Part shown: positions 1-64,000 of the stretch, piece by piece | Layout: every line of letters starts with the position of its first letter | How positions within the stretch are numbered: the stretch's first letter is position 1 | NCBI GenBank assembly: GCA_902544525.1 | Contig: CACCCN010000004.1 | Coordinates: 1,083 to 65,082, forward strand | DNA length: 64,000 bases | DNA from: an uncultured Pelagibacteraceae bacterium | GTDB taxonomy: Bacteria; Pseudomonadota; Alphaproteobacteria; Pelagibacterales; AG-422-B15 | Reading direction: 5' to 3' | Translations under genes and position numbers: made by a program | Notes under the pieces: model-generated | The model's input: only the letters and a program-made list of their open reading frames with translations | The model's database searches: none | Told to the model about the DNA's origin: nothing

Positions 1-4
1 TCAT

Positions 5-2875
5 TTGATAGGCAGGAGCTTTAAATATCATCGTCCTAGAGGTATTTTAACAGCAGGTTCTGAAGAGCCAAATGCTTTAGTTCAACTCGAGACTGGAAGT
101 AAAACTGAACCTAATGCCCGAGCAACTGAGATTGAACTCTACGAGGGATTAATAGCAACTAGTCAAAATTGCTGGCCCTCAGTAAAATATGATATTGGAG
201 CTTTAAATAATCTCTTTTCAAGAATTTTACCCGCAGGTTTTTATTACAAAACATTCATGTGGCCACCTAGCATGTGGCTGTTCTATGAGCATTTTATTCG
301 TAAAGCTGCAGGCTTAGGTGAAGCTCCAAAGAAAAAAAATCCAGATAGATATGAGCAAAAATTTTTTTATTGTGATGTAATGATCATTGGTGGGGGTGTT
401 AATGGACTTGTTGCTGCACTAGCAGCGGCACGCTCAGGTGCAAAAGTATTAATTGTAGATGAAAAAAAAGATATAGGCGGCTATCTTCTCAATACAAAAG
501 CTAAAATTAATACTCTTTATGCACAAGTGTGGATTAAGGAAACTTTAAATGAACTTCATGCATTAAAAAATGTAACAATATTGAATAGAACAACAGCTAC
601 TGGCTACTACGACTATAACTATATTACTGCACTTCAGAAAGTTACGAATCATGAAATTAATCCTAATAAAAAATTACCAAGAGAGAGGTTTTGGAGAATC
701 AGATCTAAAGAAGTTATTCTTGCCCAAGGAGCTTTTGAAAGACCATTAGTTTTTTCTGGAAATGATAAGCCGGGAATAATGATGGCATCCGCAGCTCAAG
801 TATATATGTCTCAATATGGTGTATTGCCTGGCAATTCAATTACTTTATTCACTAACAATGATCACGCATATTCAGTAGCTTTGGAGGCTAATTTAAAAGG
901 TGCTAAGGTCATAATTATTGATATTAGGCATAGTGTATCCGACACAATAAACAAGCTTTGTGAGGAAAATAAAATTGAGACTTATTTTTCTCACGCCATA
1001 ACAAGCACTTATGGATCCAAAAAAGTAAATGCTATTTCAGTACAAGAGTTAAGCAGTGACAAACAGTCATTTGTTGGTGAGGCTGTCACTATTGGCACTG
1101 ACTTACTATTGATGTCTGGTGGATGGAATCCAGCAGTTCAACTATTTAGTCAATCTAGAGGAAAATTAAGATATAGTGATGAAATTAGTTCTTTTGTTCC
1201 GGATGTTTTAATTGATCATCAGTATGTAGTTGGTTGTAATAACGGAGAGTTCAACCTCAGACAAAGTCTTTTAAATAGTTTTCAGGCTGGGATAAGTGCA
1301 GCGCATCAGACTGGACATAAGATAGAAGTCAATCAATTTATTGACGATGCTGTTGAACCCTATGGGTTTACAATATCTGATGTAGTTCCTTACGTGCTTG
1401 GTTCTAAGCCAGTAACGCATGGTTCAAAACATTTTATTGATTTTCAAAATGATGTAACTGCAGCAGATATTTTTCTAGCACAGCGAGAAGGGTATGTGAG
1501 TGTGGAACACACCAAAAGATATACGACAACAGGTATGGCTACTGATCAAGGCAAAACATCAAATGTAAATGCTTTAGCAATTATGTCACACATACAAAAT
1601 AAACCTGTTGGTGAAGTTGGTCATACTACTTTTAGACCACCATATGTGCCACAAACCTTTGGCGCTATTGCCGGTAGAAATGTAGATCAATATTTTGATC
1701 CTGAAAGACGTACTGCAATTCATCAGTGGCATATTGACAATGGCGCAGTATTTGAAGATGTGGGCCAATGGAAACGTCCCCACTTCTATCCCAAAAATAA
1801 AGAATCAATGAACGAAGCGGTTAATCGTGAGTGTATCGCTGCTAGAAAAAGTGTTGGTATACTTGATGCATCAACTCTCGGTAAAATTGATATACAAGGA
1901 CCTGATGCTGCAAAATTTTTAAATTTAATTTACACTAATGCATGGTCTAAGCTAGAAATTGGGGCTTGTCGATACGGTCTAATGTGTAATGAGCATGGCA
2001 TGGTATTTGATGATGGTGTTACGACAAGAATTAGTGAAAATCATTATCATATGACCACCACCACTGGTGGAGCTGCACGTGTTATGTCGTGGTTAGAGGA
2101 ATTCCTGCAGACCGAATGGCTGGATATGAAAGTTTATTGTACTTCAGTTACAGAACAATGGACTGTACTAAGTATCTGTGGTCCCAAATCAAGAGATTTA
2201 CTTTCATCTCTGACTGAAGAAAATATAACTAACGAGAGCTTGCCATATATGAGAATGAAAAAAGCAAAAATCTGTGGCATTGATGCAAGAATATTTAGAA
2301 TAAGTTTTACTGGAGAACTCAGTTTTGAAATCAATATCCCTTCAAGATATGGAAGGTATGTTTGGGATAAAGTTATTGACGCAGGTAAGAAGTTTAATAT
2401 CACACCGTATGGAACTGAGACTATGCATGTTTTAAGAGCCGAAAAAGGCTTCATCATTGTTGGACAAGATACTGATGGAAGTGCAACACCAAGTGATTTA
2501 AATATGGATTGGATTGTATCAAAAAAGAAAGAAGATTTTCTTGGAAAAAGATCTTTCGCACGATCTGACACAGTTAGGGAAAATAGGAAGCATCTCGTAG
2601 GTTTATTAATTAATGATAAAAAAACTGTTATACCAGAAGGAAGCCATATTGTAGATAAAGCACATAAGAAACCACCCATGAAAATGTCAGGGCATATTAC
2701 ATCTAGCTATCACAGTCCTACATTAGGGTACCCGATCGCAATGGCTATGTTAAAGAATGGAAAAAATAGAAGTGGAGACACAGTTTTAATCCCACTTATG
2801 AATGGGAAACTTATCGAAGCAACCGTTACGGATAATGTCTTTTATGATAAGGAAGGGTTTAGGCAAAATGACTAA
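5..2875 (+). CDS. soxA: Sarcosine oxidase alpha subunit, 5'-truncated by the window edge
   Basis: ORF is open to the window edge. Rossmann dinucleotide motif VMIIGGGVNGLVAALAAARSGAKVLIVDE. C-terminal GcvT/aminomethyltransferase-like folate-binding domain. Followed by an overlapping soxG. Confidence 0.9.
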   Translation: MIGRSFKYHRPRGILTAGSEEPNALVQLETGSKTEPNARATEIELYEGLIATSQNCWPSVKYDIGALNNLFSRILPAGFYYKTFMWPPSMWLFYEHFIRKAAGLGEAPKKKNPDRYEQKFFYCDVMIIGGGVNGLVAALAAARSGAKVLIVDEKKDIGGYLLNTKAKINTLYAQVWIKETLNELHALKNVTILNRTTATGYYDYNYITALQKVTNHEINPNKKLPRERFWRIRSKEVILAQGAFERPLVFSGNDKPGIMMASAAQVYMSQYGVLPGNSITLFTNNDHAYSVALEANLKGAKVIIIDIRHSVSDTINKLCEENKIETYFSHAITSTYGSKKVNAISVQELSSDKQSFVGEAVTIGTDLLLMSGGWNPAVQLFSQSRGKLRYSDEISSFVPDVLIDHQYVVGCNNGEFNLRQSLLNSFQAGISAAHQTGHKIEVNQFIDDAVEPYGFTISDVVPYVLGSKPVTHGSKHFIDFQNDVTAADIFLAQREGYVSVEHTKRYTTTGMATDQGKTSNVNALAIMSHIQNKPVGEVGHTTFRPPYVPQTFGAIAGRNVDQYFDPERRTAIHQWHIDNGAVFEDVGQWKRPHFYPKNKESMNEAVNRECIAARKSVGILDASTLGKIDIQGPDAAKFLNLIYTNAWSKLEIGACRYGLMCNEHGMVFDDGVTTRISENHYHMTTTTGGAARVMSWLEEFLQTEWLDMKVYCTSVTEQWTVLSICGPKSRDLLSSLTEENITNESLPYMRMKKAKICGIDARIFRISFTGELSFEINIPSRYGRYVWDKVIDAGKKFNITPYGTETMHVLRAEKGFIIVGQDTDGSATPSDLNMDWIVSKKKEDFLGKRSFARSDTVRENRKHLVGLLINDKKTVIPEGSHIVDKAHKKPPMKMSGHITSSYHSPTLGYPIAMAMLKNGKNRSGDTVLIPLMNGKLIEATVTDNVFYDKEGFRQND

Positions 2876-3440
2876 CTTGCAATTTAGCTCTCCACTAACT
2901 CTAAAACAAGATTTTCTTGGTGAGGGGATTAAGATTAATAGTACAGAATATGTAGGTAAAATTAATTTTAGATGTGACCCAAACAACAGCCTTATTTTTA
3001 ATGGTATCAAGGATATTACTGGTATTAACTTGCCATTAAAGTCTGGAGAGGTATTTGGAAATAATGATTACAGAATCCAATGGCTTGGACCAAATGAATG
3101 GATACTACAGTGTGCGGATAATCAAAGAGAGTTATTAATAAATAATATTAAATCTAAACTTGCCGGCGAGCATTTTAGCATTACTGATGTCTCGGATTAT
3201 TATTTAACTATTAGATTGAGTGGAGTAAATAGTAATGAGATTTTAAGTAAAGGTACTCCTTTGGATCTTGAGAAATTTATTTGTAATAAGGATATGTGTG
3301 CACAAACTTATATAGCAAAAGCAACTGTTCTTATTGACCGTTTATCTAATGAACCTCTATACGATATTTCTGTAAGATGGAGTTATGCAGAGTACCTTTG
3401 GGAATGGCTTGTTGACTCATCTCTTGAGTTTACTAAGTAA
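2868..3440 (+). CDS. soxG: Sarcosine oxidase gamma subunit
   Basis: Small ORF directly after soxA. ATG at 2868 overlaps the soxA stop (ATGACTAA). The track ORF start at 2802 lies inside soxA and is probably not used. Confidence 0.75.
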   Translation: MTNLQFSSPLTLKQDFLGEGIKINSTEYVGKINFRCDPNNSLIFNGIKDITGINLPLKSGEVFGNNDYRIQWLGPNEWILQCADNQRELLINNIKSKLAGEHFSITDVSDYYLTIRLSGVNSNEILSKGTPLDLEKFICNKDMCAQTYIAKATVLIDRLSNEPLYDISVRWSYAEYLWEWLVDSSLEFTK

Positions 3441-3453
3441 GTTAAGTATATCA

Positions 3454-3825
3454 ATGAGGTCAATAACGGCAGTCTTACTTAGTGGATTATTGAAGAAATG
3501 TCCTCATTGTGGAAAAGGCAATTTATATTCTAAATATTTAAAATTTTATAGTCACTGCCCTATTTGTGGAGAAGAATTTCATTCTTATAGAACAGATGAC
3601 TTTGGACCCTGGTTATCCATCATTATTAGTGGACATATTATTGTACCTTTAGTCTTATCTATGGAACAAAACTTTAAAATTGATTTATGGATTCAAGCTC
3701 TTATATGGATACCTATAACAATTGCTGTTGTTCTTTTTTTACTTCCAATATCAAAGTCTATTTGCTTATCAATATTGTGGAGATTAAAAATGAAGGATGC
3801 AGAAATAAATAAAAATAATTCATGA
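3454..3825 (+). CDS. DUF983-like small membrane protein with an N-terminal zinc ribbon
   Basis: CPHCGKG...CPICGEEF motif followed by two hydrophobic helices. Start chosen at the ATG after the soxG stop. Confidence 0.55.
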   Translation: MRSITAVLLSGLLKKCPHCGKGNLYSKYLKFYSHCPICGEEFHSYRTDDFGPWLSIIISGHIIVPLVLSMEQNFKIDLWIQALIWIPITIAVVLFLLPISKSICLSILWRLKMKDAEINKNNS

Positions 3826-5024
3826 AGATCGCTATCATAGGTTCAGGTATTTCAGGAATAGGTTCTCTACACTATTTATCAAAGAATCATTCTGTCGATA
3901 TTTATGAAAAAGATACTAGATTGGGAGGGCATACAGAAACTCATGAAGTAACTATAGACGACCAAAAAATTAATGTAGATAGTGGATTTATAGTATGTAA
4001 CGATCAAAATTATCCAAATTTAATAAATTTATTTAGAGAGCTTGAGATCGATCTTCATAAGACTTCTATGTCTTACAGCTTCTCATCGTCCAATCTTTCT
4101 TGGTCATCTAATGATTTTGAAAATTGGAGACTATTATTCAAACCTGAAAAGTTAAAATTACTATTAAATATTATAAGATTTAATAAACTGGCTCGAATAA
4201 ATAATTCTCAAAAACTTAATTTAAAAGAGTGGTTGAATAAAAATAAATTTAGCAATTCATTTATAAATTCTTATGTATTACCTATGGCTGGAGCAATATG
4301 GTCATCTGATACAAAAAATATTTTAAGTTTTCCAGCTTCTACTTTTTTAAATTTTTTTAAAAATCATGGCTTATTAAATTTATTGAGAAGACCCCAATGG
4401 TTTTCAGTTCTTAATGGAAGTAAATCTTATATTGATAAAATAATCTTAAATTCACCTGCTAATAATATTTATTTATCTTCAAATATAAGTATCAATCGAA
4501 AAGAGGGTAAAGTTGTTATTAATAATGATGGTAACAATATCCTTTATGATAAAGTTATTTTTGCTTGCCATGCTGACCAAGTTGAAAATCTCTTAGAAGA
4601 TATTACTGATGAAGAAAAAATAGCTTTTAATTTATTTGATTATACACTCAACAATGTTGTTCTTCATACTGACCCATCACTTATGCCACACTCAAAAAAA
4701 AATTGGTCTGCGTGGAATTCATTCAAATATAATGGTAATGACTGCGTTACATACTGGATGAATGAGCTTCAGAATATAAATACTAAAACTAATATTTTTG
4801 TTTCTATTGGTAATTTTGAAAAAATTGATCAAAATTTAGTTATAAAAAATATCTCTTATAACCACATCTCTTATTCCTTTAAAACACTTGAGGGGCAAAA
4901 AAAAATTAATGAAATTCAAGGACTTAACAATACATTTTTTGCTGGCGCTCATTTGGGGTATGGCTTTCATGAAGATGGGTTAACATCTGCTCTAAATATT
5001 ATTAATATTATCAATAATGAATAG
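3822..5024 (+). CDS. FAD/NAD(P)-binding oxidoreductase, amine-oxidase/desaturase-like (UfaD-like)
   Basis: N-terminal MKIAIIGSGISGIG...DIYEK...GGH dinucleotide-binding fold. 4-nt ATGA overlap with the upstream gene. First gene of a conserved trio with DUF1365 and a CFA-synthase-like methyltransferase. Confidence 0.75.
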   Translation: MKIAIIGSGISGIGSLHYLSKNHSVDIYEKDTRLGGHTETHEVTIDDQKINVDSGFIVCNDQNYPNLINLFRELEIDLHKTSMSYSFSSSNLSWSSNDFENWRLLFKPEKLKLLLNIIRFNKLARINNSQKLNLKEWLNKNKFSNSFINSYVLPMAGAIWSSDTKNILSFPASTFLNFFKNHGLLNLLRRPQWFSVLNGSKSYIDKIILNSPANNIYLSSNISINRKEGKVVINNDGNNILYDKVIFACHADQVENLLEDITDEEKIAFNLFDYTLNNVVLHTDPSLMPHSKKNWSAWNSFKYNGNDCVTYWMNELQNINTKTNIFVSIGNFEKIDQNLVIKNISYNHISYSFKTLEGQKKINEIQGLNNTFFAGAHLGYGFHEDGLTSALNIINIINNE

Positions 5025-5757
5025 GGTCCGTCTAAATATTTTTTTTGGTAAAGTTTTTCATAAACGTGTTTTTCCAAAAGAGCATAAGTTTTTGTATAAT
5101 TATAAAAGCATATATACTAAAAATATTATTTCCTTTTCAAACTATAAATTTTATAAACAAAATGATTTATTTTTTAAATATGATTTTGATACTCAACAAA
5201 TAAATACTGGTATTATACCGTGGTTAAAAAAGCTAAAAAATGATTATAATTTAAATAGTGAGTTTCTCGAATTAAATTTACTTAAAACTCCTAATATTTT
5301 TTTAAAAAAAGCTTTTAATCCTGTATGTTTTTGGTTTTTAAATTACAAAAATAAAACAATAGGAGTTGTTGCTGAAGTAACAAATACATTTAAAGAGCAA
5401 CATTCATATTATTTGAGCAATAATGGTTTTCCCATCACAAGTGATATTTGGCTTGAAGATAAAAAAAAACTGTATGTATCACCCTTTGCTGATAAAATTG
5501 GAAGATATAAATTTAATTTCAATCAAGAACCATTATTAGTTAAAATAAATGAATACGACCCTCAAGAAAATTTAGAAATAATTACGAGCTTAAATGGAAA
5601 CTATAGTAAAGCCTCTGGTTTAATGAAATTTTTAATGTATATTTCTATACTTTATAATTCAATAAATGTGATCCCTAGAATACATCTGCAGGCTCTTTAT
5701 TTATGGATTAAAAAGTTTAAGTTTTATAGTCATGGTGGGAACGGACATGTTGAGTAA
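5017..5757 (+). CDS. DUF1365 family protein (UfaO-like)
   Basis: N-terminal G-V-H-R-P-H-F-Y pattern (GKVFHKRVFPKEHKFLY) typical of DUF1365. Sits between the FAD oxidoreductase and the CFA-synthase-like gene, overlapping both. Confidence 0.65.
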   Translation: MNRVRLNIFFGKVFHKRVFPKEHKFLYNYKSIYTKNIISFSNYKFYKQNDLFFKYDFDTQQINTGIIPWLKKLKNDYNLNSEFLELNLLKTPNIFLKKAFNPVCFWFLNYKNKTIGVVAEVTNTFKEQHSYYLSNNGFPITSDIWLEDKKKLYVSPFADKIGRYKFNFNQEPLLVKINEYDPQENLEIITSLNGNYSKASGLMKFLMYISILYNSINVIPRIHLQALYLWIKKFKFYSHGGNGHVE

Positions 5758-6919
5758 AATATTAAAATCAAGAGTTGAGAACACTCTAACCAATATTAAA
5801 TTTGGCGAATTGACTATAATTTATCCTGATGAAAGTCATTCGGTATTTGGATCTGGTCTAATCAAAGGAAAAATTAAGATTAAGTCTTGGAAAACAATAT
5901 GGCTTGCTATTACTAGAGGAGACATTGGATTAGCAGAGGGTTATCTTAGTAATCATTGGGAAACCGAAGATTTAATGCAACTACTCGAACTTTTATCTTT
6001 AAATCTGGATTATATAAAAGATATTTCAGATGGTTCAAAAATATTTACATTATTCACTTGGATTTATCATTCCTTCAGAATTAATTCTATTAGTGGAAGT
6101 AAGAAAAATATTTTAGCTCATTATGACCTAGGTAATAATTTTTATAAAACATGGCTTGATGAAACCATGACGTACTCATCTGCTTATTTTGACAACAAAG
6201 AAATTGCATTAAGTGATGCTCAAAAAAATAAGTATCAATTAATTTTAAATAAATTAAATATCGAGCCAGGAAGTCATATTCTTGAAATTGGATGTGGTTG
6301 GGGAGGATTTATAGAATACGCATCAATGAAAGGGTATAAAATTACTGGAGTAACTATATCAGATGAACAATACAAGTTTGCTCAAAATAGAATAAAAAAT
6401 CTTCCAAATAACCCTGAAATAAAGTTACAGGATTATAGATTGATAAAAGGTCAGTATGATGCAGTTGTTTCAATTGAAATGTTTGAAGCTGTTGGTTCAA
6501 AATATTGGAAAAAATATTTTGAAAAAGTTAAAGAACTACTCAAGCCAAAATCAAAAGCACTGATACAAACTATAACAATAGCTGATGATTTATTTAAAAA
6601 ATATATTTCTGAACCAGACTTTATCCAGGCGTATATTTTTCCTGGTGGAGAGATGGCATCTGATAGCAAATTTATATCATTTGCAAAGTTGCATAATTTA
6701 AAATCTCTTGATAAAAATTCTTTTGCTTTAGACTATGCTAAAACGTTAGAGACCTGGTTTCATAACTTTAATGATAATTGGCACAAAATCTCAGATATGG
6801 GGTTTAATGACAGATTTAAAAGATTATGGGACTTTTATTTAGCGTATTGCCGGGGTGGGTTTCTATCATCAAGAATTGACGTGTCACAATACCTATTAGA
6901 AAAGCAGGCTTCAAATTAA
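5732..6919 (+). CDS. Cyclopropane-fatty-acyl-phospholipid synthase family SAM-dependent methyltransferase
   Basis: CMAS-family features: AHYDLGNNFY, SAM motif ILEIGCGWGG, and SIEMFEAVG. An alternative start at ATG 5747 is possible. Confidence 0.85.
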   Translation: MVGTDMLSKILKSRVENTLTNIKFGELTIIYPDESHSVFGSGLIKGKIKIKSWKTIWLAITRGDIGLAEGYLSNHWETEDLMQLLELLSLNLDYIKDISDGSKIFTLFTWIYHSFRINSISGSKKNILAHYDLGNNFYKTWLDETMTYSSAYFDNKEIALSDAQKNKYQLILNKLNIEPGSHILEIGCGWGGFIEYASMKGYKITGVTISDEQYKFAQNRIKNLPNNPEIKLQDYRLIKGQYDAVVSIEMFEAVGSKYWKKYFEKVKELLKPKSKALIQTITIADDLFKKYISEPDFIQAYIFPGGEMASDSKFISFAKLHNLKSLDKNSFALDYAKTLETWFHNFNDNWHKISDMGFNDRFKRLWDFYLAYCRGGFLSSRIDVSQYLLEKQASN

Positions 6920-7626
6920 GATACAAAAGCCCTTTCTTGTACGAATGTTCCAGCCATTTTTTTATTACCTTCATTCCAGCCCTTGTTATTAAAGTACTCT
7001 TTCATTTCATTATTAAAATCAATTGATCCACAGATCATAATTTTATCATTACTAGGGCAGGCATTTTTTAGAATAATTTCATCTTTTATTAAATGCTGAA
7101 TTCTTCCCTTTAAGTCGCTCTCTTCCCTTGTGATAGAAGAATAAAAGTTAGATGCAGTTTTAGTTATAAGATCTTTAAAGCAAACCTGTTCTGAAATTAA
7201 ACGAGTAGTCCAGACTACATTTACCCTATCAAATGACTTAAATAAATCTGGATCTCTTAATATACTTACATAAGGAGCGATACCTGTGCCAGTAGCAAGA
7301 AGCCATAGATTGCCACCGAGTTCAAGATTTGCAATTGTAAGAGTGCCAGTAGGCTTATCGCCTACATATATTTCATCGCCAACTTTAATGTTTTGTAATA
7401 TACTTGTTAGTGGTCCATCAGCAACTTTTATACTTAAAAACTCTATAAAATCATCGTATGGACCACTTGTCATGCTATAGGCTCTTTTTGGAATAGTTTG
7501 GTTTTGCTTTTCTATTCCAACCATTGTGAATTCTCCAGCAGCAAATCTGAAGCTAACAGGCCGTTCAGTTTTAAATCTAAATAATCTATCAGTATAGTGT
7601 TCGACTTCAGTGACCTTTACCAACAT
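6916..7626 (-). CDS. fpr: Ferredoxin-NADP(+) reductase
   Basis: FAD-binding RAYSMTS (RxYS) motif and NAD(P)-binding LLATGTGIAPY motif. Size of ~236 aa fits the bacterial Fpr type. Confidence 0.8.
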   Translation of the reverse strand: MLVKVTEVEHYTDRLFRFKTERPVSFRFAAGEFTMVGIEKQNQTIPKRAYSMTSGPYDDFIEFLSIKVADGPLTSILQNIKVGDEIYVGDKPTGTLTIANLELGGNLWLLATGTGIAPYVSILRDPDLFKSFDRVNVVWTTRLISEQVCFKDLITKTASNFYSSITREESDLKGRIQHLIKDEIILKNACPSNDKIMICGSIDFNNEMKEYFNNKGWNEGNKKMAGTFVQERAFVS

Positions 7627-7638
7627 ATTTGTATTATG

Positions 7639-7929
7639 TTATTTGCTTACTACTACTGTGCCGGACACAGGATCTGTAACGCCCAATTCAGGTGAAAGCT
7701 CTTCAAGCATATGTCGCATAGTATTAAGGTTTGCAATCATATTATCTCTTTGGGCGGCTATTGCGTCTTCAGACTCCCAAGTTCCAACATAACAAAAAGT
7801 ATAATCACCTGTTTTAATTAGTTTACTTGATAGCATTCCATCATATATTGGAAATTCTTCATTTAATTTCATATATTCATCTAAATGCTCTGGCTTTACT
7901 TTAGCCCTGACTATATTCATAAATTCCAT
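7639..7929 (-). CDS. Small ABM/dimeric alpha-beta-barrel-like protein
   Basis: 96-aa ORF with beta-alpha-beta style periodicity. Immediately upstream of fpr on the same strand. Family call is tentative. Confidence 0.4.
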   Translation of the reverse strand: MEFMNIVRAKVKPEHLDEYMKLNEEFPIYDGMLSSKLIKTGDYTFCYVGTWESEDAIAAQRDNMIANLNTMRHMLEELSPELGVTDPVSGTVVVSK

Positions 7930-8019
7930 AACCTCACTCCTTTAATTGTTATTTTTTAAGTAGATTTATTATATTCAATAATTATTGTTAATAATATATA
8001 TAAAGTTTACGATTATCTA

Positions 8020-9117
8020 ATGCTAAGAATTATTATAATCAAATTATTAATTAAAATAGTAAGAATTTTCTATCGGACAAAATCTGCTAATAATTCAAAA
8101 TTAATAAATGATCCTCGAGTTGATCCAAGAATTAAAAAGAATTTTTGGTTTGACATCCCGGTAAGACCTAAATTTGATACTCGTGAAGAAATGCTTAAAT
8201 ATTATGGCTCAAGCCATATGAAAAGAGAATATCAGTTAATAGAAAGTTTTTCTGAAATTTACGATGATAAACAGATTGCTCCATTAAAAGGATTAAAGAT
8301 TGAAACAATAAAAATAAATTCATTGCCTGACAATAATATTATAAATATTCAATATATTAGGCCTGATAACGATGAGATTCTTCCATGTGTATATTATATT
8401 CATGGTGGCGGGATGGAAGTGCTATCTTGTTTTCATGGTAACTATAGGGCCTGGGGTCGATTGTTAGCTCACCAGAATGTTGCAGTAGCTATGGTAGATT
8501 TTAGAAATGCTACTATGCCTTCATCAGTAAAAGAGATAGGGCCTTTTCCAGCTGGTCTAAATGATTGTATTTCTGGTGTTAAATGGGTGTATGAAAATAG
8601 TTCAAAATTAATGATTGATAATTCAAAAATTGTAATAGCAGGCGAAAGTGGTGGCGGTAATTTAACATTAGCTACTGGAATGTCTCTAATGAGACAAGGC
8701 AAGCTAAATTTAATTAGAGGTCTTTACGCATTTTGTCCATATATTGCAGGTATTTGGCCTTTAGAATCAAATCCATCATCAATTTCTAATAATGGAATTT
8801 TTTTAGACCTCTCTGATAATTCAGGCCCTGTTTCATACGGAATTGAGGAATTGAAAAATAAGAATCCGTTAGCTTGGCCGGGCTTTGCAAAAGTGGATGA
8901 TGTTAAAGATTTTCCAAAAACTCATATTCATGTAAACGAGTGCGACCCCCTTCGAGATGAAGGATATAACTTTTACAGACTGCTTGAAGAAGCTGGAGTA
9001 GTTGCTAGTTTTTCAGAAGCAAAAGGTACGATACATGCGACAGAACATTTTGTTACTATGTGTCCCGATTTATCAATTAAAGCAGTTAAAGATTTAGCTG
9101 AATTTACAAGTTTGTAA
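8020..9117 (+). CDS. Alpha/beta hydrolase, family IV (HSL-type) esterase/lipase
   Basis: Oxyanion-hole HGGG motif (YYIHGGGM) and nucleophile elbow GESGGGN. A C-terminal Asp/His region is present. Confidence 0.75.
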   Translation: MLRIIIIKLLIKIVRIFYRTKSANNSKLINDPRVDPRIKKNFWFDIPVRPKFDTREEMLKYYGSSHMKREYQLIESFSEIYDDKQIAPLKGLKIETIKINSLPDNNIINIQYIRPDNDEILPCVYYIHGGGMEVLSCFHGNYRAWGRLLAHQNVAVAMVDFRNATMPSSVKEIGPFPAGLNDCISGVKWVYENSSKLMIDNSKIVIAGESGGGNLTLATGMSLMRQGKLNLIRGLYAFCPYIAGIWPLESNPSSISNNGIFLDLSDNSGPVSYGIEELKNKNPLAWPGFAKVDDVKDFPKTHIHVNECDPLRDEGYNFYRLLEEAGVVASFSEAKGTIHATEHFVTMCPDLSIKAVKDLAEFTSL

Positions 9118-9133
9118 TAATTTATTACAAAGC

Positions 9134-10162
9134 ATGCAAAAAGTTTTTATTTTCTCAATATTTTTGTTATTTATTATTAGCAACATTATGGCGCAAGACG
9201 AAAATAGACCATCACATCACCTAAAAGATGGAACCTTTACCAATACTTCAGGTATATCTAATAACAAATCATATAAAGAAATCTACAAATGGATAACTGA
9301 TAAAAATAGGAATAAACCTACTCCTTATAATTTTGAAATGGTAAGCCCGAACTTTGAAATTATAAACCACGAAAATAAATCAAAAAGTGTAACTTGGATT
9401 GGACACGCTACTTTTTTGTACCAAAACCAACAATTAAATATATTAACTGATCCTCATTTAACACTCAGAGCCTCACCATTTAGTTTTGCTGGTCCAAAAC
9501 GATATACAAAACCTGGAATGACATTTGAGCAACTTCCTAAAATTGATGTTGTAACTATTTCTCACAATCATTATGACCATTTAGATGTCAAAACAGTTAA
9601 GAGAATTGCAAAAGACAATCCTGATGCAATATTTCTTGTTCCCTTAGGATTAAAAAGATGGTTCTTAAATCGATCAATTCAAAATGTAGTTGAATTAGAT
9701 TGGTGGGAAAACTATGAAGTTAATGGAACTATCATAACATTTACCCCAGTACAGCATTGGTCATCTAGAACTTTATTTGATAGAAATAAATCACTTTGGG
9801 GCGGGTGGTATTTTAAGAACAAGTTTCATACATTAATTCATTTAGGCGATACTGGTTATACAAATGATTTTAAGGAAATACAAAAACGCTTAGGTTCAGT
9901 TGATTTTGCATTAATACCTGTTGGAGCATATGACCCGCGATGGTTTATGAAATTCTCGCATATGAACCCAGCAGAAGCAACTCAAGCATTTATTGATCTA
10001 GATGCAAAAAAAGCTATTGGTATGCATTGGGGTTGCTTTATTTTAACTGACGAACCTGTAACAGAACCCCCGATACTTTTAAAAGAAGAAGTAAATAATA
10101 TTTCACTACCTAAAGATTCATTTATTACCGTTAAGCACGGTGAGACTATTCTTCTTGACTAG
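9134..10162 (+). CDS. Exported metallo-beta-lactamase-fold hydrolase (NAPE-PLD-like)
   Basis: N-terminal signal peptide (FIFSIFLLFIISNIMAQ). HxHxDH metal motif ISHNHYDHLD. Confidence 0.75.
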   Translation: MQKVFIFSIFLLFIISNIMAQDENRPSHHLKDGTFTNTSGISNNKSYKEIYKWITDKNRNKPTPYNFEMVSPNFEIINHENKSKSVTWIGHATFLYQNQQLNILTDPHLTLRASPFSFAGPKRYTKPGMTFEQLPKIDVVTISHNHYDHLDVKTVKRIAKDNPDAIFLVPLGLKRWFLNRSIQNVVELDWWENYEVNGTIITFTPVQHWSSRTLFDRNKSLWGGWYFKNKFHTLIHLGDTGYTNDFKEIQKRLGSVDFALIPVGAYDPRWFMKFSHMNPAEATQAFIDLDAKKAIGMHWGCFILTDEPVTEPPILLKEEVNNISLPKDSFITVKHGETILLD

Positions 10163-10307
10163 CTGTATTATCAGGAACTAAACATTCTTGCTCACCTGAG
10201 CAACAAGGATCTATATTTATTTTGCAAATTGGACATTGAGAATGGCCGTGTACAACTATTGGTTGAATTTGTGAATTGCACCATAGACAAATCTCTGTTT
10301 GATTCAT
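10146..10307 (-). CDS. Unannotated 53-aa cysteine-rich zinc-ribbon-like ORF
   Basis: Hand translation of the minus strand gives MNQTEICLWCNSQIQPIVVHGHSQCPICKININPCCSGEQECLVPDNTASQEE. It has CxxC-x14-CxxC plus CC-x5-C. It fills an otherwise empty 196-bp gap and overlaps the 3' end of the convergent MBL gene by 17 nt. It falls below the 60-aa cut-off of the ORF track. Confidence 0.4.
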   Translation of the reverse strand: MNQTEICLWCNSQIQPIVVHGHSQCPICKINIDPCCSGEQECLVPDNTASQEE

Positions 10308-10358
10308 AATATGATTATTAAATATAAAAAATTTTTAATAAAGAAATAAATTTAAAGT

Positions 10359-10934
10359 ATGAATGAAGACTTAAAAAGAATATTTATAGACACTGTTACA
10401 ACTTATAATTTCTCTAACCAAGAAGTTGAAGATGCCGAAATTAAAGAAATATATGAGCTCACAAAGTGGAGTCCCACTTCGTTCAATTGTAGTCCTCTAC
10501 GATTGAGATTCTTAAAGTCCAAAGAAGCAAAAGAAAGAATTGATCCTTGTGTTATGCCGTTTAACAGGGAAAAGGTAAAGAATGCACCTGTTTGTGTAAT
10601 TTTAGCAATGGATATTGAGTTTTTTAAAGATTTACCAAGGAATTGGCCTAAAGAAGATGTTAAAGGAATATTTGAAGGTAATAAAGATTTTACTTATACA
10701 GCCTCACTAAGGAATAGCAGTTTACAAATAGGTTATTTTTTAAAAGCCGTTAACGCACTTGGTCTGGATGCAGCCTGTATGAGTGGTTTTATAAACGATG
10801 CAGTAGATAAAGAGTTTTTTCAAGGAACATCTATAAAAAGTAATATTCTATGTAATATAGGATATGGTATTGATCCAAAAGGATCTAAAAGAGGCTCAAG
10901 ATATGAATTTGATGAGGTTGCTGAGATTTTATAG
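10359..10934 (+). CDS. Nitroreductase family protein (RutE/YdjA-like)
   Basis: Nitroreductase-fold signature region WSPTSFNCSPLRLRFL. Size of 191 aa. Confidence 0.75.
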   Translation: MNEDLKRIFIDTVTTYNFSNQEVEDAEIKEIYELTKWSPTSFNCSPLRLRFLKSKEAKERIDPCVMPFNREKVKNAPVCVILAMDIEFFKDLPRNWPKEDVKGIFEGNKDFTYTASLRNSSLQIGYFLKAVNALGLDAACMSGFINDAVDKEFFQGTSIKSNILCNIGYGIDPKGSKRGSRYEFDEVAEIL

Positions 10935-10948
10935 CTTTAGTCTAAATA

Positions 10949-11926
10949 TTAAGCAGCCAAAAGATCTATATAAGTTTCCTTGAGTTTTAAAATATCTTTT
11001 GAACGTATCAATTCGTTTACATTTTGTTTGAATTTTTTGGAGCCGGGCAGTCCAAAGCACATAGCTAATAGGGGGCTCAGTAATTTGTAACCGGAAGTGT
11101 GATCAAAACTTGACTGAATATAATCAAAATATTCTTTAACTACCATTAAACGATCAATTTTAGATGGTTCTTGATTGTAAAAAACCTCATCAACATTTGT
11201 TAGTAGAAATGGATTTGATTGAATGGCTCTGCCGACCATAACTCCATCTACTTTAGACAATTGGTTTTGACAGTCTTTAAGATTAATAAACCCTCCATTA
11301 ATGATAAATTTCAAATCAGGCAGATCTTTTTTAATTTTATAAACATATTCATAATTTAAAGGTGGAATTGTTCTATTTTTTTTTGGATCCAACCCTGTTA
11401 AAAAGGCTTTACGCGCATGAATTATAAAAGTATCACAACCAGATTCAGCAACAGTACTAATAAAATTTTTAAAAAACTCATATGACTCAAATTCATCAAC
11501 ACCAATTCTACACTTGACTGAAACATGAATAGAGGTTTCCTGTATCATTGCAGTTATACAATCCCTTACCAAGTGTGATTCTTTCATTAAACAGGCACCC
11601 ATATTTCCTTGTGAAACTTTTTTGGAGGGGCATCCTACATTTAAATTAATACCATCATATCGAAATTTTTCAGCAAGATTTGCAGAATTTTTCAACAAGT
11701 CAATTTCTGATCCACCTACTTGAAGTACAACAGGATTCTCAATATCATCTTTACCTAGTAATTTATTTATATCACCTTTGTGTATTGCTTGAGCAGCAAT
11801 CATTTCTGACCACAGTAACACTTTCTTAGATATCAGACGGTATAAGTATCTTGCTTGTGGTGTTGTGACACCCATCATTGGCGCAACGGAGAATTTATAA
11901 TTTTCAGGTGTTAATTTTTTAGACAT
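10949..11926 (-). CDS. dusA: tRNA-dihydrouridine synthase A
   Basis: N-terminal FSVAPMMGVT, catalytic-region LNVGCP, and TIM-barrel Dus family length. Confidence 0.85.
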   Translation of the reverse strand: MSKKLTPENYKFSVAPMMGVTTPQARYLYRLISKKVLLWSEMIAAQAIHKGDINKLLGKDDIENPVVLQVGGSEIDLLKNSANLAEKFRYDGINLNVGCPSKKVSQGNMGACLMKESHLVRDCITAMIQETSIHVSVKCRIGVDEFESYEFFKNFISTVAESGCDTFIIHARKAFLTGLDPKKNRTIPPLNYEYVYKIKKDLPDLKFIINGGFINLKDCQNQLSKVDGVMVGRAIQSNPFLLTNVDEVFYNQEPSKIDRLMVVKEYFDYIQSSFDHTSGYKLLSPLLAMCFGLPGSKKFKQNVNELIRSKDILKLKETYIDLLAA

Positions 11927-11944
11927 ATTCTTATCAAATACTCT

Positions 11945-12526
11945 ATGATGTTATTTATGACAATAAATAATAGTTTTTTTTCACACAGAAGATCAGTCAC
12001 AGCAAAGAAAATGGTTGCAAAACCAATAAATTCTTCTGACTTAGAAAAAATTTTAGCTGCAGGAATTAGAGTTCCAGATCATGGAGCTTTGAATCCTTGG
12101 AAGTTAATTGTAATGCAAGGAGACATATTAAGAGAAATTGATGAAGAGATAATTTTAAAAGAGTTTAAAAAAGATAATCCGAATCCCTCTCAAGCTGAAA
12201 TTGAAATAGAGTCTTCTCGATTACAGCGAGGAGGAGCAGTAATTGCAGTAATTTATAAGCCAATAGATCATCCTAAGATACCAAAGTGGGAAATGCAGTT
12301 ATCATCTGCAGCCGTATGTATGAATTTATTGAATTGTGCTCAATCAATGGGTTATGCAGCACAGTGGCTCACTGAATGGTATGCATATAACAATAAAATG
12401 CTAGAAAGGCTTGGAGGAGATATAAATAAAGATCTAATTTCTGGTTTCATTTATATAGGAATGAAAATTGATGAGCCAACAGAAAGAAAACGTCCTAATC
12501 CCTCAGACGTCATAACTTATCTCTAA
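11945..12526 (+). CDS. Nitroreductase family protein
   Basis: HRRSV...PDHGALNPWK nitroreductase N-terminal motif. 193 aa. Confidence 0.75.
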   Translation: MMLFMTINNSFFSHRRSVTAKKMVAKPINSSDLEKILAAGIRVPDHGALNPWKLIVMQGDILREIDEEIILKEFKKDNPNPSQAEIEIESSRLQRGGAVIAVIYKPIDHPKIPKWEMQLSSAAVCMNLLNCAQSMGYAAQWLTEWYAYNNKMLERLGGDINKDLISGFIYIGMKIDEPTERKRPNPSDVITYL

Positions 12527-13383
12527 TTTAAACTTTTTAGATTGATCAGTATACCACTACTAATTATACAAAGAATTCCAGTTGAAACCAGTATTGAAGG
12601 TATATCATTAAAGTAAATTATACTTATAAGAACATTACTGACAATTTCAAAATAATGAATTGGAGCAAGCGAGCTTGCCTCCGCATATTGATAACCTTTT
12701 ATAATAAAAAAATGAGCTGCAATCACAATAGGTCCTAATGATATCATAGCGATTAATTGGTTTATTGATGGTGTATGCTCCCAATAAAATGGAAGAAGTA
12801 TGCTCATAATCAATGCGCCAGGAATTGCTGTGAAAGATAAAGTAATGAATGGATCTGAAACTGCATTTAATTTTCGAGTAAACATTACATAAAATGCATA
12901 GCACAAGCCTGACAAGAGGGCGTATATTGAATTAACATCAAAGCCTTTTAGGCCGGGTTGAATAATAAGAAGTGTTCCAATAAACCCTAGAGTTACACAG
13001 AAAACTTTTAAAAAAGATATTTTTTCTTTCAATACTATTGAAGAGAAAAAAACAACAATAATTGGAGCTATTAAATATAAACAAAGTGCATTAACTAATG
13101 GAATATATTTAATTGATAAAAAGAAAAATGATGTTCCCCCAAATATTAGTAAGCCGCGAAACAATTGTTGATTAGTATTTTTATTAATAAATTCCTTTTT
13201 TCCTTTTAAATAAAAAACTATGGGAACTAAAAAAAGAAAATGCCCAAAGAAACGAGACCAAATTATTTCCATAATATTGAGATTTGTACTCAAAGCTTTG
13301 GCTACAGCATCGTTAAATGGAACAATAAAAAGACCAAGCATTAAAAAGCCTGCTCCGAAAAGGATATTATTTTCTTTTGACAT
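12523..13383 (-). CDS. DMT superfamily (EamA-type) transporter
   Basis: About 10 predicted TM helices arranged as two EamA-like halves. 286 aa. Confidence 0.8.
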   Translation of the reverse strand: MSKENNILFGAGFLMLGLFIVPFNDAVAKALSTNLNIMEIIWSRFFGHFLFLVPIVFYLKGKKEFINKNTNQQLFRGLLIFGGTSFFFLSIKYIPLVNALCLYLIAPIIVVFFSSIVLKEKISFLKVFCVTLGFIGTLLIIQPGLKGFDVNSIYALLSGLCYAFYVMFTRKLNAVSDPFITLSFTAIPGALIMSILLPFYWEHTPSINQLIAMISLGPIVIAAHFFIIKGYQYAEASSLAPIHYFEIVSNVLISIIYFNDIPSILVSTGILCIISSGILINLKSLN

Positions 13384-13386
13384 TAA

Positions 13387-14565
13387 CTACTTATTGAGTT
13401 CTCGCATCGCATGATCAATTCCCTCAATTGTTAAAGGGTACATCCGATCAGAAAACAACTGTCTAATTACAGTTGTTGATGCAATTCGACCCCAATATTT
13501 TTCTGGAACTGGATTAAGCCATATAGCATTTTCGTATGTATTAAGAGTTCGAGTAAGCCACGTCTGCCCTGACTCCTCATTCCAGTACTCTACACTTCCT
13601 CCAGGGTAAGTAATTTCATATGGGCTCATTTCAGCATCGCCAACAAATATGACTTTATAGTCTGAAGGATATTTATGAAGAACATCCCAAGTACTTTGGT
13701 GTTCATTGTAACGACGGTTATTATCTTTCCAAACATAATCATATAAACAATTGTGAAAATAAAAATATTCCATATGTTTAAATTCTGTTCTTGCTGCTGA
13801 AAATAGTTCTTCACAAATTTTTATATGTGCATCCATAGATCCACCTACATCAAAAAAAATTAAAACTTTAATTTTATTTCTTCTTTCAGGAATCATTTTT
13901 ACATCTATATAACCTTTATGAGCTGTTGATTTAATAGTATCATCTAAATCAAGTTCAGTGTCTGCACCCTCTCTGGCAAATTTTCTCAAACGTCTTAGGG
14001 CTATCTTTATATTTCTTGTACCAAGCTCTACATCATCATCAAGATTTTTGAATTCTCTTTTGTCCCATACTTTTACAGCTTTCTTGTGACGACTTTCAGA
14101 TTGACCAATTCTAACTCCTTCAGGATTATAGCCATATGCACCAAAAGGGGATGTACCACCAGTTCCTATCCATTTACTTCCACCTTGATGCCTTTTTTCT
14201 TGCTCTTCAAGTCTTTGTTTGAGGGTTTCCATAAGTTTTTCCCAGCCACCAAGAGATTCAATTAATTTTTTTTCTTCATCTGTAAGATGTTTTTCACCCA
14301 TGAGTTTTAACCACTCTTCAGGAATTTCTTTTTCTTCAACTTCAGACGTATTTTCAAGACCTTTGAATGAGTGGCCAAAAACTTTGTCAAACTTATCTAA
14401 ATACCTTTCATCTTTTACTAGCGCTGATCTACTTAGATAGTAAAAATCGTTGATCTTAAATGAGTCTATGACACGCTTATTCATAGCTTCCATCAAAATT
14501 AAATATTCCTTTAGAGATACTGGTAAATTGGCATTTTTTAAATCAAAGAAAAAATTTAGAAACAT
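13387..14565 (-). CDS. VWA-domain protein, CoxE-like
   Basis: Typical N-terminus for this family (MFLNFFFDLKNANLPVSLKEY). C-terminal VWA region with a DVGGSM MIDAS-like motif. Immediately downstream of a MoxR-type ATPase. Confidence 0.75.
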   Translation of the reverse strand: MFLNFFFDLKNANLPVSLKEYLILMEAMNKRVIDSFKINDFYYLSRSALVKDERYLDKFDKVFGHSFKGLENTSEVEEKEIPEEWLKLMGEKHLTDEEKKLIESLGGWEKLMETLKQRLEEQEKRHQGGSKWIGTGGTSPFGAYGYNPEGVRIGQSESRHKKAVKVWDKREFKNLDDDVELGTRNIKIALRRLRKFAREGADTELDLDDTIKSTAHKGYIDVKMIPERRNKIKVLIFFDVGGSMDAHIKICEELFSAARTEFKHMEYFYFHNCLYDYVWKDNNRRYNEHQSTWDVLHKYPSDYKVIFVGDAEMSPYEITYPGGSVEYWNEESGQTWLTRTLNTYENAIWLNPVPEKYWGRIASTTVIRQLFSDRMYPLTIEGIDHAMRELNK

Positions 14566-14606
14566 AATTAAATTATATTAATTGATAAAGATCGACGTAA
14601 GCAATC

Positions 14607-15461
14607 TTACTCGCTAGCGTCATTTTCTCTTCTAGAAATGAACGCCAATCTCTCAAAAAGATGAACGTCTTGCTCATTTTTTAAAAGTGCCCCATGCAAT
14701 GGCGGTATTAGCTTATTAGGATCTTTTTCTTTAAGTGTTTTAGCATCAACATCATCGGTCATTAATAGTTTTAACCAATCAATCAATTCAGAGGTAGATG
14801 GTTTTTTCTTAATACCTGGTACATCTCTAATATCGTAAAATATTTTAAAAGCCTCTCTAATTAATTCACTTTTTATATCTGGAAAATGCACATCTACAAT
14901 TTGCTTCATGGTATCTACATCAGGAAACTTTATATAATGAAAAAAACATCTTCTGAGAAAGGCATCTGGAAGCTCTTTTTCATTATTGGATGTTATGATT
15001 ACGATTGGTCTTTCTTTTGCTTTAATTGTTTCGCCTGTTTCGTAGACAAAAAATTCCATTTTATCTAGCTCTAAAAGCAAATCATTTGGAAACTCTATAT
15101 CAGCCTTGTCAATCTCATCAATCAGAAGAATAGGTCTACCTTCACTTTCAAAAGCTTCCCACAACTTGCCTTTACTAATGTAATTGCTAATATCATTTAC
15201 TTTCTTATCACCGAGCTGAGAGTCTCTAAGCCTACTTACAGCATCATACTCATATAAGCCTTGTTGAGCTTTTGTCGTAGATTTAATATGCCACGTAATG
15301 ATTTTTGATCCCAATGAACTTGCAACCTCATGAGCTAACATTGTTTTACCTGTGCCAGGCTCTCCTTTAACAATAATTGGTCGTTCAAGAGTAATTGCTG
15401 CATTTACTGCGACTTTTAGGTCTTCAGTAGCTATATAAGATTTTGTGCCTTCAAATTTCAT
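14607..15461 (-). CDS. MoxR/CoxD-like AAA+ ATPase
   Basis: Walker A GEPGTGKT and Walker B LLIDEIDKA. Start set at MKFEGTK (15461). The 21-aa upstream extension in the track looks like non-coding AT-rich read-through. Confidence 0.85.
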   Translation of the reverse strand: MKFEGTKSYIATEDLKVAVNAAITLERPIIVKGEPGTGKTMLAHEVASSLGSKIITWHIKSTTKAQQGLYEYDAVSRLRDSQLGDKKVNDISNYISKGKLWEAFESEGRPILLIDEIDKADIEFPNDLLLELDKMEFFVYETGETIKAKERPIVIITSNNEKELPDAFLRRCFFHYIKFPDVDTMKQIVDVHFPDIKSELIREAFKIFYDIRDVPGIKKKPSTSELIDWLKLLMTDDVDAKTLKEKDPNKLIPPLHGALLKNEQDVHLFERLAFISRRENDASE

Positions 15462-15554
15462 GGAATTTCTTAAATTTTTTAAGGAAGATATTATATTTTT
15501 GATAATTATCAACTTAAAAACCACATATTTTAATAAAAGATAAATAATGCTTTA

Positions 15555-15583
15555 TTGACTATCAATCTAAAAAACATTAGATA
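15555..15583 (+). promoter_or_regulatory. Candidate sigma70-type promoter for dksA
   Basis: TTGACT-N17-TAGATA, located 35 nt upstream of the dksA ATG. Confidence 0.3.
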
Positions 15584-15617
15584 GTTTCCACGTAAAATAA
15601 CTCTATAAGGTAATATT

Positions 15618-16031
15618 ATGGCTACAAAACTTCCAAAAAATTATAGACCTTCTCAAGATGAGAAATTCATGAATGCAAAACAAAAAGAATTTTTCAGAGT
15701 TAAATTAAATGACTGGAAGTCTGAAATTTATAAAGAAAGTAGAGAGACAGTAGAAAACTTACAAGATTCAAATTCTCCAGCTGATATATCAGATCGAGCT
15801 ACCCAAGAGTCTGAAAAGGCACTTGAGCTTAGAACTAGAGATAGACAAAGAAAACTTATTGGCAAGATTGATGCAGCAATTTCAAGAATAGATAATGGTA
15901 CCTATGGTTATTGCGAGGTTACAGGAGAACCAATTGGGCTCGCCAGGCTAGAAGCAAGGCCGGTAACTACGTTGAGTATTGAGGCTCAAGAAATGCATGA
16001 AAGATCTGAAAAGCTCCACTCAGACGATTAG
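15618..16031 (+). CDS. dksA: RNA polymerase-binding transcription factor DksA, cysteine-poor variant
   Basis: Coiled-coil tip DxxDxA motif (DISDRA). The C-terminal region GYCEVTGEPIGLARLEARPVTTLSIEAQ aligns to the DksA zinc finger but retains only one Cys. Confidence 0.85.
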   Translation: MATKLPKNYRPSQDEKFMNAKQKEFFRVKLNDWKSEIYKESRETVENLQDSNSPADISDRATQESEKALELRTRDRQRKLIGKIDAAISRIDNGTYGYCEVTGEPIGLARLEARPVTTLSIEAQEMHERSEKLHSDD

Positions 16032-16143
16032 TTCAAAATATCAACAGTATTTTCAAGATTTATTAGTTACTAATATAACTAATTGCTAATTTGCATTAAT
16101 ATCTAATTTAGAATCATTGTTTGTAAATATTTGATTTATCATA

Positions 16144-16158
16144 GAACATTGTTTGAAC
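16144..16158. promoter_or_regulatory. Alphaproteobacterial LexA (SOS) box, GAAC-N7-GAAC
   Basis: Exact GAACATTGTTTGAAC, about 100 nt upstream of the recA ATG. Confidence 0.6.
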
Positions 16159-16209
16159 ATAAGTCAAATTATACAATAAAAACAATATTTTAAAAGTATT
16201 TGTAAAATA

Positions 16210-16224
16210 GAACAAAATGTGTAC
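16210..16224. promoter_or_regulatory. Second, imperfect SOS-box-like motif, GAAC-N7-GTAC
   Basis: GAACAAAATGTGTAC, 36 nt upstream of the recA ATG. One half-site deviates from consensus. Confidence 0.4.
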
Positions 16225-16259
16225 ATTTAGTTAATTAATATTTTAACTGGAGGTCACAA

Positions 16260-17366
16260 ATGAGCAAAGCGACGACAAACTTGAAGATAGTAGACGAAAA
16301 TAAACTAGACACTGCGGGCAAAACAAAAGCCTTAGATGTAGCTTTATCTCAAATTGAACAAGCTTACGGTAAAGGCTCTGTCATGAAACTTGGCCAAAGA
16401 AGTGCCATGGATGTCGAGTCAATTTCAACTGGATCAATTTCTCTAGATATTGCTTTGGGCATTGGCGGATTGCCAAAAGGCAGAATTGTTGAGGTTTACG
16501 GACCTGAGTCTTCTGGTAAGACAACACTAGCTTTACATGTAATTGCTGAAGCACAAAAGCAAGGCGAAAATTGCGCATTTATAGATGCTGAGCATGCGTT
16601 AGATCCAGCATATGCAAAAAAACTTGGGGTTAATATAGATGAGTTGATTATTTCACAACCAGATACAGGTGAGCAAGCACTTGAAATAACTGACTCCCTT
16701 GTCAGATCAAAAGCAATATCTGTCTTAGTCGTTGATTCGGTTGCGGCACTTGTGCCTAGAGCAGAAATTGAAGGCGAGATGGGTGACTCACATATGGGAT
16801 TACAAGCTAGATTAATGAGTCAGGCTTTAAGAAAATTAACAGGGTCAGTATCTAAATCAAACTGCATGGTAATATTTATCAATCAAATCCGAATGAAAAT
16901 TGGAGTAATGTTTGGTAGCCCAGAAACTACAGCTGGTGGTAATGCTTTAAAATTTTATTCATCATGCAGACTAGATATTAGAAGAATAGGGGCAATCAAA
17001 GATAAAGAAGAGATTATTGGTAATCAAACAAGAGTTAAGGTCGTAAAAAATAAAGTAGCACCACCATTTAAAGTAGTTGAATTTGATATAATGTACGGTG
17101 AGGGTATTTCTAAATTGGGTGAATTAGTTGATACCGGTGTAAAAATTGGGATTATAGATAAAGCTGGTGCATGGTTTTCATATAACGGTGATAAAATAGG
17201 ACAGGGAAGAGAAAATTCTAAAATATTCCTTAATGATAATCCTAATGTTGCTCAAGAGATTGAATCCAAAATCAGAGATTACTATAAAGATAATGAGCAA
17301 GAGCTGCTGGAAGAAGTTGCAAAAGCTGAGCCTTCACCTGAAGAGGTTCAAGAGCCAGCAGAATAA
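16260..17366 (+). CDS. recA: Recombinase A
   Basis: Walker [10 protein letters not shown] plus the diagnostic [28 protein letters not shown] block. GGAGG RBS 6 nt upstream. Confidence 0.98.
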
Positions 17367-17394
17367 TATATTTTTCCTTAGGTTGAAGCAATTA

Positions 17395-17422
17395 GGGCGC
17401 GTAAAGCGCCCTTTTGCGTTTT
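17395..17422 (+). terminator. Rho-independent terminator after recA
   Basis: GGGCGC-gtaaa-GCGCCC hairpin followed by TTTTGCGTTTT. It is the only strongly GC-rich hairpin in the window. Confidence 0.8.
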
Positions 17423-17447
17423 AGCAATATAGTGGTATATCTTAATC

Positions 17448-20024
17448 ATGAAACTAAATGACATAAGAGATACTTTTCTTAACTATTTTAAAAATGATGA
17501 TCATGAAATTGTTCCTTCGAGTCCTTTAGTTCCAAATAATGATCCAACATTGATGTTTGCTAACTCAGGAATGGTTCAGTTTAAAAATGTTTTCACTGGA
17601 CTTGAGACATTAAATTTTACAAGAGCAACTACTTCACAAAAATGTATTAGAGCTGGTGGTAAGCATAATGACCTTGAAAATGTTGGTTATACTGCAAGAC
17701 ATCACACTTTCTTTGAAATGCTTGGAAATTTTTCATTTGGTGATTATTTTAAAGATCACGCCATTGAGATGGCTTGGAATTTAATTACTAAGGAATTCAA
17801 AATAGACAAAGATAAATTATGGGTAACCATTTATCATGATGATGAAGATGCGTTTCAAATATGGAAAAAAATCTCTGGTTTTAACGATGATAGAATAATT
17901 AGAATTAGTACTAATGACAATTTTTGGTCCATGGGTGAAACGGGGCCATGTGGTCCATGTTCTGAAATATTCTATGATCATGGTGAAGAGTATGATGGGT
18001 TCCCACCAAGTGAGGCAGATGCAACAAAAGACAGGTTTGTAGAGATATGGAATCTTGTCTTCATGCAGTATGAGCAATTAGATGCTCAAAAACGTATAGA
18101 TTTGCCAAAACCATCCATTGATACTGGAATGGGCTTAGAGCGCATAGCTGCAGTATTGCAAGGAACAAATAATAATTATGAAATAGACAGTTTTCAGACA
18201 ATCATTAAAAACTCTATTGAGATAACAAAAAAAAATAGTGAAGATGCTATGATTAGTCATCGTGTAATTGCAGACCACTTACGGTCCTCAGCTTTTTTAA
18301 TAGCAGATGGAGTTCTTCCATCAAATGAAGGAAGAGGCTATGTTTTAAGGCGAATTATGAGAAGAGCTATGAGACATGTTCATATGCTTGATTATAAGGA
18401 CCCCTTAATACACCAGTTGGTCCCAATAATTGTTTCTAATATGTCAGCAAATTACCCAGAACTTATAAGGGCACAAACATTAATTACCGAAACATTAAAA
18501 TATGAAGAAATTCGATTTAAAGACTTGCTGACTAATGGAATTAAGCAATTAGATGAAGAGATATCTAAAATATCAAATGACACACTTTCTGGTAAGTCTG
18601 CTTTTAAACTTTACGATACATATGGATTTCCATTTGATCTGACAGAGGATATTTTAAGATCTAAAAATATTAAGGTTAATAAAAATGAATTTAACGAGTC
18701 CCTAGAGAAACAAAAATCTAAGGCACGACAAAATTGGTCTGGAACAGGTAGTAAGGCTACTGATAAAATATGGTTTGATATTCTATCAAATACCACGCCA
18801 ACAGATTTTTTAGGTTACGAGGAGGAAAGTGGAGCAGCGATAATACAATCAATCGTAGTTAAAGATAAAATAGTTAATACCATTAGTGTTAATGATGAGG
18901 CGGTATTAATATTGAATCAAACTACATTCTATGGAGAGTCTGGAGGTCAAATTGGTGACACAGGTATTATTTCTACTGATGACTGCATTTTTGAAGTTAC
19001 AGATACAAAGAAAAAACTAGGACTTCATTTGCACTACGGTAAAGTCAAAAAAGGAAATATGAAAAATGGTGATAGCGTAACACTTGAAATCAATATTTCA
19101 AAAAGAAACTCGTTAAGATCATACCACACAGCCACGCATTTACTTCATCAATCATTAAGAGATACTCTTGGTGATCATGTAACACAAAAAGGTTCTTTGG
19201 TATCATACGATAGATTGAGATTTGATTTCAGTCATCACAAACAAATAAGCAAAGAAGAGGTCGATAAGATCGAGTCTATTGTAGACAATAAAATTGCACA
19301 AAACTATCCTGTATGGACACAGTCAATGAAACCAGAAGATGCAATCAAAATGGGAGCCCTAGCATTGTTTGGTGAAAAATACGGTGATGAGGTGCGTGTT
19401 ATATTTATTGGGGCAGATAAAAATGATGCATATAGCATTGAGTTATGTGGAGGCACGCATGTTAAACAAACTGGAGAAATTGGTAAGTTTAAAATTATAA
19501 GTAACTCATCTGTAGCAGCTGGAATTAGAAGAATAGAGGCAATAAGAGATACAGATGTGGACGAATATGAGTCAGAACTTAGTATAAAAGAAAAAGAACT
19601 CTTAGAAGTTAATAGAATAAAAGAAGATCAAATTAACATTGCCAAACAAGAAAAACAAAAACTTGAAACATTAATTAATGATCAGATTGACGATCTAGAT
19701 GAGTTTAAATTAATAACTGCTTCATGTAAAAATATAAAATCTAAGGATCTACGGAATGTCATTGATAATACAAAAAATAAAATAAAAAAAGATGGTGTAG
19801 TTGTTGTACAGGTCGAAAATGATGAAAAACTGACTTTTCTGATTGGTATTACTAATAAATTATCAGAATCACTTTCTGCAATTGAGATTGCGGAATATGC
19901 AGCTTCTATTTCAGGTGGTAAGGGTGCTGGTGGTCGAAAGGATTTTGCTCAATCTGGAGGAAGCTATAATTCAAATGAAGATCCTTTAACTAAAATAAAA
20001 GAATTTATATTGTCAAAAGTATAG
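17448..20024 (+). CDS. alaS: Alanine--tRNA ligase
   Basis: 858 aa. Class II core (FANSGMVQFK, FEMLGNFSFGDYFK), editing-domain HxxxH...CGGTH, and a C-terminal DHHA1-like region. Confidence 0.97.
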   Translation: MKLNDIRDTFLNYFKNDDHEIVPSSPLVPNNDPTLMFANSGMVQFKNVFTGLETLNFTRATTSQKCIRAGGKHNDLENVGYTARHHTFFEMLGNFSFGDYFKDHAIEMAWNLITKEFKIDKDKLWVTIYHDDEDAFQIWKKISGFNDDRIIRISTNDNFWSMGETGPCGPCSEIFYDHGEEYDGFPPSEADATKDRFVEIWNLVFMQYEQLDAQKRIDLPKPSIDTGMGLERIAAVLQGTNNNYEIDSFQTIIKNSIEITKKNSEDAMISHRVIADHLRSSAFLIADGVLPSNEGRGYVLRRIMRRAMRHVHMLDYKDPLIHQLVPIIVSNMSANYPELIRAQTLITETLKYEEIRFKDLLTNGIKQLDEEISKISNDTLSGKSAFKLYDTYGFPFDLTEDILRSKNIKVNKNEFNESLEKQKSKARQNWSGTGSKATDKIWFDILSNTTPTDFLGYEEESGAAIIQSIVVKDKIVNTISVNDEAVLILNQTTFYGESGGQIGDTGIISTDDCIFEVTDTKKKLGLHLHYGKVKKGNMKNGDSVTLEINISKRNSLRSYHTATHLLHQSLRDTLGDHVTQKGSLVSYDRLRFDFSHHKQISKEEVDKIESIVDNKIAQNYPVWTQSMKPEDAIKMGALALFGEKYGDEVRVIFIGADKNDAYSIELCGGTHVKQTGEIGKFKIISNSSVAAGIRRIEAIRDTDVDEYESELSIKEKELLEVNRIKEDQINIAKQEKQKLETLINDQIDDLDEFKLITASCKNIKSKDLRNVIDNTKNKIKKDGVVVVQVENDEKLTFLIGITNKLSESLSAIEIAEYAASISGGKGAGGRKDFAQSGGSYNSNEDPLTKIKEFILSKV

Positions 20025-20029
20025 ATTGA

Positions 20030-21247
20030 CTAAGCTATTACCGTTTGAAGATTTTGGTCAATCTTAGCTAAAAATTCCTGAGTATTTAGCCACTTTTGAT
20101 TTTCAGAAACGAGTATAGCAAGGTCTTTTGTCATGTTGCCACTTTCAACAGTGTCAACGCACACCTTTTCTAGTTTGCTAGCAAAATCAATCAATGCTTC
20201 ATTCTCATCCATTTTGCCTCGGTAAGACAAACCCCTTGTCCAAGCAAATATTGAAGCTATTGGATTAGTAGATGTAGCTTCACCTTTTTGATGCATTCTA
20301 TAATGCCTTGTGACTGTCCCATGGGCAGCTTCAGCTTCTATAGTTTTTCCATCTGGGGTCATTAAGACACTAGTCATTAAACCTAGTGATCCAAATCCTT
20401 GAGCAACTGTATCAGATTGAACATCACCATCATAATTTTTACATGCCCAAACAAACTTACCGTTCCATTTTAAGGCAGCGGCTACCATATCATCAATTAA
20501 CCTATGCTCATAAGCAACACCATGAGATTCAAATTCAGCCTGAAATTCTTCTTCATATACTTCTTGAAAAAGATCTTTAAAGCGACCGTCGTATGCTTTT
20601 AATATTGTATTCTTTGTTGATAGATATACTGGCCACTTTCGCATCAAAGCGTAGTTCATACACGCTCTCGCAAAATCTCTAATAGAGTCATCAAGATTAT
20701 ACATTGCCATTGCAATACCACTTGAAGGAAAGTCAAATACATTTTGTTCAATTGGATATGCAGTAGGGTCCTCGGGAGTCCATTTAATTGTTAATTTTCC
20801 CTTGCCAGGAACCCTAAAATCAGTTGCGCGATATTGATCACCAAACGCATGTCTTCCAATAACAATAGGATCAGTCCAACCTGGTACTAGTTTTGGAATA
20901 TTTTTACATACTATAGGCTCTCTAAATACTGTGCCGCCTAAAATGTTTCTTATAGTTCCATTTGGTGAACGCCACATAGTTTTAAGATCAAATTCAGTTA
21001 CTCTATCCTCATCCGGAGTAATTGTTGCACACTTAACACCAACGCCATATTTTTTTATTGCTTCAGCAGAATCAATAGTTACTTGGTCATTTGTTTTATC
21101 TCTATTTTCAATACCTAAATCATAATAGTGAAGGTCGACGTCGATATATGGTAAAATAAGTTTTTCTTTAATAAATTCCCATATAATTCTCGTCATTTCA
21201 TCGCCATCTACTTCAATGACTGGATTTTTGACTTTAATTTTTGACAT
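20030..21247 (-). CDS. icd: NADP-dependent isocitrate dehydrogenase, eukaryote-like homodimeric type
   Basis: 405 aa. N-terminal [13 protein letters not shown] and other blocks typical of IDH1/2-like enzymes. Confidence 0.95.
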
Positions 21248-21791
21248 CTAAATTTAGAACCTTTCGAAGTTCCTCGGAATTTTTAACAACAATATATGCA
21301 TCTTTTATATTTTCACCGGCAAATTTGCAATCAATAGTTTTATCTATTAGTGAAATTAATTGTTCCCAATAATTATCGATATTAAATAAAATTATTGGCT
21401 TCTTGTGAATTTGTAATTGTTTCCATGATAAGACTTCAAAGAACTCTTCAAGGGTTCCAATACCTCCTGGAAGTATTAAAAATTTATCTGCCTTATTAAA
21501 CATATTAATTTTACGTTCATGCATCGTTTCAACAACTTCAATACTAGAAATATTTAAATTCTTTTTTTCTTTATCTGCAAGGTGGTTAGTTATAGTACCT
21601 TCAACAACTCCACCATTATCAAATGCTGCATTAGCAATAATCCCCATCAGGCCCATGTCACCGCCACCATATATAATTTTAATGTTATTTTTTGCTAATA
21701 AATGCCCTAATTCTTTTGCTATTTTAGAAAAAATAGTTTCTGACCCGTTTGATGAGCCACAGTATACAGCTATTGATCTCATTGTGCCCAA
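21234..21791 (-). CDS. LOG family protein (TIGR00730-type nucleotide phosphoribohydrolase)
   Basis: PGGxGTxxE motif ([14 protein letters not shown]) and GGGDMGLMG motif. Overlaps the icd start by 14 nt. Confidence 0.85.
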
Positions 21792-21797
21792 TGTAGA

Positions 21798-24700
21798 TTA
21801 GTTAATTGCTATTTGCGAGTGTCTTTTTGTAAATAGAGATTTAAGTGCATCTGGTAATGCCAATAGGGCGGGCGTTACAAATAAAGTTGCAACAGCAGCA
21901 AAGCTCAAACCCCAGACTAAAGCCCATGCAAGGGGCTCAGTAAAATACGTTTCAGCACTTTTGTAACTTATAGTTCTTTCAAAAATATTAATACTCAATT
22001 GTAAGGCCGAGGGTAGAATTCCTATTACTGTTGTAATATTAGTAAGAAGGATTGGTCTTATTCTACTTTTTGTTGACAGAATAATGGCCTTAATTTTGTC
22101 TGGCTCGTTTTTTTTAATTTTTCTATAACTATCAATTAAGATTATATTATTGTTTACAACAATACCTGCACAGGCGACTATACCAAGCCCAGTCATAATT
22201 ATATTAAAATTCATTTGCAAAACAATTAATCCTACAAATATACCTGTCGTAGATAAAACCAATGAGAATAAGATAATAAATGTATGATAAAAATTATTAA
22301 ATAATGAGATTAAGATAATAAACATTGCCAGTAATGCAAATATAAATGCGCCAGTCACAAAGTTAACAGAGCTTTGCGAGTCCTCTGCTTCTCCTATAAA
22401 TTTAGTATTAACTTCGAGTGGTAATCCAGCTGTGTTTACCCATTCTTTTAGTTTAGTTATTATTTCTACAGTATTAGCATTATTTGATACATCTGCATCA
22501 ATTACTAAATTTCTTTCTCCATCTTTCCTTCCAATAGAATATATTTTGTCTACTGGTTTTTTAGAAACAAATTCTGAAATTGGTAATGGACCTTTCATTG
22601 TGTTGACTTTAAGTGTCTCAATATTTTCGAGAGTTCTTTGATCGTCTGGAAGATAGATTTTAATATCAAGTTCGTCTGTATCTTTTGGTCTTAATGTGCC
22701 AATTTTTAGACCATCTGTAGCAATGTTTATGATAGCCCCGATTGATTGAATAGGAACATCAAATTTACTAGTTTGTTTTCTGTCAATATCATATTTCCAC
22801 TCAAGCCCAGTAATTGGATATTTAATTTCAGCATTCTCTATCTCAGGAAAATTATCTAGTTTTGATTTAATTATCTCAGCTGTTTGAGCTAAGAGCCTTT
22901 TGTCAGACGAAGAAACTTCTATTTCAATTGGTTTACCAGCATTAAGAACACTACTGATTGAGTTTTCCTTTATTTCAATACCATAACCAACAATTTTATC
23001 AAAATCTCTTCTAAGCTCGTCAATTATTATACTTGGATCTAAGATTTCGTCTGGATTTTTAAATTCCATCCATACTTTTGCTATTATATCAGATGGGTTT
23101 TGATCAAAAATCCAAATATGTTTTCTTTGTACTGTATTTGCAACGTAGTTCTCGACATATGGATTTTTATCAATAATTTCAACAACTTCATTAATATATT
23201 TGGTCTTTTCTTCCGTAGTTAGATTGCCTCTTGCTGTAACATTTATTCTTGCCCCATCCGCCTTATCATCTGGAAAGAATTGAATACCAGTTCCAAATTT
23301 TCCATAAATTAGTATGACCATTATGAATGTTAATAAGCTTAAGCTCGCAATTTTGATAGGTGAATCTATAGCTAGCTTTAAAACATTTTCATATTTTTTA
23401 ATTAAGAATTGATTTTTATTGTCTGAAACTGGACTCATGTCAGACGTTTTTTTCTCAATCATTGAGCCCAATGCAGGAACAAAAATAAGTGTGACTATTA
23501 GTGAGCAGCTGAGAACAACTATCACAGTAATAGGAATTACTCTCAACCATTGACCAATAGTATCAGGCCAAAAAACAAGTGGGATAAAGGCGGCAATAGT
23601 AGTCAAGGCAGACGCAATTATAGGCCAGAACATATTATAAGAAGCGTTAATATATGAGTCTCTTCGCCTTACACCTCTTTCTTGCTCAGCTCTTGCATAT
23701 TCGGATATTACGATTGGTCCGTCAACTAACATACCTACTGCTAAAATTAATCCGAATATTGTCATCAGATTGTAGGACATGCCAATAGAATCTAAAATTA
23801 ATATTGAGAATAGATATGTTACAGGAATTGCAAATCCAATTAATAATCCACTTCTAATTCCCAATATACCAATGACAATAATCATAACTAATATTATTGC
23901 TGTAATAACTGTATTTTCAGCAGCACCAATTCTCTGATTAATAGAAATAGACTCATCATCAATAATAATTGCTTCAATATTTGGATGAAATTTTCCAATA
24001 TTATTATTTAATATTTCTCTTACAGATTCGTATGAAGCAAGGACATTGGTTCCAGGTTTTCTAGCAACGTCCATTCCTAAAGCTTGATATCCATTTACTT
24101 TTACATATTCTTTTCTTTCTAAAAAAGATCTTTCAATCTTTGCAACATCTTTTAATTCTAAGACAAAATTATTTATTGATCTAATTGGGAGATATTTTAA
24201 TTCTTCATAATCCTCATAAAGACCAGGAACTTTAATTGAAAAATCTGCATTATCGTCAGCTAAAATCCCTGCGGGAACCAAGTTATTGAAAGATTTTAGT
24301 GCATTTACTATTTCGATTATATTTACCTTATGTTTTTCCAATAGCCCTGGATCAACAGTAATTTTTACAATCTCTTCCTTAGCTCCATTTATTTCAACCT
24401 CAGTAACATTAGGAATTGTTTCAAATTGAGACTTATATTCTTCGGCTACGTTATGTAAAATTCTATAGGGTACATCGCCATAAATCCCTATTTTGATTTC
24501 TGAAAACAGTGATGAGTCATATTCTCTTACATCTTCTATTTCAACATTATCCGGTAATTTGCTCCTGCTATCCTCAACTTTATTTCTGACAAATTTTGAT
24601 AAATTTTCCTCATCTGTATTCAAATGGAATTGCACCATAAACTGAACAAGACTATCTTTTGAAATAGATATTACACTTTTTATTCCCTCTAAAGACATTA

Positions 24701-24917
24701 GCTCTCGTTCTAATGGTTCAGTTACTAGTTTCTCTATATCATCAGACACCAATCCCTGATAACTAGCTACTACAGCAACCGTTTTAAGGTTCACTTCAGG
24801 TCTTTCCTCCTTTGGAAATGTGATATATGAAATAATGCCCAGCAATGAAATCATCAATAACAAAGTTGAAATTGTTTTCTTCCTTAATAGAACTGTTGCT
24901 AGAGCATTTTTTAGCAT
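21798..24917 (-). CDS. RND efflux permease (AcrB/MdtC-like), distal paralogue
   Basis: About 1040 aa with 12-TM, two-large-loop RND architecture. Start set at MLKNALATV (24917), 1 nt after the stop of the upstream RND gene. Confidence 0.9.
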   Translation of the reverse strand: MLKNALATVLLRKKTISTLLLMISLLGIISYITFPKEERPEVNLKTVAVVASYQGLVSDDIEKLVTEPLERELMSLEGIKSVISISKDSLVQFMVQFHLNTDEENLSKFVRNKVEDSRSKLPDNVEIEDVREYDSSLFSEIKIGIYGDVPYRILHNVAEEYKSQFETIPNVTEVEINGAKEEIVKITVDPGLLEKHKVNIIEIVNALKSFNNLVPAGILADDNADFSIKVPGLYEDYEELKYLPIRSINNFVLELKDVAKIERSFLERKEYVKVNGYQALGMDVARKPGTNVLASYESVREILNNNIGKFHPNIEAIIIDDESISINQRIGAAENTVITAIILVMIIVIGILGIRSGLLIGFAIPVTYLFSILILDSIGMSYNLMTIFGLILAVGMLVDGPIVISEYARAEQERGVRRRDSYINASYNMFWPIIASALTTIAAFIPLVFWPDTIGQWLRVIPITVIVVLSCSLIVTLIFVPALGSMIEKKTSDMSPVSDNKNQFLIKKYENVLKLAIDSPIKIASLSLLTFIMVILIYGKFGTGIQFFPDDKADGARINVTARGNLTTEEKTKYINEVVEIIDKNPYVENYVANTVQRKHIWIFDQNPSDIIAKVWMEFKNPDEILDPSIIIDELRRDFDKIVGYGIEIKENSISSVLNAGKPIEIEVSSSDKRLLAQTAEIIKSKLDNFPEIENAEIKYPITGLEWKYDIDRKQTSKFDVPIQSIGAIINIATDGLKIGTLRPKDTDELDIKIYLPDDQRTLENIETLKVNTMKGPLPISEFVSKKPVDKIYSIGRKDGERNLVIDADVSNNANTVEIITKLKEWVNTAGLPLEVNTKFIGEAEDSQSSVNFVTGAFIFALLAMFIILISLFNNFYHTFIILFSLVLSTTGIFVGLIVLQMNFNIIMTGLGIVACAGIVVNNNIILIDSYRKIKKNEPDKIKAIILSTKSRIRPILLTNITTVIGILPSALQLSINIFERTISYKSAETYFTEPLAWALVWGLSFAAVATLFVTPALLALPDALKSLFTKRHSQIAIN

Positions 24918-24918
24918 C

Positions 24919-27900
24919 TTAAATAAAAATATATCTCTTCTTTCTAGAAGCAATTATTTTTCTCACGTGTCCAGGCAAAATCAGTAAACAAGGAGTAACT
25001 ATTAAAGTTAAAATAGCTGAGAAAGATAACCCATAAACAATGCATTGTGCTAAAGGAGCCCAAAAAGTAGTAGTAAATGAATTATAATCAATAGTCCGAC
25101 CAACAGGATCAATACTTAAATCAAGCGCAAGTGGAATTAAACCTAACATCGTTGTGACAGTGGTTAAAAATATTGGTCTCAATCTTTGTGCACACGCTTT
25201 TAAAATAGAATCTTTAATATCCATATCATTTTTATTATGAATAAAATTGAACGCATCAATTAAAATAATATTGTTGTTGACCACAATACCAGCCAAAGAA
25301 ATAACACCAATACCATGCAAAATTGCACTAAATTCTTGATTAAATATTAATAAGCCAGTGAAAACTCCTGCCGTACTCATAATTACAGCAGTTAAAATTA
25401 TAAAACTTTGATAAAAACTATTGAACTGAGTTACAAGCAATGCAGCCATTAAAAGGAGGGAAATTATCATTGCCTGAACAACAAATTTCATAGAGTCATT
25501 TTGCTCTTCGTTTTCACCACCAAAAACAATATCAATTTGTGATGGATATTCTTGAGTCTTTATCCATGACTCTATTTCTGATACTTTTTCTCCAACTGTT
25601 ACTCCCTCAGTAGTATTCATTTTAATATACATTACATTCCGAGCATCATAGCGTCGTAAAAAGCTGACATTTTTTTTCGCTTTTTTTGTTACAAAATTAC
25701 TTATTGGAACAGCGCCATTATTAGTCTCAATTGTGATTTCATCTAATTGATCGATTGATCTATCCTGCTCAGGAAACCTTACATAGATTTCTAATTCTTC
25801 ATCAACATCATCTGGACGATATTTGCCCAACATGACACCATTAGTAACTAAATTAACAGCAGTTCCAATTGTGAATATATCGGCACCATATTGAGCAGCT
25901 TTTGGCTTATCTATAGTTAACTGCCATTCAACTAAAGGAATAGGAAGTGTGTCTTCAATACTTGCAAGCCCTTCAACATTTTCGTCTATGAAAGTTCTTA
26001 GTTCCTTGGTGAAGGGTATTAATAAGTCAGTAGATGGACCTGAGAGTCTTATTTCAATATCTTTACCTACAGGAGGCCCATTTTGCAACTCATCAACCGA
26101 AACTTTTATTCCAGAAATAAGATCAGTTTTTTTTCGAATATCGTCAATTATTTCGTAACCATTTTTTCGTTCTTTTCGTTCAATAAATTCAAAGAATACA
26201 TTTGCGATTGTATCTTCAGCATTCCCTCCACGGGATCCAATTCCTCCAAATCGACCAGTTTGTAAATATATATTTTTTATACCAGGTGTTTCCGTTAGAA
26301 TTTCTTCAACTTCAGATGTAAGATTATTTATTTCTTCAATTGATAAATTACCTCTTGCAGAAATTTTAACATTTCCAAAATATGGATCCGTTTGACTAAA
26401 AAATACCATACCTGGACCAAAAGACATGTAGGAAGATATAATAATATAAAGCGTTATAATAATTGATGATAAAACTAGTATTGGTCGTTTTATTACCCAA
26501 TTTAAAATAGATACATACTTTCCTAAATAGCCAGTTAATTCTTCAAGATTAAAATTCTTTTCAGAACCAAGGCTCGAAAAGTTTTTCTTTGATGATGATG
26601 ATGCAACGCCAAATACACTACCAATAACTGGTACAAACAAAAGACTATAAAATAGAGCAATTAGAAGCACTATAAATATTGTTAAGGGGAGCACTCGCAT
26701 AAATTGACCTGAAATCCCAGGCCAAAAATATAATGGTATAAATACTGCTAGAGTTGTTGCTGATGATGCAACGATTGGCCAAAACATTCTTTTAGCGGCA
26801 TAAACATAAGCTTCTTGTTTTTTGAAACCTTCAACCATTTTTCTATCAGCAAACTCTACAACAACTAGAGATCCATCTATAAGCATTCCTAAAGCTACTA
26901 GTATCCCAAAAATGACCATAAAATTGTAATCATAACCAGTAATATAAAGAACAAATAAAGATACTAAGATTGATATTGGAATTCCTGAACCAACAATTAA
27001 TGAAGAACGTATTCCAAGAGCTAGCATAGTTATAATAATAACGAAGAGTGTTGCTAAAAGAATATTGCCCTGAAGTGACTGAACCTGTTTGGCAATATAA
27101 TTTCTATTATCTAAAATAAAATTTATATTTATGTCACTTGAAATTTTATTCTTATAAGAGTTAACTACCTCTTCAACTTGATCGAGTGTTTCAATTATAT
27201 TTTCACCTCGACTTTTCTTAACAAAAATTGAGAGAGTTTTTTTACCATCTATTTTAGAATAACTTTCACGATCTTTAAAATTTCTTTTTACCTTAGCTAT
27301 ATCAGATAAATATATTGTACTATTATCAGTAGATCTTACCGGTAAGTCATATACATCTCTCGCGGTTTCAAATAAACCAGGAAGACTTACTGAAAACTGG
27401 CCTTTACCAGTTTCAATTTCGCCAGCAGTAACGACTTGATTATTGTTTGCAACTGCTCTTAAAATTTCATTGTATGAGATGTTATAACTCTCTAATTGTG
27501 ATCTATTTATAGTAGCTTCAAGTTGTTCATCTCTGGCTCCAACTATCTCAGCGTCAAATACTGCAGGTATTAATTCGATATCTTTTTTAATCTCTCGGGC
27601 GAGGTTCAATAAATATCTCTCACCAGAAACATCAGAATTTATAGTAATTATAACTATGGGCTCATCAGAAATTGACAACTCTCTTACAACCGGATCCTTT
27701 GCATCTTCCGGAAATTTGGACTCTGCATCGCTCACAGCATCCCTAATTTTATCAATTGAAATCTTCATAGAATCAACAGCTTCAAATCTGACTATTACAG
27801 CCGCATAGTCTTCACCGGCAAACCCCTGCATTTCCTCTATTCCTGAAATTCCCCTTATCTCATCTTCAAGTGGTTTTAAAAGAAGTCTCTCGGCGTCGCT

Positions 27901-28062
27901 TGGAGAGATACCAGGGAGCACAACACCAGCATAAACGACAGGTGATGTGATTTCAGGTTCAGATTCGATAGGAATATTAATTCTTCCAATAATTCCAGCA
28001 AAAATTAAAACAACTAAAATTGCTAGAGTAGTTCTCTTTCTATCAACTAAAAATTCTATCAT
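24919..28062 (-). CDS. RND efflux permease (AcrB/MdtB-like), proximal paralogue
   Basis: 1047 aa with RND architecture, directly downstream of the membrane fusion protein. Confidence 0.9.
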   Translation of the reverse strand: MIEFLVDRKRTTLAILVVLIFAGIIGRINIPIESEPEITSPVVYAGVVLPGISPSDAERLLLKPLEDEIRGISGIEEMQGFAGEDYAAVIVRFEAVDSMKISIDKIRDAVSDAESKFPEDAKDPVVRELSISDEPIVIITINSDVSGERYLLNLAREIKKDIELIPAVFDAEIVGARDEQLEATINRSQLESYNISYNEILRAVANNNQVVTAGEIETGKGQFSVSLPGLFETARDVYDLPVRSTDNSTIYLSDIAKVKRNFKDRESYSKIDGKKTLSIFVKKSRGENIIETLDQVEEVVNSYKNKISSDININFILDNRNYIAKQVQSLQGNILLATLFVIIITMLALGIRSSLIVGSGIPISILVSLFVLYITGYDYNFMVIFGILVALGMLIDGSLVVVEFADRKMVEGFKKQEAYVYAAKRMFWPIVASSATTLAVFIPLYFWPGISGQFMRVLPLTIFIVLLIALFYSLLFVPVIGSVFGVASSSSKKNFSSLGSEKNFNLEELTGYLGKYVSILNWVIKRPILVLSSIIITLYIIISSYMSFGPGMVFFSQTDPYFGNVKISARGNLSIEEINNLTSEVEEILTETPGIKNIYLQTGRFGGIGSRGGNAEDTIANVFFEFIERKERKNGYEIIDDIRKKTDLISGIKVSVDELQNGPPVGKDIEIRLSGPSTDLLIPFTKELRTFIDENVEGLASIEDTLPIPLVEWQLTIDKPKAAQYGADIFTIGTAVNLVTNGVMLGKYRPDDVDEELEIYVRFPEQDRSIDQLDEITIETNNGAVPISNFVTKKAKKNVSFLRRYDARNVMYIKMNTTEGVTVGEKVSEIESWIKTQEYPSQIDIVFGGENEEQNDSMKFVVQAMIISLLLMAALLVTQFNSFYQSFIILTAVIMSTAGVFTGLLIFNQEFSAILHGIGVISLAGIVVNNNIILIDAFNFIHNKNDMDIKDSILKACAQRLRPIFLTTVTTMLGLIPLALDLSIDPVGRTIDYNSFTTTFWAPLAQCIVYGLSFSAILTLIVTPCLLILPGHVRKIIASRKKRYIFI

Positions 28063-28102
28063 AGCAGTCTTTTGTTAATCTAATTTCCAAAAAAATTATA
28101 AT

Positions 28103-29176
28103 TTAGCCTTGATCAATTTGTGTGTTAATTTTTTGACCATCTATTACGTATTCTTGACCAACAGTAATTAATATTGTTTGTTCGGGCAGTCCAATTACCC
28201 AAATACCATCTGCTGTATCTTCGATAATTTGAATTTTTAAAAATTTGGCAATATTATCCTCAACTATTTTAACTCCTAAATCTCCAGCATCATTTAAAGA
28301 CAAAAGATAAGAGGGGATAAGTTGTGCTTTTACTTCTTGGAGTGGAACTTTGATGGTTGCAGTAATACCCTCTCTGATTAATCCATTTTTATTATCAAAT
28401 GTTGCTTCAATTTTATATGTTCTAGTAGCTGAATTTGAGGATTTGCTAATGTAAGATATTTGACCATCTATTTTTTTTCCATCAAGTAACTCAATGCTTA
28501 CTTTTTGATCAGGTATCATCTGAACAATATTTTTCTCTGTTACCTCACCTGAAACAATCATTGGATCAAGTTGAATAATTGATCCACACATTTGTGAGGG
28601 GGATATCAAGTCGCCAACTTTTACATTTATGTCTTCTACAAACCCATCAAAAGGGGCTTTAAGCATAGTATTGTTCACAGCATTCTCAGCAATCTCTCTT
28701 CTTGCAACAGCTCCTTTTAAAATTGCCTCAGCAGATGCCACTGCATTTTCTGATCTATAACCTTCTTTTGCCAGAGCTACTGTTGCATCAAACTTTAGTT
28801 GGGCTTGTTTCTCATTAGCAATAGCCTCATCTAGCCTTGCAACTCGATCTTCAGGATCAAGCTTACAAATTACATCGCCTTTTTTAACATTTTGTCCTTT
28901 GTCAAGAGTTTCAAGAATAGTAGATGTTGTTTTAGGTCGTAAAATAACTTTACTATCTGCTTCAGTTCTACCTCTAATAGTTAAAAAATAAATTTTATTC
29001 TCTGCACTAATATTTGTAGCTCGAACTGAAACTATCTGCTCAGAGTCGATACTTTCAATAGAAACTTCTTTGTCATTGGACTTAAGGAATCCTGATGCAA
29101 TCCACATGACTACAACAACAAATATTATTAATGCTGACTTATAATTTGTTGGTAGAGATTTAAATTTTTTAACCAT
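28103..29176 (-). CDS. RND efflux membrane fusion protein (HlyD/AcrA family)
   Basis: N-terminal membrane anchor, lipoyl/barrel-sandwich and coiled-coil hairpin pattern. Sits between padR and the RND pumps. Confidence 0.85.
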   Translation of the reverse strand: MVKKFKSLPTNYKSALIIFVVVVMWIASGFLKSNDKEVSIESIDSEQIVSVRATNISAENKIYFLTIRGRTEADSKVILRPKTTSTILETLDKGQNVKKGDVICKLDPEDRVARLDEAIANEKQAQLKFDATVALAKEGYRSENAVASAEAILKGAVARREIAENAVNNTMLKAPFDGFVEDINVKVGDLISPSQMCGSIIQLDPMIVSGEVTEKNIVQMIPDQKVSIELLDGKKIDGQISYISKSSNSATRTYKIEATFDNKNGLIREGITATIKVPLQEVKAQLIPSYLLSLNDAGDLGVKIVEDNIAKFLKIQIIEDTADGIWVIGLPEQTILITVGQEYVIDGQKINTQIDQG

Positions 29177-29726
29177 GTAATTTCTTTCTATTTTTTTCTA
29201 TATAATCTAATGCTGTTTGAATCACTTCACTCATTAAACCACGCATAAATTTTGCTTGAGGACTTCTTCGCAAAGGCTGAAGGTTATCTTCTTCTGATAG
29301 AGGTCCTTCATATGTAATTAAATTTAGAAACTGTTTTATATATAATATTCTTTCATCAATTATTAATTTTACAGTTTCGTCTGGTAAGGCTTCTGAGAAT
29401 AAAAGTAACATTGCATATTCTGATTTGATTTGATCACCATAATTTCCAGAACGAATATAATTCCCTGCGTCTTGCAGTAGAGCTTCTTTTAAGTGATTAA
29501 TACCTTTTTTAGTTATTGAGTATATTTTTCTATCTGGCTTCTTATCTTGCGATTGTTGTTTAAATGTAACTAGTTTCTCACGAGTTAATTTTCCTAAGGC
29601 AGGATAAATTGAACCGAAGCTTAAATTATATATTTGGTTAAGTGGTCCAGATAATATACCTTTAATAGCATAACCAGTTTTTGGCCCGCTCATCAATAAT
29701 CCAAGACAAATAGTATCAGTTTGCAT
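29169..29726 (-). CDS. PadR family transcriptional regulator
   Basis: N-terminal winged-helix region with GYAIKG...SFGSIYPALGKL, typical of PadR. Overlaps the MFP start by 8 nt. Confidence 0.8.
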   Translation of the reverse strand: MQTDTICLGLLMSGPKTGYAIKGILSGPLNQIYNLSFGSIYPALGKLTREKLVTFKQQSQDKKPDRKIYSITKKGINHLKEALLQDAGNYIRSGNYGDQIKSEYAMLLLFSEALPDETVKLIIDERILYIKQFLNLITYEGPLSEEDNLQPLRRSPQAKFMRGLMSEVIQTALDYIEKNRKKLHG

Positions 29727-29753
29727 AATTTTCTTTTATGATCTGAAGTTATA

Positions 29754-29770
29754 TATATCAGATTGATATA
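29754..29770. promoter_or_regulatory. 17-bp perfect palindrome TATATCA-GAT-TGATATA, candidate PadR operator 1
   Basis: Read directly from the padR/rlmE divergent intergenic region, 28 nt upstream of the padR start. Confidence 0.5.
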
Positions 29771-29781
29771 TCGTCAAGATA

Positions 29782-29798
29782 TATATCAACCTGATATA
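29782..29798. promoter_or_regulatory. 17-bp perfect palindrome TATATCA-ACC-TGATATA, candidate PadR operator 2
   Basis: Second copy of the same half-sites, centred 28 bp from the first. Confidence 0.5.
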
Positions 29799-29848
29799 CT
29801 AAATTTATTTATAACGTAAAAACCTATAAACTGTGGTAATTTTTAGAT

Positions 29849-30475
29849 ATGTCAGGAGTTAAAAATAAAAGTTTAAACCATCAAAGTACTGAATGGTTGC
29901 GGCGACACCTTAAAGATCCATACGTAAAACAGTCACAAAAAGACAACTATAGGTCAAGAGCCGCCTATAAACTTACTGAAATTAATAAGAAATTTAATAT
30001 TTTTACTAACGTTAAGTCAGCCTTAGATTTAGGTGCTGCTCCAGGCAGTTGGTCGCAAGTCATGGTCAATGAACTAAAATCACCAATCAAAATTGTAGCT
30101 ATTGATCTATTAGATGTTGAGGCAATTCCTGGTGTTGAGATATATAAAGGTGATTTTACATCTAAAAAATTTAGTAATCATCTAAAAGAAATAGATCCTT
30201 TTGATCTAATTGTCTCAGATATATCGCCCAATATGACAGGTCATAGACAAACTGACTTTTTAAGATCTATGGAAATGTTAGAAGAGGCATTTGCATTGAC
30301 TGATTGCTATTTAAATAAAGGTGGACATTTTATCGCCAAATACTTTCGAAGAGGAGATTTAGGACAACTACTCGTGAATGCGAAGAAAAAATTTACTAAA
30401 GTTTCGTCATTTAAACCAAATGCTAGCCGAAAAAATTCAAGCGAAATCTACCTAGTCTGCTATCAAAAAAAATAG
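29849..30475 (+). CDS. rlmE: 23S rRNA (uridine2552-2'-O)-methyltransferase
   Basis: FtsJ/RlmE motifs: YRSRAAYKL, DLGAAPGSWSQ, SDISPNMTG, and a catalytic K-D-K-E context. Confidence 0.9.
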   Translation: MSGVKNKSLNHQSTEWLRRHLKDPYVKQSQKDNYRSRAAYKLTEINKKFNIFTNVKSALDLGAAPGSWSQVMVNELKSPIKIVAIDLLDVEAIPGVEIYKGDFTSKKFSNHLKEIDPFDLIVSDISPNMTGHRQTDFLRSMEMLEEAFALTDCYLNKGGHFIAKYFRRGDLGQLLVNAKKKFTKVSSFKPNASRKNSSEIYLVCYQKK

Positions 30476-30510
30476 TTGGAAAAATTGACAATAAAAGATA
30501 AATGGCTTAA

Positions 30511-31989
<1,479 letters not shown>

Positions 31990-31992
31990 GTT

Positions 31993-32406
31993 ATGACAAA
32001 GTTAGTTACATTTATTGTATTTAATTTTTTAATTCTTAACACTTATATATACGCGAATAATAATGAATATTTTAGTGATGGAGTAAGTTTTTATAATGAG
32101 GGTAAAATTAATGAGGCAATTTTTTTATTCGAAAAAAGTGTAGTATTTAATCCAAAAGATACCGAATCTTATATTTATCTTGGTTATATAAATAAAGACT
32201 TAGAAGAATTAGACAAAGCCAATCATTACTTTCTCATCGCCTTAACCCTGCAACCCGATAACTTAGAGTTAAATTATTTAGTAGGTGAGTATTTTTACAA
32301 CGCTAATAACAAAGAAAGTTATAGTGAGTATATATATAATTTAGAAGTCTTATGCCCAGATGGATGCGATTATTTAGATCAAATCAAAAAATTAGATAAA
32401 AACTAA
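31993..32406 (+). CDS. Small exported TPR-like repeat protein
   Basis: Signal-peptide-like N-terminus and TPR-like helical repeats (A-x-F-E-K-x-V-x-x-N-P-K). Inserted between guaB and guaA. Confidence 0.45.
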   Translation: MTKLVTFIVFNFLILNTYIYANNNEYFSDGVSFYNEGKINEAIFLFEKSVVFNPKDTESYIYLGYINKDLEELDKANHYFLIALTLQPDNLELNYLVGEYFYNANNKESYSEYIYNLEVLCPDGCDYLDQIKKLDKN

Positions 32407-32418
32407 GAGGAGATTATT

Positions 32419-33957
32419 TTGATTTATATCGTTGATTTTGGCTCACAAGTTACACAACTAATAGCTAGAAGAGTGCGAGAAGCAAATGTTTACTGTGAAA
32501 TTGTAAGTAACAAAAATCTATTGGTTAAAATTAAAGATAAAGAACCAACAGGCATTATTTTTTCAGGCGGGCCTGCTAGCGTTCACAAATTGCATACACC
32601 CAAGATTGATCAGAAAATTTTCTCACTAAATATTCCTATTCTAGGGATTTGTTATGGAATGCAATTAATAGTTCATCAGCTAGGTGGAAAGGTTGAGATA
32701 TCTAAACAACGCGAGTTTGGTAAAACTTTGATAACCCATAAGAACAAGAGTAAGCTTTTTCGTGGTCTAAAGTTAAAAAATAAACAGCATTTTGTATGGA
32801 TGAGCCACGGTGATAAAGCTATTAAACTTCCAAAACATTTTAAGACAATAGCAACTAGTAAAAACTCTAAATTTGTTGGTATAGAAAATAAAGATTTAAA
32901 CATCTACGGTTTACAATTCCACCCCGAAGTAGTTCACACTAATCAAGGCGAAAAAATATTAAATAATTTTATAATACATGTATGTAAAACTAAGCCTACT
33001 TGGAGCATGCAAAATTATTTGAAAACTCAAATTACAAAGATTAAGAATGACGTCAAAAAAGATCACGTAATATGTGGATTATCTGGAGGTGTGGATAGTA
33101 TGGTAACCGCAGCGATAATTTCTAAAGCTATTAATAAACAACTTACTTGTATTTATGTCGACACCGGTCTGATGCGACTTCATGAAACTAAAGAAGTGCA
33201 AAACTTATTTAAAAAACATTTTAAATCAAAGTTAGTGACAATTGATGCAAAGAATAAATTCTTTACTGCACTAAAGGGTGTTTCTGACCCAGAAAAAAAA
33301 CGTAAAATTATCGGTAATTTATTTATTAAAATATTTAATACTGAATCTAAAAAAATTAAAAAAGCAAAATTTTTAGCTCAGGGTACAATCTATCCTGATA
33401 TAATTGAAAGTCAGAGTTTTCATGGTGGACCTACATCAGTGATAAAGTCTCATCATAATGTTGGTGGGCTTCCAAAAGATATGCAATTAGATCTTGTGGA
33501 GCCATTAAGAGAACTATTTAAAGATGAGGTGCGAAGATTAGGTAAAGAATTAAAATTACCAAAAGAATTCATTCAAAGACATCCATTTCCAGGACCTGGA
33601 TTGGGTATTCGAGTGTTAAGCAATATAACTAAAGATAAAGTAAAAATGCTTCAACAGGCAGATAAAATATATATTGATGAGATTAAGGCAGCAAATTTAT
33701 ATAATGAAATATGGCAAGCCTTTGCAGTCTTATTGCCTGTAAGAACTGTGGGTGTAATGGGTGATCAAAGATCATACGAATTTGTATGTGGATTAAGAGC
33801 TGTTACTTCTGTGGATGGTATGACTGCAGATTTTTATCCATTTAGTGGAGAATTTTTAAGTAGAGTTTCGACTCGTATTATAAATGAAGTCAAAGGTATT
33901 AACCGAGTAGTATATGATACAACCTCTAAACCACCGGGCACTATTGAGTGGGAATAA
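32419..33957 (+). CDS. guaA: GMP synthase (glutamine-hydrolysing)
   Basis: TTG start preceded by AGGAG. GATase catalytic GICYGMQ, ATP-PPase SGGVDS, and C-terminal GTIEWE. Confidence 0.97.
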   Translation: MIYIVDFGSQVTQLIARRVREANVYCEIVSNKNLLVKIKDKEPTGIIFSGGPASVHKLHTPKIDQKIFSLNIPILGICYGMQLIVHQLGGKVEISKQREFGKTLITHKNKSKLFRGLKLKNKQHFVWMSHGDKAIKLPKHFKTIATSKNSKFVGIENKDLNIYGLQFHPEVVHTNQGEKILNNFIIHVCKTKPTWSMQNYLKTQITKIKNDVKKDHVICGLSGGVDSMVTAAIISKAINKQLTCIYVDTGLMRLHETKEVQNLFKKHFKSKLVTIDAKNKFFTALKGVSDPEKKRKIIGNLFIKIFNTESKKIKKAKFLAQGTIYPDIIESQSFHGGPTSVIKSHHNVGGLPKDMQLDLVEPLRELFKDEVRRLGKELKLPKEFIQRHPFPGPGLGIRVLSNITKDKVKMLQQADKIYIDEIKAANLYNEIWQAFAVLLPVRTVGVMGDQRSYEFVCGLRAVTSVDGMTADFYPFSGEFLSRVSTRIINEVKGINRVVYDTTSKPPGTIEWE

Positions 33958-33958
33958 A
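33937..33958 (+). repeat. Core repeat copy A (the guaA 3' end including the stop)
   Basis: GGCACTATTGAGTGGGAATAAA. Identical 22-mers recur at 34597-34618 and 35031-35052. Confidence 0.95.
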
Positions 33959-34080
33959 TTAAATAATACAATAAAATCAATAACTTAAGGTCAAATATTT
34001 TTTAAAATGAGTTGATCTCAATTTTACTCTTACTAGTTTTGATTAATTTGCATTTTTAACAAATAACTGTAGATTTAGAA

Positions 34081-34491
34081 ATGTCTAATTTAATTGAATG
34101 TATAGATTGTGGTAAACAAGTTTCAAAACGAGCGACTACATGCCCTAATTGTGGAGCGCCAGTAAAACTTACAATAGCAGAAATTGAAAAACCAAAAAAA
34201 AGTTATACGCAAATAGAGCAGGAAAAACTTGAAGCAAAATTAGGGGTGAAAAAAAAGTCTGAATATGACCCCCAGAATGACCCCCAGAATGAGTCACCTG
34301 TTGGACGTTATTTAAATAGTTGGAGAACCAGTAAAAATAAAAAAATCCATCCATTATATATAATTTTAATAGCTGTTGTTGGTGTTATTATTTTTCATGA
34401 CTCAGTTTATACAATTTCGTATTGTGAGGCGAGAGGTTTTTCCAATGCTTGGATTGCTGATTGTAAAGATCGCATGCGTTGGCTATTTTAA
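34081..34491 (+). CDS. Zinc-ribbon membrane protein, hypothetical (unit 1 cargo)
   Basis: N-terminal CIDCGKQV...CPNCGAPV zinc ribbon, Lys/Glu-rich linker, one TM helix (LYIILIAVVGVIIF), and a Cys-containing tail. Same orientation as guaA. Confidence 0.55.
   Translation: MSNLIECIDCGKQVSKRATTCPNCGAPVKLTIAEIEKPKKSYTQIEQEKLEAKLGVKKKSEYDPQNDPQNESPVGRYLNSWRTSKNKKIHPLYIILIAVVGVIIFHDSVYTISYCEARGFSNAWIADCKDRMRWLF
34267..34290 (+). repeat. Perfect 12-bp tandem duplication GACCCCCAGAAT x2
   Basis: Encodes DPQN-DPQN inside the zinc-ribbon protein linker. Confidence 0.9.
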
Positions 34492-34528
34492 TGAAGTTTT
34501 TTGGATTACCGAACTTAATAAATTAATT

Positions 34529-34618
34529 CTTACACAAAACTTACACACTTTAAAAACAGCCGCTGTAAGCATTGCTACATAAGGCTTTTAAAAACCGGCA
34601 CTATTGAGTGGGAATAAA
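34529..34618 (+). repeat. 90-bp direct repeat copy B (66-bp arm plus core), att-like
   Basis: CTTACACAAAACTTACACACTTTAAAAACAGCCGCTGTAAGCATTG... ending in the 22-bp guaA core. 83 of 90 positions match copy C. Confidence 0.9.
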
Positions 34619-34661
34619 AAATTATTTGAATAGTTGCTCTAGTTAGAATACAAGTCTGTTA

Positions 34662-34949
34662 ATGGATAGACTTATTAATCATATATTTTCAACATTATTT
34701 CCATTAACAATTTCATTAAAAACTGAGAGAATTTTAAAAAATTTTGCTCTGTTACTTGGAATACTTAGCGCACTTGCAATTATTTTTAATTGGTATCCTC
34801 TTGCTATGTTTTTTTCTTTTCCATTCTGTTTGATTTGGATTTATATGGCGTGGTTACACACTGAGCCTCAATTAAAATGGGTGAATTTGATTTTCCTTTT
34901 AATTTACCTTTTTGGTATTGTTGGATACTTATCTAAAATATACCTTTAA
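34662..34949 (+). CDS. Small hydrophobic membrane protein, hypothetical (unit 2 cargo)
   Basis: 95 aa with about 3 predicted TM helices. Same orientation as guaA. No recognisable family. Confidence 0.45.
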   Translation: MDRLINHIFSTLFPLTISLKTERILKNFALLLGILSALAIIFNWYPLAMFFSFPFCLIWIYMAWLHTEPQLKWVNLIFLLIYLFGIVGYLSKIYL

Positions 34950-34962
34950 AAATAAATGAAAA

Positions 34963-35052
34963 CTTGCACAAAACTTACACACTTTAAAAACAGCCGCTGT
35001 AAGCATTGTTATACAAGGCTTCTACAAACTGGCACTATTGAGTGGGAATAAA
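34963..35052 (+). repeat. 90-bp direct repeat copy C (66-bp arm plus core), att-like
   Basis: CTTGCACAAAACTTACACACTTTAAAAACAGCCGCTGTAAGCATTG... ending in the 22-bp guaA core. The following ORF can start inside it. Confidence 0.9.
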
Positions 35053-36159
35053 TTGAAAAATAAAGTTTGGGTTATTGTTATAACATTACTAATGTCATTA
35101 ATAACTACTAATAGTCAAGCAAACGAAACTACCTATAAGACTAAGCGTGTCCCAGCTGAATGGGAGCGCCAGGAGGCGATTTGGATGCAATGGCCTGGAT
35201 ATTGGGAAAAAGATTATGAAATAACTTTTGCTAAGATAAGTGAAATTGTTTCGCGTTACGAAAAGCTTAATATTCTATACGATTCAAAACAAATCTATGA
35301 AGATGCGCAAAAAGCTATAAGAGATATCGAGGCAGATCCAAACAATAAAAATATCTATTGGCATAAAGTGCCTAATGATAATGCTTGGATGAGAGATAAT
35401 GGTCCTGTTTATGTTATAGATAATAATGAGTTAAGGATTCAAAATTGGAATTTTGATGCATGGGGTGGTGCATTTGGTTCAGATATTTCATTTCAACTTG
35501 ATAACACTATTCCAGATAAAGTTGGTGAAATATTAGGCTTACCTGTTGATCATATTGATATAGTACATGAACGAGGTAATTTAGAATTTAATGGATCTGA
35601 TGCAGTTATATTAAATTGGAGTACTATTGGTGATACAAACCGAAATTTAAATTACAATAAACAGCAAGCAGAAATTGATCTAAAAAAACATTTTGGAGTA
35701 ACTAAAGTTATTTTTATTGAAGGTGTACCTGAAGGAGATCTTACAAAAGGACATATTGATGGTATTGCAAGATTTATTGGATTGAGAACTGTAGTTGTAG
35801 TTGAATGTACCACCCAGTCATTATGTCAACCAGGTAGCAAAGACGCAGAAATTTATGATAAAGCAGCGGAAATAATCGGTAAAGCAGGTTTTCAAATTAA
35901 GAGAGAGCCTATTGAAGGCTTTGTTAAATACAACGACCAAATGTTTGATACAAATTATATGAATTGGTTAGTTGGAAATGGATTTGTAATAGTACCTGGT
36001 TTTGGAAATCCAGAAACAGATATTCCAGCTAAATCGCGCATACAAAGCTATTTTCCCAATCGTAACGTATATTTAATTGAGATGTTAAGCTCTTGGGCAG
36101 CTGGGGGTGGGGTGCACTGTCATACGAATGATCAACCTTTATTTCCAATATCCAAATAA
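35038..36159 (+). CDS. Agmatine deiminase / Porphyromonas-type peptidyl-arginine deiminase family protein
   Basis: PAEWERQEAIWMQWP N-terminal block and C-terminal catalytic-Cys block GGGVHCHTNDQP. The start is ambiguous: TTG 35038, TTG 35053 (both would give a signal peptide), or ATG 35092 (cytoplasmic, canonical length). Confidence 0.8.
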   Translation: MSGNKLKNKVWVIVITLLMSLITTNSQANETTYKTKRVPAEWERQEAIWMQWPGYWEKDYEITFAKISEIVSRYEKLNILYDSKQIYEDAQKAIRDIEADPNNKNIYWHKVPNDNAWMRDNGPVYVIDNNELRIQNWNFDAWGGAFGSDISFQLDNTIPDKVGEILGLPVDHIDIVHERGNLEFNGSDAVILNWSTIGDTNRNLNYNKQQAEIDLKKHFGVTKVIFIEGVPEGDLTKGHIDGIARFIGLRTVVVVECTTQSLCQPGSKDAEIYDKAAEIIGKAGFQIKREPIEGFVKYNDQMFDTNYMNWLVGNGFVIVPGFGNPETDIPAKSRIQSYFPNRNVYLIEMLSSWAAGGGVHCHTNDQPLFPISK

Positions 36160-36198
36160 ATCTCTATAATCCAACATACGTAAAATAAGAATTTTTAA

Positions 36199-36732
36199 AT
36201 GGATTATGTAAAATCTCAAAAGATTATTCATTGGGTAATGGCATTTTTAATCATGCTTGATTTATTCATTGCACAAAAATTTGGAGGTGAGATGGAGTTG
36301 TGGGATAGATTAGAATCTCGAGTTGACCACGCAACAGTTGGCCTAATTGTAACTTTTTTATTTGTTCTCAGATTATTTCTTCGATATAGACATGGAGCTC
36401 CAAGCTTACCGACCTCTATGCCCAAATGGCAAATGCTTGCTGCTAATTTGGGACACTACGGTCTATATTTTCTAATGGGGGCATTAATTGTTACTGGAAT
36501 TATATCTGCAAGCTTTGCATCTGATCCAATAATTGTTTTTGGCTCATTTGATCTTGCTTTTGCTAATCACTCTGTTGAATTTTTTATTTTAGTTAGGACC
36601 ATTCACGAGTTTTGTACTAATGCTATAATTGTCTTAATTTTAATTCATATACTTGCTGCAGTATATCATCATTATATTGCAAAAGATGATACAACCTCAA
36701 AAATGCTAAAGTTTTGGACGTCAAAAGTCTAA
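36199..36732 (+). CDS. Cytochrome b561 family protein (CybB-like)
   Basis: 177 aa with 4 TM helices. Conserved His residues are placed as in CybB (IHWVMA near the N-terminus; HILAAVYHH near the C-terminus). Confidence 0.8.
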   Translation: MDYVKSQKIIHWVMAFLIMLDLFIAQKFGGEMELWDRLESRVDHATVGLIVTFLFVLRLFLRYRHGAPSLPTSMPKWQMLAANLGHYGLYFLMGALIVTGIISASFASDPIIVFGSFDLAFANHSVEFFILVRTIHEFCTNAIIVLILIHILAAVYHHYIAKDDTTSKMLKFWTSKV

Positions 36733-36765
36733 TTTTCTAACACATAACTAAAAATTTATTTTGTA

Positions 36766-37617
36766 ATGGATATTAATAAATTAAAAAAATCAGAAACACT
36801 AGATGTGTACGGGTTAGATCATTCTCCTTGGGTACAATCCATTTTACTTAGCTTATATGATAATAAACTTAATTATAATATAAGAACTATTCCAACTTTA
36901 AGTTTGTTATCAAAAAGTGGGGTCATGATGCCAGCAATACGCATTGATGATTCACAATGGAAATTAGATTCAATGGAAATATTATTATCTTTTGGGTATG
37001 ATTCTATTCCAAGTTCTGAAAAAAAATTAATTTTTAGAACCTGGCAAGGAGTACAACATAGAGTTGATAATCCTTTTAAATTTTTTTATTATTTCAGTCT
37101 CTGCAGGGGGTTTAATAAAAATAAAATCTTTAACTTAGTTAGCCATGCTCTTAGACCTATAATAACAATTTATTTTTTTACGCTTTTAAATATTATTAAA
37201 ATAAAAATAAAAAAATTTAATAGTAATGAGAATTTTCTCGATCAGTATACTTACTGGAATAATAAACTATCAAAACAAGGAACAAAATTTTTTGGTGGTG
37301 ACGTTCTTAATATTATTGATTATCAGTTATTTGGTATCATTCAATCGCATTGTAGTATCCCTTTCTTGCCATTAATTGAAACTCTTCAGAAAAATCAAGA
37401 ATTAGATTATTTAAGAAAATGGATTTCAGATATGCAATTTAAATTTGCTGATTACCCACATTTATATTCAGCTGACTATTTTTTACCTAAACAAAAAAAA
37501 ATTGAAAAAGCATCATTTGTTGAAAGAGGTATATATTGGTTTGGCCTGATTAGTTTCCTTGCTATGTTGCCAATTACGCTACTTTTATTGACATATCTGC
37601 TTTTAATAAGAAAGTAG
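36766..37617 (+). CDS. Hypothetical protein with a GST-N/thioredoxin-like start and a C-terminal membrane anchor
   Basis: The N-terminus LDVYGLDHSPWVQSILLSL resembles a GST N-terminal SP[FWY] motif. There are internal and C-terminal hydrophobic helices. Weak call. Confidence 0.3.
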   Translation: MDINKLKKSETLDVYGLDHSPWVQSILLSLYDNKLNYNIRTIPTLSLLSKSGVMMPAIRIDDSQWKLDSMEILLSFGYDSIPSSEKKLIFRTWQGVQHRVDNPFKFFYYFSLCRGFNKNKIFNLVSHALRPIITIYFFTLLNIIKIKIKKFNSNENFLDQYTYWNNKLSKQGTKFFGGDVLNIIDYQLFGIIQSHCSIPFLPLIETLQKNQELDYLRKWISDMQFKFADYPHLYSADYFLPKQKKIEKASFVERGIYWFGLISFLAMLPITLLLLTYLLLIRK

Positions 37618-37712
37618 AAAACACTCAAAAATCACAATTATTTGTTATTTAAATATATACTTAATTAAAATGACACCACTGAAGATTTATGCAAAAATTA
37701 TTTATAATTTAA

Positions 37713-39032
37713 ATGAATACAAAAAATATACCCAATAAAAATTACAGAACTTTTGTGTTAATTCTATTAACAATTGTTTATGGCTTTAATTTTATTGATC
37801 GACAAATTGTAGGTATACTTGCACCCTTTATTCAGCAAGATCTAGGCCTGTCAAATACGCAACTAGGGTTACTTATTGGACTTGCTTTTGCAACTCTCTA
37901 TACCACAGTTGCTATTCCTCTTGCTTGGTTAGCCGATAGATATAATAGAGTTAATATATTATCAATTGCTTTAGCTACATGGAGTGGGTTTACAGCTTTA
38001 ACTGGACTAGCAAATAACTTCTTTCAAATTGCGATAGCTAGAATGGGAGTGGGTATTGGTGAGGCAGGAGGAAGCCCTCCATCACATTCAATCATATCAG
38101 ATTTATATGCTAAAGAAGAACGAGCAGGTGCATTAGGAGTGTACTCAATGGGTATACCACTTGGAATCATGGCAGCGTATTTTGCAACTGCCGCACTTAT
38201 GGGAACTTCTGCAGAAGAAGTTAATTGGAGGCGAATTTTTATTTTTCTTGGCCTTACTGGTATTGCACTTGCAGTTGTACTTAGAATAGTTTTGAGAGAA
38301 CCAGTTCGTGGAGCAATGGAATTTGAGGGCAAAGTTGAAATTGAACAGCCACCATTTTTAGAATCACTAAAAGTTCTTTTAAAAATTCCTGCATGGTGGG
38401 CTATGTGTTTTGGCATAGCTTTTGGATCTTTTGCAGCTTATTCATCTGCTGCATTTCACACTAAGTATTTAATTACACTTGATCCTAGTTATAATATTCA
38501 AAAAATGATTATCATTTTAGGTTTTATAAATGGCATAGCATATGTTGGCGGTACATATTTTGGTGCTAAACTTGCTGATAAGTGGGGCCAAAAAGATATT
38601 CGTGCGTATGGTTGGTTGCCCGCAATAACCATTTTCACTTGTTTACCAATTGGGGTTATTAGTTATTGGGTACCTTCAGTAAATTTAAATCTTATTTGGA
38701 CAACATTATTTCTAGTATTTATAGGCGTATATTTGGGTCCAAGTTTTGCTATAGCTCAAACATTAGCGCCAATTAAAATGCGAGCAATGTCTACGGCTTT
38801 ATTTTTCTTTATTTTAAATATGATAGCGCTTGGCGGCGGCCCTACATTTTCTGGATGGCTTATGGATGTGTTTAAAGAGAACTATAATGATTTGGAATCC
38901 ATTCGACTTGCTATGACAGTGACTTTTTTTATATTTATACCATCAGCTATTAGTTTTTTTATGGTCTCGAAGTTTTTGCCAAGAGACTGGCAAGCTGCTG
39001 AAAAAAGGAACCTTGAATCAGCAAAATCATAG
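37713..39032 (+). CDS. MFS transporter
   Basis: About 12 TM helices and the MFS loop 2-3 motif LADRYNR. Confidence 0.85.
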   Translation: MNTKNIPNKNYRTFVLILLTIVYGFNFIDRQIVGILAPFIQQDLGLSNTQLGLLIGLAFATLYTTVAIPLAWLADRYNRVNILSIALATWSGFTALTGLANNFFQIAIARMGVGIGEAGGSPPSHSIISDLYAKEERAGALGVYSMGIPLGIMAAYFATAALMGTSAEEVNWRRIFIFLGLTGIALAVVLRIVLREPVRGAMEFEGKVEIEQPPFLESLKVLLKIPAWWAMCFGIAFGSFAAYSSAAFHTKYLITLDPSYNIQKMIIILGFINGIAYVGGTYFGAKLADKWGQKDIRAYGWLPAITIFTCLPIGVISYWVPSVNLNLIWTTLFLVFIGVYLGPSFAIAQTLAPIKMRAMSTALFFFILNMIALGGGPTFSGWLMDVFKENYNDLESIRLAMTVTFFIFIPSAISFFMVSKFLPRDWQAAEKRNLESAKS

Positions 39033-39107
39033 TTTAAAACTATCTATAGTCGAAACATCTTAATATTAAGTATATTATTTATAGTTATTAATGAAGTAAG
39101 ATAAATA

Positions 39108-39272
39108 ATGAAAAATAAACATATAAACTTCCTTGGATGGGTACTTTTTATTATATCAGCTATAGGATTTTGCATTTCTAGTATAGGCCATTTTTGGTCA
39201 ATGTTTGGAAGCATCTTCTTTTTAATTGCTTGTTTGGTTTTTTTAATTCCATTTTTTAAAAATGAAGAGTAA
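39108..39272 (+). CDS. Unannotated 54-aa two-TM small protein
   Basis: Hand translation gives MKNKHINFLGWVLFIISAIGFCISSIGHFWSMFGSIFFLIACLVFLIPFFKNEE. It fills a 254-bp gap and is below the ORF-track cut-off. Confidence 0.35.
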   Translation: MKNKHINFLGWVLFIISAIGFCISSIGHFWSMFGSIFFLIACLVFLIPFFKNEE

Positions 39273-39286
39273 ATAGTGATACAGAT

Positions 39287-39784
39287 ATGGTTGCTAGTTT
39301 ATTAAAATGGTTTCAAAAGAAAAACTTTGTCGATTTTAGCTGGTTAAAAAAAGCTGAATTCATTGAATTGGATGAAATTGATGTCTCTGAGGATCCTGTA
39401 AGACCTGAATTAGATTTAGCTTGGAGGAAATCTTTTGATCGAAAGATTTATGGCCTTAAGCATAACGACTCAATTCAAGCTATTATGTGTTTAGCATTTA
39501 CTAATGACGTTCCACATACTGTTCGTGAGTTAGATTTAATGAGTAAGGTAACTAAGTATGAAGAAAATGCCGACACGATTATTGCCTATACAGTTTGGTC
39601 TCGAAAAAAAGGAGCTGGCCAAAAAATAATGGAAGAAGCACTTAGTTTTGCTAAAAGTAATGGCTATAAAAGAATTGTGACACTCTCTCCATTAACACCA
39701 ATGGCAACCCATTATCATATTAGAAATGGTGCAAAACTTTTAGGCTTAAATCCTACAACCCAAAATTTTGAATACTCTCTATAA
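39287..39784 (+). CDS. Possible GNAT-fold acyltransferase
   Basis: R-x-x-G-x-G/A-like motif (SRKKGAGQKIMEEAL) followed by a beta-strand and helix, typical of the GNAT motif A region. Otherwise unrecognised. Confidence 0.35.
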   Translation: MVASLLKWFQKKNFVDFSWLKKAEFIELDEIDVSEDPVRPELDLAWRKSFDRKIYGLKHNDSIQAIMCLAFTNDVPHTVRELDLMSKVTKYEENADTIIAYTVWSRKKGAGQKIMEEALSFAKSNGYKRIVTLSPLTPMATHYHIRNGAKLLGLNPTTQNFEYSL

Positions 39785-39805
39785 TTTTTTTAAAAAGGAA
39801 TGACA

Positions 39806-40111
39806 ATGATTACAGTAGTAGTTAAGTTTAAAATATCTGACACATTAACCTCCAAAATTTTAAAAGAAAAATTTATTGAAACTTCTACAATGTACCAAAA
39901 GGTTGATGGATTATTAAGAAAAAATTATATTGCCGATATCGAAAATAAGTATGCTGGAGGGGTATATACATTTGTATCCATGAAAAGTGCTAAAAATTGG
40001 TTTGATGAAGATAGAATTGAATGGATTACGCAGCGATTTTCAAAACCAGAAGTAGCTTATTATGAAAGTCCCGTTATAGTTGATAATGAAAAAAATCTAA
40101 TAATTTCATAA
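39806..40111 (+). CDS. Small YdhR/ABM-like alpha-beta-barrel protein
   Basis: About 100 aa starting MITVVVKFKI. The second ATG was chosen because AAGGA lies 6 nt upstream. Family call is tentative. Confidence 0.35.
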   Translation: MITVVVKFKISDTLTSKILKEKFIETSTMYQKVDGLLRKNYIADIENKYAGGVYTFVSMKSAKNWFDEDRIEWITQRFSKPEVAYYESPVIVDNEKNLIIS

Positions 40112-40136
40112 TCAACAAACATGAAGACTTAAAAAG

Positions 40137-40733
40137 ATGTTAGCCAAAATTTTAGATGATCAAGTCCCTAATCACTTTAAAGGACGATGGGGAGGGCTTT
40201 TTCAATTACTTGGAAGAGTTGTCTTGGGTGCTTCTGGATGGCAAATTATAGGCAAAATACCAAATGAAGAGAGAGTTTTAATCATCGCAGCTCCTCATAC
40301 ATCAAACTGGGATTTTATTCTTGGAATTGCGGCCCTATTTGCACTGAATGTGAATATAAAATGGCTTGGTAAGCATTCAATATTCTTACCGGGGATTGCC
40401 TGGTTCTTTAAATGGTTAGGCGGAATTCCTGTAAATAGAGAAAATCCAAGCTCGCTGATAGATTATGTTGTTCGGACAGTTGAAAAGGAAAAAGGGCTGA
40501 TGATTGGTATGGCTCCTGAGGGATCGAGAAAAAAAACAAGTAGATGGAAAAGTGGTTTTTTAAGAATTGCTGAGCAAACAAATTCAAAAATAGTTTTTCT
40601 ATCGATAGATGCTCCTGTCAAAACTTTAAAGATAGGTGAGATTTATACTCCAAGTGGTGATACTAATCGAGATATAGATTTTGTTATGAATTATTATAAG
40701 CAATTTAAGGGTATTAATCCTGAACAATCATAG
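40137..40733 (+). CDS. PlsC-type lysophospholipid/glycerolipid acyltransferase
   Basis: Hx4D catalytic motif (HTSNWD) and PEGSR block (MAPEGSRK). Confidence 0.75.
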   Translation: MLAKILDDQVPNHFKGRWGGLFQLLGRVVLGASGWQIIGKIPNEERVLIIAAPHTSNWDFILGIAALFALNVNIKWLGKHSIFLPGIAWFFKWLGGIPVNRENPSSLIDYVVRTVEKEKGLMIGMAPEGSRKKTSRWKSGFLRIAEQTNSKIVFLSIDAPVKTLKIGEIYTPSGDTNRDIDFVMNYYKQFKGINPEQS

Positions 40734-40744
40734 AAAAATTATTT

Positions 40745-41374
40745 ATGAAATGTATTGTTTGTAAAAGCAGCAAAGTTATTTTTAGGTATGTAGAAGGTAA
40801 AAAATATTGGACATGTAAATACTGTCTAGCAAAATTTTTAGACAGTAAACATCACTTAGACCCTTTATCGGAGAAGAAACGTTATCTAGAGCACAATAAT
40901 CAGATTAAAGACGAAAAATACAGAAAATTTTTATCAAGACTGTTAAAGCCATTAGAAAAAAAAATATCAAGCAACGATAATGGATTAGAATTTGGATGTG
41001 GACATGGACCAGCCTTAGCAGATATGCTCATCGGTAATGGCTATAAAGTTGATTTATATGATCCATTTTTTTTTCCAAATAAAGATCTTTTAAATAAGCA
41101 ATATAAATTTGTAACGTGCACAGAAACTGTTGAACATTTTTTTGATCCTTATAATGAATTTACTTTACTGGATAAGTTATTATTAAGCGGTGGCTGGCTT
41201 GGGGTTATGACATGTTTTTTAACAGCTGATAGTCAGTTTGATAAATGGTACTATAGAAAAGACCCTACACATGTTGTATTTTATGCGAGGGAAACATTCG
41301 AAATAATAGCAGAACAAAGAGATTGGACTTGTGAGATACCCACTAAAGATATAGTTTTATTTTGTAAAAAATAG
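40745..41374 (+). CDS. Class I SAM-dependent methyltransferase with an N-terminal zinc ribbon
   Basis: CIVC...CKYC at the N-terminus. SAM motif I LEFGCGHG. Confidence 0.7.
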   Translation: MKCIVCKSSKVIFRYVEGKKYWTCKYCLAKFLDSKHHLDPLSEKKRYLEHNNQIKDEKYRKFLSRLLKPLEKKISSNDNGLEFGCGHGPALADMLIGNGYKVDLYDPFFFPNKDLLNKQYKFVTCTETVEHFFDPYNEFTLLDKLLLSGGWLGVMTCFLTADSQFDKWYYRKDPTHVVFYARETFEIIAEQRDWTCEIPTKDIVLFCKK

Positions 41375-41382
41375 ACAAAAAA

Positions 41383-42306
41383 ATGCTTTCAAGACAATTA
41401 ACTGCCACCATTTCCTTGGTCATTGCATCTTTTATATGGGGTACTGCATTTGTAGCGCAAACAACAGGAATGGATTTCATTGGTCCTTTAACGTTTATAA
41501 ATATTCGGTTTTTGATTGGGGTATTAGTAATATTACCGTTTTTCTTAATCGAGAGAAACGTACTATTTAAAGTAGATTTAAAAAGAAAAAATAGACTGTA
41601 TATAATTATTTTTTTAACAGGAGCGTCACTTTTTTTAGGTTCTTTTTTACAGCAATATGCTCTTCAGTATACCAAAGTTGGAAATGCTGCATTTTTAACG
41701 ATCTTATATGTTCCATTTGTTCCAATAATTTCAAGATTTTTTTTAAATAAAAAAATTCATTGGTCTATCTGGCTTTCGGTAAGTATTTGTTTAGCTGGAT
41801 CATACTATTTATCTACAGGCAATTCTTTTAAAGCTCAATCAGCTGATATCATAGTTGCCATTTGTGCCATATTTTTTGCTCTCCATTGCATCTTGATCGA
41901 TGAATTCTTTGAAATTGTCAATGCGCCTTATTCATTGGCATTTTTTCAATTTCTTACATGTTTCATTATTAGCTTTCCATTAATGTTTATTTTTGAAGAA
42001 CCATCATTATCAGGTATTTATGAAGAGATTGGACAATTATTATATGTAGGAGTTATGTCAACTGGGGTTGCTTATACATTGCAAATTATTGGTCAAAATT
42101 ATGTAAAACCATCAACAGCAGTAATAACCTTGTCCCTTGAGGGTGTATTTGCCGCTTTAGCTGCATGGATCATAATATCTCAAGTTCTAACTCCGATTCA
42201 AATATTTGGATCAGTCTTAATCATCTTAGGGGTTGTAATTGCTCAGTTAATTCCATTAGTAAATAAAGAAGCAGCAAATCAAAGATTTTACGATGGTCAA
42301 AAGTAA
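41383..42306 (+). CDS. DMT superfamily (EamA-type) transporter
   Basis: 10 TM helices with two EamA-like repeats. 307 aa. Confidence 0.8.
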   Translation: MLSRQLTATISLVIASFIWGTAFVAQTTGMDFIGPLTFINIRFLIGVLVILPFFLIERNVLFKVDLKRKNRLYIIIFLTGASLFLGSFLQQYALQYTKVGNAAFLTILYVPFVPIISRFFLNKKIHWSIWLSVSICLAGSYYLSTGNSFKAQSADIIVAICAIFFALHCILIDEFFEIVNAPYSLAFFQFLTCFIISFPLMFIFEEPSLSGIYEEIGQLLYVGVMSTGVAYTLQIIGQNYVKPSTAVITLSLEGVFAALAAWIIISQVLTPIQIFGSVLIILGVVIAQLIPLVNKEAANQRFYDGQK

Positions 42307-42607
42307 TAGCAAAAACAAAAAATTTATGAAACTTAAAAATGGAACCAAGTTTGAAATTAAAGTTTGGAATTCAATTTCTAAAATACCTAGAGGCGAAGTT
42401 AGAACATATAAAGAATTGGCTATTCAAATAAATAGACCTAAATCCGCAAGGGCTGTTGCCAATGCTTGTGGAAAAAATCCTTACCCTGTGAAAATACCTT
42501 GTCACAGAGTAATACGTTCAGATGGTAAACTAGGAGGTTACAGTGGTAAAGGTGGAACAAAAACAAAAAAAAAGCTTCTTAAAAATGAAGGTTATTTGTA
42601 TGAGTGA
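42293..42607 (+). CDS. ogt: Methylated-DNA--protein-cysteine methyltransferase, single-domain
   Basis: Active-site PCHRV and YKELA...AVANACGKNP helix-turn-helix region. Only the C-terminal catalytic domain is present. Confidence 0.85.
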   Translation: MVKSNSKNKKFMKLKNGTKFEIKVWNSISKIPRGEVRTYKELAIQINRPKSARAVANACGKNPYPVKIPCHRVIRSDGKLGGYSGKGGTKTKKKLLKNEGYLYE

Positions 42608-42965
42608 TTTACAACCAGATCTACTAATTGATAATTATGTATTTTGCACTTTCCCTCACAAAAAATACGGTGATTTAGAGCACTTAAGTCCAATTGGTTT
42701 TTTTCAAGAAAATGAAGGTATTACATTAGTGATTACTGAAAAAATGGCAAACCTCCATAATCTCAGTTTTGAAGGTATTTTTAAATGCATATCATTGAAG
42801 TTAATATCAACATTATCTAGTGTGGGATTAACTAAGAAAATCGCTAACATATTAGCTAATAAAGATATTAGTGCAAATATTTATGCAGGTTATTATCATG
42901 ATCACATATTTGTACCTTTAGAAAGAGCAGATGAAGCCTTTATGTTACTTTCTGAAAGTAAGTAA
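42600..42965 (+). CDS. ACT-domain-like small protein
   Basis: Start set at the ATG overlapping the ogt stop (ATGAGTGA). Pattern resembles the ACT_7-type uncharacterised family. Tentative. Confidence 0.4.
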   Translation: MSDLQPDLLIDNYVFCTFPHKKYGDLEHLSPIGFFQENEGITLVITEKMANLHNLSFEGIFKCISLKLISTLSSVGLTKKIANILANKDISANIYAGYYHDHIFVPLERADEAFMLLSESK

Positions 42966-42997
42966 TTAGAATATAATTAGTAACTGTAAAAATATAT

Positions 42998-43822
42998 ATG
43001 ACAGAAATAAATCAGACTATTAATGTTGAAAAACTATCTATGATTAAAATAGATAGTTTACCAATGATCACCCCTAGAGATAAGTGGAATAGCCTCAAGC
43101 AGGACTTAAAATATAAATACTTACCATTTCGACTTTATCACCGAATTAGGTGTTTTAAATACGCAAAATATAGAAACCCTGAGCTAAAACTTATTTCAAG
43201 TTTTGTTAACAAGAATCAAAATTCAGTTGATGTCGGAGCGAACTTAGGGCTATTTACTCACTACATGTCTAAATCTTCGAAACATGTTTATGCATTCGAA
43301 CCAAACCCATATCCACTTGAAAACCTGAAATATCTTGTAGATAATAATGTGACAATATTGCCTATAGCGTTGGGAAGTTCAGATGGGCCTACTGAAATCA
43401 GAATTCCTCATCATGCAAATGGCTGGTCTTCTAATGGCGCATCTCTTGCACCAAAATCTAATGAAGGTGGTAAATTAATAAATATTCAATGTAGAAAGCT
43501 TGACAGTTTAAAACTTGAAAATATTGGATTAATTAAAATTGATGTTGAGGGCTTTGAGATGGAAGTAATTATGGGAGCAAAAGATGTAATCAAAGAGCAT
43601 AAGCCGGTAATGATTATTGAAAATGAAATTGTTCATACAAAAGATACAAATGAATTATTTTCAGTTATGGATGAGATGGGTTTTGATAAATATTTTTGTA
43701 ATAGAAACGGAAAGCTAGAACAAATTGAAAATTTTTCAATAAAAGATCATCAAATTAATGCAGCAAATAAAGATATTGATTATATTCAAAATTATATTTT
43801 TATACCTAAAAAAAATAAATGA
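42998..43822 (+). CDS. FkbM family methyltransferase
   Basis: SAM motif VDVGANLGLFT and the downstream IKIDVEGFE block, characteristic of FkbM. Confidence 0.7.
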   Translation: MTEINQTINVEKLSMIKIDSLPMITPRDKWNSLKQDLKYKYLPFRLYHRIRCFKYAKYRNPELKLISSFVNKNQNSVDVGANLGLFTHYMSKSSKHVYAFEPNPYPLENLKYLVDNNVTILPIALGSSDGPTEIRIPHHANGWSSNGASLAPKSNEGGKLINIQCRKLDSLKLENIGLIKIDVEGFEMEVIMGAKDVIKEHKPVMIIENEIVHTKDTNELFSVMDEMGFDKYFCNRNGKLEQIENFSIKDHQINAANKDIDYIQNYIFIPKKNK

Positions 43823-44481
43823 ATAAAACGTTAACAGAAATAATTAATAGTCGTAAATCAATAAGAGCATTCTTAGACAAGCCTGTAGACAATAAAGTAA
43901 TAGAGGAGATGCTTAAAATGGCTTCACAAGCACCGTCAGGAGGCAACCTGCAGCCATGGAAAATCTATGTGATCAATTCTAGCTCAATGGATAAATTTAT
44001 AAATTTTCAAAAAAAATGGAAAGGCAAAGAAGAACCTCCCTATCCAATATATCCAGAAAAACTCAAAGAACCATATAGAACTTCTAGGTACGAAGTGGGT
44101 GAAGAAATGTATTCTTTACTTGGAATAAAAAGAGAAGATAAAGTTGGAAGATTAAATCAGATGCTCAAGAATTTTGATTTTTTTGGCGCTCCAGTTGGCC
44201 TATTTTGTTTTGTTGATAAGCAAATGGGTTTGCCTCAATGGTCTGATTTAGGGATGTTTCTTCAAACTTTTATGTTGTTAGCGGTCGACCAAGATCTTGA
44301 TACTTGCGCTCAAGAGTCTTGGTCTTTAAAGCAAAACTGTGTAAAAGAATTTTTAAAAGTTCCCGATGAATATATATTATTTTGTGGTATGGCTATTGGC
44401 TACGCAGATAAAGATAGTAAAATAAATAAACTACAAACCACAAGAAGGCCAATCGATGATTGGGCAACTTTTGTTAAATAA
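43819..44481 (+). CDS. Nitroreductase family protein
   Basis: RKSIRAF...APSGGNLQPW nitroreductase N-terminal motif. 4-nt overlap with the FkbM gene. Confidence 0.8.
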   Translation: MNKTLTEIINSRKSIRAFLDKPVDNKVIEEMLKMASQAPSGGNLQPWKIYVINSSSMDKFINFQKKWKGKEEPPYPIYPEKLKEPYRTSRYEVGEEMYSLLGIKREDKVGRLNQMLKNFDFFGAPVGLFCFVDKQMGLPQWSDLGMFLQTFMLLAVDQDLDTCAQESWSLKQNCVKEFLKVPDEYILFCGMAIGYADKDSKINKLQTTRRPIDDWATFVK

Positions 44482-44564
44482 ATAATTTATATAAAACAAT
44501 AACTTATATTGAATTTACTGTTTATATAGAAAATTCTAATCAATTAAACTAAAAGACTTAATTT

Positions 44565-45386
44565 ATGAGCAGAAAAACTATTCATGATATTCAAGCTAAA
44601 ACTGGTAAAGAAAAGATTACTTGTTTAACTGCTTATACGGCACCAATAGCAAGATTACTCGACCAGCATGTAGATATTTTATTGGTTGGTGACTCACTTG
44701 GTATGGTATTGTATGAATACGAAAATACGCTTCCCGTTACTCTAGATCAAATGATTGAGCACACAAAATCAGTTATTAAAGCAACTTCAGATTCATGTGT
44801 AATTATGGATCTTCCATTTGGCACATATGAGGAGTCAAAGCAATTAGCATTAAAAAACGCACTAACTGCAATTAAGGATACTAACTGTGCTGGTGTAAAA
44901 TTAGAAGGTGGTACTCTAATAGAAGAAACTGTTAAGTACATAACCGAGAGAGGGGTTCCTGTAATGGGACATATTGGATTGCAACCTCAAAGCGTAATAA
45001 TTGATGGTGGATATAAAATTAAAGGTCGCGATAAATTTGAATGGAAAAAATATATTGATGATGCTGTTGCATTAGAAAGAGCTGGTGCTTTTAGTGTAGT
45101 GTTAGAGGGTATGGCAGAGCCCTTAGCTGAGGAGATAACAAAAACAATAAATATTCCTACTATAGGTATTGGTGCTTCAGCAAAATGTGATGGCCAAGTT
45201 TTGGTAACAGAAGACATGCTTGGATTGACAAATATTTCACCTAAATTTGTTAAGGAGTATGCAAACCTTAGAGCTCCAATAGAAAAAGCTGTGAAACAAT
45301 ATGTCAGTGATGTAAAATTAGGTAAATTTCCTGAGCAACAGCATACTTATCAAATGAAACCTTCAATTGTGAAAGATAATAAGTAA
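44565..45386 (+). CDS. panB: 3-methyl-2-oxobutanoate hydroxymethyltransferase
   Basis: CLTAYT, LLVGDSLGMV and GVKLEGG blocks. Confidence 0.95.
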   Translation: MSRKTIHDIQAKTGKEKITCLTAYTAPIARLLDQHVDILLVGDSLGMVLYEYENTLPVTLDQMIEHTKSVIKATSDSCVIMDLPFGTYEESKQLALKNALTAIKDTNCAGVKLEGGTLIEETVKYITERGVPVMGHIGLQPQSVIIDGGYKIKGRDKFEWKKYIDDAVALERAGAFSVVLEGMAEPLAEEITKTINIPTIGIGASAKCDGQVLVTEDMLGLTNISPKFVKEYANLRAPIEKAVKQYVSDVKLGKFPEQQHTYQMKPSIVKDNK

Positions 45387-45389
45387 ATT

Positions 45390-46031
45390 ATGGCAAATAT
45401 TTTTAATGAAGTTGACGAAGATATTAGAAAAGAGAGGTATAAAAAGCTATGGAGTAGATATGGTAAATATTTAATTGGTTTAGTGATATCTATCATCCTA
45501 ATTTTTAGTATAAATCAATATTTAGTATCAAAGAATATTGCTGATAATAAAAAACTACTGGATGTATATTTTGCAGCAGCAGAAGATATTGAAAAGAATC
45601 AGCTTGAGATAGCATATGAAAATTTAAACAAAATTTATAATGATAAGAATAATACATTAGCTGCTTTTAGTGCTTTTAAACTATCAGAAACTTATCTTGA
45701 GAATAATAATAAGATTGATGCAATTGCTGTACTAGAAAATATCTTTAGTAATTATTCATTAGAAACAATTTATCGGGAACTAGCTTTATACAAGTATATA
45801 ATGATTAATTTTGACGTATTAGATATAAGTGATATTGAAAGTAAAATTAGCATAATTGATAACAAGGAGGGTCAACTCAAACCTTATTTTGAAGAACTTC
45901 TTGGCATTAAATATATTACTATAGGTAATAAATCAAAAGCATCTTTTATATTTGATGAATTATCATCATCGGAAAATACGCCATTTGATTTAAAGGTTAG
46001 ATTAGAAAAATTAATTCAAATAGCTAGTTAA
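45390..46031 (+). CDS. YfgM-like membrane-anchored TPR-like protein
   Basis: Single N-terminal TM helix after a charged head, then a helical repeat region. Sits immediately upstream of bamB-der, as yfgM does. Confidence 0.5.
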   Translation: MANIFNEVDEDIRKERYKKLWSRYGKYLIGLVISIILIFSINQYLVSKNIADNKKLLDVYFAAAEDIEKNQLEIAYENLNKIYNDKNNTLAAFSAFKLSETYLENNNKIDAIAVLENIFSNYSLETIYRELALYKYIMINFDVLDISDIESKISIIDNKEGQLKPYFEELLGIKYITIGNKSKASFIFDELSSSENTPFDLKVRLEKLIQIAS

Positions 46032-46032
46032 A

Positions 46033-47325
46033 ATGAGACTCTTAGTTATTAATCTAATGTTGATAATCATTATTGGATGTTCTAGTAACTCTGATGAGAA
46101 ACTTATTAATGATAGAATATCTCTTCTTTCTTATTCTTCTGAATTAATTGTATCAGCAGATTTAAATCTTAATGAGATTGGATTAAGCGCTCCTAAAGAA
46201 ATTTATTATTGGTCTCAAACAGGACAAAATCCACAAAACAGTTTGCCTCATATACTTGCAAATTTAAAGTTTGAAAATAAACAAAAAATTATTAAAGATA
46301 CTGGCAATTCAACAAACACAATTCAACCAATTTATTTTGAGGGTAACTTATGCAATGTAAGTACAAAAGGACTGCTCAGATGTATCAACGTAAGTAATGA
46401 TGAAATACTTTTTGAAATAGATTTGAAAATAGAAACTGAAGAGAGCTATGATGTATTTAGAGGTGGTTTAGCATATTTTGATGAACGCATTATTTTAGTC
46501 GATGGTTATGGACAAATTAAAGTTATAAATACGATAGACGGCAAAATAATATGGCAAAAAAATATCTCATTGCCCATCTTATCCGCTCCAACCATATATA
46601 GAGGAAACATATATTTTATAACTTCAAATAATAAAATATATTCAATAGATCTTATTAGCGGTGAAACAAAATGGAGTTTTCAAACAGTTTTTGATGATAA
46701 AAAAAGCTTACAGACCGGAGTACCTGCAGCAGTTGAAAATATAATTATTGTTCCCTTTAGCAATGGGGAAATAATTGCATTTCTCTATGATACTGGAAAA
46801 ATAATTTGGTCTGAAAATGCGTCAAAAATATCATCTCTAAGTAATTTTGACATTAAAGATATAGCAGCTAATCCTGTTATAGATAATGATAAAATTTTTA
46901 CAATTAGTAATAATGGTAGACTCTTAGCTACTAATTTGATTGATGGATCTTTAGCATGGTCTATTGAAATATCGGGATCAAATTCCCCAATTTTATCATA
47001 TAATCAAATGTATATAGTTGATGATGATGCAAGATTAATATGCCTTAAAAAGGATACAGGTAAAATTTATTGGATTACTCAACTTGATAAAAATAAAAAA
47101 GGAAAAAAATCAGGTAAATCTAACAATTGGAAGGGGCCTTACTTAATTGACAGTCTTCTTTATCTTATATCAGAGCATGGCGAAGTAGTTTCAGTTTCTC
47201 CAAAAACTAGTGAAATTTTATCTACTAAAAACTTAAATATCTCAGGTATAATAAATAATCCGGTCATAGTGTCTAAAAATATTTATTTAATGGACAGCAA
47301 TTCAAATATTTATCAATTAGATTAA
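46033..47325 (+). CDS. bamB: Outer membrane protein assembly factor BamB (PQQ-like beta-propeller lipoprotein)
   Basis: Lipobox IIIGCSS. Repeated G-x-I/V-x-W propeller blades. Conserved position between yfgM-like and der. Confidence 0.8.
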   Translation: MRLLVINLMLIIIIGCSSNSDEKLINDRISLLSYSSELIVSADLNLNEIGLSAPKEIYYWSQTGQNPQNSLPHILANLKFENKQKIIKDTGNSTNTIQPIYFEGNLCNVSTKGLLRCINVSNDEILFEIDLKIETEESYDVFRGGLAYFDERIILVDGYGQIKVINTIDGKIIWQKNISLPILSAPTIYRGNIYFITSNNKIYSIDLISGETKWSFQTVFDDKKSLQTGVPAAVENIIIVPFSNGEIIAFLYDTGKIIWSENASKISSLSNFDIKDIAANPVIDNDKIFTISNNGRLLATNLIDGSLAWSIEISGSNSPILSYNQMYIVDDDARLICLKKDTGKIYWITQLDKNKKGKKSGKSNNWKGPYLIDSLLYLISEHGEVVSVSPKTSEILSTKNLNISGIINNPVIVSKNIYLMDSNSNIYQLD

Positions 47326-47329
47326 TAAA

Positions 47330-48145
47330 GTGGAGAAAATCAATTTTTTAATTGTAGGCAAGCCAAATTCGGGTAAGTCAACTTTTTACAACACGTTAAA
47401 TAATAAGTATCTCTCTCCTACAGGCCCAGAATCTGGATTGACTAAAGATATTTTTAAAAGTGAAGTTAAGATACTAAATACAAACTTCGTTTTTTTTGAT
47501 ACACCGGGACTTCGTCGTAAAAATAAAATAAATGATAAAAATGAAACAAAACTAACATATGAAGTTATTAATTTAATTGATAAAATTGATGTTGTATTTT
47601 TATTAGTTGACTCCAGTGAAAACTTAACAAAGCAAGACCTCAAAATTGCTGAAATTGTAATAAAAAGAAAAAAAATATTATTTGTTGTATTCAATAAAAT
47701 TGATCTTATCGATGATATTCATAAGTTTAAAAAGGAACAAAAACTTTATTTCTTAGATAATTATAGCCCCGCAAATACTATTAATCTTAAGTTTATCTCT
47801 GCACTTTCTATTGAGAGCATTGAACAAATTTTAAAAACTGTTATTAGAACTTTTAAAATTAAATCACTCAAAATAAGTACTCCAAAACTTAATAATTTTG
47901 TGAGAGATATTCTAAAAAATCAAAAATTTCCTAAAATTAATAAAATTGAAGTTAAGCCGAAGTATATGGTTCAAACTGATGACGATTATCCTAGATTTAA
48001 AGTTTTTCTTAATTCAAGTAAAAAAGTACCCCAGACTTATAGACGCTTTTATGAAAATATACTTAGAAAGAAATTTTCTTTAATTGGTGTGCCAATAAAA
48101 ATAGATTTCATTAACTCGAAAAATCCATATCTGAAGAAAAATTGA
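47330..48145 (+). CDS. der: Der/EngA-derived GTPase with a single G domain plus the Der-type KH-like domain
   Basis: GTG start. G1 GKPNSGKS, G3 DTPG, G4 NKID. The C-terminal PRFKVFLNSSKKVPQTYRRFYENILRKKF...PIKIDF matches the Der KH-like domain. At 271 aa there is no room for a second G domain. Confidence 0.7.
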   Translation: MEKINFLIVGKPNSGKSTFYNTLNNKYLSPTGPESGLTKDIFKSEVKILNTNFVFFDTPGLRRKNKINDKNETKLTYEVINLIDKIDVVFLLVDSSENLTKQDLKIAEIVIKRKKILFVVFNKIDLIDDIHKFKKEQKLYFLDNYSPANTINLKFISALSIESIEQILKTVIRTFKIKSLKISTPKLNNFVRDILKNQKFPKINKIEVKPKYMVQTDDDYPRFKVFLNSSKKVPQTYRRFYENILRKKFSLIGVPIKIDFINSKNPYLKKN

Positions 48146-48830
48146 ATACTTTCCCAGATTCAGTGATATCTTCATCGACATAATATACAATTTTTCTAGC
48201 AACTAAATCTAGCTCATACATATTTTTTTTGTTTTCACCTGGAGATGTTATGTCTATAAAATTAGACTCTATTAAAGGAGGTTCAAATAAATTTATTTTT
48301 AAATTACTTGTTTTATTTTCATTTGCATAAGTTTTTATGAGATTATTTAGTGCTAACATAGTTGAGTTATAACTGCCCCAATACTGATTGCCTAAGGTTG
48401 AAATATTTTTAGAAATTATAAGTATTCTTGCATTAGATGATGATAAAAAAAGAGGATGGAATGAACGTAAAATTCTAAAATTTGCTATTAAATTTAAATT
48501 TATTATTTCCTCAAAATCTAATGGTTTTATTGAAGTGAGTGGGGATAAATGTTTAATAGTTCCTGCGCAAGAAATAAGTACATCAATTTTTTTATGTCTT
48601 TTGTATATACTTTGGCCCAACTCATCAATTAGCTTAAAATTAGTTAGATCAATTGGAACTATAGTAGTCTCGCAACTTTCTGTCTCAACAAAATCAGCTG
48701 TTTTTTCTAATTCTTTAATATTTCTGCCAATTAAATATATATGCTTTGAAGATTTGGCTAGTTCAATTGCAACACTTCTACCTATATTTGCTGAAGCTCC
48801 TGTAACAACAGATATTCTGTCTTTTTTCAT
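48111..48830 (-). CDS. Short-chain dehydrogenase/reductase family protein, atypical active site
   Basis: TGASANIG cofactor motif. The expected YxxxK reads YNSTM. The 3' end overlaps the convergent der gene by 35 nt. Confidence 0.7.
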   Translation of the reverse strand: MKKDRISVVTGASANIGRSVAIELAKSSKHIYLIGRNIKELEKTADFVETESCETTIVPIDLTNFKLIDELGQSIYKRHKKIDVLISCAGTIKHLSPLTSIKPLDFEEIINLNLIANFRILRSFHPLFLSSSNARILIISKNISTLGNQYWGSYNSTMLALNNLIKTYANENKTSNLKINLFEPPLIESNFIDITSPGENKKNMYELDLVARKIVYYVDEDITESGKVFNFSSDMDFSS

Positions 48831-49354
48831 TATATTGATTCAATCTTATCTTGGACTTGTTGTGGTACAATTTTTAAAATTGTATTACCACTTTCTATAA
48901 TTTTAAATAAAACCGAATTTCCATTATATGAATTCAAAATATTTGCTGAAACACTCCAATTAATTAAAACAGAGAAAATTATTACTATTAGTATATAGCC
49001 TCGAATAATTCCAAATACTAATCCAAATAATCTATTAATAGGTCCAGCTTTATCAGCATTTAATAAGCCTAATATAAGTCTATTAAGTATAGTTAAAATT
49101 ACATAGCCAACAATTAATACTGAAATAAATATTAAAATATCAGTTAGTGTTGGAGAAAGATCGAGGGCATCGGCAAATGGCACTCTTAAATAATTGAATG
49201 AATATTTCAAAACAAGTAATAGCAGTATCCACTTTATTAAGTTTAATAAGCTTGTCATTAATCCACCTTTGAGGGAAAATAATGCAGAAAAAATGATTAT
49301 GATTAATGAAAAAATATCAAAAACATTTAAAAAATCTATAAATTCAATATTCAT
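48830..49354 (-). CDS. cvpA: CvpA family membrane protein
   Basis: 174 aa with 4 TM helices. N-terminal pattern is typical of CvpA. Confidence 0.6.
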   Translation of the reverse strand: MNIEFIDFLNVFDIFSLIIIIFSALFSLKGGLMTSLLNLIKWILLLLVLKYSFNYLRVPFADALDLSPTLTDILIFISVLIVGYVILTILNRLILGLLNADKAGPINRLFGLVFGIIRGYILIVIIFSVLINWSVSANILNSYNGNSVLFKIIESGNTILKIVPQQVQDKIESI

Positions 49355-51768
49355 TTTAAAACTCTAGTTTTTACTATTAAAATTGGCAAGAGTGTTAAGC
49401 TACCAACTAGAGCTATAAGCATGGCTAAAGCGGTAAAAATTCCAAAATAGATAGTTGGCCAAAAATTTGAAAATATTAATATAGAAAAACCCACTATGAT
49501 TGTCATAGAAGTACTTCTGATAGCTTTTCCAACTGATTGATTGCACACCAAAACTGTTTTATTGAAGTCATTGGTAATTAAATATGACTCCTTAAATCTG
49601 TATACATAATGAATGCAATTATCTACCGCAATACCTATTGTAATAGCAGCAATTGTAATTGTCATAAGGTCTAGTGGTATACTGGCTAAACCCATCACTC
49701 CTAATATTGTTATACAGGCAATAATATTTGGAAGTATTCCAATGAAAGCTAATTTCCAAGACTGAAATAAAATTGCTAACATTAAAAAGATACCAAGCAT
49801 TACAGTTCCTAAAGACACTATTTGAGAATCAAACAAGCTTTGTAACATATTGTTATAAAGTATAAGTATACCAGTTGTAAAAATTTTATAGTTTTCAGAG
49901 CTAAAATCAGTATTAAATTTGTTATTTATTTCACTTATAAATTTATTTCTCTCAAGATTTGCGTTAGTGTCAATCATTCTAACTGTTATACGGGCTTGAT
50001 TATTTTCAATCGAAAGGTAAGGGTCAATAATTTGGGATTTCAGTTCTAATGGGAGTTTTTTATAAATCACTGAAAGTTCTAGATTATCAAATTCTTCATC
50101 AGAATTTAATTCTTCTGCAACTCGAATAATAGAGGCAAGCGATAAAACCTTTCCGGTATATTCAAAGCTGTCTATATAATCATGAACATTTTTTATCAAA
50201 TCCATCTTTTCTTTTGTGAACCAATAATCTTCATGATTATAATCAAAGTCCAAATCTAGAAAATCTTCATCTAAGTCATCGACATATTTTTCTTCATTAA
50301 ACTGGATTATGATGTCTAGAGGAGTTGTTCCACCAAGCTTATCATCTATTAATTTCATACCTTTATAAATTTCTGTATTACTCTTAAAGTAATTAACAAA
50401 ACTGTTTTCAACTTTTAATTTTTGAATTCCATAAACACCTAATGAAAATAGAATAATAAATCCAATTATTACCAGATTTGAATAATTATTAATTAATCTA
50501 ATAATAAAAGTATCATATGATCTTTGGCTCTCATTAGATTGAACTTTCAAGTTAAATTTCATCATCATAATAGGTAGAAAAGTGAAGCTTGAAACCAATG
50601 TTACTATTAATCCAGTGCACATCATAAGACCAAAATCCATTATTGGCTTGATATTACTTAAATATAGTGTTCCAAAAGCAAAAATAGTTGTAAGCGTTGT
50701 AAAAATACACGGCCTAATCATCTCCATCATATTTTGTGCAACCGCAAAATGCTTAGCTTTTAAAGGATTAGAAACTAAAACTTTTCTGTAACGTACTATT
50801 ATATGAATTGTCATCGACAAGGTCAGAATAAGCATTAATGAAATAAAATTTGAGGATATTACAGTTACTTTCCAATTTAAAAATGATACTGTCCCAAGCA
50901 TAATAATTAGTGCATATAAACAATTGCTTAGACATATAAATATCCATAAAAAGTTTCTAAAAACTAAATAAAGAATTAAAACAATAAATAATAAGATTCC
51001 AAAACCAAAAATTATAATATCATTTTTAACATATGAAATAGTGTCATCGGCTATCATTGAAACTCCACCAAGATGTAATTTAAAATCCTGACTATTATAA
51101 TTTAATATTAAATCTTTTATTTCTTTGATATTGTTACTTCTATCTTGGTCTATTTCTTTTTTTAAAAGTTCGTATTCCTTTTCAATCAAGCTTAATTTCT
51201 TTTTTTGACTCTTGGTCAAATTATTTACTGATTTTAAATCATTCCTATTTTTAGAAATGTCGACAAAATCGGTATTTTCTTTAAAATTAATTATAATGCC
51301 AGATGTGGTACCGTCTTTACTTATGATAAGTTCGCTAAATATTGGACTTTCAATAAATTCTTTTTCAACATTTAAAAGATTTAAATTCTTTGATTCAAGA
51401 GTAATTTGAGTATTAGCTAGATCTGTAAGTGATTGATTACCTGACTTTAAAATAGGAGCGTCAAGTATTGACTGAATACTATCAACAAACATTAATTTAG
51501 ATACATCGTTAGTTAAATTTTTTATAAGATCTATATTTTTCCTAGACAAGATCTTATTAGGACTTGTAATAGTTATTAATAAAAAATCTTTTGTAGAGTA
51601 ATCATTTATAATCTTTCTATAGTTTTTAAGATCCTTGTCGTTATCTAAAATTAAAGTATCTGAAGACGCATCAAGTTGAAAATTCTGAGATTGAAATACT
51701 GCAATAAAAAAAAGTAAGCCAAGAACAAGAATAGATATATTTGAGTACTTTTTAAGAAAGTGTTCCAT
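49351..51768 (-). CDS. RND-superfamily exporter of the MMPL/HpnN-like (SSD-containing) type
   Basis: 805 aa with two blocks of about 6 TM helices, each preceded by a large soluble loop. No adjacent membrane fusion protein. Confidence 0.65.
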   Translation of the reverse strand: MEHFLKKYSNISILVLGLLFFIAVFQSQNFQLDASSDTLILDNDKDLKNYRKIINDYSTKDFLLITITSPNKILSRKNIDLIKNLTNDVSKLMFVDSIQSILDAPILKSGNQSLTDLANTQITLESKNLNLLNVEKEFIESPIFSELIISKDGTTSGIIINFKENTDFVDISKNRNDLKSVNNLTKSQKKKLSLIEKEYELLKKEIDQDRSNNIKEIKDLILNYNSQDFKLHLGGVSMIADDTISYVKNDIIIFGFGILLFIVLILYLVFRNFLWIFICLSNCLYALIIMLGTVSFLNWKVTVISSNFISLMLILTLSMTIHIIVRYRKVLVSNPLKAKHFAVAQNMMEMIRPCIFTTLTTIFAFGTLYLSNIKPIMDFGLMMCTGLIVTLVSSFTFLPIMMMKFNLKVQSNESQRSYDTFIIRLINNYSNLVIIGFIILFSLGVYGIQKLKVENSFVNYFKSNTEIYKGMKLIDDKLGGTTPLDIIIQFNEEKYVDDLDEDFLDLDFDYNHEDYWFTKEKMDLIKNVHDYIDSFEYTGKVLSLASIIRVAEELNSDEEFDNLELSVIYKKLPLELKSQIIDPYLSIENNQARITVRMIDTNANLERNKFISEINNKFNTDFSSENYKIFTTGILILYNNMLQSLFDSQIVSLGTVMLGIFLMLAILFQSWKLAFIGILPNIIACITILGVMGLASIPLDLMTITIAAITIGIAVDNCIHYVYRFKESYLITNDFNKTVLVCNQSVGKAIRSTSMTIIVGFSILIFSNFWPTIYFGIFTALAMLIALVGSLTLLPILIVKTRVLK

Positions 51769-51776
51769 TTAGAAGA

Positions 51777-52883
51777 TTAAATATATTTTCTTTTATATCG
51801 ATTGCCTAGTGAAGTAAGAATCTCATAAGGAATTGTGTTGATTCTAGCTGATAAAATATTGATATTATTATATTTATTGATTACATCCACATACATCAAC
51901 TTATTGTATTTCTTTTCAGCGTAAATAGGGGTTAGATCAATAGTCATTAAGTCCATTGAAACTCTACCTAAAACCTTAAGCGGTTTCTTGCCATAATAAA
52001 CTTTCATATTGTTACTAAATTTTCGACTAAAACCATCGGCATAACCTACTGCGATTGTACCAATGTACATATTTTTTTTTGCTTTAAATGTAGCACCATA
52101 ACCAACAGTATCATTTTTTTTTATACTTCTTATTTGAATTACTTTTGCTTTTAAGTTAACTACTTGATGAAAACTAATTTTGCTATTTAAAAATGGACTC
52201 CCACCATACAATGCTATACCAGGTCTTACTAAATCAAAATGATACTTTTCATTTATAAATATACCTGCTGAATTTGCTAAACTTGCTTTTGAATTAGGAA
52301 AGCATTTTCGTATTATTCTAAACTTATTTAGTTGTTTAGTGTTCATCGGGTGTTTTATTTGATCACCACATACAAGATGTGACATAACTAAATCTATTTT
52401 TAAAGACTTATATTTAATTTTATTGGTGATAAATTGATTTGTTTCATTCTCATCTAGACCAAGTCGTGACATACCAGTATCAAAATGAATAGCTATTCCT
52501 CGATTAAATTTTTTTTTCTTATTTAATTTATTAATTAAATTGAGTTGATCTATTGAATTAGCTATAGGGGTAACTTTAAACTTAGTGAATTCACGATAGT
52601 TTTTCTCATCTATTCCGTGGTAGCAATAAATTATAATTTTTTTTGAAATTTTCCTTAGTTCTACTGACTCAGACAAATGTGCAGCGAAGAATGTTTTGCA
52701 ACCATCATCAATAAGATGTTTTACTACTTTAATTGCACCTATGCCATAAGCATCTGCTTTTACGGTAGCACCACATTCAGTAGTAGTTTTAAGGTTTTTT
52801 TTTATAAATTTATAATTTTTTGATAATGCTTTTAAATTGATCTCTAAAATAGCATTATGGTCTTTAGGGTAATAACTTTGCAT
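51777..52883 (-). CDS. alr: Alanine racemase
   Basis: PLP-lysine motif VKADAYGIG and C-terminal beta-domain. 368 aa. Confidence 0.9.
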   Translation of the reverse strand: MQSYYPKDHNAILEINLKALSKNYKFIKKNLKTTTECGATVKADAYGIGAIKVVKHLIDDGCKTFFAAHLSESVELRKISKKIIIYCYHGIDEKNYREFTKFKVTPIANSIDQLNLINKLNKKKKFNRGIAIHFDTGMSRLGLDENETNQFITNKIKYKSLKIDLVMSHLVCGDQIKHPMNTKQLNKFRIIRKCFPNSKASLANSAGIFINEKYHFDLVRPGIALYGGSPFLNSKISFHQVVNLKAKVIQIRSIKKNDTVGYGATFKAKKNMYIGTIAVGYADGFSRKFSNNMKVYYGKKPLKVLGRVSMDLMTIDLTPIYAEKKYNKLMYVDVINKYNNINILSARINTIPYEILTSLGNRYKRKYI

Positions 52884-52900
52884 TTGAAATCTGATCTAAT

Positions 52901-54361
52901 TTAATCATAATCTTTGGCATATTCATTGCTAATAAAGTTACCAAACCTTGTGAACTTGCTTTCAAAGCTTAATCTAATATTACCAGTAGGACCATGTCTT
53001 TGTTTTCCAATAAGTAATTCAGCTTGACCGTGAATTTCGCTCATTTTTTGCTGCCAGTCAATATATTCAGTCGTCCCTGGAGCAGGTGCGGTCCTTTCTA
53101 CATAATACTCTTCTCTAAATATAAACATGACGACATCAGAGTCTTGCTCAATTGAGCCAGATTCTCTTAAGTCTGATAACTGTGGCCGTTTATCTTCACG
53201 TTGCTCAACCTGACGTGACAATTGAGATAGTGCCAGAATAGGGATATTCAGCTCTTTAGCAAGCGCTTTGAGTCCTTGAGTTATTTCTGAGACCTCTAAT
53301 ACTCTTGATTCACCTCTAGAATTCTTTGGAGGTCTTAGCAACTGAAGATAGTCAACAATTATAACACCTAAACCATGCTTCCTCTTAAGTCTTCTTGCTC
53401 TTGATGCGAGTGTTGCAATATTAATTGCTGGAGTGTCATCAATAAATAATGGCAGTTCAATTATTTTTTGAGAAGTTGATACAAGTGTATCTAAGTCACT
53501 CTCTGACAAATTTCCTTTTCTCATTTCATTTGAGCTTATTTTTGATTGTTCAGATAAAACGCGTGTAGCTAATTGTTCTGCTGACATCTCTAATGAAAAG
53601 AAAGCAACGTTTGAGTTTTTATCATTATCATCATAAGCTTTTTTTGCTATATTGAATGCAATATTAGTAGCTAAGGATGTTTTGCCCATAGACGGTCTTC
53701 CAGCTAGTATGAGCAAGTCTGACGGATGTAGTCCACCTAATTTTTGATCTAAATCGATAAACCCAGTTGATATACCTGTTACACTTGAGTCATTTTCATA
53801 GGCTTTCGTTACTTGTTCCATGGCCTCATCAAGAGAGTTGCTAAAGTTTTGCATTGCATGCAGTTGACTACCTTTTTCTGATATTTGATAAAGATCTTTT
53901 TCTGCTGATTCTATTAGTTCGCTTGGATTAATATCTATACTGCTTTCGAGTGCATCATGTTCAATTTTTCCTCCTAGAATATATAAATTTCTCCTGACAG
54001 CTAAGTCGTATATTATTTGAGCATAATTTTTTGCATATTCTAAGGAAACTGCTGCGCTTGCTAATCTTACTAGATACTCGGAACCACCAATTTCTTCTAG
54101 AGATTTTTCAACTTCAAAATAACTTTTTAATGTAACAGGGGTTGCAAGTTGTCCTTTTGCAATCAATTTATTTATGACCTCATATATTCTTTTATGAATT
54201 TCTTCATAGAAATGATTAGCATCAATTATTGAATTAACTTCATCTGCAATATCATTATTTAAAAGTATGGCACCAATAAGACCTTGTTCAGCCTCAGCGT
54301 TATGAGGCAATTCTTTGATATCTTTTTGTATACTTGGATTTAATTGTATAGTTGATGACAT
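52901..54361 (-). CDS. dnaB: Replicative DNA helicase
   Basis: N-terminal PHNAEAEQGLIGAILL, Walker A GRPSMGKTS, and SLEMS and SQLSR blocks. Confidence 0.97.
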   Translation of the reverse strand: MSSTIQLNPSIQKDIKELPHNAEAEQGLIGAILLNNDIADEVNSIIDANHFYEEIHKRIYEVINKLIAKGQLATPVTLKSYFEVEKSLEEIGGSEYLVRLASAAVSLEYAKNYAQIIYDLAVRRNLYILGGKIEHDALESSIDINPSELIESAEKDLYQISEKGSQLHAMQNFSNSLDEAMEQVTKAYENDSSVTGISTGFIDLDQKLGGLHPSDLLILAGRPSMGKTSLATNIAFNIAKKAYDDNDKNSNVAFFSLEMSAEQLATRVLSEQSKISSNEMRKGNLSESDLDTLVSTSQKIIELPLFIDDTPAINIATLASRARRLKRKHGLGVIIVDYLQLLRPPKNSRGESRVLEVSEITQGLKALAKELNIPILALSQLSRQVEQREDKRPQLSDLRESGSIEQDSDVVMFIFREEYYVERTAPAPGTTEYIDWQQKMSEIHGQAELLIGKQRHGPTGNIRLSFESKFTRFGNFISNEYAKDYD

Positions 54362-54507
54362 ATTTCTAACATAAACAATCTGAAATTTTATTGTAAGAAA
54401 TAATAAAAAAAGATACTCACACTTTTAATGTAGTTGTTGATCTTTTGAAATAATACTTAATATAGTTTCTACTTTGATACTCAATTTGTTGATTTAAAGG
54501 CCGTAAG

Positions 54508-54948
54508 CTATTTCTTTTCAATAGACACTTTTATTATACTTGAAATATCCTCATATATTTTGATGGCAATTTCAAACTCTCCAAGCGCTTTGATTTCTCC
54601 AGTAATTATGTTTTCGTTAAGTATACTATGGCCTTCTACCTTCAGAAGATCCGATATTTGTTTTTGAGTTATAGTACCATAAAGACCACCTTCATCATTG
54701 GCTTCAACTCTCATTGTGAGTGATATTTTATCTAGTTCTAATTTGAGGGCATTTGCCTCTTCAATTTTTTGTTTATTTCGCTCTGATATAACATCGAGTT
54801 TGCTCTGTAATTCTAACTTATTATTTTTGTTAGCAACAATTGCTAGTTTTCTAGGTATTAAATAGTTGTTTGCATAGCCATCTTTGACAGCAACGATTTC
54901 TCCAGCTTTACCAACTCTATCAATTGACTCTAATAAAATTATTTGCAT
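54508..54948 (-). CDS. rplI: 50S ribosomal protein L9
   Basis: MQIILLESIDRVGKAGEIVAVKDGYANNYLIP N-terminus. Confidence 0.95.
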   Translation of the reverse strand: MQIILLESIDRVGKAGEIVAVKDGYANNYLIPRKLAIVANKNNKLELQSKLDVISERNKQKIEEANALKLELDKISLTMRVEANDEGGLYGTITQKQISDLLKVEGHSILNENIITGEIKALGEFEIAIKIYEDISSIIKVSIEKK

Positions 54949-54957
54949 TTAGGGCCT

Positions 54958-55158
54958 TTACTTTCCTACGTATGGTAATAGAGCAAGGTATCGAGCTCTT
55001 TTAATTGCTACTGTAAGCTCTCTTTGTTTTTGAATTGGTATATATGTAATTCTTCTAGGAGTAATTTTACCTTTTTCTGATATATACTTTTTTAATGGAT
55101 AAAGATTTTTATAATCAAACTTGGTATTTTTTTTTACTGGAACATCTTGTTTTTCCAT
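54958..55158 (-). CDS. rpsR: 30S ribosomal protein S18
   Basis: GKITPRRIT...[13 protein letters not shown] block. Confidence 0.92.
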
Positions 55159-55485
55159 TTATTCAGGTTCCTTTGATAATTGGGTGGGGGTTACATCAAA
55201 CTCTTTAACTTTAATGGAGAGATGCCTTATTACATTTTGATTTAAATTTAATTTTGCTTCTATTTTCTTGTTAGCATCGCCTGGCATGCTGATATTCATA
55301 AATTGATAAAAAGCCTTTTTATTATCTTTAATAATATAGGCTAAGTTCCTGAGCCCCCAGCTTTCTTCATATACAACCTCACCACCAAGTTCTTTAATAA
55401 GCTCTTTATGAATGCTAATTTCATTCTCTAATTGAGACGTACTCAAATCTTGCTTAAAAATAAGAACGTGTTCATATAAGGACAT
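55159..55485 (-). CDS. rpsF: 30S ribosomal protein S6
   Basis: MSLYEHVLIF start and WGLRNLAYIIKDNKKAFY block. Abuts rpsR with no gap. Confidence 0.92.
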   Translation of the reverse strand: MSLYEHVLIFKQDLSTSQLENEISIHKELIKELGGEVVYEESWGLRNLAYIIKDNKKAFYQFMNISMPGDANKKIEAKLNLNQNVIRHLSIKVKEFDVTPTQLSKEPE

Positions 55486-55580
55486 ATTTATTTGGTACTT
55501 TTATTGTTAATTAAATGTTAAAAAAAGAATAAATATTCTATTATGTATTTATTAGCAAGAATTACTTTTTAAATGTTTTT

Positions 55581-56519
55581 ATGACTATTGCGCTACTTTT
55601 TCCAGGTCAAGGATCCCAATTTGTTGGTATGGGGAGAGATTTCTATGATAAATATGATCAAGCTAAAAATGTATATAATCAGCTAGATATGGCTTTAAAT
55701 AGGCCTTTGACAGACTTAATATTTAATGGAACAGATGAACAAATTGCTTTAACAACAAATTCACAACCAGCAATAATGGCTACAAGCATTGCAATACTTC
55801 GATGCTTACAGCGTGAAAAATTAATTAATCTTTCAAGTGTAAGCTATACAGCCGGTCATTCGCTTGGAGAATACTCATCACTTGTTGCTACTGAGTCACT
55901 AGATTTTAAGGATGCTGTAAAAATATTAAAAGTAAGATCAGAAGCTATGCAAGAAAGTATGCCAATAGGTACTGGCGGTATGGCTGCGATTATAGGCTCT
56001 TCATTGAGTCAAATAAGCAAGCTACTGCCAGAATTAAATGAAATTGGAAAAATCTATGTAGCAAATGACAATGCAGACGGACAGATTGTGTTAAGTGGAG
56101 AAATTAGTGCTGTAGATCATATTTGTTCTAACAGTAAAACTTTTGGAATAAAAAGAGCAATTAAATTACCAGTCAGCGCTCCATTTCATTGTGAGCTGAT
56201 AAATAGCGCTAAATCAAAAATAAGAGCTGAGGTTCAGAATTATAACTTTAAAGACTTTAAATTTCCTTTAATATCTAATGTTGAGGCAAGACCTTGCAAA
56301 CCAAGTGATATTGGAGAGCTTTTGGTTAATCAAGTTGTAAGCAGAGTTAGGTGGAGAGAGTCAGTTGAATATATGATCAAAAAAAAGGTAAATACTTTCA
56401 TTGAAATTGGTCCTGGCAATGTTTTAAGCAATATAGCTAAAAGAATGGATAAATCTTTAACTACGATATCTATTTCAAATATAGGTGACTTTGCAAAACT
56501 CAAAGAATTATTACCATGA
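55581..56519 (+). CDS. fabD: Malonyl-CoA--ACP transacylase
   Basis: FPGQGSQFVGMG and active-site GHSLGEYS. Confidence 0.95.
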   Translation: MTIALLFPGQGSQFVGMGRDFYDKYDQAKNVYNQLDMALNRPLTDLIFNGTDEQIALTTNSQPAIMATSIAILRCLQREKLINLSSVSYTAGHSLGEYSSLVATESLDFKDAVKILKVRSEAMQESMPIGTGGMAAIIGSSLSQISKLLPELNEIGKIYVANDNADGQIVLSGEISAVDHICSNSKTFGIKRAIKLPVSAPFHCELINSAKSKIRAEVQNYNFKDFKFPLISNVEARPCKPSDIGELLVNQVVSRVRWRESVEYMIKKKVNTFIEIGPGNVLSNIAKRMDKSLTTISISNIGDFAKLKELLP

Positions 56520-57238
56520 ATCATATTAAAACAGTTCTTATAACAGGAGCCACAGGTGGTTTAGGTCGTTCTATTGCTAATGATTTTTATGAAAAAGAAT
56601 TTCATCTAATATTAACTGGAACAAATGATTTTAAACTTGATGAGTTACGATCGAAATTTGATAGAAATACAAAAGTAATCAAATGCAACTTAGCAAAAAT
56701 ATCAGAAATAAATGATCTATCCGATAAGATCAAACCAAGTTCAGTAGATATATTAATTAACAATGCGGGTATAACTAAAGATAATTTATTCCTTAGAATG
56801 AAGGATCAAGATTGGGATGAAGTTTTAAATGTTAATTTAAAAGCAAATTATAATCTCTGCAAAATGGTAATAAAAGAAATGGTTAAAAAAAGATGGGGAA
56901 GAATTATTAATATATCCTCTGCAGTAGCAAAAATGGGAAATCCCGGTCAAACAAATTATGGGGCCTCTAAGGCTGCAATTGAAGGTTTCACTAGATCCTT
57001 AGCATTAGAAATTGCATCTCGAGGCATCACAGTAAATGCTATAGCACCAGGTTTCATTAAAACAGAAATATTAGATTCTATTGATCCAAGTAAATTAGAG
57101 GAAATGGCCAAGAATATTCCTATTGGAAGGATTGGTGAGCCCCAGGATATTGCTAAGTTAGTATCGTTTCTTGCATCGGACGAATCATCCTATATTACGG
57201 GTCAAGTATTGCATGTTAATGGTGGCTTGACATTGTGA
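56516..57238 (+). CDS. fabG: 3-oxoacyl-ACP reductase
   Basis: TGATGGLG, NNAGIT and YGASKAAIEG motifs. 4-nt overlap with fabD. Confidence 0.95.
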   Translation: MNHIKTVLITGATGGLGRSIANDFYEKEFHLILTGTNDFKLDELRSKFDRNTKVIKCNLAKISEINDLSDKIKPSSVDILINNAGITKDNLFLRMKDQDWDEVLNVNLKANYNLCKMVIKEMVKKRWGRIINISSAVAKMGNPGQTNYGASKAAIEGFTRSLALEIASRGITVNAIAPGFIKTEILDSIDPSKLEEMAKNIPIGRIGEPQDIAKLVSFLASDESSYITGQVLHVNGGLTL

Positions 57239-57281
57239 TTAATATAAGGATAAAGGCATTATAAAATAACCAGGAGTATTT

Positions 57282-57512
57282 ATGAGTGAAGTAGCTGAAA
57301 AAGTTAAATCTATTATTGCAGAGCATCTAGGAATTGATGATATTGAAAAGATCACAAATGATGCAAAATTTATTGATGATTTAGGGGCTGATAGTCTTGA
57401 TACTGTAGAATTAGTAATGGCTTTCGAAGAGGCTTTCGATGTAGAAATACCTGATGAAAAAGCTGAAAAAATATTAACTGTGGGTGATGCTATAAGTCAC
57501 CTCGAAAGTTAA
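57282..57512 (+). CDS. acpP: Acyl carrier protein
   Basis: [18 protein letters not shown] phosphopantetheine-attachment motif. Confidence 0.97.
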
Positions 57513-57532
57513 ATTTAATTTTAACTTAGCAT

Positions 57533-58796
57533 ATGAAAAGAGTAGTTGTCACTGGGCTAGGCTTAGTGACACCACTTGGATGTGGTGTTGAACATAATTG
57601 GAGTAATTTAACCTCAGGCCTATCAGGCGGAGTAAAAATTTCAAAATTCGATCCTGAAAATTTTAAGTGTAAAGTTGCGTGCCAAGTTCCACTAGGATCT
57701 TCAAGTGATGGCAAATTTAACCCTGAAGAATGGATTGAAAAAAAAAGAAATAAAAAAAATTGATGAATTTATACAATTTTCAATGGCTGCTTCGGAGCAA
57801 GCTTTTAGAGACTCAAAAATTGAAATTACAAATGATCTATCTCCCAGAGCAGGTTGCATAATAGGTTCCGGAATCGGTGGTCTTCCAGGTATAGAAAAAA
57901 CATCAATAGATTTTCATAATAATAATTCAAAAATTAGCCCTTTTTTTATTACGGGTAGACTAATAAATATGGCGTCTGGCTATGCCTCTATAAAGTATAA
58001 TCTAAAAGGCCCAAATTATTCAACTGTATCAGCATGCTCGTCTGGAGCACATGCAATTGGCGAGTCATTAAGGTTAATTCAGTCGGGAAAAATGGATGTA
58101 ATGATGACTGGTGGATCAGAGGCGGCTATTTCACCTATAGGTATTGCAGGCTTCGCTGCTTGCAGAGCACTAAGTACTAAATATAATGAAAATCCATCGA
58201 TAGCATCAAGGCCTTTTGACGAAGGGCGGGACGGTTTTGTTATGGGGGAAGGTTCAGGAATATTAATTCTTGAAGAGTATGAGCATGCTGTTAATCGTAA
58301 AGCCAAGATATACTGTGAAATTACTGGCTATGGTATGTCTGCTGATGCTTATCATTATACACTTCCAGAACCAACTGGAGATGGAGCAAAAAGAGCTATG
58401 AAAGATGCTCTAATGGACGCAAATATTTCTGCAGATAACGTAGACTATATTAACGCTCATGGAACTTCAACACCAGCAGGTGATCAAGTTGAAATAAATG
58501 CAGTTCAAGATGTCTTTGTAAATAAAAAAATTAATCTATCGTCTACTAAGTCTCAAACGGGACATCTGCTTGGTGCTGCTGGCGCAGTTGAGGCTATATA
58601 TTCAATACTTACGCTTAAAAATCAAATTATGCCCGCTAGTATTAACATTGATATTCCAATAGAACATGAAAACATCGAAATAGTATCAAAAAAAACTAAA
58701 ACAACTAATATAAGTTGCGTGCTTTCAAACTCTTTTGGCTTTGGCGGAACAAATGTATCTCTAATTTTTAAAAAGTTAAATGACGGGCAATTTTAA
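57533..58796 (+). pseudogene. fabF: 3-oxoacyl-ACP synthase II interrupted by a +1 frameshift in an A9 run
   Basis: The N-terminal 76-aa ORF (MKRVVVTGLGLVTPLG) and the 363-aa ORF (active-site region VSACSSGAH, plus HGTSTP and GHLLGAAG) are the two halves of one FabF. Removing one A from the run at 57738-57746 restores ...EEWIEKKEIKKIDEFIQF... and a 420-aa protein. Confidence 0.9.
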
Positions 58797-59412
58797 TAAA
58801 GGCATGTTAATTGTTATTTCATCTCCTTCTGGTGCTGGCAAAACTTCAATTTGTAAAAAATTATTAGAGATAGATGATAAGATTAAGCCGTCAGTCTCTG
58901 TAACAACTAGAAAGCCAAGAAGAAACGAAATAAATGGTGTTGATTACATTTTTACAACCATTAAAGATTTTAAAAAAAAAATCTCAAACAGTGAATTTTT
59001 AGAATATGCAGATGTTTTTAATAATAAATATGGAACATTAATTAGCTCAACAAAACTTTTAGCCGATAAAGGTTATGATGTACTTTTTGATATTGATTGG
59101 CAAGGGACTCAGCAATTATCTCAATTTGAAGAGAATATTTTAACTATTTTTATACTCCCTCCTAGCAAAAAAGAAATTGAAAAAAGGCTAAATAAAAGAG
59201 AAGCCGAGAATTCTGAAAATAGTGATTTAGTAAAAGAAAGAATGCTAAGGTTTGAAGATGAATTAAGCCACTGGAAAGAGTATGATTACGTAGTGACCAA
59301 TGATAATTTTGATAATTGTGTACTAGAAATAATAAATATTATAAGTGTTGAAAGAAAAAAGCGTGCGAATAAAAAATCAATTATAAAAAAAATAAGAGAT
59401 CTTAAAGATTAG
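58780..59412 (+). CDS. gmk: Guanylate kinase
   Basis: P-loop SSPSGAGKTS and TTRKPRRNEINGVDYIF block. The start overlaps the fabF end; an alternative ATG is at 58804. Confidence 0.9.
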   Translation: MTGNFNKGMLIVISSPSGAGKTSICKKLLEIDDKIKPSVSVTTRKPRRNEINGVDYIFTTIKDFKKKISNSEFLEYADVFNNKYGTLISSTKLLADKGYDVLFDIDWQGTQQLSQFEENILTIFILPPSKKEIEKRLNKREAENSENSDLVKERMLRFEDELSHWKEYDYVVTNDNFDNCVLEIINIISVERKKRANKKSIIKKIRDLKD

Positions 59413-59413
59413 T

Positions 59414-60178
59414 CTAAATACTTTTAGCAATATTACAGTAATCTAATACGGTTAAATCTTCTGGTCTCAAATCCGAATTAATTGAAAGGTTGTTAATTTC
59501 ACTCAGGTAGCTAGACAAATTATTTTTTATTTTTTTCCTGCGTTGAGAAAATGCATCCTTTGCAACTTTATCAATCTTATTAATATCAATTAGCCCAAAA
59601 TCCTTAAAAGGTGTAAATTCAAGCACAATAGCATCAACTTTTGGTCTAGGAGTAAATGCAGAGGCTGGTATATCTAATAATTTTTTTATCTTATACCTTG
59701 ATTGTATAACAACAGATAATTTCCCATAAGACTTATTGTTTGGTGAAGCCATAATTCTATTTGCTACTTCCTTTTGAAACATTAGTACCATTTTATCATG
59801 TTGTGGAGGCCAATTCTTATATTTTGTCCATAAATACAAAAGATCGACTGATACATTGAAGGGTAGGTTGCCAACAATTATTGAATGCCTAAGAGAATTT
59901 ATATTATAATCAAAATTTATTGCATCTATATTTAATATTTCTACCTTTGATATATTAAATTTTTTTTTTAAATTTTCAATTAGCCTAATATCCTTTTCAA
60001 TTAAAATTAATTGTTTATATTTTTTTTGATAAAGAAAATTAGTTAGAGTTCCAAGACCTGGACCAATCTCAATTATTGAATTTGATGATTTAGACTTAAT
60101 ACAATTTGATATTTTAATTAGAAGATTTTTATCAAAAATAAAATTTTGACCAAGTGATTTTTTCGTATTTATTTTCAA
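59414..60178 (-). CDS. rsmA: 16S rRNA (adenine1518/1519-N6)-dimethyltransferase
   Basis: KSLGQNFI, EIGPGLGTLT and GNLPFN motifs. Confidence 0.92.
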   Translation of the reverse strand: MKINTKKSLGQNFIFDKNLLIKISNCIKSKSSNSIIEIGPGLGTLTNFLYQKKYKQLILIEKDIRLIENLKKKFNISKVEILNIDAINFDYNINSLRHSIIVGNLPFNVSVDLLYLWTKYKNWPPQHDKMVLMFQKEVANRIMASPNNKSYGKLSVVIQSRYKIKKLLDIPASAFTPRPKVDAIVLEFTPFKDFGLIDINKIDKVAKDAFSQRRKKIKNNLSSYLSEINNLSINSDLRPEDLTVLDYCNIAKSI

Positions 60179-60181
60179 ACT

Positions 60182-60790
60182 TTACCTAGTTTCGATATTA
60201 GCTTCTAGACGTAAATCTCGTAAAAGTTTTTCCGCTCTTAGCGCTATTTGTTTTTGAATAAGCGAACTTTTGATCTGTTCGCTAGATAAAGACGGGTTTT
60301 TTTTAGAAGCTTCATCAAGATCTGTATTATTAATCTCTGATGATCTATAAAAAAGCTGACCAGTTAATTTATTCCATCCTAGTTGAATCTCCAAGGACTC
60401 AATCAAGAAATTGATATCAATATTTTTGGACATAAGTAGGTTTTTAAAGTCACTTATACTTTGCTCAGAGTTTAAAAAAGCTCTCTTAATATAGTCATTA
60501 ATTTCGTCTGTTTGTATTTGAACTTTATACTTTTTTATTTGTTCAAGTTGAAGTTTTTCATCTATCATCAATTTTAACATTTCGTCAGCATATCGATCGA
60601 TATCATCTTTACTTATTTGTTGTTTATTCAAAAGTGAAAATAATTGTAATCTCTGTTCTAAATCATAATTAGTAATAACTTTATCGTTTACAAGTTTTAA
60701 AATCTTATAATTTTGTTCTTTAGCATTTAAAAATACAATAAAATTTATTGATAATACAAAAACCAAAAAAAACTTAAATATATTATTCAT
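60182..60790 (-). CDS. surA: SurA-like periplasmic chaperone consisting only of the SurA N-terminal module and a C-terminal helix (no parvulin domains)
   Basis: Signal peptide, then a SurA_N-like region (VNDKVITNYDLEQR...). Sits between lptD and rsmA as surA does in the lptD-surA-pdxA-rsmA arrangement. At 202 aa there is no PPIase-domain-sized segment. Confidence 0.6.
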   Translation of the reverse strand: MNNIFKFFLVFVLSINFIVFLNAKEQNYKILKLVNDKVITNYDLEQRLQLFSLLNKQQISKDDIDRYADEMLKLMIDEKLQLEQIKKYKVQIQTDEINDYIKRAFLNSEQSISDFKNLLMSKNIDINFLIESLEIQLGWNKLTGQLFYRSSEINNTDLDEASKKNPSLSSEQIKSSLIQKQIALRAEKLLRDLRLEANIETR

Positions 60791-62887
60791 CTATAATTCA
60801 GGTCCAAAATTTCTTGTTATACCAGATTGTTTGCTTGTTCCAAACGGTTTTAGAGTAATAGTAAAACTAAATCCACGGGAATTTTTAATATCTCCTACTG
60901 CTGTAAAGTCTTTAAAATAATCAAAATTAATTGCTAAACAATCGTTCTCATAATGTATACCAACTGCATTACCTATACTCTTTTCAGTCATAAGATCTTT
61001 TCTTATAGATGCGATAAAGTTTGTATCTTTTCTTAAATTAATTTTTGTTCCTACAGAAATCTGTTCAGATGTTTTAATTCTATTATTAGACTCGTAGTCA
61101 TAGTCAAAGCCAAATTTGAAGTTACCTATATTAATAGAAGTGTTTATATTATTATCTTTTAAATACATATCTTCACTATCTATAGTTAGATCAGTTTTAA
61201 TATAACCAAAACTTCTAAAATCCGTTGTATTTGTGATGAAATAATTAGATTTTTCTTCCTTACTTTCTTCACTGTTTTTATTTAATTTTATAGATTGACC
61301 AATATTAGTATTAAAAATTAAGTCATTGTAACTCACTAACCAATTAAGACCATAATTTAGTCTTGGTCCACTTTCCCACTGTGATAATGATGTTTCTCTA
61401 TTTAAAGAAAAAATATTACTATTAGATACGCTCTGATCGTTTCTGTAATTATTGTAGGGTGCAATAATAGGCATTAATACAGGTTCTAAAATTTGAGATT
61501 TCTTACTATCATTTTTTATTAATGGAAAAGAAATTTTACTTGATATTTGAGGGAAAACTCTCATTTGATTAAAATCATTCTCCGTATCATTAAAGTATAT
61601 AACTCTATTCTGAAGTACATTTTCAAATCTTAATCCAATATTTTTCAAGACAATTATATCATTTGATATCAATTCAGATGATATTTCCTGCTTATAATTT
61701 TTGTTAATATCTCTGTAATTTAAAAACGTATTTTTTATTTCCCAGCTTTTATTTAAAAAAGGGTCATTATAGTTATAAATATTATAATTAATTGACGGAT
61801 AAACGTATTCCCATTTTTGATTTGGTATATTGTTTAAATGTTTATAAGAATTACTTTTGAAATCAAGATAGCTATTCTGCATTTCTTTTGTAAAACGAAG
61901 TCCACTAATTAAAATAGTTAAATCATTAATCTGATTTTTTCTTAGATAAGTATCGTTATTTGATGTTTGGATATGATAATCAAATTTTCCGTAAGGATTT
62001 TTTACTTTGCCATCTACAAAGATGTGGTTTTTAGTTCCCGTATTTGACTCATCCGATGAAATACTTGATTCAAGATTAAACATATGATTTTCAGTTAAAT
62101 GTCTATAATTAAAACTATAATAATCATCTGCTTTTGTTTGAATTGTTGGAGTAATAGTCACATCATAATTAGGTGCAATATTATAAAATAATGGAACTGA
62201 CAAGGTAGTCCCAAGTGTGTTATCGCTTGTAATATTTGGCATGAGAATTCCAGATTTCTTCTTTACTGATGGGTCAGGGTGTGAAAAAAAGGGGGTATAA
62301 AGAATTGGAATATTCAATATACTCAACACTGTATTTTCGTAATATATGGTTTTCTTTTTTGTGTCGTGAATAACTTTTTTTGCATCAAGTTTCCAGCCGG
62401 GACAATTTTTAATAAGGTAGTTTTCCGCAAGACATGGAGTATATGAAGCATTATCTATTTGATTGAAATTTGACTCCTGCCTAGAAAAAGACTTGCCAAC
62501 TATCCGCGCATTATCATTTGTTCTTACTTTAACATTTGATCCCACTGCAGTATCAAATTTTTTGTCAGTAGTTAAATAATCAAAATAATAATGATTATTT
62601 AAATTATCTTTAATTGTAATATTGCCCGAGCTTTTTATTTGATTTAATTCTTTATTATATATTGAATTATCAGATACACTGTTAAATTCTGTAGTTTTGA
62701 TTTTTATATCTCCCGAAGCTTTTATTTTATTTCCATTATCTAAAATTAATACTTCATCAGCATTAATTATAATTTCATTTTCACTTTCATTAGATATAGC
62801 CTTGTTTGCTAAGAAAATAGTAATTATAAGAATATATAAAAAACAGAGTAAATTAAAATAGTTTTTAATCTTAGATATTAAATTCAT
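60791..62887 (-). CDS. lptD: LPS-assembly protein LptD
   Basis: 698 aa with a signal peptide, an OstA-like N-terminal domain, and a long aromatic-rich beta-barrel ending in F-x-L. Position is upstream of surA. Confidence 0.8.
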   Translation of the reverse strand: MNLISKIKNYFNLLCFLYILIITIFLANKAISNESENEIIINADEVLILDNGNKIKASGDIKIKTTEFNSVSDNSIYNKELNQIKSSGNITIKDNLNNHYYFDYLTTDKKFDTAVGSNVKVRTNDNARIVGKSFSRQESNFNQIDNASYTPCLAENYLIKNCPGWKLDAKKVIHDTKKKTIYYENTVLSILNIPILYTPFFSHPDPSVKKKSGILMPNITSDNTLGTTLSVPLFYNIAPNYDVTITPTIQTKADDYYSFNYRHLTENHMFNLESSISSDESNTGTKNHIFVDGKVKNPYGKFDYHIQTSNNDTYLRKNQINDLTILISGLRFTKEMQNSYLDFKSNSYKHLNNIPNQKWEYVYPSINYNIYNYNDPFLNKSWEIKNTFLNYRDINKNYKQEISSELISNDIIVLKNIGLRFENVLQNRVIYFNDTENDFNQMRVFPQISSKISFPLIKNDSKKSQILEPVLMPIIAPYNNYRNDQSVSNSNIFSLNRETSLSQWESGPRLNYGLNWLVSYNDLIFNTNIGQSIKLNKNSEESKEEKSNYFITNTTDFRSFGYIKTDLTIDSEDMYLKDNNINTSINIGNFKFGFDYDYESNNRIKTSEQISVGTKINLRKDTNFIASIRKDLMTEKSIGNAVGIHYENDCLAINFDYFKDFTAVGDIKNSRGFSFTITLKPFGTSKQSGITRNFGPEL

Positions 62888-63981
62888 ATTTTTCTTCTTA
62901 TAGTTTTATATTTGATCATGGTGAGCGCTAAGCTAAATAGCATGATTGGAGTTACTAGTGTAGATATAAAAGGTGGTAATTTTGCATTTGTACCCAAAGT
63001 ATTCATTAAGCTTGAGCAAAAATAATAAATAATCATCATCAGAAATGAAACAATTATAATTTTGGCAAATTTATCATTTTGTTTGACACCAATAACAATT
63101 GAATTTGCTAAAATTACAAAGCCAACAATAATTATTGGCATTAGTAAAATATTATAGAAATAAATTTTGTAATCATTAGCTGAATAACCCAGTTTTTCTA
63201 AAATATATATAAAATTGCTTAGCTGCAAAAATGACATCATTTCTGGAGCCGATAGACTATTTTTAATATCCTCTTTATTTAAGTAAGTACTGTATTCATA
63301 ATAAGGATAAAATAGTGGCTTCTCATCCTTTTGAGTAAGAAGAAGATCATTCATGATCCATTTGTCGCTTATTAGCTTTGCTGTCTTTCCATCAATCCTT
63401 CCCACTAGTTTATTATTATCATCATATTCAAGCAGCATAAAATCAATAAGAGTTGAGCCGTTATCCTTAATATTTTTAGCGTAAATAATATTTGTTAAAC
63501 CTTGAGCACTTTCCTGCATTAGCCAGATACCATTTTTTGATATAGATGAGAGTCGATCTAACCTTTTTATATATTTATAATCAAGTTCTTGAAAATCTTT
63601 TTGAAATACAGCTGTGATGGGGTTAACTATGAATACAAAAGCAATACCAATGGTAAAGAATAATATGATTGGAGCTTTTGATAGCTGAAAAGGAGACATT
63701 CCTGTGTTGCCCATAACAATGTACTCAGTACTTCTTATGAGCTTCAGATAACAAAGTATTGTCGAAAAGAAAACTACAATTGGCAATGTTGAAAAACTTA
63801 GGGAAGGTGCGTTTAATAAAGTTAACTTAAATATAATTTTGATTGGGACTTCTTTATTTGTTGCTTTTCTAAATTGCTCGATTAGATCAGAGAAAAACAG
63901 TAGCATTGTAAATAAAATAAAAACTATTAAAAAAGTATAAATAAAATTCTTAAAGAGGTAGATATTTAATTTAGAAAACAT
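62884..63981 (-). CDS. lptG: LPS export ABC permease, LptF/LptG family (probably LptG)
   Basis: 365 aa with 6 TM helices and a central periplasmic domain. N-terminal YLFKNFIYTFL pattern fits the YjgP/YjgQ family. 4-nt overlap with lptD. Confidence 0.75.
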   Translation of the reverse strand: MFSKLNIYLFKNFIYTFLIVFILFTMLLFFSDLIEQFRKATNKEVPIKIIFKLTLLNAPSLSFSTLPIVVFFSTILCYLKLIRSTEYIVMGNTGMSPFQLSKAPIILFFTIGIAFVFIVNPITAVFQKDFQELDYKYIKRLDRLSSISKNGIWLMQESAQGLTNIIYAKNIKDNGSTLIDFMLLEYDDNNKLVGRIDGKTAKLISDKWIMNDLLLTQKDEKPLFYPYYEYSTYLNKEDIKNSLSAPEMMSFLQLSNFIYILEKLGYSANDYKIYFYNILLMPIIIVGFVILANSIVIGVKQNDKFAKIIIVSFLMMIIYYFCSSLMNTLGTNAKLPPFISTLVTPIMLFSLALTMIKYKTIRRKI

Positions 63982-64000
63982 ATAAATTATTTTTTTATTT

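What the first reader, a model, noticed from the sequence alone, without database searches (positions are those of the whole stretch)
33937..35052. Triplicated guaA 3'-end core delimiting two recombinase-less single-gene mini-cassettes
The last 22 bp of guaA (GGCACTATTGAGTGGGAATAAA, including the stop) are repeated exactly and in direct orientation at 34597-34618 and 35031-35052.

The two distal copies are each preceded by a shared 66-bp arm (34529-34596 and 34963-35030). Across the full 90 bp the two copies match at 83 positions. The arm contains two CTTACACA 8-mers spaced 11 bp apart and a CAGC-C-GCTG mini-palindrome. That layout resembles arm-type and core-type binding sites of a tyrosine recombinase attachment site.

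The repeats delimit two units of 660 bp and 434 bp. Each carries one small ORF, a zinc-ribbon membrane protein and a 3-TM protein. Both ORFs are co-oriented with guaA, so they could be expressed by read-through.

Beyond GTIEWE-stop, the arm does not translate into a GuaA-like C-terminus. The arms therefore belong to the inserted units and are not guaA pseudo-ends.

Site-specific integration into the guaA 3' end is known for some genomic islands, for example GIsul2-type elements. Here, however, the units are far too small to encode their own integrase, and none is present in the 64 kb. The architecture (ORF plus recombination site, serially added next to a fixed anchor) is integron-like in logic, but the sites are not attC-like.

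This may be a trans-mobilised cassette-accretion system operating in a streamlined genome.
Basis: partly seen in the sequence, partly recalled or inferred. Interest (0 to 1): 0.78.

Follow-up and report, generated by a model that had tools for sequence, protein, structure and literature searches.

The report
Integrase-less gene cassettes stacked behind guaA
Two tiny one-gene DNA cassettes sit one after the other at the end of the guaA gene of a SAR11 ocean bacterium, each ending in the docking site of a guaA-specific integrase found in related marine bacteria, which suggests how these minimal genomes, thought to lack mobile elements, pick up and swap accessory genes.

Summary
The last 22 bp of guaA occur three times exactly (33937, 34597, 35031; 0 expected). 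Copies 2 and 3 each follow a shared arm (83/90 identical with the core).

The window is SAR11. Close relatives have empty sites (guaA-core-B'), one unit, or different units. Cassette 1 occurs with identical boundaries in at least 6 array contexts, including a single insertion into an otherwise empty site.

The arm layout is two 8-mers 11 bp apart, 60-75 bp upstream of the core. The same layout is found at the right end of islands encoding a ~405-aa lambda-like tyrosine integrase. That integrase always sits directly after guaA, in SAR11 LRMED-209, SAR86 (including isolate HIMB1674), Arenicellales and Nitromaritima. These islands are seen integrated, in tandem and as circularly permuted contigs.

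The window itself has no recombinase. The arms do not fold like attC sites.

Best reading: these are non-autonomous cassettes accreted by site-specific recombination at the guaA core. GIsul2/CR2-sul2 is an experimental precedent for this at guaA.

Not shown: the cognate integrase for the window's CTTACACA motif, and present-day mobility.

Verdict: a new variant of a known kind. Interest 0.68.

The parts
32419..33957 (+). guaA (GMP synthase), the fixed anchor. Its last 21 nt plus the next base form core copy 1, and the stop codon lies inside the core.
   Evidence: 512-aa ORF. It is 75-90% identical to Pelagibacteraceae GuaA. Homologs carry GATase/GMP_synt_C Pfam domains.
33937..33958 (+). Core copy 1: the attL-type junction between the guaA end and the left end of cassette 1.
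   Evidence: Exact 22-mer, 3 copies, 0 expected.
33959..34618 (+). Cassette 1 (C1): left end, one ORF, P-type arm, core.
   Evidence: The same unit with the same boundaries occurs in L136, L137, L139, L140 and L141/142, each with different neighbours. L139 reads guaA|C1|B'.
34081..34491 (+). C1 cargo ORF, 136 aa: N-terminal zinc ribbon plus one hydrophobic segment. It contains a 12-bp tandem duplication at 34265-34288.
   Evidence: PF13240/PF13248 hits. Only 7 homologs in 5.8 billion proteins. Tandem duplication seen.
34517..34596 (+). P-type arm of C1, with tandem arm-type 8-mers CTTACACA at 34529-34536 and 34540-34547, a TAAGCATTG box and an AAGGCTT box.
   Evidence: The 8-mers and TAAGCATTG are near-invariant across 15 arm copies attached to at least 5 different cargos.
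34597..34618 (+). Core copy 2: right end of C1 and left end of C2.
34619..35052 (+). Cassette 2 (C2): left end, one ORF, P-type arm, core.
   Evidence: C2 lies directly after guaA in L008, between two other cassettes in L103, and third in the array in L115.
34662..34949 (+). C2 cargo ORF, 95 aa: small hydrophobic (about 3-TM) protein of unknown function.
   Evidence: No Pfam or PADLOC hit. 140 homologs at 67-94% identity.
34951..35030 (+). P-type arm of C2, with 8-mers CTTGCACA at 34963-34970 and CTTACACA at 34974-34981.
35031..35052 (+). Core copy 3: the attR-type junction. The next gene starts within or just after it.
   Evidence: L008 has a decayed version of this arm and core at the same place.
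35053..39286 (+). Distal flexible genes with no detectable att remnants: PAD/agmatine-deiminase-like, cytochrome b561, GST-like 283 aa, MFS transporter, and a 54-aa membrane ORF.
   Evidence: Pfam. These genes are absent between guaA and the anchor gene in L002/L004/L007. No arm-like sequence in the intergenic spacers. Small ORF seen.
39287..39784 (+). Anchor gene (165 aa, weak GNAT-like hit), which directly follows guaA at empty sites in relatives.

Best explanation
The three 22-bp repeats are crossover cores left by successive site-specific insertions into the 3' end of guaA in a SAR11 (Pelagibacteraceae) genome.

Each inserted unit is a miniature cassette without an integrase. It consists of one small ORF co-oriented with guaA, an arm of about 80 bp, and a core. 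The arm carries two 8-mer arm-type sites one helical turn apart, about 60-75 bp upstream of the core, plus conserved boxes nearer the core.

The arm is the P arm of an attP/attR site for a family of ~405-aa lambda-type (arm-binding) tyrosine integrases. These integrases specifically target the ATTGARTGGGA core at the guaA stop codon. Because the core contains the stop codon, GuaA stays intact after insertion.

Integrase-bearing islands of this family (int, a small serine recombinase, and cargo) occur in some SAR11 and in many SAR86 and other marine cells. The mini-cassettes are non-autonomous passengers built by such an integrase, and probably still moved by one supplied in trans. New units enter at a core. 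Older units lie further out, where their att sites erode.

Shown here: the repeats, the insertion polymorphism, modular reuse of cassettes, a shared att architecture with integrase-bearing islands, the guaA specificity of the family, and the absence of a recombinase in the window.

Inferred: which integrase acts on this arm type, that the cassettes are still mobile, how they travel between cells, and expression by read-through from guaA.
For: Insertion signature:
- Empty sites read guaA-core-B' (GAAGACTATTTAACTAAAATCTAACC) in L002 and L007.
- The same B' follows the last core in occupied sites L001, L015, L136 and L139.

Modularity:
- C1 has identical boundaries in 6 contexts.
- C2 occurs in 4 contexts.
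- A ydhR-like cassette with the same arm occurs in L081-83 and L102.
- One arm family (85-100% identical) is attached to at least 5 unrelated cargos.

Integrase link:
- L012 (a SAR11 MAG) has a PF00589 integrase right after guaA.
- Where the flanking DNA could be read, the integrase lies directly behind guaA or behind an upstream unit's arm and core.
- Every distal core, in all lineages, has a tandem 7-9-mer of period 11 at -60 to -75.
- Integrase-bearing units repeat the same motif at +39 to +63.
- The motif co-varies between P and P' arms within an element and differs between integrase subtypes.

Integrase structure: the model (pLDDT 86) has an N-terminal beta-sheet plus helix and aligns over 401 columns with full-length lambda Int, 1z1b.

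Activity of the family: integrated, tandem (period 3938 bp) and circularly permuted forms with a joined P-core-P' site.

Cross-lineage transfer:
- The SAR11 L015 cassette is 92% identical in nucleotides to DNA behind a SAR86 int element.
- A 39%-GC C2 homolog sits directly after a 62%-GC guaA in L119.
- C1 is 91% identical between lineages whose guaA 3' ends are 82.6% identical.

Precedent: GIsul2 Int excises and integrates the integrase-less CR2-sul2 unit between attLR and attR at guaA in recA- E. coli (PMC9376610).
Against: - No integrase with the window's CTTACACA motif was found. The one SAR11 integrase uses CACCTAA.
- Most mini-cassettes lack P' arm-type repeats, and their ORFs start 3-120 nt after the core. 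Lambda-type integrases normally need sites on both arms.
- No circular junction of a mini-cassette was seen.
- Decayed att sites (L008, L006) show that some units are fossils.
- Presence or absence within arrays could also arise by RecA recombination between the ~100-bp arm-plus-core repeats.
- The 'circular' int-element contigs cannot be told apart from collapsed tandem arrays.
Confidence: 0.72

Rival explanations
1. Fossil relics. Each unit is the distal remnant of a once full-length integrase-bearing island, reduced by deletion. The cassettes are no longer mobile. Present variation comes from homologous recombination, either between the repeated arm-plus-core segments or through the conserved flanks guaA and the anchor gene.
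For: - Decayed arm and core in L008, and a remnant in L006.
- Truncated resolvase in L012.
- P' arm repeats are missing from most mini-cassettes.
- No integrase in the window.
- Arms of about 100 bp at 85-100% identity could support RecA exchange.
Against: - Left boundaries lie exactly at the core in every context. Random deletion would not give that.
- L139 is a single C1 in an otherwise empty site.
- Foreign low-GC cassette DNA lies behind a high-GC guaA with no flanking homology.
- Cassette DNA is shared between SAR11 and SAR86.
- All three cores in the window are exact, while the arms have diverged by 10%.
Confidence: 0.2
2. Local tandem duplication of the guaA 3' region followed by divergence.
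For: The repeats are direct and adjacent.
Against: - Apart from the arm and core, the two units share no sequence.
- Each unit occurs on its own elsewhere, with other neighbours and in other lineages.
- Empty sites exist.
Confidence: 0.01
3. A classical integron-like or Xer-dependent (IMEX / pdif-module-like) system. The cassettes would be recombined by IntI at folded attC sites, or by the host XerC/D at dif-like sites.
For: The logic resembles both: an ORF plus a recombination site, serially stacked, co-oriented, with no recombinase in the cassette.
Against: - Arm plus core does not fold on either strand (z from -0.5 to -1.05).
- The sites share architecture with the att sites of a lambda-type integrase encoded next to guaA in relatives.
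- No intI-like gene lies next to the array.
- The core is a coding 3' end, not a dif-like palindrome. Its only dyad symmetry is the 4-bp pair CACT/AGTG.
Confidence: 0.03

Closest known systems
GIsul2 genomic island with its CR2-sul2 unit (guaA 3' end, Enterobacteria/Acinetobacter)
   Same: - The target is the 3' end of guaA.
- There are three direct att cores (attL/attLR/attR).
- The tyrosine integrase lies next to guaA, and the island also has a resolvase gene.
- An integrase-less unit between two cores is excised and integrated by the island's integrase in trans (PMC9376610).
   Different: - The units here are single small genes of 0.35-2.4 kb, with no ISCR element or resistance genes.
- Arrays of several units occur without any integrase in the genome region.
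- The hosts are streamlined marine SAR11 and SAR86.
- A tblastn search of the PLSDB plasmid collection with marine integrase P0036 found only hits below 25% identity. No close relationship to GIsul2 Int could therefore be shown, and no GIsul2 sequence was available for a direct comparison.
CIMEs and accretion-mobilisation of ICEs (Streptococcus ICESt1/3 family); my own knowledge, not tested here
   Same: Non-autonomous elements flanked by att sites, lacking recombination genes, accreted in tandem at the 3' end of a housekeeping gene, and mobilisable by a related element's integrase.
   Different: No conjugation or mobilisation genes are seen here. The units are far smaller. The arm is shared among many different cargos.
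Additive flexible genomic islands and tycheposon islands with recurring tRNA-3'-end repeats (Methylophilaceae fGI-2, Prochlorococcus, SAR11 tRNA-linked GIs)
   Same: - Streamlined marine or freshwater genomes.
- Islands built by repeated insertion at one site.
- Partial copies of the target's 3' end mark cassette boundaries.
- Degenerate remnants are present.
(PMC10872708; bioRxiv 10.1101/2020.12.28.424599; PMC11796062.)
   Different: - The target here is a protein-coding gene (guaA), not a tRNA. The window has no tRNA.
- Each unit carries a defined, conserved P arm with tandem arm-type sites.
- The integrase family is distinct (int plus a small serine recombinase).
- The SAR11 study reports no canonical MGEs and only one integrase in its GIs.
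Integrons
   Same: A fixed platform, co-oriented promoter-less single-gene cassettes each ending in a recombination site, and addition at the proximal site.
   Different: The sites are not attC hairpins. The recombinase is a lambda-type arm-binding integrase, not IntI, and it is not part of the platform. The cassette sites are nearly identical to each other rather than cassette-specific.

Membership tests
Site-specific integrative element of a tyrosine integrase at the guaA 3' end (GIsul2-like kind) | Direct repeats of the target gene's 3' end flank each unit, and the target gene is regenerated | tested here: met
   Three exact 22-bp cores. The guaA stop codon lies inside the core and GuaA ends in GTIEWE.
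Site-specific integrative element of a tyrosine integrase at the guaA 3' end (GIsul2-like kind) | Insertion polymorphism: an empty attB in relatives with the same flanks | tested here: met
   L002 and L007 read guaA-core-B'. L139 reads guaA-core-C1-arm-core-B'.
Site-specific integrative element of a tyrosine integrase at the guaA 3' end (GIsul2-like kind) | The element encodes its own integrase | tested here: not met
   No tyrosine or serine recombinase in the units or anywhere in the 64 kb. The units are therefore non-autonomous.
Site-specific integrative element of a tyrosine integrase at the guaA 3' end (GIsul2-like kind) | The att architecture matches that of integrase-bearing elements at the same site | tested here: met
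   A period-11 tandem repeat at -60 to -75 from every distal core, and the same motif in the P' arm next to int.
Site-specific integrative element of a tyrosine integrase at the guaA 3' end (GIsul2-like kind) | The integrase is homologous to GIsul2 Int | tested here: inconclusive
   tblastn of P0036 against the PLSDB plasmids gave only hits below 25% identity. The pAB3 record was not in the collection. NCBIfam gave only sub-threshold Xer-like hits.
Site-specific integrative element of a tyrosine integrase at the guaA 3' end (GIsul2-like kind) | An excised circular form with a joined attP | tested here: inconclusive
   For the 3.9-kb int element, L148 is circularly permuted (127-bp overlap) and L145 is a tandem. 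The two explanations cannot be separated. No junction was seen for the mini-cassettes.
Integron | An intI gene and attI adjacent to the array | tested here: not met
   guaA is the neighbour, and there is no recombinase in the window.
Integron | attC sites: imperfect palindromes that fold as single strands | tested here: not met
   DNA folding of both strands of both arms gave z from -0.5 to -1.05. The small palindrome is not conserved.
Tycheposon / tRNA-targeting additive island | Integration into a tRNA or tmRNA gene, with partial tRNA repeats | tested here: not met
   No tRNA or tmRNA in the window. The repeats are the guaA 3' end.
CIME-type non-autonomous element | Flanked by functional att sites of a related autonomous element, with no recombination or transfer genes | tested here: met
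   Cores plus a P arm of the family architecture, and cargo-only content. Whether the sites are functional was not testable.
CIME-type non-autonomous element | Mobilised in cis or trans by a conjugative element | not testable with these tools
   No conjugation genes were seen in any locus. The transfer route is unknown.
Heterobivalent (lambda/Tn916-type) tyrosine integrase family (applies to the partner integrase, not to the window) | N-terminal arm-binding domain, core-binding domain and catalytic domain with conserved R, K, R and Y residues | tested here: met
   PF00589 at 45 bits. Invariant R240, K277, R349 and Y381 in 25 sequences. AF2 model: beta-sheet at residues 8-46 plus a helix at 52-71, aligned over 401 columns to full-length lambda Int 1z1b_A.

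The most novel reading that the evidence does not exclude
A lambda-type integrase family, together with P-arm-only single-gene cassettes, forms an integron-like gene-capture and exchange platform anchored at the guaA stop codon. The platform would be shared across classes: SAR11 (Alphaproteobacteria), SAR86 and other Gammaproteobacteria, and Nitrospinota. The most abundant streamlined ocean bacteria would then draw on a common pool of promoter-less accessory genes expressed from guaA. A rare integrase-carrying subpopulation would service cassettes in the integrase-free majority.
Probability: 0.35. Interest if true: 0.85.

Novelty: new variant of a known kind. Interest (0 to 1): 0.68.

Why it matters
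SAR11 is the most abundant bacterial clade in the ocean. Recent population-genomic work reports no canonical mobile elements in its genomic islands (PMC11796062), so how its flexible genes are gained and exchanged is still open.

A defined, sequence-specific cassette site behind guaA gives a concrete and testable mechanism for gene flow in streamlined genomes. Three features make it testable:
- It has a recognisable arm that can be used as a search handle.
- A partner integrase family is shared with SAR86.
- There are cases of the same cassette DNA in different classes.

A cultured host, SAR86 HIMB1674, carries an integrase island followed by mini-cassettes, so experiments are possible.

If the cassettes prove to be only fossils, the finding is still a clear record of how an additive island is built at a protein-coding target.

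Tried and rejected
- **Arm 20-mer scans.** Viral contigs gave 0 hits. The genome and metagenome scans gave only 3 loci each. All six were useful, but none carried an integrase.
- **Core 18-mer in viral contigs.** Of 18 hits, 13 were guaA 3' ends of other bacteria, several at contig or provirus ends. The other 5 showed no guaA. None was SAR11.
- **Integrase searches.** The single integrase protein, and the integrase alignment, against viral contigs gave nothing. Against genomes, the single protein found only itself.
- **Cognate integrase for the CTTACACA motif.** I picked AT-rich family members and read their contexts. All were SAR86-type, with other motifs. The 20-mer of the tandem 8-mers had no viral hit. 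The CACCTAA motif of the SAR11 integrase occurs only in its own island.
- **Further decayed arms** in the window's distal flexible genes and in L013: none.
- **RNA and expression signals.** Rfam gave no hit in 30-42 kb. Promoter-like sites were no more frequent than chance, and there was no terminator.
- **PADLOC** on the cassette proteins and on small ORFs of the int elements: nothing meaningful.
- **GIsul2 comparison** through plasmid pAB3: the record is not in the collection.
- **L140 as a possible cassette circle:** rejected. It is more likely an assembly break inside the shared 8-mer region.
- **Literature.** No paper combines guaA, SAR11 and integrase, or describes this array.
Full report
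**1. Observation**

The 22-mer GGCACTATTGAGTGGGAATAAA occurs exactly three times in the window, all on the + strand, at 33937, 34597 and 35031. No further copy appears at up to 3 mismatches, and none is expected by chance.

The first copy is the end of a 512-aa guaA ORF, and the stop codon lies inside the repeat. Copies 2 and 3 are each preceded by a shared arm. The repeat extends to 102 nt (34517-34618 / 34951-35052) at 90% identity.

The tandem 8-mers are present with an 11-bp period: CTTACACA twice in arm 1, and CTTGCACA then CTTACACA in arm 2. The two units (660 and 434 bp) each hold one ORF co-oriented with guaA. One is a 136-aa zinc-ribbon protein and the other a 95-aa hydrophobic protein. 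The only slip is that the '66-bp arm' coordinates span 68 bp.

**2. Organism and site polymorphism**

GuaA is 75-90% identical to Pelagibacteraceae SAGs and MAGs, so the window is SAR11. I compared 15 SAR11 guaA loci plus loci recovered with the arm.

- **Empty sites.** L002, L004 and L007 have guaA followed, after one core and a short spacer, by the homolog of window gene 39287-39784. In L002 and L007 the spacer is B' (GAAGACTATTTAACTAAAATCTAACC).
- **Occupied sites.** Other genomes have two cores, spaced 355, 396, 533, 558, 1194 or 2438 bp apart, and each pair encloses different cargo.
- **Insertion signature.** The same B' follows the last core in L001 and L015, and in L136 and L139. L003 and L005 have a similar spacer. 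This is the signature of insertion with duplication of the target core.

In the window, the DNA from 33958 to 39286 is absent from the empty-site genomes. This stretch holds C1, C2, a PAD-type deiminase, cytochrome b561, a GST-like protein, an MFS transporter and a 54-aa ORF. Only C1 and C2 are still bounded by arm and core.

**3. Modularity of the cassettes**

C1 occurs with the same left end (ATTAAATAATACAATAAAATCAATAAC...), the same ORF and the same arm-core in six contexts:

- guaA|C1|B' (L139)
- guaA|C1|anchor gene (L137)
- guaA|C1|another cassette|B' (L136)
- another cassette|C1 (L140)
- guaA|C1 variant|GST-like gene (L141/142)
- guaA|C1|C2 (the window)

C2 also occurs in several contexts:

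- Directly after guaA in L008, where the arm and core behind it have decayed (one 8-mer lost, about 7 core mismatches).
- Between two other cassettes on the 1090-bp contig L103, which has three cores.
- Third in the array in L115.

One arm family, 85-100% identical, is attached to at least five unrelated cargos. Across 15 copies the tandem 8-mers and a TAAGCATTG box are nearly invariant. The CAGCCGCTG palindrome is replaced by AAAACTGCTAT in several copies, so it is not a conserved feature.

Cargo elsewhere includes GNAT, formyltransferase, saccharopine-dehydrogenase-like, methyltransferase, ydhR-like, DUF4345 and MerC genes.

**4. The recombinase partner**

L012 is a Pelagibacterales MAG (LRMED-209). 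Immediately after its guaA core it has a 408-aa ORF with PF00589 (45 bits against a cutoff of 27.1), then a 47-aa resolvase remnant and a DNA methylase.

Its homologs form a large marine family of about 405 aa. Where the upstream DNA could be read, the integrase lies directly behind guaA or behind an upstream unit's arm and core. The usual gene order is guaB-guaA-int-small serine recombinase-cargo. This holds in:

- SAR86 HIMB1674 (a complete genome) and SAR86 AG-339-G14
- a 45%-GC gammaproteobacterium
- Arenicellales
- Nitromaritima

.

In these islands the distal core is preceded by an arm with two 7-9-mers of period 11 at -60 to -75. The same motif recurs with period 10-11 at +39 to +63, next to int. 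The motif differs between integrase subtypes but co-varies between the two arms of one element. Observed motifs are GACACA, TTTGACAAAG, AACTAAG, GTTACGTAA, GTTACAAAG and CACCTAA. The window's arms fit this architecture exactly.

In HIMB1674, the 7.1-kb int island is followed by two further arm-core-bounded mini-units.

The AlphaFold model of the integrase (pLDDT 86) has an N-terminal four-stranded sheet plus helix. It aligns over 401 columns with full-length lambda Int, 1z1b. This fits a heterobivalent, arm-binding enzyme.

A 3.9-kb int-res element is seen in three states:

- integrated in two different guaA genes (L146, L147)
- as a tandem of period 3938 bp at guaA (L145)
- as a circularly permuted contig with a joined P-core-P' site (L148)

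**5. What the window lacks**

- No integrase-family or resolvase homolog in six frames; the best E is 0.1.
- No recombinase among 20 otherwise unannotated ORFs.
- No tRNA.
- No Rfam hit in 30-42 kb.
- No terminator between guaA and the cassettes, and promoter-like sites no more frequent than chance.
- Arm plus core does not fold significantly on either strand, so the sites are not attC-like.

**6. Horizontal movement**

- The SAR11 L015 cassette is 92% identical in nucleotides (78/85) to the DNA that follows the right-hand core of a SAR86 int element in L127.
- In L119/L120 a 39%-GC homolog of the C2 gene sits directly after a 62%-GC guaA.
- C1 is 91% identical between the window and L136/L139, whereas the guaA 3' ends of the two lineages are 82.6% identical, with L005 standing in for that lineage.

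**7. Mechanism**

The best-supported reading is accretion of non-autonomous cassettes by a guaA-core-specific lambda-type integrase supplied in trans. Older units are pushed distally and decay.

A direct experimental precedent exists at the same gene. GIsul2 has attL/attLR/attR at the guaA 3' end, and its integrase excises and integrates the integrase-less CR2-sul2 unit in recA- E. coli (PMC9376610).

Open points:

- The integrase for the CTTACACA motif was not found.
- Most mini-cassettes keep only the P arm, and their ORFs start 3-120 nt after the core.
- No cassette circle was seen.

The main rival is that the cassettes are fossils now shuffled only by homologous recombination between arms or flanks. 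I put that at about 0.2.

**8. Novelty**

The kinds of system are known:

- guaA-targeting islands
- CIME-like non-autonomous units
- additive islands with recurring target-end repeats, for example tRNA-Lys repeats in Methylophilaceae (PMC10872708) and tRNA repeats in SAR11 GIs (PMC11796062)

I found no description of a guaA-anchored array of single-gene, arm-bearing cassettes in SAR11 or SAR86, nor of this int-res family. I therefore rate it as a new variant of a known kind. It is of real interest for marine microbial genomics because SAR11 islands are reported to lack canonical mobile elements.

Noticed in passing
window 57533-58796: A FabF/KAS-II-like gene appears split into a 76-aa N-terminal ORF (57533-57763) and an overlapping 363-aa ORF (57705-58796). 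This could be a frameshift or a sequencing error.
   Followed up: no
window 47330-48145; SAR11 loci L001-L015: The Der/EngA-like GTPase is only 271-278 aa in all the SAR11 loci, with one GTPase domain plus a KH-like domain. The gammaproteobacterial locus L109 has the usual 463-aa, two-GTPase form.
   Followed up: partly
L085, L087, L089-L098, L100, L101 (IMG/VR contigs): In unrelated bacteria whose GuaA ends PPATIEWE, many predicted provirus contigs start or end exactly at a guaA 3' end. The site therefore looks like a general integration hotspot well beyond SAR11.
   Followed up: partly
L145 1-7928; L148; L149: A 3.9-kb element (int, small serine recombinase, five small ORFs) is assembled as a tandem of period 3938 bp and as a circularly permuted contig with a 127-bp terminal overlap. 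A second element of 6648 bp is assembled as two copies.
   Followed up: partly
L119 6001-6288 (and L120): A 95-aa homolog of the cassette-2 protein (74% amino-acid identity, 39% GC) lies directly after a 62%-GC guaA in a 1.6-Mb genome of unknown taxon. It is evidently foreign DNA at the same site, and no second core was detected.
   Followed up: partly
window 34265-34288: An exact 12-bp tandem duplication (ATGACCCCCAGA, twice; DPQNDPQN) lies inside the cassette-1 ORF. Homologs are 118-137 aa long, against 136 aa here. Whether the length difference lies at this duplication was not checked.
   Followed up: no
L010 11540-12010: This SAR11 MAG has two sets of TTACACA-type tandem repeats after guaA, followed by an interrupted HsdM-like methylase N-terminus. 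It looks like a decayed restriction-modification island at the same site, cut off by the contig end.
   Followed up: partly
window 39109-39273: An unlisted 54-aa ORF with two hydrophobic segments lies between the MFS transporter gene and the anchor gene.
   Followed up: no
window 33958-44565 versus L002 5680-8332: The whole stretch from guaA to panB is variable among SAR11. It holds 3 genes in L002 and 16 in the window, so the att-bounded cassettes are only the proximal, youngest part of a larger flexible island.
   Followed up: partly
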